The notes under the pieces are model-generated. The model saw only the letters and a list, made by a program, of their open reading frames with translations, made no database searches and was not told where the DNA came from. DNA of 63,847 bases, filler included, from Sandaracinaceae bacterium (lineage in GTDB: Bacteria; Myxococcota_A; Polyangia; Polyangiales; JADJQN01): assembly GCA_947483975.1 (NCBI GenBank). It is 4 parts of 4 records of this genome, joined end to end, with 100 filler letters (N's around TTAATTAATTAA, not from the genome) between each part and the next. Parts side by side here need not be neighbours in the genome. Positions count along the whole stretch, not along the records: positions 33,183 to 49,648 come from CANKOL010000079.1; 3 more parts are not named here. The stretch is one strand, 5' to 3'. Made by a program: the position numbers and the translations under genes. Of this stretch, positions 1 to 63,847 are shown piece after piece (the stretch's first letter is position 1; every line of letters begins with the position of its first letter).

Positions 1-11
1 CCGGCGCCCGC

Positions 12-752
12 ATGAACGAGTACACGCTCCAGAAGATCGCCGCGGGCTACGTCCCGCACGGCGCGCCCGGCGCTGACTCGCTCTCGCGCGGCGCGAGCCA
101 GCGCTACTCCGCGACGCTGAGCGCGGGAGATTGCTACACGCTCGCGGCCTTCGGCGGCGCGGGCGTGCGCGATCTCGACATCTATCTGACGTCGCCGGAA
201 GGACGCGAGGTCGCGCGCGACATCGCCACCGACTCACGCCCGATCGTCAACACCTGCGTCCAAGAGACCGGCACCTATGCGGTCCGAATCCTGATGTACG
301 ACGGCCGCGGCCCGTACACCTACCAGATCTATCGGAACCCCGGCGCGGCGGCGCAGGTGGTCGGAATCGCCGGGCTCGACCCCTCGGTGCGTCGTCGCAT
401 GGACCAATTCTCTGGGCGCTACGTCGCGCGCGGGTTTCGGCCGGTCCCTGGCTTGGCGGGCTCGGGCGTGCTCGGCGCCGGTCAGTCGCAGGACTTCACC
501 GTCAACCTCACGACCGCCGGCAGCTGCTACGCGTTCGTCGGGTTTGCGGGGAGCGGGATGAGCGACCTCGACATCTACCTGTCGGATCCCTCGGGCGCGC
601 AGCTACAGCGCGACATCGCCGTCGATCCGGTCGCCGACGTGAAGCAGTTCATCGTCGTCCCCGGCGGCTATCGGATGCGGCTCAACGCCTATCGGGGCTC
701 CGGCGCGTTCGCCTATCAGGTGTACGAGCGGCCTCAGCGCACCTGCGAGTGA
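12..752 (+). CDS. Protein with two tandem PPC-like (pre-peptidase C-terminal-type) beta modules; probably 5'-truncated at the window edge
   Basis: Two similar units (CYTLAAFGGAGVRDLDIYLTSPEG...GRGPYTYQIY and CYAFVGFAGSGMSDLDIYLSDPSG...GSGAFAYQVY); the frame is open upstream of the ATG. Confidence 0.6.
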   Translation: MNEYTLQKIAAGYVPHGAPGADSLSRGASQRYSATLSAGDCYTLAAFGGAGVRDLDIYLTSPEGREVARDIATDSRPIVNTCVQETGTYAVRILMYDGRGPYTYQIYRNPGAAAQVVGIAGLDPSVRRRMDQFSGRYVARGFRPVPGLAGSGVLGAGQSQDFTVNLTTAGSCYAFVGFAGSGMSDLDIYLSDPSGAQLQRDIAVDPVADVKQFIVVPGGYRMRLNAYRGSGAFAYQVYERPQRTCE

Positions 753-779
753 GCCCTCGCGCGCAGGCACGTTGCGCGC

Positions 780-1871
780 TCAGGCGCCGCTGAACGCCGC
801 GACGAGCGCCTGCGCGACTCGCCGCGCGGCGTCTGCATCGTCGGGGTAGTCGAGCTCGTAATAGAGGCGCGCGAGCCGCTCGACCGGGGTTGCGCCGAGG
901 CGCGGCGCGTCGAGCGCGAGCGCGTGCGCGAGGAAGAACAGCGCGTAGCCGCGGACGAGGTTCGGCATCTGCTCGGGCGCCAGGCCCCACGCCCTGCGGC
1001 TGTAGTCGAAGTAGGGCATCACCATGCGCGGCACACGGGCGCCGTGCTCGATCAGCGCGTCGCGCGCAGCGGCGACGGTGTCGATGCCGCACGCGGCGAG
1101 CAGACGGATCAGGTAGTCCGGGAAGAACGGCTCGGCGCTGAGCGGCTTGCCGAGGACGCGGGCGATCGCGGCGTCGAGGTCGCGCGTCTCGGCGCAGTCG
1201 AGGAGCGTGCCGAGGGAGAGCTTGTCGAGCGCGATGGCCGCGTCGGCCTCGGCGATGCGCGCGGGCAGGGCGCGCTCGTAGTCGGCGAGCTCGCGGCGGA
1301 TCGCGGCGAATTCCTGGTCGGCGAGCTCGAGCAGCCCGGAGAGCCGGTTGAGGCGTCGGCGCGCGGGGCCGGGCACGCTGTGGCGCGACTTGTACCCGAG
1401 GTCGTGCTCGATCTCGGCCCACGCGTGCTCGAGCATCGTGCGCACCTGGATCTCGTAGCGCGCGTCGGGGGGCAGCGCGTCGTCGCTCGGGAGCCGACAG
1501 ACGTAGTGCAGCGAGCGGTAGCCGAAGCGCCCCTCGTCGCGCTGCCGGCGCTTGTCGGTCGAGCGATGAAAGTCGACGGGCAGCTTCGCCTCGAGCAGCT
1601 GCCCGACGCGGTCGACCCCGTCCTCGAAGTACGTGATCACGCGCAGCCCGATCAGGTCGGTGACGTCCCAAAGTTGCTCGTAGGTGCGGTCTGGGCGGGC
1701 GAGCTTACGCGCGAGGCTCTCGCGGTCCTTGAGCCGCAGCGTGACCGAGTGGAGCTTCAGCCCCTCGTCCGCCTCGAGCCACGCCTCGAGCTGGGTTCGC
1801 ACGGCTCTGCCGTGCGCATGGAGCGCCGGAGCGGCGCGATCGAACGCCTCGAGCAGCGGGAGCTTGGACAT
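780..1871 (-). CDS. RelA/SpoT-domain small alarmone synthetase (GTP pyrophosphokinase family) with C-terminal extension
   Basis: Motifs RLKDRESLARK, DLIGLRVI, GYRSLHY, EIQVRTMLEHAWAEIEH. Start moved to ATG 1871 (MSKLP); the ORF-track extension overlaps the upstream gene. Confidence 0.85.
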   Translation of the reverse strand: MSKLPLLEAFDRAAPALHAHGRAVRTQLEAWLEADEGLKLHSVTLRLKDRESLARKLARPDRTYEQLWDVTDLIGLRVITYFEDGVDRVGQLLEAKLPVDFHRSTDKRRQRDEGRFGYRSLHYVCRLPSDDALPPDARYEIQVRTMLEHAWAEIEHDLGYKSRHSVPGPARRRLNRLSGLLELADQEFAAIRRELADYERALPARIAEADAAIALDKLSLGTLLDCAETRDLDAAIARVLGKPLSAEPFFPDYLIRLLAACGIDTVAAARDALIEHGARVPRMVMPYFDYSRRAWGLAPEQMPNLVRGYALFFLAHALALDAPRLGATPVERLARLYYELDYPDDADAARRVAQALVAAFSGA

Positions 1872-1909
1872 CGCGGGGGCGAGTGTAGTGCAACCGCGGC
1901 GTGCCTCCG

Positions 1910-2242
1910 CTACGCGCCGCTGAGTCCGCGGTCCGCCCGCACTCGAAGGCACTCGGCGTCGCCCGCTTGAACGCGCCTGCAGCCGTGCGGTCGATGCGCG
2001 TACATCGCGCAGCGCACGCGCTTGCCGAGCCCGCCGAGCAGCGCGAGGCAGCGCCCGCTCGCGTCGAGGCGCAGGTGCCGCTCGCCGCTCGCGTTCGTCA
2101 CGACGTACTTCTTGAGCAGATCCGCGCGGCGCAGCAGCGGCTCGCCCGCGCGCACCTCGACGTAGTCGACGAAGCCCTCCGCCGTGTTGGTCGCTGGGTT
2201 CGTGCAGCACGCGCCGCAGCGAGTGCAGTCGAACGCGCTCAC
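1910..2242 (-). CDS. YkgJ/FliB-family cysteine-cluster protein (CxxCxxCC)
   Basis: CTRCGACC at the N-terminus, C-terminal CAMYAHRPHGCR; start overlaps the upstream stop (2239-2242). Confidence 0.8.
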   Translation of the reverse strand: MSAFDCTRCGACCTNPATNTAEGFVDYVEVRAGEPLLRRADLLKKYVVTNASGERHLRLDASGRCLALLGGLGKRVRCAMYAHRPHGCRRVQAGDAECLRVRADRGLSGA

Positions 2243-3945
2243 GGGGCGCCGAGACCCGCGCGACGCCGGGCGCGGAGCGCCTCACGGGTTCGGCCCTCGC
2301 GCTCGTAGACGTCGGCCAGGCGCTGCTCGAGGCGCTGCACCGTCGCGGCGTCGGCGCCCGGCGCGCGCACCTGCGCTTCGAGCTGCGTGGCGAGATCGTG
2401 GCCGGCGGGCTGCCAGTGTTCGACGATGAACGCGCGTGTGTCGCGGATCACCGGCTCCTCGTCCGGCGCGAGCCCCGCGGGCAGCAGCGCGACGCAGCCG
2501 ACCAACGCGGCGCCGACGGCCATCACGCTCGCCGCGCCGACGCGGGAGGACGCCCCTTTGGTCGATTGCCACGTCATCCACGCGAGCGCGCCCGTCGCGA
2601 GCAGCGCGAGCGGCAGCATCGACAGCGAGCCGTACGTCTCGAGCCAGCTGAGCGCGTTGGTCGGCGCGTAGTCGTGGGCGATCAGCACGGCAAAGAGCTG
2701 CGGCAGCGGGCGCGTCAGCTCCTCGGGAAGGTGCGGGTAATAGAGGCTCGGAACGCCCGACGCGACGAGGCCCGCGGCGCAGGTGCCGATCGCCAGCGCG
2801 CGCGCCGTCAGGCGTGAGCGCGCGGCGATGAGCGCGAGCCCCTCCATCGCCCACCACGCGACGAACGGCACCATCAGCGCGAGGTAGCGCGGCCCGAGCG
2901 TCCAGCCGCCGCGCCAGATCCGCATCGTGACGATGGCGCCGAACGACAGCAGCACGAGCATCAGCGAGGCGACCGCATCGGGGCGCACGCCGCGCTTCGC
3001 GAGCAAGCGCGGCAAACCGAGCACGGCGAAGACGAGCAGCGGCGTGAGCGCGAGCAGCCCGAAGCCGCGGTTGAAGATCAGCCCGAACGCCTCGGCGTGA
3101 AAGCCGTCCGCGCCGAAGAAGCCGTGCTGATGCTCCGCCCGGAACGCGGGGTTCTCGACGTAGAGGTGCCCCGGCGTCAGCGGATTGCCGAACGCCTTCC
3201 ACTGAAAGTGCATGACGGCCAGCGTCGGCACGAGCGCGCCGAGCGCGAACGGCACGACGCGCTTCCACGGCCGCAGGCAGAAGAGCGCGTAGATCGAGAG
3301 CACGAGCGACGCGAAGACGCCCGGATACTCGAGCCAGGTCACGCCCGCTGCGAGGAGCCCCGCGAGGAACGCGCGCCCCGCCGTCACCGTGCGCCGCGTG
3401 CGCGCGTCTTCGAGCAGCGCGAAGGCGCCGAACGCGGCCGCCGCGCTCTGCGTGTGGCTCACGAACATCATCCCGTAGCCGTAGAGCAGCGAGCCCAGCC
3501 CGATCGCGAACACCGTCGCGTCCGCGAGCACCGGCTCGTTCGGCACGCGGCGCAGCAGCCAGCGATGGAGGAAGTAGAGGAACAGCAGCGCCGGCAGCAC
3601 GCTGCCCGTGACGCGGCAGACCCAGAGCGCGACCACGCGGTCGAGGGGCAACCCGCGCGCGCCTTGCACCTGCGCGTACAGCCAATAGCCGGGGACGCCT
3701 AGCTCGCTCGCGCCAGGCGCCTTCACGCTGTAGGCGTGTCCGTCCTTCACCGCGGCGTCGTTCACCCAGCCCCAGCGGGCGCGGAGCGCGTCGATGATGT
3801 AGCTGTGCTCCTCGACGATCGCCGCCGTCATGTAGAAGCGGACGTTCTCGTTCGGGTTGTTGAGCTCTGGCTGGTACGGAAACGCGTAGAGATACGCGCA
3901 GGCGCACACGCCGAGGAGGGTCCACGTGCGCGCGCGGCTCGTCAT
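2239..3945 (-). CDS. Polytopic membrane protein, possible GT-C-fold glycosyltransferase
   Basis: Many hydrophobic segments, NPNE loop after TM1, GGWTLGPRYL motif, TPR-like C-terminal helices. Confidence 0.55.
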   Translation of the reverse strand: MTSRARTWTLLGVCACAYLYAFPYQPELNNPNENVRFYMTAAIVEEHSYIIDALRARWGWVNDAAVKDGHAYSVKAPGASELGVPGYWLYAQVQGARGLPLDRVVALWVCRVTGSVLPALLFLYFLHRWLLRRVPNEPVLADATVFAIGLGSLLYGYGMMFVSHTQSAAAAFGAFALLEDARTRRTVTAGRAFLAGLLAAGVTWLEYPGVFASLVLSIYALFCLRPWKRVVPFALGALVPTLAVMHFQWKAFGNPLTPGHLYVENPAFRAEHQHGFFGADGFHAEAFGLIFNRGFGLLALTPLLVFAVLGLPRLLAKRGVRPDAVASLMLVLLSFGAIVTMRIWRGGWTLGPRYLALMVPFVAWWAMEGLALIAARSRLTARALAIGTCAAGLVASGVPSLYYPHLPEELTRPLPQLFAVLIAHDYAPTNALSWLETYGSLSMLPLALLATGALAWMTWQSTKGASSRVGAASVMAVGAALVGCVALLPAGLAPDEEPVIRDTRAFIVEHWQPAGHDLATQLEAQVRAPGADAATVQRLEQRLADVYEREGRTREALRARRRAGLGAP

Positions 3946-3977
3946 CGAGCGGCGAGGGTAGCAGCGCGGCGGTCGTC

Positions 3978-5093
3978 GTGCCGTTGACCGCGCGCGCTGC
4001 GCCCTCTAGTCTTCGCCGCCGCATGGGGCAGGGCACCGATAGACCGATTCTCGCAGGGGCTGCGCAGCTGGCCCGCACCACTCCGCGAGGGGGCGCGCAA
4101 GTCGCTCTGCGCAAGCGCGTCGTCGCCGTATCGGGCGCGAGCTCGTTCCTCGGGCGCAACCTCGTCGGGCTGCTCGAGTCGGACGAGTCGATCTCGAAGA
4201 TCGTCGTCGTCGACGTGCAGAGCCCGCGCACGGCGGGCGCCAAGACGCGCTTCTATCAGCTCGACCTGACGCAGCCGGCGGTCGACTCCCGCCTCGCGGA
4301 GATCCTCGGCGCCGAGGACGTCGACACCTTCGCGCACCTCGCCTTCCTCTCGAGCCCGTCGCGCGCCGGGGCATGGGCGCACGAGCTCGAGTCGGTCGGC
4401 ACGATGCATGTGCTCAACGCCTGCCGTGAGCGCCGCATCGGCAAGTTCATCCTGCGCTCGCAGACCGCGCTCTACGGCGCGCACGCGTCGAACCCGAATT
4501 TCCTGACCGAGAACCACCCAGTGCGCGGGCTGCCGACCACGCAGTTCCTCGCCGACAAGATCGACGCCGAGAAAGAGACGCGCAAGTTCGCGCAGTCGGC
4601 GCCCGGGTCCTGCGTGACGATCCTGCGCTTCGCGCCGGTGCTCGGGCCGACGGCCAACAACTTCCTCACGCGCTGGCTCTCACGCCGGTTCGTGCCCACG
4701 GTGCTCGGCTTCGATCCGCTGCTGCAGTTCGTGCACGAGATGGACGCGCTCGCCGCGCTCAAGCTCGCCATCGCGCGCGACGTGCCGGGCACCTTCAACG
4801 TGATCGGCGAGGGCGTGCTGCCCGTGTCGACGATCGTGAAGCTCGCGGGGCGTATGTCGCTGCCGCTCCCGTGGCCCGTACTGCAGCAACTGACCGCGCT
4901 CGGTTGGGCGGCGAACGCGGCGGAAGTGCCGCCGTCTTTCCTCGCGTATTTGCGCTTTCTTTGCGTCGCCGACGGCGAGCGCGCGGCGGCCGAGCTCGGC
5001 TTCCGGGCCGCTTACACGACGCGTGAGGCCGTGCTCGACTTCGGTGGCGCGCTCCGCCTCCGCGACGCGCGGCTCTTGCACGACTCGCTCTAG
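3978..5093 (+). CDS. NAD-dependent epimerase/dehydratase-like extended SDR (atypical motifs); start uncertain
   Basis: VAVSGASSFLG Rossmann-like motif, HLAF, GTMHVLNAC, ILRFAPVLGP, QFVHEMD, GTFNV. Confidence 0.8.
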   Translation: MPLTARAAPSSLRRRMGQGTDRPILAGAAQLARTTPRGGAQVALRKRVVAVSGASSFLGRNLVGLLESDESISKIVVVDVQSPRTAGAKTRFYQLDLTQPAVDSRLAEILGAEDVDTFAHLAFLSSPSRAGAWAHELESVGTMHVLNACRERRIGKFILRSQTALYGAHASNPNFLTENHPVRGLPTTQFLADKIDAEKETRKFAQSAPGSCVTILRFAPVLGPTANNFLTRWLSRRFVPTVLGFDPLLQFVHEMDALAALKLAIARDVPGTFNVIGEGVLPVSTIVKLAGRMSLPLPWPVLQQLTALGWAANAAEVPPSFLAYLRFLCVADGERAAAELGFRAAYTTREAVLDFGGALRLRDARLLHDSL

Positions 5094-5125
5094 GACGGGA
5101 CGCGAGCCCCGCCAGGAAGACAACG

Positions 5126-6418
5126 ATGGCCAAGGAACGCACGAAGCGCCCCGCGCAGGGCGAGGCACAGGGAGCGCGAACGAGCGCCACGAAGGCGCGC
5201 CCGACCGAGGCCAAGCAGCCGGCTGTCGTGGCCAAGCCGCGCGCGAAGAGCAAGCCCGTCACCGCGCCGTCGAAGGCCGCCGTCAAATCGCCCGCGGCCA
5301 AGCCCCCCGCGGCCAAGCTGCCCGCGGCCAAGCCTCCCGCGAGCAAGCGTCCCGCCGCGCGGCGAGCGCCCTCACCGCGCGAAGCGACCGTGCACACCCC
5401 CTCGGTCATCCCGGTCCCAGTGCTCGAGGAGGCGGCGTTCGGGCCGCCCGGTATCACCATCGACGCGGACGACGTCGAGACGATGGCGGTCGACGCGCCG
5501 CAGTTCGAGCCGGGTCTCGTCGATGATGCGCCGGCGGAACACGCAGAGTCGCACGGGGCGTCGGGCGCTCCCGAGCACGACGTCTACGCGAACGACTACT
5601 ACATGCGTCAGTGGGGGCGCGCGGGGCTCCGCGGTCGCTCCGAGCAGGTCGATGAATTCGGCCTCGACCCGACGTACGAAGCGCGCTTCAGGCGGGCGTT
5701 CGAGCTGGTCTTCCGCAAGTATTTTCGAGTCGACGTGAGCGGTCTCGAGCACGTGCCGGCCGGCGGTCGCGCGCTCTTGGTCTCGAACCACAGCGGCACC
5801 TTCCCCTGGGACGGCGTCATGCTGAAGACAGCGATTCGCCTCGACCACCCGGCGCGGCGCGAGGTCCGCTGGCTCACCGAGGACTTCGTCTATCACTTCC
5901 CGTTCCTCGGGACCTTCCTCAACCGCATCGGCGCGGTCCGCGCCAACCCCGAGAACGCCGAGCGCCTCCTCGCGCGCGACGAACTGGTCGCGGTCTTCCC
6001 CGAGGGCATTCAGGGCATCGGCAAGCTGTATCGGCAGCGATATCAGCTGCAGCGCTTCGGCCGTGGCGGCTACGTGAAGCTCGCCCTCCGCACCGGCGCA
6101 GTGATCATCCCGACGGCGATCGTCGGCGCCGAAGAGACGAACCCGCTCCTCCTCAAGCTCGGCTGGCTCTCGAAGCTCACCGGCTTGCCGTACCTGCCCG
6201 TGACGCCGACCTTCCCGTGGCTCGGTCCCCTCGGGCTCGTGCCCCTTCCGTCCAAGTGGAAGATCGTCTTCGGCGCGCCGATCGACCTCTCCGAGCACGG
6301 CCCGGAAGGCGCGGAGGACGCGATCCTCGTCAACCGCCTGAACGAGCGCGTCCGCACGACGATCCAGACGATGGTCGACGGGGCGCTCGCCTCGCGCGAC
6401 TCCGTGCTCTTCGGCTGA
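5126..6418 (+). CDS. Lysophospholipid/PlsC-family acyltransferase with Lys/Ala/Pro-rich N-terminal extension
   Basis: NHSGTFPWD (HxxxxxD-type) and VFPEG motifs; AG-rich RBS upstream (AGGAAG). Confidence 0.85.
   Translation: MAKERTKRPAQGEAQGARTSATKARPTEAKQPAVVAKPRAKSKPVTAPSKAAVKSPAAKPPAAKLPAAKPPASKRPAARRAPSPREATVHTPSVIPVPVLEEAAFGPPGITIDADDVETMAVDAPQFEPGLVDDAPAEHAESHGASGAPEHDVYANDYYMRQWGRAGLRGRSEQVDEFGLDPTYEARFRRAFELVFRKYFRVDVSGLEHVPAGGRALLVSNHSGTFPWDGVMLKTAIRLDHPARREVRWLTEDFVYHFPFLGTFLNRIGAVRANPENAERLLARDELVAVFPEGIQGIGKLYRQRYQLQRFGRGGYVKLALRTGAVIIPTAIVGAEETNPLLLKLGWLSKLTGLPYLPVTPTFPWLGPLGLVPLPSKWKIVFGAPIDLSEHGPEGAEDAILVNRLNERVRTTIQTMVDGALASRDSVLFG
5291..5347 (+). repeat. 15-bp tandem repeat (about 4 copies) encoding PAAK(P/L)
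   Basis: cccgcggccaagccc / cccgcggccaagctg / cccgcggccaagcct / cccgcgagcaag. Confidence 0.85.
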
Positions 6419-6428
6419 GCGGGCGCGG

Positions 6429-7319
6429 CTAACAGACCTTGTTTCGCCCGCTGCGCTTCGCCTCGTAGAGGTGGTCGTCGGCGAGCTTCACGGCCTCTTC
6501 GCCGTCCTTCATCTCCGGCGCGAACATCGCGACGCCGGCGCTGATCGTCACGTGGATCCGCGTGCTCTCGAAGCGGAACACGCCCTCTTCGATCGACGCG
6601 CGGAGCTTCTCCGCGAGGATGCGGGCGCCGCTCTCGTCGACCTCCGGGAGGATGACGCCGAACTCTTCGCCGCCGACGCGCGCGATCGTGTCGTCGCGCC
6701 GCACCTTCGTCCGCACGATCTGACCAAGCTGCCGGAGCACGGCATCCCCGGCGAGGTGCCCATAGGTGTCGTTGATGTTCTTGAAGTGATCGAGGTCGAA
6801 CATCACGACGCCGTAGTTCCGACCGTAGCGGCGGGCGCGTGACGTCTCTTTCTCGATCTGCTCGTGGAAGTAGCGCTTGTTGTGCACCTCCGTGAGCCCG
6901 TCCACCGTCATCAGCCGGTAGATCTCTTCGTGGTACTGCACCTCGACGTTGCCGCTCGAGATGAACTTGAAGATCGTTCGCCCGATCTTCACCTGGTCCC
7001 CATCACGCAGCGGGATCGAGTCCGCGAGCTCGTCGTTGACGTAGGTGCCGTTGGTGGAGCCGAGATCCTGGATGACATACGCCTTCTCGACGAAGGTGAT
7101 GCGCGCGTGGTTGCGCGACACGCTCTCTTGGTCGACCTGCAGCTCGCACTTCGACGAGCGCCCGATCACCAACGGCTCCTTGCTGAGCGACACTCGCCTG
7201 CCCATGTCCTCCCCGTAGATCACGACGAGGCACGCGTCCGCCGCCACCGACTGCCGCTTCACGTCTTGGATCGCCGTGATGACGGTCTTGTTCGGGTTGG
7301 TCGTCCGTTCGTCGTCCAT
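6429..7319 (-). CDS. FHA-GGDEF diguanylate cyclase
   Basis: FHA motifs IGR...VSRNHA...DLGSTNGTYVN; DLDHFK, RRDD I-site and GGEEF active site. Start set at ATG 7319 (MDDERTT). Confidence 0.9.
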   Translation of the reverse strand: MDDERTTNPNKTVITAIQDVKRQSVAADACLVVIYGEDMGRRVSLSKEPLVIGRSSKCELQVDQESVSRNHARITFVEKAYVIQDLGSTNGTYVNDELADSIPLRDGDQVKIGRTIFKFISSGNVEVQYHEEIYRLMTVDGLTEVHNKRYFHEQIEKETSRARRYGRNYGVVMFDLDHFKNINDTYGHLAGDAVLRQLGQIVRTKVRRDDTIARVGGEEFGVILPEVDESGARILAEKLRASIEEGVFRFESTRIHVTISAGVAMFAPEMKDGEEAVKLADDHLYEAKRSGRNKVC

Positions 7320-7416
7320 GAGCGTCCGGGATGGTACAGCGGATCGCGGTCCGGCGGCAAAACGCGAGAGCACCCATTTTTTGACCGGGCCCTCGGCGCG
7401 CCCGTACGTTCGGGCC

Positions 7417-8754
7417 ATGTCCCGGAGACTTTCTGGCCGCCGTCTGCGCGCCGCCGCCATGGTCCTTCTCGCCGCCGGGCTCGCGTCCGCTGGGTTGGCG
7501 CTCGCCTCCGCGGATGGTCATGGCCGTGAGACGCACGCCGCGCGCCCGCGGGCAGCGGCTCCGGCTCCGCGCCGCACCGTCGAGGGACGCATCCCGCGGG
7601 AGATGCTCACGGGCTTCAATCCCCTGCAGCATCGGGCCGCGAACGTCGCTGCCGAGGGCACGGGGCGCGTCGCGGACCTCGACGGCGGTCGGCGTGCGGT
7701 GCTGACGCTCGACCCCGAGCTGCAGGGGTTCGTGGAGCGCACGCTCGAGTCCTATCAGGTGCCGTATGCCGCGCTCGTCGCGATCGATCCGCGCAGCGGG
7801 CGCGTGCTCGCGTACGTGAGCCACTCGTCGGCGAATCCGAATTCGGGCGACCTCGTGCTCGATCCGACGCCGCCTGCCGCGTCGGTCTTCAAGGTGATCA
7901 CGGGCTCCGCGCTGGTCGATGCGGGGCGAAACGCGGACACGCGCATTTGCTACGGCGGCGGCGAGAGCCGGCTGCGCGCGATCGATCTGGACGACGTCGC
8001 AGGACGCGATTCACAGTGCGCGACGCTCGGCGAGGCGATGGGCGGCAGCATCAACGCAGTCTTCGCCAAGCTCGCTGACCGCACGCTCGAGGCACCGACG
8101 CTCGAGCGCTACGCGGGCGCCTTCGGCTTCGGGCACGCGCTGCCCTTCGACGTGCCGACGCAGGCGAGCCCCATCGAGGTCCCGACGGAGCGCCTCGAGT
8201 TCGCGAGGACCGCGGCTGGGTTCTGGCACTCGCATATGTCGCCGCTGCACGCGGCGCTGATCGCCGCGACGATCGCGAACGACGGCGAGATGCCGCGCGC
8301 GACGCTCGTCGACCGCGTGCTCGACGCGCAGGGGGCGGTCCTCGCGCGGGCGACTCCGGAGGCGTTTCGCCGCGTGATCTCGGCCGCGACGGCGCAGCAG
8401 GTCAACTCGATGATGCAGAACACGGTCGCGCGCGGCACCGCTCGCCGCACGTTCCACGATCCGGCCGGCGTGCCGTTCGTCCCCGGCATCACGATCGCCG
8501 GCAAGACCGGCACGCTGAGCGGAGAGAACCCCTACCGCGGCTACACGTGGTGGGTGGGCTTCGCGCCCGCAGAGCACCCGACCATCGCCGTCGCCTCGCT
8601 CGTCGTGAACACCCCGACGTGGCGGATCAAGGCGAGCTTCGTCGCGCGCGAGGCCCTTCGTTATCACTTCGTGCAGGGCCCGCACGAGCGGGCCGAAGCG
8701 CAGCGTCGCGCCGTCCGCACGGCCGCCGCGGCGCCCGCAGTCGCGCACCGCTGA
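7417..8754 (+). CDS. Penicillin-binding protein, stand-alone transpeptidase domain
   Basis: SVFK (SxxK), SIN (SxN) and KTGT motifs; N-terminal signal or anchor. Start set at ATG 7417. Confidence 0.85.
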   Translation: MSRRLSGRRLRAAAMVLLAAGLASAGLALASADGHGRETHAARPRAAAPAPRRTVEGRIPREMLTGFNPLQHRAANVAAEGTGRVADLDGGRRAVLTLDPELQGFVERTLESYQVPYAALVAIDPRSGRVLAYVSHSSANPNSGDLVLDPTPPAASVFKVITGSALVDAGRNADTRICYGGGESRLRAIDLDDVAGRDSQCATLGEAMGGSINAVFAKLADRTLEAPTLERYAGAFGFGHALPFDVPTQASPIEVPTERLEFARTAAGFWHSHMSPLHAALIAATIANDGEMPRATLVDRVLDAQGAVLARATPEAFRRVISAATAQQVNSMMQNTVARGTARRTFHDPAGVPFVPGITIAGKTGTLSGENPYRGYTWWVGFAPAEHPTIAVASLVVNTPTWRIKASFVAREALRYHFVQGPHERAEAQRRAVRTAAAAPAVAHR

Positions 8755-8761
8755 AGGGCGC

Positions 8762-9802
8762 TCAGCCCATCGCAGCGCGGGCGGTCTCCACGGAGATCGC
8801 GCCGCTCTTGACGAGGTCCTTGAGCGCCATCTCGAACGTCTGCATGCCGTAGGGGTGCGTGCCGCGCTCCATCACGTCCTTGAGCGGCACGTTCCCCTCG
8901 GGACGGCGGAGCGACTCGCGCGCGGTGCCGGTCGCGACCAGCACCTCCGCCGCGAGCGCCAACCCCTGACCGTCGATGCGGGGTAGCAGGCGCTGCGCGA
9001 TGATGCCGCGCAGGTTGTCGGCGAAGCGCTCGCGGGTCTCGCCCGCCTGCTTCTCGCCGGCGAGCGAGATCACGCGTCCGATGGTGCGGGCGACGTCCGG
9101 CGTGTGGAGCGTCGAGAGCACGAGGTGGCCCGTCTCGGCCGACTTGAGCGCGATGTCCATCGTCTCCTCGTCGCGGATCTCGCCGACGAGGATGACGTCC
9201 GGGTCTTGGCGGAGCGCCGCGCGCAGGCCCGTCCCGAAGTCGTCCGTGTCGAGCCCGATCTCGCGCTGCGAGATGGCGGCGAGCGCGTCCGAGTGCAGGA
9301 ACTCGATCGGATCCTCGATCGTGACGATGTGAATGCGCTGCGTCTGATTGAGGTGGCCGATCATCGCGGCGAGCGTCGAGGACTTGCCGTTGCCAGCGGC
9401 TCCGACGACGAGCACCAGCCCCCGCTCCATCTCGGCGAGCGCACGCGCGACCGGCGGTGAGCCGAGCTCCTCGAAGGTCGGGATCCGCAGCGGGATCGAG
9501 CGCATCGCGATGGCGAGCGTGCCGCGCTGCCGATACACGTTCACGCGATAGCGCCCGATGCCGGGGACGCCGTACGCGGTGTCGAACTGCTGCAGCTCGT
9601 CGATCTGCCCGCGAAAGCGCGACGCCCCGAGCACGTGCTCCGCGAGTCGGAGCGTGTGATCGGGGCGTAGCTTGTCGCCTTGCAGGTAATGCAGCTCACC
9701 ACCGATGCGAAACGCGGGCGGCTGACCCACCTTGAAGAGCACGTCGCTGGCGCGGTGTTGGTCGCCTTTTTGGAGCAGGGCGTGGAAGGTCGATTCGTCC
9801 AT
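8762..9802 (-). CDS. pilT: PilT/PilU-family type IV pilus retraction ATPase paralog
   Basis: Walker A GAAGNGKS, TIEDPIE, LRQDPDVILVGEIRD, ETGHLVLSTLH, GMQTF. Confidence 0.85.
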   Translation of the reverse strand: MDESTFHALLQKGDQHRASDVLFKVGQPPAFRIGGELHYLQGDKLRPDHTLRLAEHVLGASRFRGQIDELQQFDTAYGVPGIGRYRVNVYRQRGTLAIAMRSIPLRIPTFEELGSPPVARALAEMERGLVLVVGAAGNGKSSTLAAMIGHLNQTQRIHIVTIEDPIEFLHSDALAAISQREIGLDTDDFGTGLRAALRQDPDVILVGEIRDEETMDIALKSAETGHLVLSTLHTPDVARTIGRVISLAGEKQAGETRERFADNLRGIIAQRLLPRIDGQGLALAAEVLVATGTARESLRRPEGNVPLKDVMERGTHPYGMQTFEMALKDLVKSGAISVETARAAMG

Positions 9803-9865
9803 CGGCGCCGGAGGATACCAGCGACCGCGCGCCGACGGTGGGCTACCGTCGGCTTCGCGTGCCCG

Positions 9866-10648
9866 TCACTCCGCCGCGCTGCGCGCCTCGTCCGGGCGCC
9901 GGACCACGATCGTCGCCATGCGCTCGCGCGCCTCGAAGCTGTCGCGGTAGATCTCGGCCTCGTGGAGCGAGCTGAACGGGCCAATCCGGACGCGGAAGTG
10001 ACGCCCGCGCCCCGGGAGGTCGGCCACGGTCACGAACGCGTGGTGCCCGCGCAGGCGGAGCGCGGCGGCGAACGCGTCAGCCGCTTCGCGGTCGTCGTAG
10101 GAGATCACCTGGACGGTGTAGGCGCCCTCGCTGCCAGCTTGGACGGGCGCGGCGGTCTCCGTACGATCCGCGGCGGGAGCGCGCTCGAGGAGCACGTCGC
10201 CCGCGGGCCTGGCGAAGACGCGCCCTGCGCTGCCGGCAGCGACGGCGGCGGGCAGCGACGTCGGGACGGCCGACGCTTCTTCGCGCATCCGCGGCAGCGC
10301 GATCAGCGCGGCGGCCTCGGCGCCAGCGGCCGCGAGGGCCTGGTCCACCTCGGGGCGCGCGTCTTGGTCCTCGGTGAGGGCGACGGGGAAGGTCAGCGCT
10401 TCCCGCGAAAGAGGCGGCGGGACGATCGCGGCGGCGGGCGCTGCGGACAAGCCCTCCATCGCGTCGAGGCGCGCGAGCGGGTCCTGAGCCGGGCCGTCGG
10501 CCGCGTCCGCGCGGTCGGAGACGAACGCTCCGACTGCGAACACCAGGCCAGCGGCGACCACGGTGCCGAGGGCGTAGAGCCCCAGGCGTCGGCCAGCGCC
10601 GTCATCTCGCTCTCGGATCTGCTCGAGGTCTCGCATCGCCATGTCCAT
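9866..10648 (-). CDS. SPOR-domain protein with N-terminal membrane anchor
   Basis: TM segment, then C-terminal YTVQVISY...FRVRIGPFSS...EA SPOR signature. Start set at ATG 10648. Confidence 0.8.
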   Translation of the reverse strand: MDMAMRDLEQIRERDDGAGRRLGLYALGTVVAAGLVFAVGAFVSDRADAADGPAQDPLARLDAMEGLSAAPAAAIVPPPLSREALTFPVALTEDQDARPEVDQALAAAGAEAAALIALPRMREEASAVPTSLPAAVAAGSAGRVFARPAGDVLLERAPAADRTETAAPVQAGSEGAYTVQVISYDDREAADAFAAALRLRGHHAFVTVADLPGRGRHFRVRIGPFSSLHEAEIYRDSFEARERMATIVVRRPDEARSAAE

Positions 10649-10735
10649 CTCCGCCTCCAGTGGTCTCGCCCTGGGGTGGATGTAAGACACGCGAGCACAT
10701 GTGGTCAAATAAGCGTCAACGTGTGGAGCAGACTT

Positions 10736-11158
10736 CTATCTGTCCCGCACCATGCAGTCCACGCAGAGCTCGGTGTACGGGCCGCGATTGCTATCCATTT
10801 CCTGCCAAACGAGCAGCGAATCGCCCGTCTGCGCAGTGATTTGCAGGCTGAACACGCCCGCCGCGTCGGAGCGCACGATCACGCCCGACTCGAGACGCAC
10901 GTTGACGCACGAGACGAACGCGCCGGGCAGCGCCTCTCCGGAGACGGTGACGAGGCCCGTCACGGGGTCGGGGCTCGTCAGCGCGAGCGCCGCCGGCGGG
11001 GGTAGGGGCAGCGTCGGTGCGGCGCAACCGCTCCACGCCGCGACCGCGGTGAGCACGCCGAGGCCGAGCACGAGCCACCGCGCCGTCGCGCGCAGGCGCC
11101 CCCGCAGCCCGGTCGTCGCACTCCGCCGCCATCCGATCGCTCGCCTGCCGCTGTCCAT
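10736..11158 (-). CDS. Hypothetical lipoprotein with a small Ig-like beta domain; start uncertain
   Basis: Hydrophobic stretch ending AWSGC (lipobox-like), followed by a beta-rich region. Confidence 0.55.
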   Translation of the reverse strand: MDSGRRAIGWRRSATTGLRGRLRATARWLVLGLGVLTAVAAWSGCAAPTLPLPPPAALALTSPDPVTGLVTVSGEALPGAFVSCVNVRLESGVIVRSDAAGVFSLQITAQTGDSLLVWQEMDSNRGPYTELCVDCMVRDR

Positions 11159-11449
11159 CGATCCTCCGACGCGCATCGTCGCGCGTGTGCTGGTCCCGCA
11201 GAGCGGACTCGTAGCAAGCCAGGGGCCGCCGCCGTCCCGCCGTTTGGACGTCGTTTCGTCGGTGGATCTTTTCCGACGCGCCAATGAAGTCGCCTCCGAG
11301 GGTCAATCAGGTTGCCGTCGTCGTCAACCTCGGTCGCCCCGGGGCGCCCCCGCGAGCGCTGCTCCTCCCTCCACGCCTCGCACCTAATTACCGCGCGTGC
11401 GCGTGCGTGCGTGCGAAGCGAATTCCTGCGTGATACCGTCGCCCCGCCC

Positions 11450-14176
<2,727 letters not shown>

Positions 14177-14179
14177 GCG

Positions 14180-14767
14180 GTGACGGCGGGGGGGCGCAGT
14201 GAGCCGTACCTCGAGGCGCTTCGCCAGGAATTCCCTGGGCTGCGCCTCGTGCAGAAGCGCGGCGATGCGTTCTCTCGCGTCGTCGACGGCGCGCTCCGCG
14301 TCGTCACGCTCGGGGGGCAGTCGGCGTATCTGACGCGCTACGTCACCGTGATGGGGCAGACGATCTACGTGCCGGATGGGTGGGCGGCGCGGGACGACCT
14401 CGAGCGCTACTGCGTGCTGCGGCACGAGGCGGTGCACCTCCGGCAGGCGCGGCGCTACGGGCGCGTCGGGATGGCGCTCCTCTATCTGCTGCCGATCGCC
14501 CCGCTCGGGCTCGCGTGGGGGCGCGCGCGCCTCGAGTGGGAGGCGTACGCGGAGACGCTGCGGGCGACGGCGGAGGTGCGCGGGATCGCGGCGCTCGATG
14601 CGCCGGAGCTGCGCGCGCACATCGTCGCGCAGTTCACGGGGCCGGCGTACGGCTGGATGTGGCCGTTCCCGCGGATGGTCTCGCGCTGGTTCGACGCCGT
14701 CGTCGCAGAGCTACGAACAGCTGAATTCTCCGCTACAGAAGTAGAGACACGGCGCGAGAGCGAGTAG
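14180..14767 (+). CDS. Hypothetical HExxH zincin-like protein (DUF4157-like)
   Basis: LRHEAVHLRQ motif with a downstream EWEAY; starts 3 nt after the gyrA stop. Confidence 0.6.
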   Translation: MTAGGRSEPYLEALRQEFPGLRLVQKRGDAFSRVVDGALRVVTLGGQSAYLTRYVTVMGQTIYVPDGWAARDDLERYCVLRHEAVHLRQARRYGRVGMALLYLLPIAPLGLAWGRARLEWEAYAETLRATAEVRGIAALDAPELRAHIVAQFTGPAYGWMWPFPRMVSRWFDAVVAELRTAEFSATEVETRRESE

Positions 14768-14782
14768 ACACTCAACTCAGTT

Positions 14783-16511
14783 ATGTCCGGCCCCGTCCTC
14801 GGCATCGATCTCGGTACCACCAACTCTGTCGTCGCGGTCGCGATGGGCAGCGAAGTGCGCGTCCTGCGCGATGCCGAGGGGAACAGCCTCGTGCCGTCCG
14901 TGGTGTCCTTTCACCCGAACGGCGAGGTCCTCGTCGGCTACCCCGCGCGCGAGCGGCGCCTGCTCGACGCGAAGAACACGATCTACTCGGTCAAGCGGCT
15001 GATCGGGCGGCCGTTCTCGAGCGACGAGGTCACGCGCGCGCGTGAGCGCTTCCCGTTCGTGCTGTCGGCGAGCCCGCAGACGGGCATGACGGTCGTCGAG
15101 GCGCGCGGCGAGACGTATCCGCTGCCGGAGATCAGCTCGTTCGTGCTGCGCAAGGTGCGCGACGTCGCGGAGGCGGCGCTCGGCGTCGACTGCACGCGCG
15201 CGGTCGTCACGGTGCCGGCGAACTTCAACGAGCTTCAGCGCAGCGCGACCAAAGCGGCGGGGCGCATCGCCGGGCTCGACGTGCTCCGCATCTTGAACGA
15301 GCCGACGGCGGCGGCGCTCGCCTACGGCTACGGACGCGGCTCGCACGAGCGCATCGCCGTCTACGACTTCGGCGGCGGCACCTTCGACCTGACGATCCTC
15401 GAGCTCTCGGGCGACGTCTTCGAGGTCATCGCGACCGCGGGCGATACGTTCCTCGGCGGTGACGACATCGACGTGCTCGTCGCCGACGAGATGGCCGCCA
15501 TGGCGCTCCAGCACCACCGCTACGACCCGCGCAAGGACCCGCAGGCGTACGAGCGCCTGCGCGCGGCGGCGGAGTGGGCGAAGTGTCAGCTCTCCACGCA
15601 GGGCGAGGTGCAGCTCAAGGTCGAGGAGCTCGCGTACGACAACGGCGGGCGGCCGATCGACCTCACCTTCGGGCTCGGGCGCGAGGCGCTCGAGAGGCTG
15701 ATCCGGCCGCTGATCGCGCGCTCCTTCGACGTCTGCGAGGACGCGATGCGCGTCGCCGGCGTGCGCCCGACGCAGCTCGACAACGTCGTGCTCGTCGGCG
15801 GCACGACGCGCATCCCGCTCGTGCGCGGCATGGTGCGCGACTACTTCGCGCGCGAGCCGCTCGGGCACATCGACCCCGATCTCGTCGTGGCGCAGGGCGC
15901 GGCGATCCAGGGGCTCGCGCTCGCCGCGTCGTCGCCCGAGCGTCCGCGCCGGACGACGAACGTCGGCAAGGTCGCGCTGAAGAAGGTCACCGTCGAGGAG
16001 CTGCGCGCGTCGCAGGTGCGGATGCCGAAGGGACCGGCGTTCGCGCCGCGCGAGCAGGGCGCGCCCGTCGCCCCGCCGCCCCCGTCGATGCCGCCGGGCG
16101 CGACCTCGATGTTCGAGGAGTTCGCCGGGGACGACCAGGACGCGCTGACGCGCCCGGGCGCGATGCCGGCGAGCGACGAGCCCCTCGCGGAGGAGCCGAC
16201 GATCGCGCGGCACTCGATCTCCGCCCCGCTCGCCATGCCTGCGCCGCCGCCCGCGCCGCTCCCTGCGCCGGCGAAGGCGCCGAGGATCATGCCGTCGTCG
16301 GTGGTCGTCGCCGGGCAGGTGTCGATCGAGGGCGCGGGCTCCGGCGTCAAGATGGAGGCGACGCGCAAGCCGGTCGGTCCGCCTGCGGTGCCCTCGACCT
16401 CCGAGCGTAGGGACACGACCGCGCGCTTCGGGACGGGGGCCGCGGATCCTGGCGCGGCGCCTCCGCCCGCGCTGCCGCCGCCGCTGCCGTCGCGCGCGTC
16501 GGTGCCTCCCG
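14783..16511 (+). CDS. Hsp70/DnaK-family protein with long Pro-rich region; 3'-truncated by contig end
   Basis: [44 protein letters not shown], then low-complexity sequence up to the gap. Confidence 0.9.
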
Positions 16512-16611
16512 NNNNNNNNNNNNNNNNNNNNNNNNNNNNNNNNNNNNNNNNNNNNTTAATTAATTAANNNNNNNNNNNNNNNNNNNNNNNNNNNNNNNNN
16601 NNNNNNNNNNN
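16512..16611. other. Artificial contig-joining spacer
   Basis: 44 N + TTAATTAATTAA (stops in all frames) + 44 N; identical to the two other spacers. Confidence 0.98.
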
Positions 16612-17014
16612 AGGTGATGGGTCCACGGCAAATGTGTCACCAGCGGTGACACTTTCTTTCGGCCCCTGTACGCCTCGAAGAACTGCCGCATCCGGAAGAG
16701 GTTCCGCCGCGTGTAGCCGCGCATGCCGGGGTAGCGGCGAGCGAGGGTGGCCGCGAGCTCGTCGACGACGCCGTCGCCCCACTCGGCCTTCTCGAGCTTC
16801 TCGCTGAGGTGCGCGCCGAGCTGCCAGTAGAGGCTGACGAGCTCCGTGTTGACCGCCTGGTAGGCGCGGTTTCGCGCGGCCTCGATGAGCGCGAGCACCT
16901 CAGCGAACCTGGCCTCGTCGGACGCGAGCGCGCTCGATTGTCTCACCGCCGGCGAGACTCTCTTCGCCCCCGCCTTCGCGCCCGCCTTCACGCCCTTCTT
17001 GCGCGGCGCCCCCA

Positions 17015-17015
<1 letters not shown>
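16612..17015 (-). CDS. YhcG/DUF1016-family (PD-(D/E)XK nuclease) protein, N-terminal part; truncated by contig end
   Basis: AVNTELVSLYWQLG...WGDGVVDELA...GYTRRNLFRMRQF...LPWTHH is the DUF1016 N-terminal signature; ATG 17015 overlaps the methyltransferase TGA. Confidence 0.85.
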
Positions 17016-21016
<4,001 letters not shown>

Positions 21017-21017
21017 C

Positions 21018-23804
21018 TCAGCTCACCGCCGGGAGCAGCACGAAGACGCCGATGACGTCCGCGGGCAGGAGCGCCTTCACCGCATACGAGCCGCGCGCAT
21101 CGGCGGCCTCACGCACACGACGATGATCGGCGAGCAATGCCTGAGCACGGCGCTCTGCGAAGGCGTCGAGCTCACCGCGTCGTCCATGCAGCTGCTCGAG
21201 CGCCTGCGCGACGGCGCGCTCGCGCACATGGGTCGGCGGGTCAGTCGCGGGCGGCGGCGCGAGCAGCGCGAGGGCGTCTTGCCCCTCGACGGGCGTGCTC
21301 GACGAGCCCTTCCACGCGAGGGCGGTCGCCTCCTCGACGAGGAGCGTCGACGTGCGCCCGACCTTCTGCGAGACGAGCTGATGCCGCAGGCGCAGGAGCA
21401 GCACCGTCGTGCGCTCGTCGACGCTGCTCGACACCCAGCAGCCCACGCGCCCGAGCACGCCGGGGTCGCGCGCTGCGTCGTCGATGTCCGCGGCGAGCGT
21501 GCGCTCGAGCAGCGTCTCTGCGAGCACGGCGACGAGCGGATGGCTGCGCTGCACGGGCCGGCAGCGCGGCGCGGGCGGGTAGTCGAAGTCCACGAGCACG
21601 GTGCCGGCGAGCCCCTCGGACTCGAGGCGCTCGCGCACATCCTCGGGCAACACCGCGAGCGGCGCCTTGTACCCGCGCTTCTGCCGCTCGAGCCCCGAGC
21701 CGAGGCGCGAGAGGGCGCGCTCGGTGAACCGCTGCACGTCCTCGCGTCCACCGACGGCGGCGAGCGTCTTGTTCCACTCGGGGAGCACGTCCTCGGGCTT
21801 GAGGCGCCGCTGCGCGAAGACGGTGCGGTTGCGCTTCGCCTTCTCGGCGGCGTCCGTCCACTTGCTCTCGAAGAGCGCGAGTTGCTTCATCTCGGCCGTC
21901 GGCAACGTGCCGTGTCGCCGCAGCAACACGGACTTGAGCAGCACCTCGGTCAGCGACGCGCCCTCGGTCGGCACCGGGACGGGCACGCCGAGCTCGTCGC
22001 GGATCTTCGCGGCCTTGCGGAGGATGACCTGCAACACCGCGCCATCGACGGGGTTGTTCGCGCCGTACATCAGCGTCGCGCGGACGACCGGGCTCTTCTG
22101 CCCGAAGCGATCGACGCGACCTTCGCGCTGCTCGTGCCGCGTCGGGTTCCACGAGAGGTCGTAGTGCACGACGGCGTCGAAGCCGTCCTGCAAGTTCACG
22201 CCCTCGGAGAGACAATCGGTCGCGATGAGCAGGCGCTGCTCGACGGTCTCGGGATCGCAGAGCCGCTCGATCTTCTCGCGGCGCTCGTCGGCCGTGAGCT
22301 CGCCCGTGATGACGCCGACGGTGACGTTCTTGAACTTGCCGTCGAGGTGCCGGTGCAGGTAGTGCGCGGTCGAGATGTAGCGACAGAAGACGACGGGGTT
22401 GAACTTGTCCTTCAGCAGCTCGGCGACGTGGTCCGTCAGCACCTTCATCTTCGGATCGCCCGACTGCCCGGCGAGCTTCTCCGCGCTCGCGATGAGCGCC
22501 GCCAGCTTCGGATCATCGCTGCCCGCGGGCGGCTCGATGTCGTCGTCGGGGAGCGAGTCCTCGTTGCCGTCGAACACGCGATCGAGCAGCGCCTCGCGCT
22601 CGTCCTCACCGGTCATGAGCCCGGCGCGCGTACGAAGCGCCGACACGGCGGCCACCGGGCTCGACGCCGCACAGCGCAGGAGCGCGAGCGTGCCCCAGAA
22701 GTTCACGCGCTGATGTCGCGCGTCGTCCCCCGCCTCGACGACGTCCGCGCAGTAGTCGAGCACCGCGTCGAAGAACTCGTTCCACGGCCCGGTGAGCTTG
22801 TACGTCAGCTCCTTCGTCTCGCGCTTCGGGAAGAGAGTTGGCTCGTTCCACTCCGTGATGTCGGGACGCCGTCGCTGCACGAACTGCGCGGCGAGCCGCG
22901 CACGCAAGGCCGCGCGCTCGAGCCCCTCGGGCACATCGGCGAGCTGCTCGAAGTCGGTGTTCAGCAAGCCGAGCAGGCGGAAGAACGCCGCCTCGTCGCC
23001 GCTGTGCGGGGTCGCCGTGAGCAGCACGAGGTGCCGGCGCTGCGACTCGCCGAGCCCGCGCAGCAGCTCGTACCGCTGATGCCGACCGGGCCCGGTCGAT
23101 GCGCAGGTGTGCGCCTCGTCCACGATGACGAAGTCGGGGCACGCGCGCAGAAACTCGCTGCGGCGCTTCTCGCTCTTGATGTAGTCGAGGCTGACGACCG
23201 TGTGCGGGTGCGCGGTGAAGATGCTCTCGCTCGGGGGCAGATCGCGCTCGAGCCGCGCGGCGCTCGTCGCCGTCACCGCGACCGCGCGGATGTGGAAGCG
23301 CGCGTCGAGCTCGTGAATCCACTGGTCGACGAGGTGCGGCGGGCAGAGCACGGCCGAGCGATCGATCTCGCCACGGTCGAGCAGCTCCCGCGCGATGAGC
23401 CCCGCCTCGATCGTCTTACCGATGCCGACGTCATCGCCGATGAGCAGGCGCACCGGCTCGAGCTTCAGCGCCATGAGGAGCGGCACGAGCTGATAGGCGC
23501 GCGGCTCGACCGCGATCTGACCAAAGCAGCGCAGCGGCCCTGCGCCGCGCCGCAGCGAGAGGAGCAGCGCGTCGCGCAGCAAGAGCGCCGCGTCGTGCCC
23601 CGACTGCTGCCGCGGGTCGGGCGCGGGGAACGTCGCCTCCGTGACGGGCTCCGTCTCGAGCCCGAGATGAATCAGCGTGTGATCCTCTTCGGAGCCCGAG
23701 ATCGGGCGCACGCGCAGCACCTCGCCGGTGCTCCCGGTGAGCACGATCCACTCGCGCCCACGGGCACGCACGAGGCTGCCCGGTGTGTGCTGAGCGGCGG
23801 TCAC
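21018..23804 (-). CDS. SNF2-family helicase (DrmD-like)
   Basis: N-terminal PGSLVRARGREW, Walker A DDVGIGKT, DEAH, LTATPH, SEGVNLQ, EQREGRVDRFGQ; GTG start overlaps the upstream TGA. Confidence 0.9.
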   Translation of the reverse strand: MTAAQHTPGSLVRARGREWIVLTGSTGEVLRVRPISGSEEDHTLIHLGLETEPVTEATFPAPDPRQQSGHDAALLLRDALLLSLRRGAGPLRCFGQIAVEPRAYQLVPLLMALKLEPVRLLIGDDVGIGKTIEAGLIARELLDRGEIDRSAVLCPPHLVDQWIHELDARFHIRAVAVTATSAARLERDLPPSESIFTAHPHTVVSLDYIKSEKRRSEFLRACPDFVIVDEAHTCASTGPGRHQRYELLRGLGESQRRHLVLLTATPHSGDEAAFFRLLGLLNTDFEQLADVPEGLERAALRARLAAQFVQRRRPDITEWNEPTLFPKRETKELTYKLTGPWNEFFDAVLDYCADVVEAGDDARHQRVNFWGTLALLRCAASSPVAAVSALRTRAGLMTGEDEREALLDRVFDGNEDSLPDDDIEPPAGSDDPKLAALIASAEKLAGQSGDPKMKVLTDHVAELLKDKFNPVVFCRYISTAHYLHRHLDGKFKNVTVGVITGELTADERREKIERLCDPETVEQRLLIATDCLSEGVNLQDGFDAVVHYDLSWNPTRHEQREGRVDRFGQKSPVVRATLMYGANNPVDGAVLQVILRKAAKIRDELGVPVPVPTEGASLTEVLLKSVLLRRHGTLPTAEMKQLALFESKWTDAAEKAKRNRTVFAQRRLKPEDVLPEWNKTLAAVGGREDVQRFTERALSRLGSGLERQKRGYKAPLAVLPEDVRERLESEGLAGTVLVDFDYPPAPRCRPVQRSHPLVAVLAETLLERTLAADIDDAARDPGVLGRVGCWVSSSVDERTTVLLLRLRHQLVSQKVGRTSTLLVEEATALAWKGSSSTPVEGQDALALLAPPPATDPPTHVRERAVAQALEQLHGRRGELDAFAERRAQALLADHRRVREAADARGSYAVKALLPADVIGVFVLLPAVS

Positions 23805-26800
23805 GAGGCGCGCCCCAGCGCGACGCGCAGCTTCACGAAGAGGTCAGGCCATGTGGACTCGTCGGACGCGAAGACCTGCAACTCGAACCCCTTGTCTTCC
23901 AGCTTGGTCGTGACCGACGGCGGCAGGCTCTCGAGCACGGCCGCCGCGTAGTGCGTGCGCCAGATGAGCGGGATGGTCGTGGTCCCGTCGACGTACGGCT
24001 CGACGTCCTGATGTGGCAGCCCTGCGGCGCGCGCCTGCTCGACCCAGCGAGCCAGCGCCGTGCTCGCCGCCGGCGGTGCGCTCGGCCGCGACGACTCCCG
24101 CGCGATGGGCGCGATGTCCACGGTCCGAGAGCGCGCCAGCCGTAGCAGGATCGTGCGCGCTGCGTCGTCGCGGCGGTCGACGCGCTCGTGATCGGGCTGG
24201 TTGTAGTAGGACATCAGGCAGCGGTAGCAGGCCGCGACGCAGAGCGTGTTCGGCGCGTCCGCGAGCTCGGCCGCGGTCGCCGGCAGCGCGGCTGCGCTCG
24301 GGCGCGAATCGGGCGTGTCGCTCACGTCGAAGTGCATGATGCCGAGCGCCGTGAGCGCGACCTCCGCGAGCCGCTCGGGCTCCGCGACGAGGCGCGTCAG
24401 CACGCCCGCGCCGCCCTCGGTCGCCTCGTAGAACAACATGCCGTTGCGCTCCTCGCGCTTCGGCATCGGCTCGCCGAGGATCTCGCCCTCCTCGAGCTGG
24501 AACGTCATCTCGATCCCGCGCAGCAGCGCGTATTGCAGCGTCGCGAGCGTCTCCTGCGAGAGGTCGGGCTCGACCGGCTGCAAGAGGAGGGCGTTCTTCC
24601 GGTCCTGCACCATCGGCACGATCATCTGCCGCGGGGATACCGTCGGATCCTTCGGCTCGTCGCCCGCCTCGTCGTCGTTCTTGGCCCAGTAGCCCGAGAC
24701 GGGGTCGATGTTGAAGCCGAGCACCTTCTTGTTCGCGCGCCGCCGGAGCCCCTTGTTGAGGCGCGTGATCGTCGCCCCCTGCCCATAGCGCAGCACGACG
24801 ATCTCGCCGTCGACGTCGTGCGCGCCGCCCTTGCGGACGTCGAGCGTGCCATCACGCCCGGCCCACTCGAAGGTCGTCTGTAGGTCGAAGCCCTGCCGTG
24901 TCCGCTCCTCGTCGTTCGCCGTGATGCGCTCAGCCTGCTGCGTCGCGACGTTCTCGATGCGGTAGGTGTTGTTCACGATCTCGGCGTCGCTGAGCGGCGC
25001 GCCGCAGCCGTGACACGTCGAGACCTCGTCGTTGAAGTGCCCGCCGCCGCAGCGCACGCAGATGCGCACGTTCTTCGTTGGCAGCTTCGCCTCGACCGTC
25101 GAGCCGACCGACGAGTCTCCGAGCGCGAGCAGCGCGCGCACGACGCGGTACGCGCGCCCCTCGTGATAGACGAGGCTCCGCGGCCCGAACTCCGAGAGCG
25201 CGAGGAAGCGCGGGCGCTGGAGGTACGTCTGCTTCCCGCGGCCGTCGCTCGTCTGCGGCACATAGGCCATCAGCGGCAGTCGCGGGAAGTTGTAGCCGGG
25301 GAGGAAGCCCTCGGTCGCGAGGTAGCGGTACGTGTAGAAGTCGTTCGAGTTGCTGCTCGTCCCCTTCTGCAAGAGGTTGATCTGGTCGATCGCCTGCGCG
25401 TGACGGCCCCCTGCGGCGCGCTTCTCCGCCTGTGGTGCGGAGTAGTCGTCCATCGTCCGGCGGGCTGCATCACGCTGCCGCTCGGCGGCGCTGAAGAGAT
25501 CGCGCCACCGACTGAACGCGTCCTTGAAGCGACTGAACCGCGACGCGGCGGTGAGCGCCACGTACTCGTCGCGCCCCGGATACCAGGGCGCGGTCGTGTC
25601 GGTCAGGTCTTCCGCGAGGAGATCGAGGAAACGCTTCATGCGTGCCGTCGCCTCGGTGACGACGTGCGGCGCGGTCATCGTCTTCGCGAGCTCTGCGCGC
25701 AGCGGACGCGCAGGGTCCTGAAGCACGAGCAGCTCGGAGATCGACGCGCTCAGCGGCTCGCCCGTGCATGCGAGCCACACGGCCGAGAGGTGACTGTCGA
25801 CGAGGTCGCGGTTCGCGAGATCGAGCAGCGGCGGGCGCACCTCGCCGTGCACCATCGCCTTCGGATCGCGGAAGAAATACTGGTCGTGCGGCCCCTGCGA
25901 CGAGCAGTACGTGAGCACGAGCGCGGCCTGACCGCTGCGACCCGCGCGACCGCTGCGCTGCACATAGTTGGCCGGCGTCGGCGGCACGTTGCGCAGATAG
26001 ACGGCGTTGAGCGCGGAGATGTCCACGCCGAGCTCCATCGTCGGCGAGCAGAAGAGCACCGGGAGAAAGCGGTTCGACTCGGCGATCTCACGCAGGTGCT
26101 TCTCGTCGGCCGCGAGCTCCTCTTGTTCCTTCTCGCCATAGCGGAAGCGCTTCTCGCGAACCGCGCGCTTCTCACCCTCGACCTGCGCCGTGTGCTCGCG
26201 CGCCTCGAAGCCGAAGAGCGGGTGCGTCGGCGAGCGCAGCATCTCCGCGAGGTTCGCGTAGAAGGCGCGGAAGAACGCGTTCTCCGACGACTTGCGCGTC
26301 GCCTTCGGCGTCGCCCGCTTGAAGCGCACGCACGCATCGACGAGCCGCCAGCCCGTCTGCCCACCGAACGGCGTGCTCTCCTCGCACACCAGCCCGTGCT
26401 CGCACGCGACCGCAAGCAGCCGCTCCACCATCGCGTCGAAGTCCTTGACCTTGAGCGTCGGGGCGGAGCCGCCCCAGACCTTCGACTCGCGCAGGATCTT
26501 GCCGAGCGCGCTCCGTGAGCCGCCTCGCACGAAGAGGTCCTCGTCGCGCTTGTTCTTACCGCTGATCTCCGGCGACTTGAGCATCAGCCAGCGCGCGCGC
26601 CGGAGCTGCTCGTCGCTGCCGAAGCCCCACGGCGTGCGGATGCGGGCGTGCGCCCTCGTGAGCATCTGCTCGCTGACCGCGGCGTCGAGCACCTGCGTAC
26701 GGATCGCGAGCCACTGACGAAGGTGGCCGAGCAGCTTCTCGTAGAGCGCTTTGCGCACCGCGGGCTTCGCATGGACGAGCACGCTCGGCCCGTCGGCGAA

Positions 26801-29158
26801 CGCCGCGTCGTCTGCTGCGAGGTCGTCGATGCCGAGGTAGTCGACCTCGACGAGCCCGAGCTGCTCGAGGTTCGGGTTCGTGTACCGCCAGCCGCGGCGC
26901 TGATCGAACCACACGCGATACGAGAGCACCTGCCGCAGCGTCGACTCCGCCTCCTGGAGGTTGAAGCCCTTGAGCGTCGGCTCGTGCAGCCACTCGCCGC
27001 GCACCTCGGTCGTCCCGCGATCGAAGCCGAGCGCCTTCTGCTGCGCGCTGCCGAGCTCCTCGCTGCGCAGGCCGTTCGCACCCGCAGCGTCGAGCGCGCC
27101 GAGGAAGCCCGCGCGAATCAGACTCACGAACAAGAAGTCGTTGAAGTGCCCGGCCTGGAGTGCCGCGTCCTGCCGGTTGTCCGTGAAGCCGAGCAGCTTG
27201 CGCGTGTACTTGTCGAGCCCGGCGTCGCCGGTGTGCATCCAGCGCAGCGTGCTGCTGACGAGCACGGTCGTGGCCGAGCTGCGGCCCTCGGCAGAGAGCG
27301 ACGCGAGCCGGTTGCGATCGCGCGCCGCGCCGCCGACCGCGTCCCCGCAGCGCAGGCAGAAGCGGAACTTCCCGGGGAGAAACCACGCGCGAGCGCCCGA
27401 GCCGACCTTGCCCGTCGGCTCGACTAACACTTCCTCGGCGCGCGCCTTCTTGCGGCTCGACTTGAGCTTCGGCTCCCCGGCCTTGTCGTAGTCGAGCCAC
27501 GAGTCCGGGTAGTCTGCGGCCTCGCCCTTGAACGTGAACGCGTGAACGCCCACGCCCGAGTCGCGCGGATGCAGCGTGAGGAAGCCGAACGCGTCGACCT
27601 CGTCCGTCTCCTCGGCGCTCGCGGCGTCCTCGTCGTCATCGCTCTTGGCGAGCGGCGCATCGTCGATGTCGCGCTTGTACACGACGCGCCCACCGCCCTC
27701 GCTCGTGAGGCGCACCGGGTGGTACTCGTGCCCGCACTCGCGGCAGAAGTGGACGGCGTAGAGGCGCTTCTCCGGATCGCCGGGGAGGAACTGCTGCCCA
27801 TCGACCGTGATCACGCGCTGACCGGGCTGCTCGAGCGTCGCGTAGGCGTGCCCCGCGCCCGAGATGAACTGGTGCAGCTTGAACGCGAAGAAGCTGCGCT
27901 CGCTCGCCGTCTTCGACGCGATGCGTTCGTTCTCCGGGGTGCCCGAGACGAGCAGCAGATTCTGGAGCGCGTTGCGGCACGCGGGCACGTCGCGCCCCGA
28001 GTCCTTCGCGAGCGCCTCGACGGCCTCCGTCACCGTGCTCGGGCGAGCGCGCACCCATCGTTGATCTGCGTCTGACCACTGCACGCCGAGGCTCGTCTCG
28101 ACCCAGATCGCGAGCGGGTGCACCCGCAGCTCTGCGTCCGAGGTCGTGCTCGGCACACCCGCGTCGATCGCCGCGCTCAGCCGCGGGCGGACCTGCTCCC
28201 GCGTCACGCCCGCGTCCGTCACACGCTCGAGCGTCTCGACGATCACGTTGCTCTCGGGGATCGGGAGCGAGAAAAGCTTCGACGCGACCCCCGCGACGAC
28301 GCGGCTCTTGTCGAGCAGCGAGCCCTCGCTCGCCATCGTCGCCGACGTGCCGATGCACTGAAGGCCCTCAGGGGAGAGTCGCTCGCGCACGCGCCGCACG
28401 AGCAGCGCCACGTCCGCGCCTTGTCGCCCGCGGTACGTGTGCAGCTCGTCGAGCACGAGGAAGCGCAGCCCCGCGCAGTTCGCCATGACCTGCCGATCGA
28501 CCGCCTCCTGACGCGTCATCAGCAGCTCGAGCATCATGAAGTTCGTCAGCAGGATGTCGGGCGGGTTCTCCGCGATGCGGCGCCGCTCCTCGTCATCCTC
28601 CTGCCCCGTGTAGCGGGCAAACGTGACCGGCGGCTGCCCCGCGACGTTCCCGACGAACTTGCCGAGCTCCTCGAGCTGGCTGTTCGCGAGCGCGTTCATC
28701 GGATAGATGATGATCGCGCGCGTCCGCTGCCCCCCGCCGCGCCGCTTCTCCGCGAGCACGGCGTTGACGATCGGGATGAAGAAGCAGAGCGACTTGCCCG
28801 ACCCCGTGCCCGTCGTGACGACGTAGCTCTCGCCCTGCGACGCGAGCGCGACCGCCTGCTCCTGATGCTTGTAGAGCTCGAGCGTCTCGCCCTTCGGCGC
28901 GCGCTCCGTCCGGAAGATCTCCGCGCTGCGCGCGTCGAGCACGCCGCCCGCCACGAGCTTCGCGACCGTCGTCGTCCGCTTGAAGCTCGGGTTGATCTGG
29001 ATGAGCGGCTCAGGCCAGTAGCGGTCCTGCGCGTAGATCGCCTGGACCTGCTCGCGGATGTCCTCCGCGTAGATCGTGGTGAACGACGTCGCGAACTTCT
29101 TGTACTCGCCGACGACCTGATCGCGCAGCGCGAACACGTCCATGCTCTTGCGGCTCAT
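23801..29158 (-). CDS. Large DEAD/DEAH-box SF2 helicase with C-terminal DUF1998-type Zn-binding domain
   Basis: TGTGSGKS, YPMNALANSQ, DELHTYRG, TSAT, TMELGVDI, QRSGRAGR, several CxxC pairs, C-terminal EGGAG...CVAACYRCLMSYYNQ. Confidence 0.9.
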   Translation of the reverse strand: MSRKSMDVFALRDQVVGEYKKFATSFTTIYAEDIREQVQAIYAQDRYWPEPLIQINPSFKRTTTVAKLVAGGVLDARSAEIFRTERAPKGETLELYKHQEQAVALASQGESYVVTTGTGSGKSLCFFIPIVNAVLAEKRRGGGQRTRAIIIYPMNALANSQLEELGKFVGNVAGQPPVTFARYTGQEDDEERRRIAENPPDILLTNFMMLELLMTRQEAVDRQVMANCAGLRFLVLDELHTYRGRQGADVALLVRRVRERLSPEGLQCIGTSATMASEGSLLDKSRVVAGVASKLFSLPIPESNVIVETLERVTDAGVTREQVRPRLSAAIDAGVPSTTSDAELRVHPLAIWVETSLGVQWSDADQRWVRARPSTVTEAVEALAKDSGRDVPACRNALQNLLLVSGTPENERIASKTASERSFFAFKLHQFISGAGHAYATLEQPGQRVITVDGQQFLPGDPEKRLYAVHFCRECGHEYHPVRLTSEGGGRVVYKRDIDDAPLAKSDDDEDAASAEETDEVDAFGFLTLHPRDSGVGVHAFTFKGEAADYPDSWLDYDKAGEPKLKSSRKKARAEEVLVEPTGKVGSGARAWFLPGKFRFCLRCGDAVGGAARDRNRLASLSAEGRSSATTVLVSSTLRWMHTGDAGLDKYTRKLLGFTDNRQDAALQAGHFNDFLFVSLIRAGFLGALDAAGANGLRSEELGSAQQKALGFDRGTTEVRGEWLHEPTLKGFNLQEAESTLRQVLSYRVWFDQRRGWRYTNPNLEQLGLVEVDYLGIDDLAADDAAFADGPSVLVHAKPAVRKALYEKLLGHLRQWLAIRTQVLDAAVSEQMLTRAHARIRTPWGFGSDEQLRRARWLMLKSPEISGKNKRDEDLFVRGGSRSALGKILRESKVWGGSAPTLKVKDFDAMVERLLAVACEHGLVCEESTPFGGQTGWRLVDACVRFKRATPKATRKSSENAFFRAFYANLAEMLRSPTHPLFGFEAREHTAQVEGEKRAVREKRFRYGEKEQEELAADEKHLREIAESNRFLPVLFCSPTMELGVDISALNAVYLRNVPPTPANYVQRSGRAGRSGQAALVLTYCSSQGPHDQYFFRDPKAMVHGEVRPPLLDLANRDLVDSHLSAVWLACTGEPLSASISELLVLQDPARPLRAELAKTMTAPHVVTEATARMKRFLDLLAEDLTDTTAPWYPGRDEYVALTAASRFSRFKDAFSRWRDLFSAAERQRDAARRTMDDYSAPQAEKRAAGGRHAQAIDQINLLQKGTSSNSNDFYTYRYLATEGFLPGYNFPRLPLMAYVPQTSDGRGKQTYLQRPRFLALSEFGPRSLVYHEGRAYRVVRALLALGDSSVGSTVEAKLPTKNVRICVRCGGGHFNDEVSTCHGCGAPLSDAEIVNNTYRIENVATQQAERITANDEERTRQGFDLQTTFEWAGRDGTLDVRKGGAHDVDGEIVVLRYGQGATITRLNKGLRRRANKKVLGFNIDPVSGYWAKNDDEAGDEPKDPTVSPRQMIVPMVQDRKNALLLQPVEPDLSQETLATLQYALLRGIEMTFQLEEGEILGEPMPKREERNGMLFYEATEGGAGVLTRLVAEPERLAEVALTALGIMHFDVSDTPDSRPSAAALPATAAELADAPNTLCVAACYRCLMSYYNQPDHERVDRRDDAARTILLRLARSRTVDIAPIARESSRPSAPPAASTALARWVEQARAAGLPHQDVEPYVDGTTTIPLIWRTHYAAAVLESLPPSVTTKLEDKGFELQVFASDESTWPDLFVKLRVALGRAS

Positions 29159-29446
29159 CGACGCCCTCCGCGTCCCTCAGGCCAACGCCGTCCCGCTACG
29201 AAGTTCATGTTGCCGGGAGAGTGCCGCAGGACGGCGCCGAGGCGCAACGATGGCGCGCGGTCGACGGGGGCAGCCGCCGCGGCGCGACGAGCGCCGGCGA
29301 GCTGGGTTCGGTCATGGAGGACGGACGAACGCGCGACGTGCCGACTGACGCCTCGTGCGGATCTGCCCGCCCCGAGCGCAGAAGCGGCCTCAGATTCTCC
29401 TATCAGAGAGGTGAGGCACACCGCCTCCTTTGACGAGGAGATCCCC

Positions 29447-30568
29447 ATGTTCACCACTCAAACCGCGGAGCCCACCGCTCCGCCCGCTCCCCTGCGCCCG
29501 CTTCATGACCAGTACGAGAAGTGGATCGCCCACCGTGACCCGATCCCGTTCGCCGAAGCCGCACAGCTCGTCCTCGACGCCCACGACGACGACGGCGAGC
29601 GCGACGATGTCGTCGCCCATGACCTCCGCACCTGGGCCTTCGGCGGGCACGACGGCCACATGGTGTTGGCCCCGGCCCCGCTGCTCGGCAGGTCCCCGAT
29701 GACCCCGATCCCGTTGCGGGAGCTCGCCTTCAGCCAGCTCTGCACGAGGATCGGTGCGCCCCCGGCATACGTCCGCGAGCTGCCGCCCAAGCTCCAGATC
29801 GCGTGCATGAACTACGGCCTGACCAAGGAGAAGCAGTCCGCGCTGCTGCGTGTCGGGGGCGGCGAGGTGCGTGCGGTGGTCAGCGACCGCTACGCCGCGC
29901 TCGACGACGAGTTCGTGCTCGAGACGGTCGGCGAGGTCCTCGACCGCGCTGGCTTCCTCAGCGACGCATTGGTCCGGGCGACGGCCGTGGGCACCTCGAC
30001 GATCCTGCGCGTGACGGTCCCGAACGAGGGCGTCGCCGTCAGGGTCAACGACATCTTCGAATACGGATTGGACATCGGTAACAGCGAGGTCGGCCTGCGC
30101 TCGGTGCAGATCACCCCCGTAACGCATCGCCTCGTCTGTTCGAACGGCCTTCGGGCCTGGAAGAGCGAGGCGTCGATGCGGATGCGGCACGTCGGCGACC
30201 CGAAGCGCCTCAAGGAGCAGCTGCGTGACGCCGTGCCGATCGCGTTCGCGGAGGCACGCGGCGACATCGAGAAGTGGAGGAAGGCGACGGACGTGCTCAT
30301 CGACTCCGCGCTCGAGGAGATCGAGTCGCTGCGGGCGTTCGGGCTTGGCATCGGTGAGGTGCAGGCCATCGGGCGCGAGCTCGCGGCATCTGCCGGGTTG
30401 CTGACGTCGAGCTCGCCGATGGAGAAGGTCAGCGAGGCGCTCAGGGTGCCGACGACGGCCTTCGACGTCGCCAACGCGGTCACCGCGACGGCGCGGGAGC
30501 GGGACGTCGCGGGGCGGCTGAGCTTGGAGGAGGCCGGGCACCGGTACTTGAGCCGGCGAGCTGCGTGA
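29447..30568 (+). CDS. DUF932/DUF945-like protein of the kind found on phages, plasmids and ICEs
   Basis: GAGGAG RBS at 29435-29440 before ATG 29447; RAVVSDRY, NSEVG and RLVCSNG...RHVG motifs. Confidence 0.7.
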   Translation: MFTTQTAEPTAPPAPLRPLHDQYEKWIAHRDPIPFAEAAQLVLDAHDDDGERDDVVAHDLRTWAFGGHDGHMVLAPAPLLGRSPMTPIPLRELAFSQLCTRIGAPPAYVRELPPKLQIACMNYGLTKEKQSALLRVGGGEVRAVVSDRYAALDDEFVLETVGEVLDRAGFLSDALVRATAVGTSTILRVTVPNEGVAVRVNDIFEYGLDIGNSEVGLRSVQITPVTHRLVCSNGLRAWKSEASMRMRHVGDPKRLKEQLRDAVPIAFAEARGDIEKWRKATDVLIDSALEEIESLRAFGLGIGEVQAIGRELAASAGLLTSSSPMEKVSEALRVPTTAFDVANAVTATARERDVAGRLSLEEAGHRYLSRRAA

Positions 30569-30601
30569 CGATGAACTGAGGGGAGGTCGTGTTGATGTTG
30601 G

Positions 30602-30627
30602 GGAGGCGGGCTGGGCCCGTTTCCTTT
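30602..30627 (+). terminator. Probable intrinsic terminator after the DUF932-like gene
   Basis: GGAGGCGGGC-TGG-GCCCGTTTCC stem (two G-U pairs) followed by TTT; a second perfect 8-bp hairpin at 30644-30663. Confidence 0.5.
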
Positions 30628-30742
30628 GCCCCGCAAGAGGTCACCTCGCCTGCCGAGGCGAGGCCGTGCGGTCACGGATGGGCTGGGCTTACTCGGCCCG
30701 CTGTCGCCAAGAGCCCGCTGGAGACGAATCGCGACGACGCGC

Positions 30743-33082
30743 TCAGTTGTCGAGGCGCACGTCGGCTCGCCTGCCGAAGATCGTATAGAGGACGGGCAGG
30801 ACGAGGAGCGTCATGGGCGTCGAGGTGAGCAGGCCGCCGACGACAACCGTCGCGAGAGGTCTCTGCACCTCGGAGCCGACCTCGGACGACAGGAGCAGCG
30901 GGATGAGGCCGAGCATCGCGACCGAGGCGGTCATCAGCACCGGGCGAAGTCGCTGTAGGGCTCCCATCGAGGCGGCCTCACGGGCGTCCATGCCACCGCG
31001 GTACAGGGTGTTGATGCACGCGACGAGCACGACGCCGTTGAGGACCGCGACGCCGAACACGGCGATGAAGCCCACGGCGGACGGGACGCTCAGGTACTGC
31101 CCGGAAGCTGCGAGCGCGAAGATCCCGCCGATGACCGCGAACGGCACGTTGCAGAGGACGAGCAGCGAGTCGCGCACGCTGTTGAAGGAGAGATAGAGCA
31201 ACAGCAGGATCAGCAGCATCGACATCGGCACGACGACCATCAGGGTCCGCTCGGCGCGCTGCTGGTTCTCGAACTGTCCGCCCCACTCCGTGTGATAGCC
31301 CGGCGGCATGGGCGCTTGGCGCTGGACCTCGCGCTGCGCCTCGGCGACGAAGCCGCCCATGTCGCGCCCGCGGACGTTGCACTGCACGACCACTCGGCGC
31401 TGCCCCTGCTCGTGGCTCACTTGAGGCGGCGCTTCCTCCACGCCGATGTCGGCGACTTGCGCGAGCGGCACACGCGCCGAGCCAGCCCCCGGGACCAAGA
31501 GCCGACCGATCGCGTCCGCGCTCGAGCGCTGCGACCGCTGCACTCGTACGTATACGTCGAAGCGGCGGTTGCCCTCGAGCACCTCCGTCGCCGACTCTCC
31601 GCCGATGCCGTTCTGCACGACGTCCATGACGTCGGAGACGTTGACCCCGTAGCGAGCCATCGCCTCGCGATTCGCGCGCACGACGAGCTGCGCTTCGCCC
31701 TCGATCTGCTCGGTCTGCACGTCAGTCGCGCCGCGGACTCCCCGGATCACCGCCTCGACGCGCCGCCCCTGAGCGGCGAGTGTGTCGAGGTCGTCACCGA
31801 AGATCTTGATGGCGATCTGTGCCTTCACTCCGCTGAGCAGCTCGTCGACGCGCGTCGCGATCGGCTGACTGAAGTTGAAGAGGACGCCGGGGAACTCCGC
31901 GGTGAGCTCCTCGGTCATGCGCGCGCCGAGCGCCACTCGGTTGGGCGCGGTGACCCAGTCGAACTCCCCAGGCGAGCGCAGGCCTACGTAGATCTCGTTG
32001 TTGCTCACGGGCTCGGGATCGCCGCCGAGCTCCGCTCGCCCGATGCGCGAGAGCGCGTAAGTGACCTCAGGATACTCGAGCAGCCGCTTCTCGATGCGCT
32101 GACCGATGTCGAGAGCCTGCGGGAGTGACACCGTCGGCAGCATCGTGACCCGAATGGTCAGCGTGCCCTCCTCGAGCTCGGGTACGAACTCCGTCCCTAG
32201 AAATGGGCTCATCGCGAGCGCGACGACGAGGAGCAGTGTCGCGCCCGCCAGGGTCGTCTTCCGATGGGCCAGAGCCCAGGCCAGGATGGGGCGATAGGCA
32301 CGCTTCAGGAGGCGAACGAACGCGGGGTCCTCCTCCTTGAGCTTGCCCCGCAGCACCACCGTGGTCAGCGCCGGCACGATGGCGAGCGCGGTGATCAGCG
32401 AGCCGACCATCGCGAAGCTCGTCGTGAAGGCCAGCGGACCGAAGAGCTTGCCCTCGACGCCCTGCAGCGTGAAGAGCGGCAGGAACACGGCGACGATGAT
32501 CAACACGGCGAAGAAGACAGGCCGGGCCACCTCGCGCGCCGCACGCCCCACGGTCTCGAGGCGGTCGCCGTGCGGATGCTCGGCCAGGACTCGGAAGATG
32601 TTCTCGACCATCACGATGGAGCCATCGACCATCATGCCGATCCCGATGGAGAGGCCGCCGAGCGACATGAGGTTCGCGTCGAGCTTCACGCGCGCCATCA
32701 TCAGAAACGCGACCATGAGAGAGAGAGGAATGGACGCGACCACGACCAGGGCGGCGCGGACGTTCCCGAGGAACAAGAAGAGCGTGATCATGATGAGCAC
32801 CGCGCTCGCGAGGAGCGCGTCCGTCACCGTCTTGATGGCCTGGTCGGTCAGCTTGCCCTGATCGTAGTAGGGCACGATGCGAACGCCGCGCGGGAGCGTC
32901 CCCTGGATCGCCGCGATCCGCGCGGCGACTCGGTCGACGACGTCGCGGGTGTTCGCGCCTTGAAGCTGCAGCACGATCCCGCTGACGACCTCGCCGCGCC
33001 CGTTCTTGGAGACTGCGCCTTGCCGGACTTCGCCACCGTACTCGACGGCGGCCACGTCGCTCACGCGGATGGGTGTGCCGTC
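30743..33082 (-). CDS. CzcA/CusA-family heavy-metal RND efflux permease; 5'-truncated by contig end
   Basis: NLMSLGGLSIGIGMMVDGSIVMVEN, QGVEGKLFGPLA, RLRPVLMTA, GSEVQRPLATVVVGG. Confidence 0.92.
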   Translation of the reverse strand, partial: DGTPIRVSDVAAVEYGGEVRQGAVSKNGRGEVVSGIVLQLQGANTRDVVDRVAARIAAIQGTLPRGVRIVPYYDQGKLTDQAIKTVTDALLASAVLIMITLFLFLGNVRAALVVVASIPLSLMVAFLMMARVKLDANLMSLGGLSIGIGMMVDGSIVMVENIFRVLAEHPHGDRLETVGRAAREVARPVFFAVLIIVAVFLPLFTLQGVEGKLFGPLAFTTSFAMVGSLITALAIVPALTTVVLRGKLKEEDPAFVRLLKRAYRPILAWALAHRKTTLAGATLLLVVALAMSPFLGTEFVPELEEGTLTIRVTMLPTVSLPQALDIGQRIEKRLLEYPEVTYALSRIGRAELGGDPEPVSNNEIYVGLRSPGEFDWVTAPNRVALGARMTEELTAEFPGVLFNFSQPIATRVDELLSGVKAQIAIKIFGDDLDTLAAQGRRVEAVIRGVRGATDVQTEQIEGEAQLVVRANREAMARYGVNVSDVMDVVQNGIGGESATEVLEGNRRFDVYVRVQRSQRSSADAIGRLLVPGAGSARVPLAQVADIGVEEAPPQVSHEQGQRRVVVQCNVRGRDMGGFVAEAQREVQRQAPMPPGYHTEWGGQFENQQRAERTLMVVVPMSMLLILLLLYLSFNSVRDSLLVLCNVPFAVIGGIFALAASGQYLSVPSAVGFIAVFGVAVLNGVVLVACINTLYRGGMDAREAASMGALQRLRPVLMTASVAMLGLIPLLLSSEVGSEVQRPLATVVVGGLLTSTPMTLLVLPVLYTIFGRRADVRLDN

Positions 33083-33182
33083 NNNNNNNNNNNNNNNNNN
33101 NNNNNNNNNNNNNNNNNNNNNNNNNNTTAATTAATTAANNNNNNNNNNNNNNNNNNNNNNNNNNNNNNNNNNNNNNNNNNNN
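33083..33182. other. Artificial contig-joining spacer
   Basis: Same N/TTAATTAATTAA/N 100-mer. Confidence 0.98.
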
Positions 33183-33360
33183 CGCCGAAGAGCGCCACCC
33201 GGCGCAGGGTGTTGCGACGTCGCCTCGCGACGAGCGCGCGCTCGAGGACGGCGATCGCGTCCTTGCGGGCCGCAGCGGTTGGCGCGCCCGGCGCGCTGTC
33301 TCGGGTCTCGGCTCGGGCGAGCGCGCGCGCTGCGAGGCGCGCGAACGGTGGGCTGGTCAT
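33183..33360 (-). CDS. Probable anti-sigma (FecR-like) membrane protein, N-terminal fragment
   Basis: Start overlaps the ECF sigma stop (ATGA); RRRR followed by the start of a hydrophobic segment; cut by the gap. Confidence 0.45.
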
Positions 33361-34073
33361 GACGCACCTTCTTCATCGAGCGAAACGTCTGTGGCGAGCA
33401 CACCGGCGAGCGTCGGATCGGCTGCGACGCGCGCGTGCAGCTCGTGGCGGCCGCGCACGAGGCGGCTCTGCGCGGCGGCGACGGATACCTCGAGGACCGC
33501 CGCGGTCTCCCGCAGGTCGTAGCCCCAGACGTCGTGCAGCAGAAACGCCCACGCGCGCCCCTGGTCCATCGCCGTCAGGTGCGCGGTGACGCGCTCGATG
33601 ACCTCGCTCGCCTCGAAGTCCTCGTCGTGTCGGCTCCCCGAGGCGGCCCCGTCGATCAAGTCGTCCGGCGCCGCGAGAGAGAACGCGGCGCGCTCTAGCC
33701 GACGCCGACGGATGCGCTTGTAGACGATGTGCGCCGTCACGGTCGACGCCCAGGCATCGAGCGAGCTGTCGCCTCGGAAGCGGTCGATGCTCGTCAGGAT
33801 CTCGACGAACGCGCTCTGCGCGACGTCCTCGCGCTCTTGGTCGCTGTGCCCGAGGAGCCGACGGATCGTGCGATCGACGACCGGGCGGAGCCGGTCATGA
33901 AGCTCGGCGGCGACCCACGGATCGCCCGCGCGAACGGCGAGCAAGAGCTGGCTGTCGTCGAGCGAGGGAGCGCTCGCCGCCGACGTCGCTGCCGCCGGGT
34001 GCGGCGCCGCCTGCGTCGCCGTGGTCGCGGGGACCAGGCGGAGCTGCGGGCGGCTCGGGCGCGACGGACTCAT
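33357..34073 (-). CDS. ECF (sigma-70 family) RNA polymerase sigma factor
   Basis: Region 2 EDVAQSAFVEI...FRGDSSLDAW; region 4 FLLHDVWGYDLRETAAVLEVSVAAAQSRLVRGR. Confidence 0.9.
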   Translation of the reverse strand: MSPSRPSRPQLRLVPATTATQAAPHPAAATSAASAPSLDDSQLLLAVRAGDPWVAAELHDRLRPVVDRTIRRLLGHSDQEREDVAQSAFVEILTSIDRFRGDSSLDAWASTVTAHIVYKRIRRRRLERAAFSLAAPDDLIDGAASGSRHDEDFEASEVIERVTAHLTAMDQGRAWAFLLHDVWGYDLRETAAVLEVSVAAAQSRLVRGRHELHARVAADPTLAGVLATDVSLDEEGAS

Positions 34074-34154
34074 CGGAGGCTCACACTGTGTTGTACCGCG
34101 AGCTGTCCGCGGGCAGGCAGGCTCTGCGACGATCTCGTGTCGCGCGCCGCTTGC

Positions 34155-35261
34155 CTACAGCGACACACGCACGCCCACGCTCGCCGTCGGGCGCAGCGGC
34201 TCGAGCGTCGCGCGCAGCTCGTCGGCGACGTACACCGGCATCCGCGAGGCGACCAAGTCCGCGCCCAGCTCCGCGAGCACGGCGATGCCTCGTCGCGGCT
34301 GCCAGCTGAGCGCGAGCCCGCCCCGCCCGACGAGCGCCCACGCGGCCTGCGAGCTCTGCGCCGGGCCGCCTTCCGAGTAGTGCGACAGCGACTGCCGTCC
34401 TGCGCCCACGCCGAGCCAGACCTCGAGGTCGAGGTCGACCGCACCGCGCGCGCGCAGCGCCACGACCGACAGCCCGAGCGTCCCGGCGAGCCAGGTCGTC
34501 GACGCTTGCGCGGCCTCTACCTCACCCGCCTGAGCGCTCAGGTCGGCGCGGAGGCCGAGGCGCGCCCACGGAGCCCAGGTGACCCCGAGCGCCCCGCCCC
34601 AGGCGGTCGTCGCGCCCCCGTCCCCGAGACCGAGCGTCCCCACCCCGCGGAACTCGAGCCAGACGCGGTGGTTCTGGGCGGCCCTCGGGGCTGTCATCGT
34701 CGGCCCCGGCGAGACGGTGTGCCTGGGGTGCGCGACCGACGGCTCGGGCAAGTCGCCCGGCAGGGAGGTCGACACATCAGGCAGCATCGACAGCGTGACG
34801 AACGCCAGCGTGCGCCCGCGCTCGCTCGGCGCGTCGCCCTCGTGGAAGACCACCTCGCGCGTGAGCGCGCCCCCGTCCACCTGCACGAGGCTGAGCGAAG
34901 CGATCGTCACCTCGCCCCCCTCCGCCGCGGCCGAGGGCCCGGTCGTCAGCGTGACGACGAGGTGCAGCGTCGGGCGCGTGTCTGCCGCCCATGCACCGTC
35001 GCCCTCGGGCGCGCGCCGGACCTCCGCGACGCCCGCGAGCGCCCCACGCAGCGTGGCCTCGAGCGAGGCGGCCGTCGGATCACCCGGAGCCCCGCCGACC
35101 ACAGACAGAACGAGCAGCCAGAGCGCAGCGACCAAGAGCCTCGGCCCCAGCGTAGCCGCCCAGCCGCGCCCCGCAACGCCCGCGTCGCGGACCTTTCGCG
35201 ATGAATCTTTTGGCCGCCTGCCTGGTCTCCAGGACCTCGCGGTACAACCAAATGCGGACAT
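34155..35261 (-). CDS. Hypothetical exported protein with a probable C-terminal outer-membrane beta-barrel; start uncertain (ATG 35261 or TTG 35135)
   Basis: Signal-like LLVAALWLLVLSVVG; alternating beta-strand pattern ending ASVGVRVSL; lies upstream of the ECF sigma on the same strand. Confidence 0.5.
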   Translation of the reverse strand: MSAFGCTARSWRPGRRPKDSSRKVRDAGVAGRGWAATLGPRLLVAALWLLVLSVVGGAPGDPTAASLEATLRGALAGVAEVRRAPEGDGAWAADTRPTLHLVVTLTTGPSAAAEGGEVTIASLSLVQVDGGALTREVVFHEGDAPSERGRTLAFVTLSMLPDVSTSLPGDLPEPSVAHPRHTVSPGPTMTAPRAAQNHRVWLEFRGVGTLGLGDGGATTAWGGALGVTWAPWARLGLRADLSAQAGEVEAAQASTTWLAGTLGLSVVALRARGAVDLDLEVWLGVGAGRQSLSHYSEGGPAQSSQAAWALVGRGGLALSWQPRRGIAVLAELGADLVASRMPVYVADELRATLEPLRPTASVGVRVSL

Positions 35262-35297
35262 CGCCAGCGGCGAGTCCCAGCCAACGGAGCCCCTCTC

Positions 35298-35858
35298 ATG
35301 CGTCAACATCTTCGCGCCGTCTCGATCGTCGTTCTCTCGCTCGCTGTGGCGATCATCGCCCCCGCCCTCGCGAGCGCCGCTTTCCAGGCGACCGGCACCT
35401 CGACCGTCACCTACGAAGCGGTCGGCTCGATGGGCATGCGCTTCACCGGTACGACCCACGACCTCACGGTCGCCGACGACGGCACGCAGCTCACCGTCAC
35501 CGTGCCGCTCGCGCACCTGACCACCGGGATGGGGCTCCGCGACCAGCACCAGAACGACCACCTCGACACCGCGCACCACGGCACCGTGCAGCTCGTCGTC
35601 CCGCTGGCCTCGCTGCACATCCCGACGGGCGCCCCGACCACCGGCACCGTGACCGGCCAGCTCCGCGTCAAGGGCCTCTCGAAGCCGCTCTCCTTCACCT
35701 ACCGCGCCGAGCGCTCGGCGAACGGCCAGCTGCACATCCACGGCACCGCCACGGTCACGATGGCCAACTACGGCATCAACGTCCCGTCGTACCTCGGCGT
35801 CACGCTCCGCCCCACCGTCGCCCTCGTCGCTGATTTCAACCTCCGCAACGCACCCTGA
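35298..35858 (+). CDS. YceI-family (polyisoprenoid/lipid-binding) periplasmic protein
   Basis: Signal peptide ASA, LTTGMGLRDQH, GQLRVKG, NYGINVPSYLG. Confidence 0.85.
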   Translation: MRQHLRAVSIVVLSLAVAIIAPALASAAFQATGTSTVTYEAVGSMGMRFTGTTHDLTVADDGTQLTVTVPLAHLTTGMGLRDQHQNDHLDTAHHGTVQLVVPLASLHIPTGAPTTGTVTGQLRVKGLSKPLSFTYRAERSANGQLHIHGTATVTMANYGINVPSYLGVTLRPTVALVADFNLRNAP

Positions 35859-35868
35859 GGCCGCTTCC

Positions 35869-36786
35869 ATGAGCTTCCCCATCTCTTCCAAAAAGCACAT
35901 CGCCGCTTTCGCGGTCCTCGCAGCCACCCTGCTGACGCTCTCCGGCTGTTACTCCGGGCGCGCGACGCCCTGGGGCGTCGACGCCGATGGCGGCGGCGGC
36001 GGTGGCTACCACTGGACCAGTGACGGGGGGGGCTCAGCCGCTGCTGTCGGCGTGCCGTGCAACGTGACGGCGATCCTCCGCACGAGCTGCTGGGGCTGCC
36101 ACCCGAGCGCGGCGCAGCCCGCGATGGTCAGCTACGCCGACCTGACCGGACCCTCGTCCGTGCCGGGTCAGAGCGTCCTCGACCGCTGCCTCGCGCGCAT
36201 GACCGCCGCGAGCGGCGCGATGCCTCCTGCGCCCCGCGCGCCCGTCTCGGCGGGTGACATCGCCATCCTGCAGGCGTGGGCATCGGCCGGCGCGCCCATG
36301 GAGACCTGCACCGAAGACGGCGGCGCGCCCTTCGACGCGGGTCCGAACCCCTACGACACCCCGACGGTCTGCACCTCCGGCGCGGGCTGGAGCGGGCGCA
36401 CCGCCAACACCAGCATGGCCCCCGGTCAGCCGTGCATCGCGTGCCACACCGCGGAGGGCGAGGGCCCCTGGCCCGCGTACCGCATCGCTGGCACCGTCTA
36501 CCCGACGGCGCACGAGCCTGACGACTGCAACGGCGCCAACGGTACGGGCGTCGATGGCGCGGTCGTCGTCGTCACGGACGCGAACGGCACGGAGTTCCGG
36601 CTCCCCACCAACAGCGTCGGCAACTTCCACTCGCCTGGCGCAGGGCTCGTGATGCCTTACCTCGCGCGCGTCGAGTACCAGGGTCGCGTCCGCGAGATGA
36701 TCGGCCCGCAGACCAACGGCGACTGCAACGCCTGCCACACGCTGGCCGGCACCTCGGGTGCGCCCGGTCGCGTCATGCTCCCCTGA
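35869..36786 (+). CDS. Triheme c-type cytochrome lipoprotein
   Basis: Lipobox LSGC; three CxxCH motifs (CWGCH, CIACH, CNACH); MPP distal-Met-type motif after the first. Confidence 0.8.
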   Translation: MSFPISSKKHIAAFAVLAATLLTLSGCYSGRATPWGVDADGGGGGGYHWTSDGGGSAAAVGVPCNVTAILRTSCWGCHPSAAQPAMVSYADLTGPSSVPGQSVLDRCLARMTAASGAMPPAPRAPVSAGDIAILQAWASAGAPMETCTEDGGAPFDAGPNPYDTPTVCTSGAGWSGRTANTSMAPGQPCIACHTAEGEGPWPAYRIAGTVYPTAHEPDDCNGANGTGVDGAVVVVTDANGTEFRLPTNSVGNFHSPGAGLVMPYLARVEYQGRVREMIGPQTNGDCNACHTLAGTSGAPGRVMLP

Positions 36787-36838
36787 GCGTGCTACAGGGC
36801 GGCCGACGGCCTCTTTCTCTCTCTCTCCAGGTGAATCG

Positions 36839-38050
36839 ATGCGTCGCGGTCTCTCGCTCTCGCTGACCGTGGCACTCGCCACGGTCTTGCTCTCCACGGT
36901 CGTCAGTCCCTCGCGCGCCCACGCCTATGCTTGGCTGATCCGGCACGGATACACCGCCTGCGGGATGTGCCACGTGGATCCGTCGGGGGGCAGCTTGCTG
37001 ACCCCCTACGGGCGCGCGCAGGGCACGCTGCTGATGGCGGCGCGCTGGGGCAGCACGGACGACGAGGCCGCGGTGAAGCAGGGCGAGTTCCTCTTCGGCG
37101 CGTTCGAGCTGCCCGAGGTGCTCCAGCTCGGCGGCGACTTCCGCGGAGGCGCGCTCGCCTACACGACGGGCGGCGGCCCGGCCGACTCGCGCGCGCTCCT
37201 GATGCAGGCCGACCTCGAGGCCGGCCTGAGCATCGGTCGCTTCCGCGCAGCCGGTAGCCTCGGCTTCGCCACGGACGGCGCCTTCGCGGCGACGATCGTC
37301 GGCAACAATGATGGGCGCCTCGTCTCTCGCGCGCACTGGCTCGGCGTCTCGCTCGGTGAGAACGACGAGTGGCTGCTCCGCGCCGGGCGCATCAACGTCC
37401 CGTTCGGCGTGCGGACGATCGAGCACACGTCCTGGATTCGCAAGGACACGCGCACCGACATCAACGTGTCGCAAGAGGACGGCATCACGCTGTCGTACGC
37501 CGGTGAGGCGTGGCGCGGCGAGGCGATGGCTATCCTCGGCAACTATCAGATCGGCCCCGACGAGTACCGCGAGCGCGGCGGCAGCGCTTATGTCGAGTTC
37601 ACCCCGGTCGAGGGCCTCGGCTGGGGCCTCAGCGCGCTCGTGACGAGCGTGAAGAAGGACCTGCAGCTGCAGACGCCGCTCATCCGGCACGCGTACGGCG
37701 CGTTCGTCCGCTACTCGCCCGCGCTCTGGGTCGTGCTCCTCGCTGAGGCCGACGCGCTCGTGTACTCGCAGCTCGAGCACAACGCCTTCGGCGTCTCGGC
37801 GTGGGTCCAGGCGGACTTCGAGCCGACGCAGGGATTGCACATCATCCCGACGCTCGAACTCTCGGACCGCGACACCGCCATTCAGGGGCCGTCGGTCGGT
37901 GGCGCGCTCGGCGTCGCGTGGTTCTTCCTCCCGCACATCGACGCCCGCGTGGACTTCGGCGTCTCGAGCCAGGTGGTGCCCGGCGCTCCCGGAACGACGG
38001 TGCGCGGCACCGGCGAGTCCGTCCTCGCGCAGCTCCACTGCTACCTGTGA
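36839..38050 (+). CDS. Monoheme cytochrome c fused to a probable outer-membrane beta-barrel (Cyc2-like architecture)
   Basis: Signal peptide ending AHA; CGMCH near the mature N-terminus followed by LTPYGR; amphipathic beta-strand pattern over the rest. Start set at ATG 36839. Confidence 0.7.
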   Translation: MRRGLSLSLTVALATVLLSTVVSPSRAHAYAWLIRHGYTACGMCHVDPSGGSLLTPYGRAQGTLLMAARWGSTDDEAAVKQGEFLFGAFELPEVLQLGGDFRGGALAYTTGGGPADSRALLMQADLEAGLSIGRFRAAGSLGFATDGAFAATIVGNNDGRLVSRAHWLGVSLGENDEWLLRAGRINVPFGVRTIEHTSWIRKDTRTDINVSQEDGITLSYAGEAWRGEAMAILGNYQIGPDEYRERGGSAYVEFTPVEGLGWGLSALVTSVKKDLQLQTPLIRHAYGAFVRYSPALWVVLLAEADALVYSQLEHNAFGVSAWVQADFEPTQGLHIIPTLELSDRDTAIQGPSVGGALGVAWFFLPHIDARVDFGVSSQVVPGAPGTTVRGTGESVLAQLHCYL

Positions 38051-38058
38051 GGACACCG

Positions 38059-38562
38059 ATGAACCGACTCAGCTCCTCCGTTCGTCTCTCGCTCTTCGCT
38101 GCCCTCGCGCTCACCACGCTCGCCGCGGCTCCCTTGTCGGCCCACGCCTCGCCGGCCTTCCCCGGCACGATGCTGGACCATCTGGCGCTGCCGCAGGCGC
38201 CGCCGTGCTGGGTCTGTCACGCGGGCAACGTCACCTCCTACGACACGGTGTTCACGCCCTTCGGGCGCTCGCTGCGCTTGAACGGGCTCATCGCAGAGGA
38301 CTCCACCAGCCTCACGCGCGCGCTCGACGAGCTCGACCGCAACAACATCGACAGTGATCACGACGGTATGTCGGACATCGACGAGCTGATGCGCGGCTAC
38401 GACCCGAACACGCCGCCCTTCGAGGGACCGGCGCCCGAGTGGAAGGTCGGCTGCGACGCGGCGGGCGGCGCGGGTGGCGCGCCTCTGACTGGCGGCCTCG
38501 CGCTCACCGCCGTGGTCGGACTCGCGCTCGTCGGCTGGCGCGCCCGCTCCCGCAAGCGCTGA
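38059..38562 (+). CDS. Small monoheme cytochrome c with Ca-binding-type loop and MYXO-CTERM-like surface-sorting tail
   Basis: Signal peptide AHA; CWVCH...TPFGR; DSDHDGMSDIDE; C-terminal GC-linker-TM-WRARSRKR. ATG 38059 with GAGG RBS. Confidence 0.75.
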   Translation: MNRLSSSVRLSLFAALALTTLAAAPLSAHASPAFPGTMLDHLALPQAPPCWVCHAGNVTSYDTVFTPFGRSLRLNGLIAEDSTSLTRALDELDRNNIDSDHDGMSDIDELMRGYDPNTPPFEGPAPEWKVGCDAAGGAGGAPLTGGLALTAVVGLALVGWRARSRKR

Positions 38563-38738
38563 GCGTCGTTCGCGGCGGCTCTCCTCGCTCGCGCACCGCA
38601 GATCCCGTTGGCGTAGCCCCGCGGCCGAGTGGTACACCTCGACTTCGGGGCTCGCGCACGTCCGTCTGCGTGTGCACGCTCGAGCCGCGCGGCTCCCGCG
38701 CGCGCAGTCGTCGTGCAGACGAGTGAGGGGAGACCGCG

Positions 38739-41054
38739 ATGCGAGTGACCTTGGTGGGCGCCGACTTCGAGGAGAACTTGGGCGTAGGCATGATCGCCGC
38801 CGTCGCGGAGGCCGCAGGGCACGCCGTGCACATCGTGGCGTTCAACGACCCCGCGCGGATGGACCGCGTCGTCCGCGAGGTGCTCGACGCTCGCCCGGAC
38901 GTCGTCGGGCTCTCGATGCAGTTCCAGCATCGCGCGCACGAGTTCCTTTCGTTTGCGCGGAGGCTGCGCGCCGCTGGTTTCGGCGGACACATCACCGCGG
39001 GCGGGCAGTTCCCGACGCTCGCCGACCGCGAGGTGCTCGGCGCCGACACCGCGCTCGATTCCGTCGTGCTGCACGAGGGGGAGGAGACGTTCCCCGCGTT
39101 GCTCGCCGCGCTCGCGGAAGGGCGCCCGCTCAGCGACGTCGCGGGGCTCGCGCTCCCGTCCGCTTCGGGGCCGAGTCGCACGGCTGATCGGCGCCTGCCC
39201 GATGACCTCGATCTCTTCCCCTATCCGCGGCGCTATCGCGGGCACGTCAAGCACTTCGGCGTCCCGTTCATCCCGGTGATGGGGAGCCGCGGCTGCTGGG
39301 GCAAATGCAGCTATTGCGCGATCACCTCTTTTTACCGAGACGCCCGCGCTCACGGCGGCGGTCGCGCGCTGCGCCTGCGCAGCCCGGAGCACGTCGCTGG
39401 CGAGATGGCGCTCCTCTGGCACGCCGCGGGCGCACCCTCGATCTTCTGCTTTCACGACGACAACTTCGTGCTCCCGCGCGCGAGCGACACGCTCGAGCGA
39501 GTCCGCGCGATCCGCGCTGAGCTCGACGGCTACGGCGTCGGGCGCATCGGCATCGTCGGCAAGGCGCGCCCCGACACGCTGACGCCGGAGCTCGCGCGGG
39601 ACCTCGCCGCGCTCGGCGTGATCCGCCTCTACGTCGGCGTCGAGAACGCGTCCGAGCATGGTGCCGCGGACCTGCGCCGCGGCACGCAGACGGCGCACGT
39701 GCGCGAGGCGCTCCGCGCGTGTCGCGAGGCGGGCATCTTCGTTTGCTACAACCTGCTCGTCTTCGAGCCGGAGTCGACGCTCGCGGACCTCCGCGAGAAC
39801 GTCGCGTTCATCCGCGCGCACGCCGATCATCCCGTGAATTTCTGCCGCGCGGAGCCTTATTACGGCACGCCGCTGCACCTCGAGCTCGCCGCGAAGCAGG
39901 ACCTCGGCGGCAGCTACCTCGGCTGGAACTACCGCATCGAGGACGCCCGCGCGGAGCTCGCCTTCCGCATCTCGTCGGCGGCGTTCCGCGAGCGTAATTT
40001 CTCGCCCGACGGCGTCGCCAACCGCTTCATGGGGCTCGGCTACGCGGCGAAGGTCGTGTCGCACTTCCACGGCGCGACGAGCCCGGCGTTCGCCGCGCGC
40101 GCGCAGGCGCTCTCGGCCCGCGCGCTCGACGTCACGCGCTCGATCTCGCGCGACACGGCCGACTTCCTCGAGGAGGCGATCGCCCTCGCAGAGTCGGTGT
40201 CGCTCGACGACCGCGACCTCCTCGAGCGCGAGACGGCGCTGCTCGGGCTCCGCATCGCCGCCGCCGACGCACGCTGGCACGCCGTGCTCGACGGGCTCTT
40301 CGCGGACCTCGAGGCGCTCTCCCGCGAGCCCCTCGCGGCGCCTCGGCAGAGGCGCGTCGCGCCGCCCAACAAGCTCGTGGAGTTGGCGCGCAACGTCGCC
40401 CTCGGCGGCGCGCTCGCGGTGTGGACGGCCAACGTCCAGGGCTGCGCGGCGAGCGTCGTCGACCCCGTCCCGCCCGACGCCGGGCCCGACTTCATGGTCG
40501 TCGACCCGCCTCCCCCCGACGCCGGCGTGGACTTCGGCAGCCCGGTAGACCCGCTCCCCGAGGACGCCGGCATCGACCTCGGGATGCCCGTCGATCCGCC
40601 GCCCTACGACGCGGGGATGCCCGTCGACGTGCTCCCGTGGGACGCAGGAATGCCCGTCGATCCGCCGCCCTACGACGCGGGTCGCCCCGTCGATCCGCTC
40701 CCGCCGGATGGCGGCATGGCGCTCTCTGCGCCCGCCTCGCCCAACGTGCGCCTCGCCATCGTCGACCAGTGGCGCGACTCGTCCTCGCGCGCCGTGCGCA
40801 CGCGCGACCTCGCGCTCTTCGAGCCGCCGACGCCGCGCCTCGTCACGCTCTCGACGTCGAGCGGCACCTCCCGCGTCCGCGTCGAGGGCGTCGACCCGAC
40901 GGCCGGCGTGCGCTGGGAGTCGGACGGCGACACGCGCGAGGACGGCCACGAGGTCGAGTGGACCCCGCGCGACTCCGACGATCGCCTGCGCGTCGCCGTG
41001 CGTACTCACGGCGGCGTCGCCGTCATCAGCGTGCGCGCCCCGCGCGTCGGCTGA
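38739..41054 (+). CDS. Cobalamin-binding (class B-type) radical SAM enzyme with C-terminal repeat array and small beta domain
   Basis: N-terminal B12-binding domain (LGVGMIAA...PDVVGLS...TAGGQFPT...EGE), SRGCWGKCSYC (CxxxCxxC), FHDDNF, YVGVEN, EPYYGTPL; GAGGGGAG RBS. Confidence 0.9.
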   Translation: MRVTLVGADFEENLGVGMIAAVAEAAGHAVHIVAFNDPARMDRVVREVLDARPDVVGLSMQFQHRAHEFLSFARRLRAAGFGGHITAGGQFPTLADREVLGADTALDSVVLHEGEETFPALLAALAEGRPLSDVAGLALPSASGPSRTADRRLPDDLDLFPYPRRYRGHVKHFGVPFIPVMGSRGCWGKCSYCAITSFYRDARAHGGGRALRLRSPEHVAGEMALLWHAAGAPSIFCFHDDNFVLPRASDTLERVRAIRAELDGYGVGRIGIVGKARPDTLTPELARDLAALGVIRLYVGVENASEHGAADLRRGTQTAHVREALRACREAGIFVCYNLLVFEPESTLADLRENVAFIRAHADHPVNFCRAEPYYGTPLHLELAAKQDLGGSYLGWNYRIEDARAELAFRISSAAFRERNFSPDGVANRFMGLGYAAKVVSHFHGATSPAFAARAQALSARALDVTRSISRDTADFLEEAIALAESVSLDDRDLLERETALLGLRIAAADARWHAVLDGLFADLEALSREPLAAPRQRRVAPPNKLVELARNVALGGALAVWTANVQGCAASVVDPVPPDAGPDFMVVDPPPPDAGVDFGSPVDPLPEDAGIDLGMPVDPPPYDAGMPVDVLPWDAGMPVDPPPYDAGRPVDPLPPDGGMALSAPASPNVRLAIVDQWRDSSSRAVRTRDLALFEPPTPRLVTLSTSSGTSRVRVEGVDPTAGVRWESDGDTREDGHEVEWTPRDSDDRLRVAVRTHGGVAVISVRAPRVG
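40455..40715 (+). repeat. Seven imperfect in-frame peptide repeats VD(P/V)xPxD(A/G)G
   Basis: VDPVPPDAG, VDPPPPDAG, VDPLPEDAG, VDPPPYDAG, VDVLPWDAG, VDPPPYDAG, VDPLPPDGG; exact 32-bp duplication at 40584-40615 and 40650-40681. Confidence 0.92.
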
Positions 41055-41080
41055 ATCATCGGCCCGATGAGCCCGACTCG

Positions 41081-41674
41081 ATGAAGCCCACCCGACGGAC
41101 GCTGCTCAAGCTCGTAGGCGCCGGCGCAGCGGCCGTCGTGCTCACTCAGCTCGACGCGCGCGCGCCGCTCCCGGCGCCGGGCGCGCGGCTCGTCGCGCTC
41201 ACTCCGCACGAGGCGGCGATGGTCGAGGCGATCGGCGCGCGGATCTGGCCCGGCAGCCCGAGCGACCCCGGCGCGCGTGAGGCGGGGACCGTTCGCTACA
41301 TCGACCTCGCCCTCGCGGGCGCGCTCGCGGAGCACCTCGACACTTATCGCCGCGCCCTCCGTGAGCTCGACGCGGCGTCGCGCGCCCAACACCGCGCGCC
41401 CTTCGCCGCGCTCGACGACTCCGAGCAGGACGCGCTGCTCGGGGCCCTGTCGCTGGGCCGTCTATCCTCAGTGCGCGAGGGCCCCGCGTTCTTCGGGCTC
41501 GTCCGCACGCACACGCTCGAGGGGCTCTTCGCCGACCCGCTCCACGGCGGCAATCGCGACCTCGCCGGCTGGAGGGCTGTCGGCTATCCAGGGCCGTTCT
41601 ACGCGATCGGTCCCGACGAACAGCAGCGCTCCGACGAGTCCGAGCTGCCCTATCGAAGCCTCGATGACCTCTGA
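41081..41674 (+). CDS. Gluconate 2-dehydrogenase subunit 3 (gamma)-family protein with Tat signal
   Basis: TRRTLLK twin-arginine motif, PGAREAG..YID..L, EGLFADPLHGGN...GWRAVGYPG. Start set at ATG 41081. Confidence 0.88.
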   Translation: MKPTRRTLLKLVGAGAAAVVLTQLDARAPLPAPGARLVALTPHEAAMVEAIGARIWPGSPSDPGAREAGTVRYIDLALAGALAEHLDTYRRALRELDAASRAQHRAPFAALDDSEQDALLGALSLGRLSSVREGPAFFGLVRTHTLEGLFADPLHGGNRDLAGWRAVGYPGPFYAIGPDEQQRSDESELPYRSLDDL

Positions 41675-41704
41675 GCGCGCCTGAGCGCCGGCGACCGCAA
41701 GCCC

Positions 41705-43465
41705 ATGGCGCTCCTACCTCGAAAAGACGTCGTCATCGTCGGCTATGGAGCCGCGGCGGGCCCGGTCTCGCTCGAGCTCGCGCGCGCCGGGCAATCCGTC
41801 GTCGCCCTCGAAGCCGGCGCGCATCGGACCGCCGCGACGGACTTTCATCGCGGCTCGCTGGACACGCTCCGCTGGCGCACTCGCCGCGAGATGATCGACG
41901 GCAGGCGCATGGCGCTGACCTTCCGCAATGCGCAGTCGGAGGTGGCCGCGCCGTGGAATGGCATCTACGCGATGGCCTCCACCGTCGGCGGCTCTTCCGT
42001 GCATTGGTCCGGGCAGTCCTGGCGCTTTTACGCGGACGACTTCCGCGTGAAGTCCGCGCTCGAGGAGCGCTATGGGCGCTCTGGGCGACTCGCGCATCTG
42101 CGCGCAGACCACGCCGCGCTCGAAGATTGGCCCATCACCTACGAGGAGGTCGAACCCTTCTACGAGAAGGTCGAATACGCGCTCGGGATCGGCGGCTGGC
42201 CGGGCAACCTCGGCGGGCGAATTCGCCCCGTCCATCCCCATGAGGGCAATCCCTACGAGGCCCCGCGAAAGCGCGACTTCCCCTATCGGCCGCTCCGCGA
42301 CAACGCCACGGATCTCGTGTTCCGTGAGGGCGCGCTCGCCCGCGGACTCCAGCCCTTTCACGTCCCGACGGGCGTCAGCATGGACGGCGCGTGGGCCTCG
42401 ACCGAGGGTGTGCGGCGCCCCGGCTGCACCTATTGCAGCTTCTGCACGGGCTTCGGCTGCTGGAACGACTCGAAGACCTCGACGCTCTCTGCCCTCTTGC
42501 CCGCCGCGCAGCAACTCCCGCACTTCGAGCTGCGCCCGCACTGCTACGTCACGCGCATCAACCACCGAGACGGACGCGCCGTCAGCGTCAGCTATCGCAA
42601 TGAGAACGGCGTCGAGCACGAGCAACCCGGCGACGTCTTCATCCTCGGCGCGTACTCGTTCCAGAACGTGCGACTGCTCCTGCACTCCGGCATCGACGGC
42701 AACGGGCAGATTGGCAAGTACTTCATCAACCGCGCGACGACGAACCTGCACGCGATCTTCGGGCGCAGGCTCCTCAACGGCTGGAACGGTCCCTCCGTGC
42801 AGCGGCAAGGCGTCGACGACTACAACGGCGAGAACGCGATGGAGCAGAAGCTCCAGTTGCCGCCGGAGCAGTTCTTCGTCCGCGGGGCGTTCATCGGCTC
42901 TCCGTCGCAGCGCGTGCCGCTCGAGTCGTACGATCTGCACCCGCCCGACGTGCCCTCTTGGGGCGCGGCGTACAAGCGCTTCATGAGCGAGAACCTGAAT
43001 CGCTACATGGGATTGCAGCTCCTCACCGAGGCGATGCCCTACGAGGACTGCACGCTCGACCTCGACCCGAACTACAGCGACGAATACGGGATGCCCTATT
43101 GTCGCGTCACGCGGTCGGTGAAGCAGAACGAGCGGCGAATGGCGCACTTCATCTGGGACCGCGCGAAGGAGCTCGTCGAGGCTGCCGGCGCGACGAAGGT
43201 CTGGGGCGAGCGCAGCGCGACGGCGATCGCGTCGTCGACCCACGACCTCGGCGGCGCGCGCATGGGCACGGACCCGACCAAGTCCGCGACCAACCGCTAC
43301 GGGCAACTCTGGTCGACGCCGAACCTCTTCGTCACGGGCGGCGCGCTGATGCCGAGCCTCGGCGGCCACAATCCCACGCAGACGATCTGGATGCTGAGCT
43401 ATTGGCTCGCCGACGCCCTCCTTCAGCGCAAGGTCCGACTCGACGACTCGATGGCTTACACCTGA
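41705..43465 (+). CDS. GMC-family flavoprotein dehydrogenase (gluconate 2-dehydrogenase alpha-like)
   Basis: DVVIVGYGAAAG FAD motif, VGGSSVHW, DWPITYEEVEPFY, CTYCSFCTGFGC Fe-S motif, HDLGGARMG, NPTQT. Confidence 0.9.
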   Translation: MALLPRKDVVIVGYGAAAGPVSLELARAGQSVVALEAGAHRTAATDFHRGSLDTLRWRTRREMIDGRRMALTFRNAQSEVAAPWNGIYAMASTVGGSSVHWSGQSWRFYADDFRVKSALEERYGRSGRLAHLRADHAALEDWPITYEEVEPFYEKVEYALGIGGWPGNLGGRIRPVHPHEGNPYEAPRKRDFPYRPLRDNATDLVFREGALARGLQPFHVPTGVSMDGAWASTEGVRRPGCTYCSFCTGFGCWNDSKTSTLSALLPAAQQLPHFELRPHCYVTRINHRDGRAVSVSYRNENGVEHEQPGDVFILGAYSFQNVRLLLHSGIDGNGQIGKYFINRATTNLHAIFGRRLLNGWNGPSVQRQGVDDYNGENAMEQKLQLPPEQFFVRGAFIGSPSQRVPLESYDLHPPDVPSWGAAYKRFMSENLNRYMGLQLLTEAMPYEDCTLDLDPNYSDEYGMPYCRVTRSVKQNERRMAHFIWDRAKELVEAAGATKVWGERSATAIASSTHDLGGARMGTDPTKSATNRYGQLWSTPNLFVTGGALMPSLGGHNPTQTIWMLSYWLADALLQRKVRLDDSMAYT

Positions 43466-43475
43466 CGCCCGCGCC

Positions 43476-44639
43476 TCACTCGACGATCGATCCGCTGACC
43501 ATCGGCGGCCCGCTCGCGAGGACGAAGATCCCCGGATAGCCGCTCGTCTCGAAGCCGTCGCTCGGGTTCGCGCGCAGCACCGAGTCCTGAATCACGAGCG
43601 ACCCGCTGCGGTCGTTGCTGACGAAGAAGATCGCGCCGCCTCCCTCGTTCGCGTGATTGTCGTGCATCGCGACGCCGCAGAGCGTCAGCGTGAAGGTGTT
43701 GCCATCGTTGTAGATCGCGCCGCCGCTGCCTCCGCCGGGTGTGCCCGCCGCCATCGGGTTGGCGCCGCTCCCGACCGCGCGGTTGTAGCTGAAGAGGCTG
43801 TTGAGCACGGTATACGAGACTCCGATGCTGCTGAGTCCGCCGCCGTTCGAGCAGACGTTGCCGAGCGCGGGAGTGCCGCCGAAGGTGCTGTCTACGACGT
43901 ACACGGGCAGCCCCCCGGATTGGCTCAACACTCGCACGGCCGCGCCCCCGAGGTCCGGCCCCGTCGGGTCACACTCGTTGTGGAAGAAGCGCGAGTGCAC
44001 GATTCGCACGCGGCCGCCGCGCACGAAGACCGCGCCCCCGCCGCCCCCCTCGGTGGCGTCTCCCGTGGAGTTTCCGTCGATGAAGGTGAGGTTCTGGAGC
44101 GTGAGGCGCGGCGTGTCCTGATCCTGGCAGTGCGGCGTCGTCCAGTGCTGCGCCTCGTCGCAGGTGTTCATGTAGAGGATGCGCCGCGCGCCTGCGCCGC
44201 TCAGCGTCACGAGGTCGCCGCCGTCGATGACGATCTCCGGAGTCGAGTCGTTGAAGACCTTGGCAGTCTGGGCGAGCGTGATGGTCAGTGGCGCGGGCCC
44301 GCAGTCGAAGGTGATGACGCCGCCGAGCGCGACGGCGGCGACGAACGCCTCGCTCGTGCAGCTCGCGGGCGTGCCGTCGCCGACGACCTGCGTTGGACTC
44401 GAGGTGTCCGCCAGCGCGGCCTCCGGCGGGACGACGCAGTGCCCGTCGGGGTTGCCTGCGGGCGGTCCCTCGCTCGGCAAGGTGTGCGGATCGGCGGCGT
44501 CCGGCGCTGTCGCGGCCGAGTCGGTGAGGCCGCCGTCAGGTAACGGCACGCCCGTCGGCGACGACCCGCAGCCGACGGTGAGGACGAGCAGCGTGAGCGC
44601 GAGCGCTGTGGAGGAGGAAAGCTGAGCCATGCGTCGCAC
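43476..44639 (-). CDS. Lipoprotein with right-handed beta-helix (Pmp/pectin-lyase-like GGA(I/V) and FxxN repeats); alternative start 44630
   Basis: Lipobox TVGC; GGAVF, GGAAV, GGAIY, GGAIF with FFHN and FSYN. Confidence 0.7.
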   Translation of the reverse strand: MRRMAQLSSSTALALTLLVLTVGCGSSPTGVPLPDGGLTDSAATAPDAADPHTLPSEGPPAGNPDGHCVVPPEAALADTSSPTQVVGDGTPASCTSEAFVAAVALGGVITFDCGPAPLTITLAQTAKVFNDSTPEIVIDGGDLVTLSGAGARRILYMNTCDEAQHWTTPHCQDQDTPRLTLQNLTFIDGNSTGDATEGGGGGAVFVRGGRVRIVHSRFFHNECDPTGPDLGGAAVRVLSQSGGLPVYVVDSTFGGTPALGNVCSNGGGLSSIGVSYTVLNSLFSYNRAVGSGANPMAAGTPGGGSGGAIYNDGNTFTLTLCGVAMHDNHANEGGGAIFFVSNDRSGSLVIQDSVLRANPSDGFETSGYPGIFVLASGPPMVSGSIVE

Positions 44640-44780
44640 GGTCGCACGGCGCAGGGAGCCGCGGCAATCGAGCGGACTCGAGGCGCGACATGAATGTCAC
44701 AGACGGCCTGCGCAACAGGCGTCTTTCCCTTGCCATTCTGCCCCCTCGGGAGCGGTACGCGCCGTGCTACCGGCGAGCGC

Positions 44781-46397
44781 ATGACTTCGATGACTCGCAG
44801 GGTGGTCAGCGGGTGTGGGTTGTTCTTACTCTTCGCCGCGTGCGGCGATATGACGGGTGATCGCTCGCCCGGAATCCCGCTCGCAGATGGCGGGATGTTC
44901 TACTACGACGCGGGGGGAGGCTATCCCCGCTCTGACGGAGGGGCGGCGATCGACAGCGGTCCTCCCGAGGTCGAGGAGGTGCGCAGCTTCGAGACGCCGC
45001 GCGCCGGCGCGCGCTACGTCTATGTGGCCAATCCGCGCCGCGACACCGTCGCAGTGATCGACTCGACGACGCTCGCGATTCGCAGCGTCGAAGCGGGCGA
45101 TGGCCCTACTTATTTGAGCGTCGTGCCCGGGCGGGACGTCGCCGTCGTGCTCAACGTCGGCTCCGACGACGCGACGATCTTGCGCACGGACGGCGCTGGG
45201 ACGCGCACGAGCACGGTGCCGGTGGTGCACGGGACGAACGCCCTCGCCGTCGCGCCGGACGGCCTGCACGCCATCGCCTGGCTAGACACCTCGACGGCAG
45301 GCTCGGGCATCGGCACCGGGAGCTTTCAGGACATCACGCTGATCGACCTCGCGGACGCGGGCGACCGCGCGGTGGACCTCACGGTGGGGTTTCGCCCGCT
45401 CGAGATCGTGTATTCGCAAGACGGCGCGACAGCGTTCGTCGTGACTGAAGATGGCATTTCGATCGTGCACTTCGCGGACATCACGACTCCGACGATCGTG
45501 CCACTCGTGCCCATCGACGACGCGAGCGGTCCCTTTGCCCGCGATGTGTCGATCACGGGCGATGGGCGCTATGCGCTCGTGCGCAGCGAGGGCGAGAGCG
45601 TCGTGCGCCTGGTGGAGCTCGCGGGCGCGGTGTCGACGAGCATGGATGTCGGCGTGCCGATCACGGACGTCGATCTCTCGCCGACGGGGGCGTTCGCGCT
45701 CGTCGTGCTCCGGGAGACGTCGACGCTGCTGCGGATCCCGCTGCCCGCGGGCTTCTCCGATCCGACGCAGGTCGTCGCGACGACCTTCGCGGACGAGGTC
45801 TTCGGCTCGGTGACGATCACGCCGGACGGGCGCCGCGCGCTCCTTTACACGACGGCGACGCCCGTCGAGCGCCTGATCGTCGTGGACCTCGACGACGCCT
45901 CCGCGGAGGCGCCGCGCATCGTGCGGTTGCGCAAGGGAGTGCGCGCCGTCGGGGTCTCGCCCGATGGCTCGACGGCGGTGATCGTGCACACGCGCATCGA
46001 CGGCGACCCGAGCGATCCCACCGTCGACCTCGACACGCGCATCGACCGCTCGTTCGGCTACACGATGCTCGATCTGCGGAGCGGCTTCGCGAAGCTGCAG
46101 ATCACCGAGGCGGAGGTCGGTCCGCTCGCGCTCTCGCCCGACGGCGCCTACGCCTTCACGTTCTTGCGCAACGACGCCGCGAGCGTGCGCGTGCTGCAGC
46201 GCATCGCGCTCGCGTCCTTCCTCGTCGACGGCTACGCGCTCGGGAGCCCGCCGCTCTCGCTCGGCATCGTGCCGGCGACGTCGCGCGCCTTCGTCGGGCA
46301 GCTTCATCCGGAGGGGCGCATCGGCTTCCTCGAGTGGGAGACGGGCGCGCTCGTCTCGGTCACTGGCTTCGAGCTCAACGGGAGGATCAGCGAATGA
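44781..46397 (+). CDS. Beta-propeller (YncE/YVTN-like) lipoprotein
   Basis: Lipobox FAAC; repeated blades (YVYVANP..DTVAVID, APDG, SQDG, TGDGRYALV, TPDGRRAL, SPDG). Start set at ATG 44781. Confidence 0.75.
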   Translation: MTSMTRRVVSGCGLFLLFAACGDMTGDRSPGIPLADGGMFYYDAGGGYPRSDGGAAIDSGPPEVEEVRSFETPRAGARYVYVANPRRDTVAVIDSTTLAIRSVEAGDGPTYLSVVPGRDVAVVLNVGSDDATILRTDGAGTRTSTVPVVHGTNALAVAPDGLHAIAWLDTSTAGSGIGTGSFQDITLIDLADAGDRAVDLTVGFRPLEIVYSQDGATAFVVTEDGISIVHFADITTPTIVPLVPIDDASGPFARDVSITGDGRYALVRSEGESVVRLVELAGAVSTSMDVGVPITDVDLSPTGAFALVVLRETSTLLRIPLPAGFSDPTQVVATTFADEVFGSVTITPDGRRALLYTTATPVERLIVVDLDDASAEAPRIVRLRKGVRAVGVSPDGSTAVIVHTRIDGDPSDPTVDLDTRIDRSFGYTMLDLRSGFAKLQITEAEVGPLALSPDGAYAFTFLRNDAASVRVLQRIALASFLVDGYALGSPPLSLGIVPATSRAFVGQLHPEGRIGFLEWETGALVSVTGFELNGRISE

Positions 46398-48013
46398 CCC
46401 GCACTCACTACCTCGCTCGTCGCGCGACGGTCGCGCGTGCGCTCGCCCTCGGCGTCGTGACCCTCGCGGTCACCGCGTGCGCCGACCGCGCCAAGGAGTT
46501 CGACGCGGCGCTGCTGACGCTGCCGCCCGTCGCGCTCGGCTCTTCGCTCGTCTTCGTGGACTCTTCCGCGCAGACGACCTACGTGCTCGACGTGACGCGC
46601 CCCTCCGTCGCGCCGCGCACGGTCACCGTCGGCGCCGGGGCGTCCACGGTCGCGCGCCGCAACGAGCACAACGAGGCGCTCGTGCTCTGCCGCGGAGAGC
46701 GCGGCGGCGTCGGCGTCGCGCCCGAGGCCTCGTCCCTGACGGTCGTGCCCGGCGCCTACCGCGCCGCGCCGCGCACCTACGTGCTCGGCAGCCCGTTCAA
46801 CGCGATCGCGCAGACGCCCGACGGCGCGCGCGCGCTCGTGCACTTCCGCACCGGCGAGGGGCTCGCGGGGCTGCTGTTCAACCCGAACGAGATCGCCGTG
46901 CTCGACCTCGACGCGGCGCCCTCGGCGACGAACCCGGTGCGCCGCACGGTGCGCAGCTTCGGCGGCGTGCCGAGCGCGGTGGTCTTCTCGCCGCGGATGG
47001 CGCTGCCGGAGGGCCCGCGGACGCTCGCGGTGATCCTCTCGGATGCGTACGTAACTCTGCTCGATGTAGACAATCCAGACCGTCCCGAGATTACCGTTCC
47101 GCTCGCGCTTCCAGAAGACCGCCGCGCCGTGCTGCCCGTGCAGGTGCTCTTCGACGCGGACGATCCGACCATCTACATCCGCGCCTCCGCGTCCGACGAC
47201 ATCTTCGCGCTGCGCCTCCAAGAGGTGCCGAGCGCAGAGCGCGCCGGCAACGACTTCCGCCCGTCTCTGACGCAGCTCGCCGTCGGCAGTCGCCCGAACG
47301 ATATGGCGCTCTTCGACGCCGGCGAGGGCAAGCGCCTGATCGTCCCGTCGCGGGCGAGCAGCAATGTGTCGATCGTCGACGCGCGCTCGAGCAGCGTGAC
47401 GACGATCCCGCTCGACGTCGCCGCTGACCGCGTGCTCGTGTACGACGCGACGGCGCCGGGCGATCCGAGCGTGACGCCACGCGCGCTGCTCTACGCTGCC
47501 GACGGCGCTGCGAGCGCGCTCAGCTTCGTCGACCTCGCGCAGGTCGAGGCCCGGCGCGGCCGCAACGTCGAGACGGACTCGATCGGTCGGCCGATCGTCG
47601 GCGTGCTGCCGCTGCTCGACCGGGGCCTGGTCGTGCTGCAGCACTCGTCGGTGACCGGCGCGCCCGGGCTGAGCCTGCTCGACCTCGCGGCGCGCACCTC
47701 GGCCCCCATCTACGCCGATGTGCCGCTCGAGAGCGCGACCTTCGGCACGGGGCAGTCGCGCATCTACGTCGCGCCGTCCTATGGGGTGCGCCTCGGCTAC
47801 CTCGACCTCGCGACCTTCGTGCCGGGCGAGGTGCGCCTCGACGCGTCGATCTCCGCCGTGCTGCCGCTGGCCGATGTGCCGATCGTCGCCGTCGTGCACA
47901 CGGGCTACGCGGGGCACGTCACGCTGCTCGACGCGAACGATCTGCGCCGCGAGAGCGCGCGCTCCATTCAAGGCTTTCTGCTCTCCGACCTGCTCGCGCG
48001 AGGTGACCAATGA
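46394..48013 (+). CDS. Second beta-propeller lipoprotein
   Basis: ATG 46394 overlaps the previous stop (ATGA); lipobox VTAC; TPDGARALV and repeated (V/L)xxLD blade ends. Confidence 0.7.
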   Translation: MTRTHYLARRATVARALALGVVTLAVTACADRAKEFDAALLTLPPVALGSSLVFVDSSAQTTYVLDVTRPSVAPRTVTVGAGASTVARRNEHNEALVLCRGERGGVGVAPEASSLTVVPGAYRAAPRTYVLGSPFNAIAQTPDGARALVHFRTGEGLAGLLFNPNEIAVLDLDAAPSATNPVRRTVRSFGGVPSAVVFSPRMALPEGPRTLAVILSDAYVTLLDVDNPDRPEITVPLALPEDRRAVLPVQVLFDADDPTIYIRASASDDIFALRLQEVPSAERAGNDFRPSLTQLAVGSRPNDMALFDAGEGKRLIVPSRASSNVSIVDARSSSVTTIPLDVAADRVLVYDATAPGDPSVTPRALLYAADGAASALSFVDLAQVEARRGRNVETDSIGRPIVGVLPLLDRGLVVLQHSSVTGAPGLSLLDLAARTSAPIYADVPLESATFGTGQSRIYVAPSYGVRLGYLDLATFVPGEVRLDASISAVLPLADVPIVAVVHTGYAGHVTLLDANDLRRESARSIQGFLLSDLLARGDQ

Positions 48014-48840
48014 CCCGGACTCGAGCCTCGCTGATCGCGGTCTTGTGCTGCCTCTCGTTCGCGTCCCTCGCCGCCGCAGAGCCGCCGCCGCAGCCGTCCG
48101 CGTCTCCACAGCCTGCGGCGCAGCCGGAGGGAACAGCGACGGTCGAAGGGCCCGAGTCGGACCTCGAGGAGGCGCCCTTCGGCAACGACGCTCCGGGGCT
48201 GGCGGGGCGCCTCGCGGTGGCAGGCAATCTCGAGCTGCTCTGGTATCTCGACACAGCCCATCAAGCGTTCGCGCGGAGCCCCGGGCTGACCGCGGGCGGG
48301 CTCTCGGCGTCCCTGACGCTCTTGGAGTTCGCGCCGCGCTGGCTGCTCGACGTCGGCGTCGGCTGGCGAATCGAGACCTCGGAGGCGCTGACGCTGCAAG
48401 CGTTCACTGCCGCGTACGAGGCGAACACCGAGTACGCCGACGCCGCGCTGCGCTTCGAGCTACTGCCGTGGTTCGTGCCGCGCGCGCGGGTCTCCGTTGG
48501 GGTGCAGTACCTCGCGGCGAGCCTCAACCCGGTCGACGGCACGACCCCCCTCGAGGGCGACGCGTTCTCGCTCGTGACGAGCGCGGGCATGGGCGTCGAG
48601 CTGCTCGGGCGCCTCGGGGATGGGCTCACGCCCCGCGGCGGAGAGCCCGCGTCCGTCGCGCTCTCCCTCGTCGTCGAGGGAGGCATCGTCCTCGGCACGA
48701 GCGCGCCGCTGAGCGTCGCCCCGCGCGAGCCGAGCGACCCGACGGTCGCGGCAGACCGCATCGCCGTCGTCGGCACGAAGCTCGGCACGCTCGGCGGCAT
48801 CGCGCCGTATCTGCGGATCGCGGGCGTCATTCGCTTCTGA
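48010..48840 (+). CDS. Probable small outer-membrane beta-barrel protein
   Basis: ATGA overlap; signal peptide AAA; amphipathic strands; C-terminal YLRIAGVIRF ending in Phe. Confidence 0.65.
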   Translation: MTRTRASLIAVLCCLSFASLAAAEPPPQPSASPQPAAQPEGTATVEGPESDLEEAPFGNDAPGLAGRLAVAGNLELLWYLDTAHQAFARSPGLTAGGLSASLTLLEFAPRWLLDVGVGWRIETSEALTLQAFTAAYEANTEYADAALRFELLPWFVPRARVSVGVQYLAASLNPVDGTTPLEGDAFSLVTSAGMGVELLGRLGDGLTPRGGEPASVALSLVVEGGIVLGTSAPLSVAPREPSDPTVAADRIAVVGTKLGTLGGIAPYLRIAGVIRF

Positions 48841-48906
48841 GCGAGGCGCCGACGCGCTTCAGGGCGAGCTGCGCCCAAGGACCTCGCGCGAGGCGCGCGG
48901 CAGGCT

Positions 48907-49648
48907 TCAGGCGACGTCGAGATCGACCGCGTCGACGAGGTCCCCCACGCCGAGCGCTGCGCCCGCCGGCACCAGCGCGAGCGCGCTCGCCGAGGCGACG
49001 CCCGGGACTGAGCCCGACGCCGCGCTGCGCACAGGCGTGAAGGTCAGCGTCCCCTCGCGCACCTCGAGCGTGCCGTAGTGAATCGCGAGGCGATCGCGCG
49101 GCGCGCTGAGCGGCGCTGAGAGCCGCGCGCGGACGCCGCGCACAGGGCTCGTCTCGCCGGCGAGCACGCGCAGGAGCGGCAGCCCGAGCAGCGCGAAGGT
49201 GACGTACGCCGAGCCCGGGTTTCCCGGCAGCGTCAGCACGGGCACGCCGCGCAGCAGCGCGAGCCCGACCGGCTTGCCGGGCTTGATCGCGACGCCGCGG
49301 AACAGCGTCTCGGCCTCGAGGTCACGCAGCACGCGCGCGACGTGATCGTGCTCGCCATCGGCCGCGCCGCCGACCGTCGCGATGAGGTCCGCGCGCCCGA
49401 CCGCATCGACGAGAAAGCTCCGCAGCGCGTCGGCCGAATCCCGCACGCGCACGCGCTCGACGCTCGCCCCGGCGCGGGCCGCGAGCGCCCCGAGCATCGG
49501 CCCGTTGGAGTCCACGATCAGGCCGGGCGCGTCGCTCGCCCCCGGCGCCCGCAGCTCGTCTCCCGTGATCGCGAGCAGCACCCGCGGTCGGCGCGCGACG
49601 TGGACCGTCGCTCGCTCCGCGACGGCGAGCGCGCCGAGGTGCCGCGGC
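48907..49648 (-). CDS. moeA: Molybdopterin molybdotransferase MoeA, C-terminal part; truncated by contig end
   Basis: ITGDEL, IVDSNGPML, VAIKPGKP, LPGNP motifs. Confidence 0.85.
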
Positions 49649-49748
49649 NNNNNNNNNNNNNNNNNNNNNNNNNNNNNNNNNNNNNNNNNNNNTTAATTAA
49701 TTAANNNNNNNNNNNNNNNNNNNNNNNNNNNNNNNNNNNNNNNNNNNN
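49649..49748. other. Artificial contig-joining spacer
   Basis: Same N/TTAATTAATTAA/N 100-mer. Confidence 0.98.
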
Positions 49749-49750
49749 GC

Positions 49751-51154
49751 CAGCGCGAAGGGCAGCTCGTCGACGAGACCTCGGGCACCGTCGACGCCGA
49801 GCGTCGCCTCGCGGAGGCTGCCGCGCGGCTCGCGCAGGTCGAGGCGCAGCTGCGCTCGCTGCGCGCCGACCGGGACGCCGCGGTGCAGCGCGCGCTTCGC
49901 TCGGACGCCGAGCGGACTGAGGCGGGTTTCCGCGCCGACGAAGCGCTCGGCAAGCTCGCCGAGGTCGCCGAGCAGCACGGGCGTGCAGAGTCCGAGCGCA
50001 CCGGCCGCGAGGCGGAGCTGTCCGGCTTCGTGCGCGGGCTTCGCGCGCGCGCAGCGGAGCTCGAGGAGCTGCGCTTCCAGGCCGAAGCCCAGCTCGCCCT
50101 GGTCCGCGTCGACCTCGACAGCGCGCGGCAGGGCAATCTGGCGCTCGAGCGCATGGTCGCGGAGCTGCGCGAACAGTTCGAGCTCGAGCTCGTCCGGGCT
50201 ACCTCCGCACCGCGCGTCGACGCGAGCGCGACCGTTCGCGCCGAGGGCGAAGCCGAGCTGCTGCGCGCGGAGCGCGACGGCATGCGGGCCCGTCTCGACG
50301 ACCGCGAGCTAGCGCTGGTCGCTCAGCAAAGCGTCGCTCCGGCCCCGACCTTCATCGCGGGCCCCGATCTCTCGGGGGAGCTCGCCGATGCCGAGAGCGC
50401 GCGCACGGCGCTCGAGGCTCGCGCGAGCGAGCTTGCCGCAGCCCTTGCCGCCGCCGAGCTGCGCGCGTCCGGCGAGCGTGAGCGCGCCAACGACCTGAGC
50501 GCGCGCGTCGAGACCAAGGAGGCGACCCTCAAGAGCCTCGAGGCCGACGCCGAAGAGCGCGAGCACGACGTGCGTAGCGCGGCCGCCCGCGCCGAGACGC
50601 TCGAGGCCGACGTCCGCCGGATCACGGCTGCGCTCGGGGATGCGCGAGCGAGCCTCGCCGACCTCAGCGCCTCGATTGACGCGAGCTCGAACGCCGCCGC
50701 GCGTCAGCCGCTCTCCGGCGCCCTCGAAGCGTCCGGCGATGGGCCGGACGTGGGCGAAGGCGCCTTGCTGCGCCAGCAGGTCGAGGCCCTCCACCGCGAG
50801 GCGTCCGACCGCGACATGCTGCTTCGCTCGCTGACCGCGCAGTTGCAGGATCGCGACGACCGGATGCGCACGCTCGAGCAGCAAGCGGCGACCGTCATCG
50901 GGCAGGGGCCCGCGGCGCGCGGCGCCGACGAAGAGGTGCGCCGGCTCCACGAGGCGCTCGTCGGTCGTGACGCGGAGCTGCTGCTCGTCCAGGGCAAGAT
51001 GCGCACCTCCGAACGCGAGACGCGCGCCGTGCGGGACGCCATCGATCAGACGCGCGCGGGCCTCGAGGAGATCCTCGCGAGCGCTACGACGAGCGGCGAT
51101 GCCTCGGGAGCCGACCGGATCGGCGCCGTCCTTCGCCTGCTCTCCCGCATCTAG
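49751..51154 (+). CDS. Long coiled-coil protein; 5'-truncated by contig start
   Basis: Frame is open from the gap; Ala/Glu/Arg/Leu heptad-rich throughout. Confidence 0.7.
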   Translation, partial: QREGQLVDETSGTVDAERRLAEAAARLAQVEAQLRSLRADRDAAVQRALRSDAERTEAGFRADEALGKLAEVAEQHGRAESERTGREAELSGFVRGLRARAAELEELRFQAEAQLALVRVDLDSARQGNLALERMVAELREQFELELVRATSAPRVDASATVRAEGEAELLRAERDGMRARLDDRELALVAQQSVAPAPTFIAGPDLSGELADAESARTALEARASELAAALAAAELRASGERERANDLSARVETKEATLKSLEADAEEREHDVRSAAARAETLEADVRRITAALGDARASLADLSASIDASSNAAARQPLSGALEASGDGPDVGEGALLRQQVEALHREASDRDMLLRSLTAQLQDRDDRMRTLEQQAATVIGQGPAARGADEEVRRLHEALVGRDAELLLVQGKMRTSERETRAVRDAIDQTRAGLEEILASATTSGDASGADRIGAVLRLLSRI

Positions 51155-51196
51155 CGCTTCCCCGTCGGGCTCGGTCTCGGCCGCGCGTCCTACGAC

Positions 51197-51249
51197 GGAA
51201 AAGAACGAGCCCGCCGGTCTGTCCTCGAGAGGCAGACCCGGCGGGCTCG
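51197..51249 (-). terminator. Intrinsic terminator of groES-groEL
   Basis: CGAGCCCGCCG (51206-51216) pairs with CGGCGGGCTCG (51239-51249), plus inner GTCTG/CAGAC; followed on the minus strand by TTCTTTTCC. Confidence 0.8.
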
Positions 51250-51272
51250 GTCAGTTTCGGCTCAGCCTGGAC

Positions 51273-52910
<1,638 letters not shown>

Positions 52911-52954
52911 GGTGTTCTTCTCCTAAATGCCTGCTGGAAGACGACTTCGCCGGA

Positions 52955-53245
52955 TCACTTGTCGAAAACCGCGAGGATGTCGTCTTCGCGGAGGATGAGA
53001 TGCTCTTCGCCGTCGACCTTCACTTCGGTGCCGTTGTACTTACCGAAGAGGATCTTGTCGCCGACCTTGACGTCGAGCTTCCGGACTTCGCCCTTGTCGT
53101 TGATGCGGCCACTGCCCACGGCGATGACCTTGCCCTCGATCGGCTTCTCTTTGGCCGTGTCGGGGATGATGATCCCGCCCTTGGTCTTTTCCTCTTCCTT
53201 GACCCGGCGAACCAGAACGCGGTCGTGCAGCGGTCGAATGCCCAT
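52955..53245 (-). CDS. groES: Co-chaperonin GroES
   Basis: [28 protein letters not shown] 53245 with GAGGAG RBS. Confidence 0.97.
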
Positions 53246-53344
53246 TGTCGCTATCTCCTCGTGAGCGCCCCCCGTCGCAGCGGCATCGATGCCGTCTGGC
53301 CGGGCGGCGGATGGCAGCACGGCGGAAGCCGTGCAGTCAGTTTG

Positions 53345-53371
53345 TCAGCACTCGCCAATGGAGAGTGCTAA
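53345..53371 (-). promoter_or_regulatory. CIRCE operator (HrcA binding site)
   Basis: Minus strand TTAGCACTC-TCCATTGGC-GAGTGCTGA; one mismatch to TTAGCACTC-N9-GAGTGCTAA; 100 nt upstream of groES. Confidence 0.95.
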
Positions 53372-53381
53372 CGGCGCGCGG

Positions 53382-53409
53382 AACCTAACGCCTGCCCTCT
53401 CGAGGTCAA
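53382..53409 (-). promoter_or_regulatory. Putative sigma70-type promoter of groESL
   Basis: TTGACC-N16-TAGGTT on the minus strand, 10 nt upstream of CIRCE. Confidence 0.55.
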
Positions 53410-53657
53410 GGTGTCGGCGCGCAATCGGCCGTCATTTTGCGAGAGCCGCGGGAAACAGGCCCTCGCTGCCCGTGTGTCGCCGACGGCGACGGTCCCCGCG
53501 CGGCGTCGGCACTCGACGGCGTCCGCTGCCAGCCGGTGTCAGCGCACCTCGAGGTACCCCCCGAAGGGGACGTCTGCTTCTGTCGCTCCCGGGCTGCTCG
53601 ACCGTATAGAGAAGAGAGCGTCTGCGTGCGCGGGCGCTGCACGGCAAGGAGCACCCG

Positions 53658-54257
53658 ATGATCGAACCTCATGCTGACGTCCGCGGCTATTTCCGGGAGC
53701 GCTTGCTCGGCGCGCTCGAGCGGCATCGCCTCTCCATCGACAGCGGCACGGAGTTCTACCTGGTGAACCTGCTTTCGGAGTTCGCCATATCCCCGCCCCT
53801 GCCGACGCTCGAGCGCCCGCTCGCCGAGCAGCTCGCCGACGCGCTCGAGACGGAAGGGTACGAGCGTTTGCGCCGCTTCCGCGGGCTCGGCGACGCGGCG
53901 CTCTACGTCAGCGGCTTCTTCGCGGACCACCTCGAGCGGCGCGGCATCACGGCGGACTACGCCGGGGCGATGGGGGGACGCGCCTATCGCAGCGCGTCCG
54001 CGCTCGTTCGCCTCGCGCCGCCGCGTGAGGCCGCGCTGGCGTACGTCTACGACGAGCTCGCGGCCAAGTTCAGCGCGTACGTCGACGTGCTCAGCGACGT
54101 TCGCGAGGCAACTACGCCGCGCACGCCCCAAGACATCGTGCGGCTCTACGAGCGCTGGAAGCACACTCGCTCCCCCGCGCTCGCCGACAAGCTTCGCTCC
54201 GTCGGCCTCTTCCCCGTCCTCGAAGCCGAGACGCGCGGGCGAGGCACGGTGCACTGA
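53658..54257 (+). CDS. Hypothetical helical protein
   Basis: AAGGAG RBS; globular-looking sequence (YLVNLL, LGDAALYVSGFF, LYERW). Confidence 0.7.
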   Translation: MIEPHADVRGYFRERLLGALERHRLSIDSGTEFYLVNLLSEFAISPPLPTLERPLAEQLADALETEGYERLRRFRGLGDAALYVSGFFADHLERRGITADYAGAMGGRAYRSASALVRLAPPREAALAYVYDELAAKFSAYVDVLSDVREATTPRTPQDIVRLYERWKHTRSPALADKLRSVGLFPVLEAETRGRGTVH

Positions 54258-54284
54258 CGCGTCGACGCGTAAGCGCCGGTCAGC

Positions 54285-54530
54285 TCACTTGGTGGGCTCG
54301 AGCAGCTTCTGCTCGGCGATGAACTCGACGACCGCGTCACGCACCGGGCGGCCGTAATACACCTTCTGCGCGGCGATCTCGCGGAGGGCGGTGACGGCTG
54401 CGCGGTTCTTGCTCGGCACGAGGGCGGGGGCGCCCTTCATGAGCTGGCGCGTGCGCTGCGAAGCGAGGATGCAGAGGGCGAAACGGTTCTCCTCGTGCTC
54501 GAGGCAGTCTTCGACGGTGACGCGGGCCAT
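54285..54530 (-). CDS. rpoZ: RNA polymerase omega subunit
   Basis: MARVTVEDCL...NRFAL...R.RQL..G...ALREIA. Confidence 0.95.
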   Translation of the reverse strand: MARVTVEDCLEHEENRFALCILASQRTRQLMKGAPALVPSKNRAAVTALREIAAQKVYYGRPVRDAVVEFIAEQKLLEPTK

Positions 54531-54771
54531 GATGAAGCGCTCCTATGCCCCGGTTGCCGACTGTCCAGGGGGACGGCCTCGCGAACGGGGAGCGGACGGT
54601 AGCAGCGGCATCGATCGACCGCAACATCGAACGCGAGGTCACCGTCGAGGTCGGGGCGCTGCTCGGCTCGTGCCCGACGGCGGGAGGCAATGCCCCGCGA
54701 CGCTCGCAAACGACGACTGCCCTTTACTCCGCAGGCGCGGGTCGTCTAGCATCGCCTTCGACGACGAGATC

Positions 54772-56421
54772 ATGCCGGCGCGTATCACCATCATCGGGCC
54801 CGAGGGGCGTCAAGAAGTCGAGCTGAAGCCCCACAACACGCTGGGGCGGCACCCGAACAACACGATCCAGCTCCTCGACCGCATCGTGTCGAAGGAGCAC
54901 CTGCACATCGATCTCGTGAACGATGTGTGGGTCGTCAAGGACCTCGGCTCGTTGAACGGCACGTTCGTCAACGGCGAGCGGATGTCGGCGGATCGCCCGC
55001 TCAGCACGGGCGACGAGATCACCGTCGGCTCGACGCGCATCCTCTTTCAGAGCGACACGACGGCGGTCCCCGGCGGCTTCGTCGGCGAGAGCACCAAGAG
55101 CATGTCGCGCGTCACGATGACGCCGGGCATGGTCGAGTCGCACATCCGCACGAAGCTCGCGCCGCTCCAAGAGCTGAGCTTCCTGCCTGAGCGCATGGTC
55201 CCCGACGTCGAGACGATCCGTCGCGACTACGAGAAGCTGCGCGTGAGCTACGAGCTGCAGCGCGCGATCGGCGTCGAGCTCGACGTCGACAAGCTGCTCG
55301 CCAAGATTCTCGACACGGCCTTTCAGCTGCTCGCCGCCGATCGAGGGGTCGTCCTGCTCGTCGAGGACGACGGCACGCTTCGACCGCGCTGCGTGCGCAC
55401 GAAGAAGGCGGGCGCGGCGACGAGCGAAGAGGTCGTGCTCTCGACGACGATCATCGACACAGTGCGCCGCGACAAGGCCGCCGTGCTCTCGTCGGATGCC
55501 TCGATGGACTCGCGCTTCTCGGGCGCTCACTCGATCATCATGCAGGGCATTCGCTCGACGATGGCCGTGCCGCTGCTGCAGTCGGGGGAGCTCTTCGGCA
55601 TCATGGTGCTCGACTCGCAGATCGCGACGAACGCCTTTGCAGAGAAGGACCTGCAGCTCTTCCAGAACGTCGCCAATCAGGCGGCGATCGCCATTCAGAA
55701 CGGCCTCTTCGCGAAGAAGCTCGAGAAGGAGGCTGTGACGCGCGAGCGCTTTCAGCGCCTGCTCTCGCCGGCGATCGCGGCGCAGGTCCTCAGCGGTCAC
55801 GTCGAGATCGCCAAGGGCGGCGAGCTGCGCGACACGACGGTGCTCTTCACCGACATCCGTGGCTTCACGAGCATGAGCGAGTCCGCGCGTCCGCAGGACA
55901 TCGTCAACATGCTCAACGAGTACTTCGAGCAGATGGTCGAGATCGTCTTCAAGTACGAAGGCACGCTCGACAAGTTCGTGGGCGACGAGATCATGGCGCT
56001 CTACGGCTCGCCCGTCTCGCACGCCGACGACGCGTATCGCGCGGTCAAGACGGCGCTCGAGATGTTGCGCGTGCTCGACGTCTGGAACCGTAAGCGCGTG
56101 TCCGAGGGGCTCGTCGCGATCAAGATCGGCATCGGGATCAGCGCGGGCGAGGTCGTCGCGGGCTATCTCGGCAGCAGCCGCGCGCTCGAGTACACGGTCA
56201 TCGGTGACGTGGTGAACACCGGCGCGCGTCTCTGCTCCGTCGCGAAGGCTGATGAGATCATCATCAGCGAGCGCGTGTACGCCCGCATCAAGGATTACTT
56301 CGAGGTCGTCGAACTGCCGGCGACGCAGGTCAAGGGCAAGGCTTCGGCGCTGAAGATCTACAACGTCATCGGCGAGAAACGCTCGGGCTCGTTCGCCGAC
56401 GAGCACACGCGCCCCGCCTGA
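54772..56421 (+). CDS. FHA-GAF-class III adenylate cyclase
   Basis: FHA (LGR...VSKEH...DLGSLNGTFVN), GAF, then LFTDIRGFT, DKFVGD, YTVIGDVVNTGARL. Start set at ATG 54772. Confidence 0.92.
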   Translation: MPARITIIGPEGRQEVELKPHNTLGRHPNNTIQLLDRIVSKEHLHIDLVNDVWVVKDLGSLNGTFVNGERMSADRPLSTGDEITVGSTRILFQSDTTAVPGGFVGESTKSMSRVTMTPGMVESHIRTKLAPLQELSFLPERMVPDVETIRRDYEKLRVSYELQRAIGVELDVDKLLAKILDTAFQLLAADRGVVLLVEDDGTLRPRCVRTKKAGAATSEEVVLSTTIIDTVRRDKAAVLSSDASMDSRFSGAHSIIMQGIRSTMAVPLLQSGELFGIMVLDSQIATNAFAEKDLQLFQNVANQAAIAIQNGLFAKKLEKEAVTRERFQRLLSPAIAAQVLSGHVEIAKGGELRDTTVLFTDIRGFTSMSESARPQDIVNMLNEYFEQMVEIVFKYEGTLDKFVGDEIMALYGSPVSHADDAYRAVKTALEMLRVLDVWNRKRVSEGLVAIKIGIGISAGEVVAGYLGSSRALEYTVIGDVVNTGARLCSVAKADEIIISERVYARIKDYFEVVELPATQVKGKASALKIYNVIGEKRSGSFADEHTRPA

Positions 56422-56437
56422 GCCATACCTCGCGCCG

Positions 56438-57394
<957 letters not shown>

Positions 57395-57471
57395 GGCTCC
57401 GTGGCTGCTCGGGGCTGCACGCTGTCGCTGCTTTGTTGACCACCCTCGGGGGCGATTCGTAGGATCGGCGC

Positions 57472-58527
57472 GTGCGCAGGTCCATCTCGTCCATCGTTCT
57501 GCTGCTCGCGCTCGCCGGTGTGCCTCTGGCCTCCGGTTGCGGGGCGGCCCTATCACCACGGCCGGTCGGCTCGGCTCGGGTCGGAGCGTCCGCGTCAGCT
57601 GCCTGTGAGGCGCAGGGCGCGAACGATCCCAGCGTCGCGGCGCTGCGCGTTCACGCGCACGACCTCGAAGGGCGGCTCGCGCTCGCGGAGGCCGAGGCGC
57701 GCGACCTGCGGGGCCAGCTTCGAGAGGCGGACACCGAGGCGCGGCGCCGCACGGTTCGCATCGGTGAGGGGCGCGGGGGAGCCGAAGAGGCCCTGCGAAC
57801 CTCGCACGCCGAGGAGGAGGGCTTCGCGGATGTCGAGGTCGATGTGCCCGCGCCCGCGAGCGACGGTCGCCCGGTCTTGCGACTCGTGGGGGAGCCCGAG
57901 GCGCTGGCCGTGCGGAGCGTTCAGCTGCCGTCGGCCGAGCCCCTCGCGCTACCGCCTGCGCCCGCTGGGGTCGAGACGCGCCTCCCCGTGATGGCGCTGC
58001 CCGGTGCGGACGAGCCTGGGCGCTATGCGCGCGCGCTCGCTGCGCGGGTCGCCGCGACGCCCGCAGCGCGCCTTCCGCCGCTTCCGGCGTCGGCGTCGAC
58101 GCTCGCACCATCGGCAGTCGCCCCGGCACAGCTCGAGGCGGCACTCGCAGCGCCGCTGAATGGCCCAACCGAGGACTACCGCGCTGCGCTCGAGCTCGTA
58201 CACACGCGCCGCTTCGAGCAAGCGCTCGCCGCGCTCGACGTGTTCCTCGAGCGAAACCCGCGGGACGAGCACGCCGAGGGCGCGCGCTACTGGCGCGGCG
58301 AGGTGCGGTACGCGCAGCGCGAGTATGCGCAGGCGCTCGTGGCCTTCGAGGAGCTACTTCGGACGGCCCCCGGCGGCAACAAGACCGCCGATGCGCTCGT
58401 CAAGATTGGCCTCTGCCACCAGCGCATGGGCGATCTCGCGCGGGCGCATCTCTTTTTTCAGCGCGTATTGCGCCAGTTCCCGGACACCGAAGCCGCGCGC
58501 ACTGCGTCGCGTCAGGACGCGTCATGA
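57472..58527 (+). CDS. CpoB/YbgF-like TPR lipoprotein
   Basis: Lipobox ASGC, short coiled coil, C-terminal TPRs (ARYWRGE, KTADALVKIG, QFPDTEAA). Confidence 0.75.
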   Translation: MRRSISSIVLLLALAGVPLASGCGAALSPRPVGSARVGASASAACEAQGANDPSVAALRVHAHDLEGRLALAEAEARDLRGQLREADTEARRRTVRIGEGRGGAEEALRTSHAEEEGFADVEVDVPAPASDGRPVLRLVGEPEALAVRSVQLPSAEPLALPPAPAGVETRLPVMALPGADEPGRYARALAARVAATPAARLPPLPASASTLAPSAVAPAQLEAALAAPLNGPTEDYRAALELVHTRRFEQALAALDVFLERNPRDEHAEGARYWRGEVRYAQREYAQALVAFEELLRTAPGGNKTADALVKIGLCHQRMGDLARAHLFFQRVLRQFPDTEAARTASRQDAS

Positions 58528-59681
58528 AAGTCTCTCGGACCGTGCTCTTTCTCGCGCTCGGACTCGGCGGCGCGCCGCTCGCGGGTGCCGCTCTCACTCC
58601 CGCCGCAGCACAGGCGCAGGACGACACCTACGAGGGTGGTTCGTTCGATGGTTCGGGCATGGCGGACGTGCCCGAGGCGGGCAACGGGCACGGCTACCGC
58701 CTCGGCGCGGGGATGCGTCCGGATACGCCCGCGCGCTATGTGATTCGGCGTGGGGACACGCTCTGGGATGTGACGGGACACTTCTACGGCGACCCGTTCC
58801 TCTGGCCGCGCGTGTGGTCGTACAACCCCGAGGTCACCAACCCGCACTGGATCTACCCCGACGGGCAGCTCCGGCTGGTGCCGGAGGCGAGCGCAGGGGT
58901 GCCGCCCGTAGTCGCGCCGCGCGATCGCTCGCGCCTCCGCATCGGGCGCCCGTCGCAGGGCGGCGTGCTGCTGCGTGAGGAGGGCTTCCTCGATCACGAC
59001 GCCCTGCGCGAGACCGGCGAGATCGTCGGCTCGCCCGAGGACCACATGATGCTGATGCCGTACGACCAAGTGTACGTGCAGTTCGAGGCTTCGCAGGACG
59101 CGCGCGTGAGCCCCGGTCAGGAGTGGACGATCTACACGGAGGCGGTCCCCGACGAAGCGCCCGCGGCGGAGGTCGGCACGCTGGTCCGCATCTACGGGAT
59201 CGTGCGGATCGACGGCTACGATCGCGAGCACCACACGGCGCGCGCGACGATCATGGAGGCGCTCGAGCCGATCGAGCGCGGGCATCGCATCGCCGCGATG
59301 ACGCGGCGCTTCGACGACGTCGCCGCCCGCAGAAACGACCGCGACTTGCGCGCGCGCGTCGTGGCTTCGCTGCGGCCTCGCACGCTGCTCGGGGACCAAC
59401 AGGTAGTGTTCCTCGACGTGGGTGAGGAGCAGGGCGTGCAGGTCGGCAATCGGCTCTTCATCGTGCGCCAAGGTGACACCTGGCAGTCCGAGATCGCGGA
59501 CTCCGCGCTCGACCCGGGGCGCACGGTGGAGCAGGTCCGCGCAGCCGGGGAGTACCCGCCGGAGGTCCTCGCGGAGATTCGCGTCGTCAGCACGCGGCCG
59601 CACACGTGTACGGCGATGGTCACGGCCTCGACCCGCGAGATCACCATCGGCGATCGAGCCGAGATGCGTCGAGGCTACTGA
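58524..59681 (+). CDS. LysM peptidoglycan-binding protein (TsaP-like)
   Basis: Signal peptide; YVIRRGDTLWDV...WPRVWSYNPEVTNPHWIYP; ATGA overlap with the previous gene. Confidence 0.85.
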   Translation: MKVSRTVLFLALGLGGAPLAGAALTPAAAQAQDDTYEGGSFDGSGMADVPEAGNGHGYRLGAGMRPDTPARYVIRRGDTLWDVTGHFYGDPFLWPRVWSYNPEVTNPHWIYPDGQLRLVPEASAGVPPVVAPRDRSRLRIGRPSQGGVLLREEGFLDHDALRETGEIVGSPEDHMMLMPYDQVYVQFEASQDARVSPGQEWTIYTEAVPDEAPAAEVGTLVRIYGIVRIDGYDREHHTARATIMEALEPIERGHRIAAMTRRFDDVAARRNDRDLRARVVASLRPRTLLGDQQVVFLDVGEEQGVQVGNRLFIVRQGDTWQSEIADSALDPGRTVEQVRAAGEYPPEVLAEIRVVSTRPHTCTAMVTASTREITIGDRAEMRRGY

Positions 59682-59753
59682 GCGGCGACGGCGTAGCGCG
59701 CGGAGGATCCCGGCCGTTGCCGCGGCCGCGCGCAGCGTGAGACACTCGCGGCG

Positions 59754-61631
59754 ATGTCCGCGATCGTCTCATCCGCCGCGACCGGCGAGTCTGTCCTGCG
59801 CGCTGAGCTGGAGAGCGAGCACGCGAAGCTCCGCGCACTCCAGGATATCGGCGTTGCGCTCGGGTCGACCCTCGACCTGAACGAGCTGCTCACGCTCGTG
59901 CTCGCCAAGGTCTCGCAGGTGATGGACGCCGACCGGTCCACGCTCTACCTGCTCGACGAGAACACCGGGGAGCTCTGGTCGAAGGTGGCGCAGGGCGCGG
60001 CGCAGACCGAGTTCCGGCTCAAGGTCGGCGAAGGGCTCACGGGCTGGGTCGCGCGCACCGGGCGACCGCTCAACATCAAGGACGCGTACCTCGACCCGCG
60101 CTTCGACGGCGACTGGGACCGACGCACCGGCTATCGCACGCGCTCGACGCTCTGCGTGCCGATGAAGAATTATCACGGCCGCACGATCGGCGTCGTGCAG
60201 GTCCTCAACAAGCGCGATGACGGTTACTTCACCACCGCGGACGAGGCGCTGCTCCTCGCGCTCGCGTCGCAGGCCGCCGTCTCGATCGAGAATTCCAAGC
60301 TGTTCTTGTCGCTCGTCGACAAGAACATGGAGCTGCTCGACGCCAAGGAGCAGCTCGAGCGCAAGATTCGCGAGCTCGACGTCCTGTTCGAGATCGCGCA
60401 GGTCGCCGCGAGCGCGATGCGCCTCGATGATCTGCTCGAGGGCGTGCTCGCGCGGACGATGCGCGCGATCGACGCCGAGGCGGGCAGCGTGCTGCTGACC
60501 GACGATGAGAGCGGCGATCTGTGCTTTCGCGCGGCGGTCGGCGGCGTGCCGGAGGCGGTGAAGCGCCTACGCATCAAGTCGGGGCAGAGCATCAGCGGGT
60601 GGGTCGCGAACCACGGTGAGGCGCAGATCGTCAACGAGGTCGGGGACGACGCGCGGCACTCCGTCGAGATCGCCGACCGCGTCGGCTACCACCCGCGCTC
60701 GGTGCTCTGCGTGCCGCTCCGGTGGAAGGACGGCGTCGGCGCCCTCGAGCTCCTCAACAAGGCGAACGGGCGGCAGGGCTTCACCGACGACGACCTCAAG
60801 TTCGCGAGCGTCATCGCCGGGCACGTCTCGAACGCGATCGCGCTCGCTCGCTTCCGCGAGATGCGCGAGCGCGAGGAGCGCCTGTCGACGATTGGTCAGC
60901 TGCTCTCGAGCGTGCTCCACGACCTGAAGACGCCGATGACCGTCGTGCAGGGCTATGCGCAGCTGCTCGTCGGCGAGCCCGACCAAGAGGTCCGGCAGAG
61001 CTACGGCGACGCGATCCTTCGCCAGGTGCGCTTCGTCGGGGCGATGACGCGAGAGGTGCTCGCCTTCGCGCGAGGCGAGCGCACCGTGCTCGTCGGCAAG
61101 GTCTACCTGCACAAGTTCTTCAGCGAGGTGCAGGAGCAGCTCGAGCGTGAGCTGCACGATCGGGGCGTTCAGGTGCGGCTCGAGCTGCACGATCGCGGCA
61201 TCGGGCACTTCGATCAGCAGAAGATCGAGCGCGCGCTGCACAACCTCGCGCGCAACGCGGCAGAAGCCTTCGGAGAGCGCGGCGGCAACGTCACGATCGG
61301 CGTCGAACGTCGAAAGCCGCTGAGCGACGAGGAGGGCGGCGCGCTCGTGCTGACCTTCGCCGACGACGGCCCGGGCATCCCAGAGGAGATTCGCGGGCGC
61401 CTCTTCGAGAGCTTCACGACGCATGGAAAGCAGGGCGGCACCGGGCTCGGCTTGGCCATCGTGCGCAAGGTCGTCGAGGATCACGGGGGCAAGGTGAGCG
61501 TCGAGAGCGAGCCTGGGCACACAGTCTTCACGATGGTGCTGCCGCAGCCGAAGCCTGAGGCGCTCGCGCTGCCCTCGGGCGCGAGCAAGTCCTCGCCGCC
61601 GCCCGCGCTGACGTCGGGCGCGAACCGATGA
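59754..61631 (+). CDS. Cytoplasmic GAF-GAF sensor histidine kinase
   Basis: Two GAF domains (VLNK...FT..DE; LLNK...FTDDD), H-box HDLKTPM, NLARNA, DDGPGI, GTGLGL. Confidence 0.92.
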   Translation: MSAIVSSAATGESVLRAELESEHAKLRALQDIGVALGSTLDLNELLTLVLAKVSQVMDADRSTLYLLDENTGELWSKVAQGAAQTEFRLKVGEGLTGWVARTGRPLNIKDAYLDPRFDGDWDRRTGYRTRSTLCVPMKNYHGRTIGVVQVLNKRDDGYFTTADEALLLALASQAAVSIENSKLFLSLVDKNMELLDAKEQLERKIRELDVLFEIAQVAASAMRLDDLLEGVLARTMRAIDAEAGSVLLTDDESGDLCFRAAVGGVPEAVKRLRIKSGQSISGWVANHGEAQIVNEVGDDARHSVEIADRVGYHPRSVLCVPLRWKDGVGALELLNKANGRQGFTDDDLKFASVIAGHVSNAIALARFREMREREERLSTIGQLLSSVLHDLKTPMTVVQGYAQLLVGEPDQEVRQSYGDAILRQVRFVGAMTREVLAFARGERTVLVGKVYLHKFFSEVQEQLERELHDRGVQVRLELHDRGIGHFDQQKIERALHNLARNAAEAFGERGGNVTIGVERRKPLSDEEGGALVLTFADDGPGIPEEIRGRLFESFTTHGKQGGTGLGLAIVRKVVEDHGGKVSVESEPGHTVFTMVLPQPKPEALALPSGASKSSPPPALTSGANR

Positions 61632-63031
61632 CGCGCGCGGCGTGCGCCGTGGTGTGCCTCGCGCTCGCGCTCGCGGCGTGCGGGGATGACGACGCGGCGC
61701 CGGCGCTCGACGGCGGTGGGACCGATCTCGGCGCCGTCGTACCGGACGCTGGCGTCGTGCTCTACGACGCGGGACCCGTCACGCGCGTGCCCGAGGCGAC
61801 GGCGAGCGACGGGCGCTCCTCGTGCGCCTTCGGACGCGGGGCGATGCCGTGGGAGACCATCGGCGAGGAGTTCCCGCTCGGCGCGGACATCCCCATCGAT
61901 CACTTCATCATCCTGATGCAGGAGAATCGGTCGTTCGATCACTACTTCGGGCACATGCCCGGCGTCGACGGCACTCCCACGGACGCGTCGAATCCGCGCG
62001 CTGATGGGACGCCCATCGCGCCGTTTCACCTCGACACCTACTGCACCGAGGACACGAACCACGAGTGGTCGGGGAGCCACCAAGAGTGGAACTCCGGCGC
62101 GAACGACGGCTTCGTCGTCGCCAACGATCCGCGCGGTGAGCGGGCGATGGGCTACTACGACGAGCGCGATCTGCCGTTTTACTACGACCTCTACGGCACG
62201 TTCGCGATGAGCGATCATCACTTCTGCTCGCTGCTCGGCCCGACGTGGACGAACCGCGAGTTCTTCCTCGCGGGCACGTCGTTTGGTTTGACCTCCAACG
62301 ATCCCGTCCCTGCGTCACGCCTCGCGCCGGAGCAGGGCAATCGGCTGATCTATCAGCTGCTCGACATGGCCGGCGTCGACTGGGCCATCTACTACGACGC
62401 GCGTCCGTTCGTGAACGGCGCGTTCCCGGGATGGTCGGCTGCGGCGGAGCAGCGCTCGCACCTTCGTCGCGGAGTTCGCTTCTTCTCCGACCTCGACGCG
62501 GGGACTCTGCCGTCGGTGGTGTGGTTCGACCCGACGTGGGACTGGGCGGGCGGCGTCAACGCCACGGACGAGCACCCGCACGCCGACATCCAGCAAGGGC
62601 AGGCGTGGATCCGAGAGATCATCACGCGCGTGATGGCGAGCCCGATGTGGGCGCGCACCGCGATCGTGCTGACCTACGACGAGCACGGCGGCTTCTACGA
62701 TCACGTCGCGCCGCCCGAGGCGTGCCCGCCCGACGACCTCGTGCCCGCGGGCGCCGATCACTTCGACCGCCTCGGCTTCCGCGTGCCCCTCGTCGTCGTC
62801 AGCCCCTGGTCGAAGCCGCACTACGTCTCGCAGCAGGTCACCGACCTCACGAGCGTCCTGCGCCTCCTCGAGGCCCGCTACTCGCTCCCCGCGCTGACCG
62901 CCCGCGACGCCAACGCCTGGCCGCTGCTCGACATGTTCGACTTCACGACGCCGACCTTCGCGACCCCACCGACCCTCGCCGAAGCCCCCGTAGACGCGAC
63001 CGAGCTCGCGGAGTGCAACGCGAACTTCTGA
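61628..63031 (+). CDS. Phosphoesterase / phospholipase C (alkaline phosphatase superfamily) lipoprotein
   Basis: Lipobox LAAC; MQENRSFDHYFG, GPTWTNR, DEHP, TYDEHGGFYDHV, LGFRVP. Confidence 0.9.
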   Translation: MTRAACAVVCLALALAACGDDDAAPALDGGGTDLGAVVPDAGVVLYDAGPVTRVPEATASDGRSSCAFGRGAMPWETIGEEFPLGADIPIDHFIILMQENRSFDHYFGHMPGVDGTPTDASNPRADGTPIAPFHLDTYCTEDTNHEWSGSHQEWNSGANDGFVVANDPRGERAMGYYDERDLPFYYDLYGTFAMSDHHFCSLLGPTWTNREFFLAGTSFGLTSNDPVPASRLAPEQGNRLIYQLLDMAGVDWAIYYDARPFVNGAFPGWSAAAEQRSHLRRGVRFFSDLDAGTLPSVVWFDPTWDWAGGVNATDEHPHADIQQGQAWIREIITRVMASPMWARTAIVLTYDEHGGFYDHVAPPEACPPDDLVPAGADHFDRLGFRVPLVVVSPWSKPHYVSQQVTDLTSVLRLLEARYSLPALTARDANAWPLLDMFDFTTPTFATPPTLAEAPVDATELAECNANF

Positions 63032-63086
63032 CGAGCGCGTTCGCTTTGACGAGACGCCCACCCCGCGAGACCCAGCGCGAGCCCCC

Positions 63087-63126
63087 AACAAGAAAACAGC
63101 GGGTCCGGCTAAACGCCGCCCGCTGT
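63087..63126 (-). terminator. Probable intrinsic terminator downstream of dksA
   Basis: ACAGCGGG..CGGC-TAAAC-GCCG-CCCGCTGT stem followed on the minus strand by TTTCTTGTT. Confidence 0.65.
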
Positions 63127-63182
63127 CTCACCGAGCCTCACAGCCCACATCCTCCGCCGCACCGCTCGTAGGGCTACTCCCC

Positions 63183-63261
63183 CGAGAACCCCTCCCTTCA
63201 GGGAGGGGCTGGGGTGGGTCCTACGAGAACCCCTCCCTTTAGGGAGGGGCTGGGGAGGGTC
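63183..63261. repeat. Tandem pair of 38-bp REP-like palindromic elements
   Basis: CGAGAACCCCTCCCTT(C/T)AGGGAGGGGCTGGGG(T/A)GGGTC at 63183-63220 and 63224-63261; internal inverted repeat CCCCTCCCT/AGGGAGGGG. Confidence 0.85.
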
Positions 63262-63622
63262 ACCCGAAATCGCGCTCTTGGCGCTCTTGGTCTTCCTTGC
63301 AGCGAATGCAGAGTGTCGTCTCCGGGCGCGCCTCGAGGCGCTTCGTGGAGATGTCCTCGTCGCACGACTCGCAGGTGCCGAACGTGTTGTCCTCAATCTT
63401 CTTGAGGGCACGGTCGATCTTGTCGAGGAACGACTTCTCGCGGCCACGGAGGCGGAACGTGAACGACTGGATGTACTCGCTCGAGGCGAGGTCCATCTCG
63501 TCCGGCAGATCGTTCGAGTCGAGGGTCATGTCCTCGGCGATCGTCTGCTCGGCGTTCTTGATCAGCGTCTCGCGCTTCTCTTCGAGGATCTTCTTGAACC
63601 GCTTGAGCTCGGCCTTTTTCAT
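63260..63622 (-). CDS. dksA: DksA/TraR C4 zinc-finger transcription factor
   Basis: Coiled-coil tip DEMDLA (DxxDxA), CESC...RLEARP...CIRC. Start set at ATG 63622 (MKKAEL). Confidence 0.88.
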   Translation of the reverse strand: MKKAELKRFKKILEEKRETLIKNAEQTIAEDMTLDSNDLPDEMDLASSEYIQSFTFRLRGREKSFLDKIDRALKKIEDNTFGTCESCDEDISTKRLEARPETTLCIRCKEDQERQERDFG

Positions 63623-63847
63623 CCCTCGACCCCTTGTTCGGAGAGCACGCGAGCATAGTTCGCACACCTCTGCCGTCAAGCGTAGCGAGCGTGTTAGCCA
63701 GGGCGATCGCAAAGTCCCGGCGGCCCGCCGGGAGCCAGCCGTGCGTCGCGGAAGCGGCCTGACCGGGCCCATCGCATCGCCAGGCCGACGGTATCGGGCT
63801 TCGAGCGGGTCGATCTCGATTGACGGCAGATCGCGAGGGTGATCCAA

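Follow-up and report, generated by a model that had tools for sequence, protein, structure and literature searches.

Fusion of a predicted class B radical SAM enzyme with a candidate exported lipoprotein module in a Sandaracinaceae bacterium

In the current study, we analysed a 771-residue ORF in a stretch of Sandaracinaceae DNA of 63,847 nucleotides, the whole of which is referred to as the window. The reading that we favour, at a probability of roughly 0.45, is that the ORF joins two parts in one chain, a class B radical SAM enzyme that works in the cytoplasm and a lipoprotein module that is exported, and that the enzyme probably acts on this module before export. The architecture and its conservation were observed, as were a DPxP array specific to the family and split operons of enzyme and lipoprotein genes; export, lipidation, cleavage and any modification, with its site, are what we infer. 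From its N-terminal side, the module would consist of an internal signal (Cys569), a VDPxPxDAG stretch, a conserved linear motif and an immunoglobulin-like (Ig-like) domain. The enzyme would act, in the cytoplasm, on the tail to which it is fused, and C-methylation is the most likely reaction, since it is the commonest chemistry of class B radical SAM enzymes. The site would most likely be a motif that contains proline, and both the DPxP units and the linear motif ahead of the Ig-like domain are candidates. Export of the tail through Sec would be directed by the internal signal, followed by lipidation and perhaps cleavage at the Cys by Lgt and signal peptidase II, so that the lipoprotein would end up modified and outside while the enzyme stayed inside.

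The ORF and its enzyme core

The ORF and the features of its enzyme part are as follows.

38739..41054, plus strand: whole ORF, 771 aa, stop codon counted in the coordinates
38772..39104, plus strand: B12-binding domain, residues 12-122 (Pfam PF02310, E 3.8e-19; cobalamin-domain fold matches)
39285..39797, plus strand: radical SAM core, residues 183-353 (Pfam PF04055, E 2.9e-17)
39294-39317, plus strand: CWGKCSYC (CxxxCxxC), residues 186-193, inside the radical SAM core
40083..40325, plus strand: two long helices after the barrel, residues 449-486 and 492-529 (AlphaFold2, pLDDT > 90)

Along the chain, the B12-binding domain, radical SAM core and helices are followed by a basic/hydrophobic/Cys element, the array, the linear motif and a beta sandwich. 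An ORF at 38739..41054 with an intact B12-binding domain and a CWGKCSYC core had been proposed in the initial annotation, and Pfam and the sequence agree with it: PF02310 scored 69.1 bits against a cut-off of 32.1 (residues 12-122) and PF04055 63.8 bits against 29.5 (residues 183-353). Its claim of a single uninterrupted frame was likewise confirmed, as contigs from four other runs (two studies) that span 40200-41100 agree with the frame, and no insertion or deletion is listed for them. In one contig (run X6), two repeat units are lost through a 66-bp in-frame deletion, 40584-40649. Of 8000 entries scored in a database search, 576 were homologues at E<=1e-3. Those listed, 120 in all, are 643-824 aa long with full-length coverage in nearly all, and every one was called as one long protein with no stop between enzyme and tail. 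Hundreds of homologues share the same design, and the family has no name. Among 113 aligned homologues, C190 and C193 of the radical SAM motif are invariant and C186 is present in 99%.

The structure was predicted by AlphaFold2 from P0001, a cluster representative identical to the window protein except for one substitution (S667L). Residues 1-556 form a confident core, residues 558-676 are disordered (119 residues, pLDDT < 50), and the pTM of the full chain is 0.82. The helical region said earlier to follow the core is visible in the model as two long helices. In fold searches, the enzyme model matched TsrM (Z 23.7, 423 aligned, rmsd 3.4), MgmA (Z 23.1), OxsB and CysS (Z 22.7 each), with AprD4 and TokK also among the matches (Z 20.5-23.7 overall); the OxsB alignment extends to model residue 752. 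OxsB, AprD4 and CysS were the only matches when the PDB was searched by sequence with the family profile. On these sequence and model comparisons, the enzyme part is predicted to be a class B (cobalamin-dependent) radical SAM enzyme. With ApyD, MgmA and TsrM it shares the B12-binding domain and the CxxxCxxC barrel, but it scores far under the cut-off of every named family. The best NCBIfam match was ApyD (NF050148), at 95.7 bits against a curated cut-off of 750; the hopanoid C-3 methylase HpnR (TIGR04367) reached 87.7 bits against 650, and this match, like that to the hopanoid enzyme HpnJ, is weak. Since the nearest named families lie so far under their cut-offs, the substrate could be a lipid or a small molecule.

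Signal-like element, array and Ig-like domain

The features of the tail are as follows.

40341..40391, plus strand: basic stretch like a signal-peptide n-region, residues 535-551 (sequence, alignment)
40392..40445, plus strand: hydrophobic stretch to Gly-Cys569, residues 552-569 (alignment of 113 homologues)
40455..40721, plus strand: acidic proline-rich array, residues 573-661, with seven VDxxPxD[AG]G units (pLDDT < 50)
40584..40615, plus strand: 32-bp exact duplicate, copy 1, at the left edge of the 66-bp deletion variant (run X6)
40650..40681, plus strand: 32-bp exact duplicate, copy 2 (exact 32-mer match)
40752..40835, plus strand: linear motif IVDQWRD...R..DL.L..PP, residues 672-699, conserved in 113 sequences
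40836..41036, plus strand: seven-strand beta sandwich, immunoglobulin-like, residues 700-766 (pLDDT > 90 in the full model and alone)

The element at residues 535-569, composed of a basic stretch, a hydrophobic stretch and Gly-Cys, had been missed in the initial annotation. By its sequence it resembles a lipoprotein signal and is a candidate for an internal one. A basic n-region and then an uncharged h-region are both present in the ORF and in the alignment of 113 homologues, in which the 28 columns ahead of the hydrophobic stretch carry a median net charge of +2. The hydrophobic stretch is followed by a Cys in every one of the 113 homologues, and the residue before that Cys is Ala, Gly or Ser ([AGS]-Cys) in 112. 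A stricter lipobox pattern, modelled on the PROSITE rule, is matched by 73 of the 113 and is failed by the query, whose N-V-Q-G-C has Asn at -4. Among 32 complete distinct ORFs of related clades, 24 pass the strict regex; L001 (the window gene), L004, L008 and L052 have long tails and fail it, the segment being visible by eye in the printed tails of L001 and L008, and the tail is absent from four ORFs. The element is also kept in more distant clades with other tails. Because this conserved, lipoprotein-like signal, with its invariant Cys, stands between enzyme and array, the tail looks exported. The genome has matches for the processing machinery (two for lspA, eight for LGT). Two features of the element count against export: it begins about 540 residues into a chain of 771, not at the N terminus as is canonical, and the box of the query fails the stricter pattern. 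AlphaFold2 gives a mean pLDDT of 92 over residues 541-550. Searches of open-access text for an internal lipobox or internal signal peptide returned no description of such an element. Twin-arginine (Tat) export was considered as a general route and rejected, as the RR present in the query and some homologues was, by eye, missing from many.

The seven repeats claimed previously are present as VD..P.D[AG]G units at residues 574-659 (nt 40458-40715), with tandem periods of 45 nt and 33 nt and spacers of 2-6 residues that vary from unit to unit. No cleavage motif was recognised in the spacers, nor was a protease seen. The exact 32-bp duplication was also found as described, at 40584 and 40650, with no further copy in the window, and the 66-bp deletion contig indicates that copy number is polymorphic within the population. 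Conservation of the motif with variation in copy number, a pattern for which the annotation had proposed a check, was observed: strict copies range from 0 to 7 among the 113 aligned homologues, and at least one DPxP occurs in the tail of all 113, as against four of 113 with one in the first 520 aa. A strict copy is absent from 18 of the 113, and distant family members keep DPxP alone. Between the Cys and the conserved linear motif, homologues have 77-159 aa, and the median net charge of this stretch is -15. Within the genome, at least three DP[LVPAI]P within 120 aa were found in just two of 2906 coding-like frames, both paralogues of the ORF gene, and the repeats are therefore beyond chance. 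At least three P.D[AGSLF]G per 100 aa occur in 10 of 2643 coding-like frames, the ORF included; six of the nine frames besides the ORF have a lipobox-like pattern no more than 120 aa upstream and the remaining three read as Cys-rich, secreted-type proteins. The xDAG half of the repeat is thus a linker usual in exported proteins of this genome and the DPxP half is specific to the family, for which reason the earlier alternative of a mere D(A/G)G linker is insufficient. Docking of a repeat into the active site, also proposed at that stage, was not borne out in the AlphaFold2 model, in which the array is disordered and undocked (pLDDT < 50); this prediction counts against the favoured reading.

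Downstream of the array, D676, W678, D680 and R687 of the linear motif are invariant in the 113 homologues, and the mean top-residue frequency is 0.66 in this motif vs. 0.48 in the array. The beta-rich domain of about 110 residues in the initial annotation was upheld in part, with some 67 residues forming a confident seven-strand beta structure; the rest is the linear motif (residues 672-699), for which AlphaFold2 confidence is low to middling. Fold searches with the Ig-like domain gave generic Ig, FN3 and PKD matches only (best Z 6.9), Foldseek gave no match at E<=0.001, no Pfam family was found for the tail of the window gene, and a search of the ESM Atlas with the tail gave no usable match. 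Arithmetic on the pTM of 0.82, in a chain with 119 disordered residues, suggests that the model places the Ig-like domain confidently against the core. If the domain is folded and docked in the cytoplasm, export through Sec would require that it be unfolded again.

Other tails and split operons

The survey of tail types covered 42 distinct ORFs. Behind the signal, tails differ by clade and include a PEGA domain, Cys-rich domains, a region of about 470 aa and proline repeats alone. The PEGA tail belongs to one clade (Pfam E 1.8e-4), where it follows a PEPEPEP linker; in another, the tails are DPxPPP repeats alone with no domain, and several fused clades keep the signal without the VDPxPxDAG array. 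In a quick tree, tail types group by enzyme clade, which is trivial for fused genes and is not taken here as a sign of co-evolution. No conserved neighbour gene was found among 10 loci. Searches for stand-alone tail proteins gave 39 shorter matches and 121 representatives out of 1.84 billion. The 23 of these that were read were rejected, as four are unrelated repeat proteins and 19 are likely fragments, given that these start inside the helical part of the enzyme or inside the tail.

Split versions, whose existence had been raised as a check, do exist. A scan of 201 genomes of the order gave nine full-length matches, and in nine of nine a gene for a lipoprotein of about 350 aa lies directly upstream, on the same strand, of a homologue without a tail. 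The partners have a true N-terminal lipoprotein signal and a C-terminal domain and lack a repeat array. An hhalign comparison of this domain, built from nine partner sequences, with the fused tail gave a probability of 84% (E 7.3e-6, 84 columns); comparisons of single sequences are weak (E 0.14 and 0.0026). Since the array is missing from the split partners and from several fused clades, it is not an element common to all enzyme-tail pairs, and it may be a spacer only.

Alternative readings and known systems

Several other readings of this architecture were considered. It is possible, if doubtful, that the ORF is a self-contained polyprotein, in which a single cytoplasmic self-modification at [D/A]-P-x-P would be followed by use of the internal signal as both export and release site. 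The products would be a carbon-modified, lipid-anchored, proline-rich stalk protein in the envelope and a spent enzyme inside. If so, it would be the first case of a radical SAM enzyme sharing a chain with its own substrate, and the first of an internal lipobox separating an enzyme from its product.

We regard as similarly doubtful a membrane-anchored enzyme with an uncleaved signal anchor (N in, C out), in which the array is a periplasmic stalk and the substrate lies elsewhere. The Ig-like domain would dock or sense in the envelope, and the target would be a membrane lipid or another protein. Consistent with this are the basic residues before and the strongly acidic region (median -15) after the hydrophobic stretch, the exported-type linker, the predicted disorder of the array, the clade with a PEPEPEP linker and PEGA domain, and the weak matches to the HpnR and HpnJ families. 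However, the small residue and Cys found in 112 of 113 homologues would have no role in a plain anchor, and a split partner that is a separate lipoprotein could not tether the enzyme. The docking of the Ig-like domain hinted at by the pTM and the DPxPPP-only tails of one clade, which hold no domain, also speak against it. Even if the enzyme were only tethered to the membrane, its topology would be unusual among radical SAM proteins.

The model of the initial annotation, a cytoplasmic borosin-like self-modifier whose seven units are cores released as small modified peptides, we consider improbable. Its motif is conserved with 0-7 copies, polymorphic in the population, its DPxP clusters are exclusive to the family, and no conserved partner gene is present. 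Among named families, the nearest is ApyD, a peptide C-beta-methyltransferase, which forms beta-methyltyrosine in a peptide (PMC10635010). Yet the conserved signal and Cys, the Ig-like domain and the lipoprotein split partners are left without account, no protease or cleavage motif was seen flanking the units, and a strict copy is lacking in 18 of the 113 homologues, the distant members having DPxP only. A cytoplasmic core of this kind is disfavoured, as the lipoprotein-type signal splits the enzyme from the array and the partners have no array.

A wholly cytoplasmic protein is quite improbable in our estimate. The hydrophobic helix would pack, dimerise or bind the membrane peripherally, with the array as a flexible linker and the Ig-like domain as a substrate-binding cap, in line with the docked Ig-like domain suggested by the pTM of 0.82, the OxsB alignment to model residue 752 and the mean pLDDT of 92 at 541-550; but the lipobox-like Cys is conserved, the linker type is otherwise restricted to exported proteins in this genome, and in the split pairs the partner has a true lipoprotein signal at its N terminus. 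Least probable is that the tail is made mainly from an internal start as an ordinary lipoprotein, leaving the fusion with little or no function: an ATG or GTG lies exactly at the signal-peptide start in L044, L046, L047, L024 and L027, and one sub-clade has M-P-R at that point, but the codon is unconserved (GCC in L043, CTG in L051, no Met in most of the 113), the query has only GTG (V547) and TTG (L549), with no Shine-Dalgarno-like sequence found by eye, the 120 listed homologues were all called as single long proteins, and the short database matches that were read look like fragments.

An exported tail modified by its own enzyme, as we favour, may be set beside several known systems. PoyC and Mmp10 are class B radical SAM enzymes that act on peptides or proteins. 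To our knowledge, none of ApyD, MgmA, TsrM, PoyC and Mmp10 has a substrate, signal peptide or exported domain in the same chain, and word searches of open-access text found no description of an architecture of enzyme, signal, array and Ig-like domain. In borosins such as OphMA, a methyltransferase is fused to its own core peptide. The ORF is similar in combining enzyme and candidate substrate in one chain, and split forms also exist. Unlike borosins, which use a SAM-dependent N-methyltransferase, it has a B12 radical SAM enzyme and a tail with a lipoprotein-type signal and an Ig-like domain, and its self-modification is hypothetical. If the tail is self-modified, autocatalytic modification of an enzyme-fused peptide would reach beyond SAM N-methyltransferases into B12 radical chemistry. 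If that tail is also exported, envelope lipoproteins would be a target class for radical SAM enzymes, and a lipoprotein signal would work from inside a polypeptide.

Modification before export has parallels elsewhere. Anaerobic sulfatase-maturating enzymes are radical SAM enzymes that modify periplasm-bound proteins in the cytoplasm; they are SPASM-type, without B12, and separate from their substrates. In a study of the radical SAM enzyme QhpD, its substrate QhpC is modified in the cytoplasm, in a single turnover, before reaching the periplasm, and the two genes are in the same operon (PMC7876137). The split operons found here resemble this arrangement, whereas QhpD and QhpC are a SPASM-type system without B12, are separate proteins and involve no internal-signal lipoprotein as substrate. 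With the lipoprotein precursors of its own genome, the ORF shares a basic stretch, a hydrophobic stretch, a small residue with Cys and a D/G/P-rich linker; unlike those substrates of Lgt and LspA, its signal comes some 540 residues in, behind a folded cytoplasmic enzyme. The family offers defined constructs for probing the recognition of internal signals by Sec, Lgt and LspA. TonB was not among the fold-search match lists for the Ig-like domain. TonB-type envelope proteins have a membrane segment, a proline-rich acidic spacer and a small C-terminal domain, and the ORF tail has the same order of parts; unlike TonB, the ORF also has a large cytoplasmic enzyme and a lipobox-like Cys.

Reading frame, family and enzyme core

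The gene lies on contig C79 (window 33183-49648; G+C about 70%). Contigs C77, C78, C79 and C113 are joined by runs of N at window 16512-16611, 33083-33182 and 49649-49748, and because the window is four contigs of a metagenome-assembled genome joined in this way, gene context is valid only within 33183-49648. Source names of homologues (Sandaracinaceae, Polyangiaceae, Haliangium, Byssovorax) suggest the polyangial branch of Myxococcota, and the stretch is present in lake-water and freshwater metagenome runs. The initial annotation described seven repeats in frame with a B12-binding domain and a CWGKCSYC radical SAM core, all of which we recovered:

38739-41054, +: open reading frame of 771 aa
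residues 12-122, +: B12-binding domain (Pfam)
residues 183-353, +: Radical_SAM domain (Pfam)
residues 186-193, +: CWGKCSYC
residues 574-659, +: seven VD..P.D[AG]G units (the array)

Tandem periods in the gene are 45 and 33 nt, and the exact 32-bp duplication reported within the repeats was found at 40584 and 40650. The frame, said to run uninterrupted from enzyme to tail, is upheld by contigs of four further runs (two studies, runs not marked as a possible source), which cover 40200-41100 with no indel listed. One contig of metagenome run X6 carries a 66-bp in-frame deletion of exactly window 40584-40649, between the 32-bp duplicates, with loss of two repeat units. Together, these contigs and the deletion variant indicate that the frame is real and that copy number is polymorphic in nature.

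A word-indexed search (8000 scored) yielded 576 proteins at E<=1e-3. Among the matches listed (n=120), homologues were 643-824 aa long with 44-100% identity (BLASTP) and nearly all full-length coverage. The family was matched in 27 of 41 related genomes, several with more than one copy, and this genome holds two more paralogues, on C413 (59% identity) and C95 (39%). No NCBIfam model reached its cut-off for the window protein, the best being ApyD (95.7 vs. 750 bits) and HpnR (87.7 vs. 650).

An AlphaFold2 model was made from 113 homologues and built on cluster representative P0001, whose sole difference from the window protein is S667L (mean pLDDT 84.2, pTM 0.82). Residues 1-556 were confident, the array region (558-676) fell below pLDDT 50, and residues ~690-766, including a beta sandwich, exceeded 90. 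Fold matches of the core were class B radical SAM enzymes, namely TsrM (Z 23.7), MgmA (23.1), OxsB (22.7), CysS (22.7), AprD4 (22.1) and TokK (20.5). The tail domain, modelled alone, is predicted as a seven-strand sandwich with generic Ig/FN3/PKD-like matches only (best Z 6.9). A pTM of 0.82 would be hard to reach unless this Ig-like domain were placed confidently against the core, a hint that is arithmetic from that one number. Within the radical SAM core, C237, C336 and C369 (window 39447-39449, 39744-39746 and 39843-39845) show no variation across 113 homologues, with C328 conserved in 88%; these extra cysteines may be auxiliary-cluster ligands or catalytic residues.

An internal lipoprotein-type signal and the tails behind it

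Directly before the array, every homologue shows the same order of a basic stretch, ~14-19 uncharged residues, a small residue and a cysteine, an element absent from the initial description of the gene. The Cys is present in 113/113 homologues and is preceded by Ala, Gly or Ser in 112; the region behind it is strongly acidic (median net charge -15). Judged from sequence, the layout is that of a lipoprotein signal peptide, yet placed internally at residues 535-569. A stricter lipobox pattern, modelled on the PROSITE rule, is matched by 73/113 homologues, and the window protein (N-V-Q-G-C) fails it. Among 32 complete distinct ORFs of related clades, 24 passed a strict signal regex and four were tail-less; L001 (the window gene), L004, L008 and L052 failed despite long tails, and of these the signal segment was read by eye only for L001 and L008. 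The L008 orthologue (G004:C35) has an apparent frameshift after the array, with the Ig-like domain a separate match in another frame, which points to a disrupted gene or a fault in the assembly. The genome's lipoprotein-processing gene set looks expanded by its matches (two lspA, eight LGT). At G000:C343:3458-5512, two signal peptidase II matches lie in tandem with LGT matches adjoining.

It had been allowed that the array is a mere D(A/G)G linker, and this stands for one half of the repeat. P-x-D-[AG]-G is the usual linker of exported proteins in this genome: at least three such units per 100 aa occur in 10 of 2643 coding-like frames, the window ORF among them, and in six of the other nine a lipobox-like pattern lies no more than 120 aa upstream, while three read as Cys-rich secreted-type proteins. 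The D-P-x-P half, in contrast, is specific to this enzyme family, since just two frames out of 2906 contain a cluster of at least three, namely the C79 gene and its paralogue C413. The expected conservation of the motif with varying copy number was borne out: strict copies range from 0 to 7 per homologue (n=113), and at least one DPxP is present in all 113 tails (four of 113 in the first 520 residues). Distant members keep DPxP and have lost the DAG part.

Homologues at 29-40% identity share the internal signal with its Cys and differ in the tail behind it:

L024: PEPEPEP linker and PEGA domain (Pfam E 1.8e-4)
L012, L027: Cys-rich domains
L022: region of ~470 aa
L021 (paralogue C95), L041: EMAPxP or MEAAP motifs
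L043, L044, L046, L047, L051 (one clade): DPxPPP repeats only, basic residues at the end

Tails of the last clade comprise 84-119 residues behind the lipobox Cys, with 34-43% proline, a Lys/Arg end and no folded domain. Paralogue C95 (G000:C95, 7821-10013, 39% identical) ends in EMIAPP, MAEAAP and EMAPMP, and its tail holds the single EMAP.P in the 1.24 million residues of the genome. In a quick tree, each tail type fell within one enzyme clade (SH-aLRT 100), as expected for fused genes, and this therefore proves little.

Split pairs and the relation of enzyme to module

Split versions also exist. Two tail-less homologues, L011 and L023 (51% identical), are each abutted upstream by a gene with an N-terminal lipoprotein signal, the two copies being 33% identical (E 7e-40). 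With this partner as query, 12 of 201 genomes of the order gave a match, nine full-length, and in 9/9 of the latter a radical SAM gene is next on the same strand. The nine partners share an invariant SSG..C..C..IAEMAP.P, then D.LPL, ahead of the C-terminal domain; their IAEMAP.P has motif text in common with the EMAP.P of the C95 tail, and the VDPxPxDAG array is absent from all nine. The partner C-terminal domain matched the fused tail in profile-profile comparison (84% probability, E 7.3e-6, 84 columns), single-sequence comparisons being weak.

The enzyme family is thus recurrently paired with a lipoprotein-type module, either in one polypeptide, downstream of an internal signal, or as the product of an adjacent gene. 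Because a lipoprotein made as its own chain cannot anchor an enzyme of the cytoplasm, the simplest link is that of enzyme and substrate, in which the enzyme would meet a lipoprotein-type substrate before its export. QhpD and QhpC meet before export in this manner (PMC7876137), and ApyD, the nearest named enzyme family, methylates a peptide C-beta (PMC10635010). The targeted residues may lie in the DPxP units, in the invariant motif at 672-699, or in a [D/A]-P-x-P core that, in our own reading, may be common to fused tails and split partners.

An uncleaved membrane anchor on an enzyme with another substrate would fit the topology, but it leaves the invariant Cys and the split form unexplained. 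The cytoplasmic multi-core model of the initial annotation, with the repeats as the enzyme's own substrate, agrees with the motif data and accounts for neither the signal, the Ig-like domain nor the lipoprotein partners. Internal initiation of the tail is possible in some lineages, where an ATG or GTG stands at the right place, but the start codon is not conserved. A fully cytoplasmic protein would suit the pTM hint and conflicts with both signal and linker type. Word searches of the open-access literature found no description of this architecture; we rate it as a known enzyme class in a fusion, undescribed in open-access text, with a putatively exported module.

Neighbours of the window gene

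Downstream, at window 41084-43465 (+), are a homologue of gluconate 2-dehydrogenase subunit 3, whose Pfam match to the Tat signal is sub-threshold, and then a GMC oxidoreductase, a pair not kept beside the enzyme in the other genomes compared. A lipoprotein-like ORF at 35869-36786 (+) has several CxxCH motifs and only sub-threshold cytochrome c Pfam matches. Just upstream, a 168-aa ORF (38056-38562, +) with no Pfam match begins with a signal-like sequence and contains a CxxCH motif as well as a stretch rich in Asp. Its C-terminus, in which Gly-Cys precedes a hydrophobic segment and basic residues, is reminiscent of the MYXO-CTERM sorting tail.
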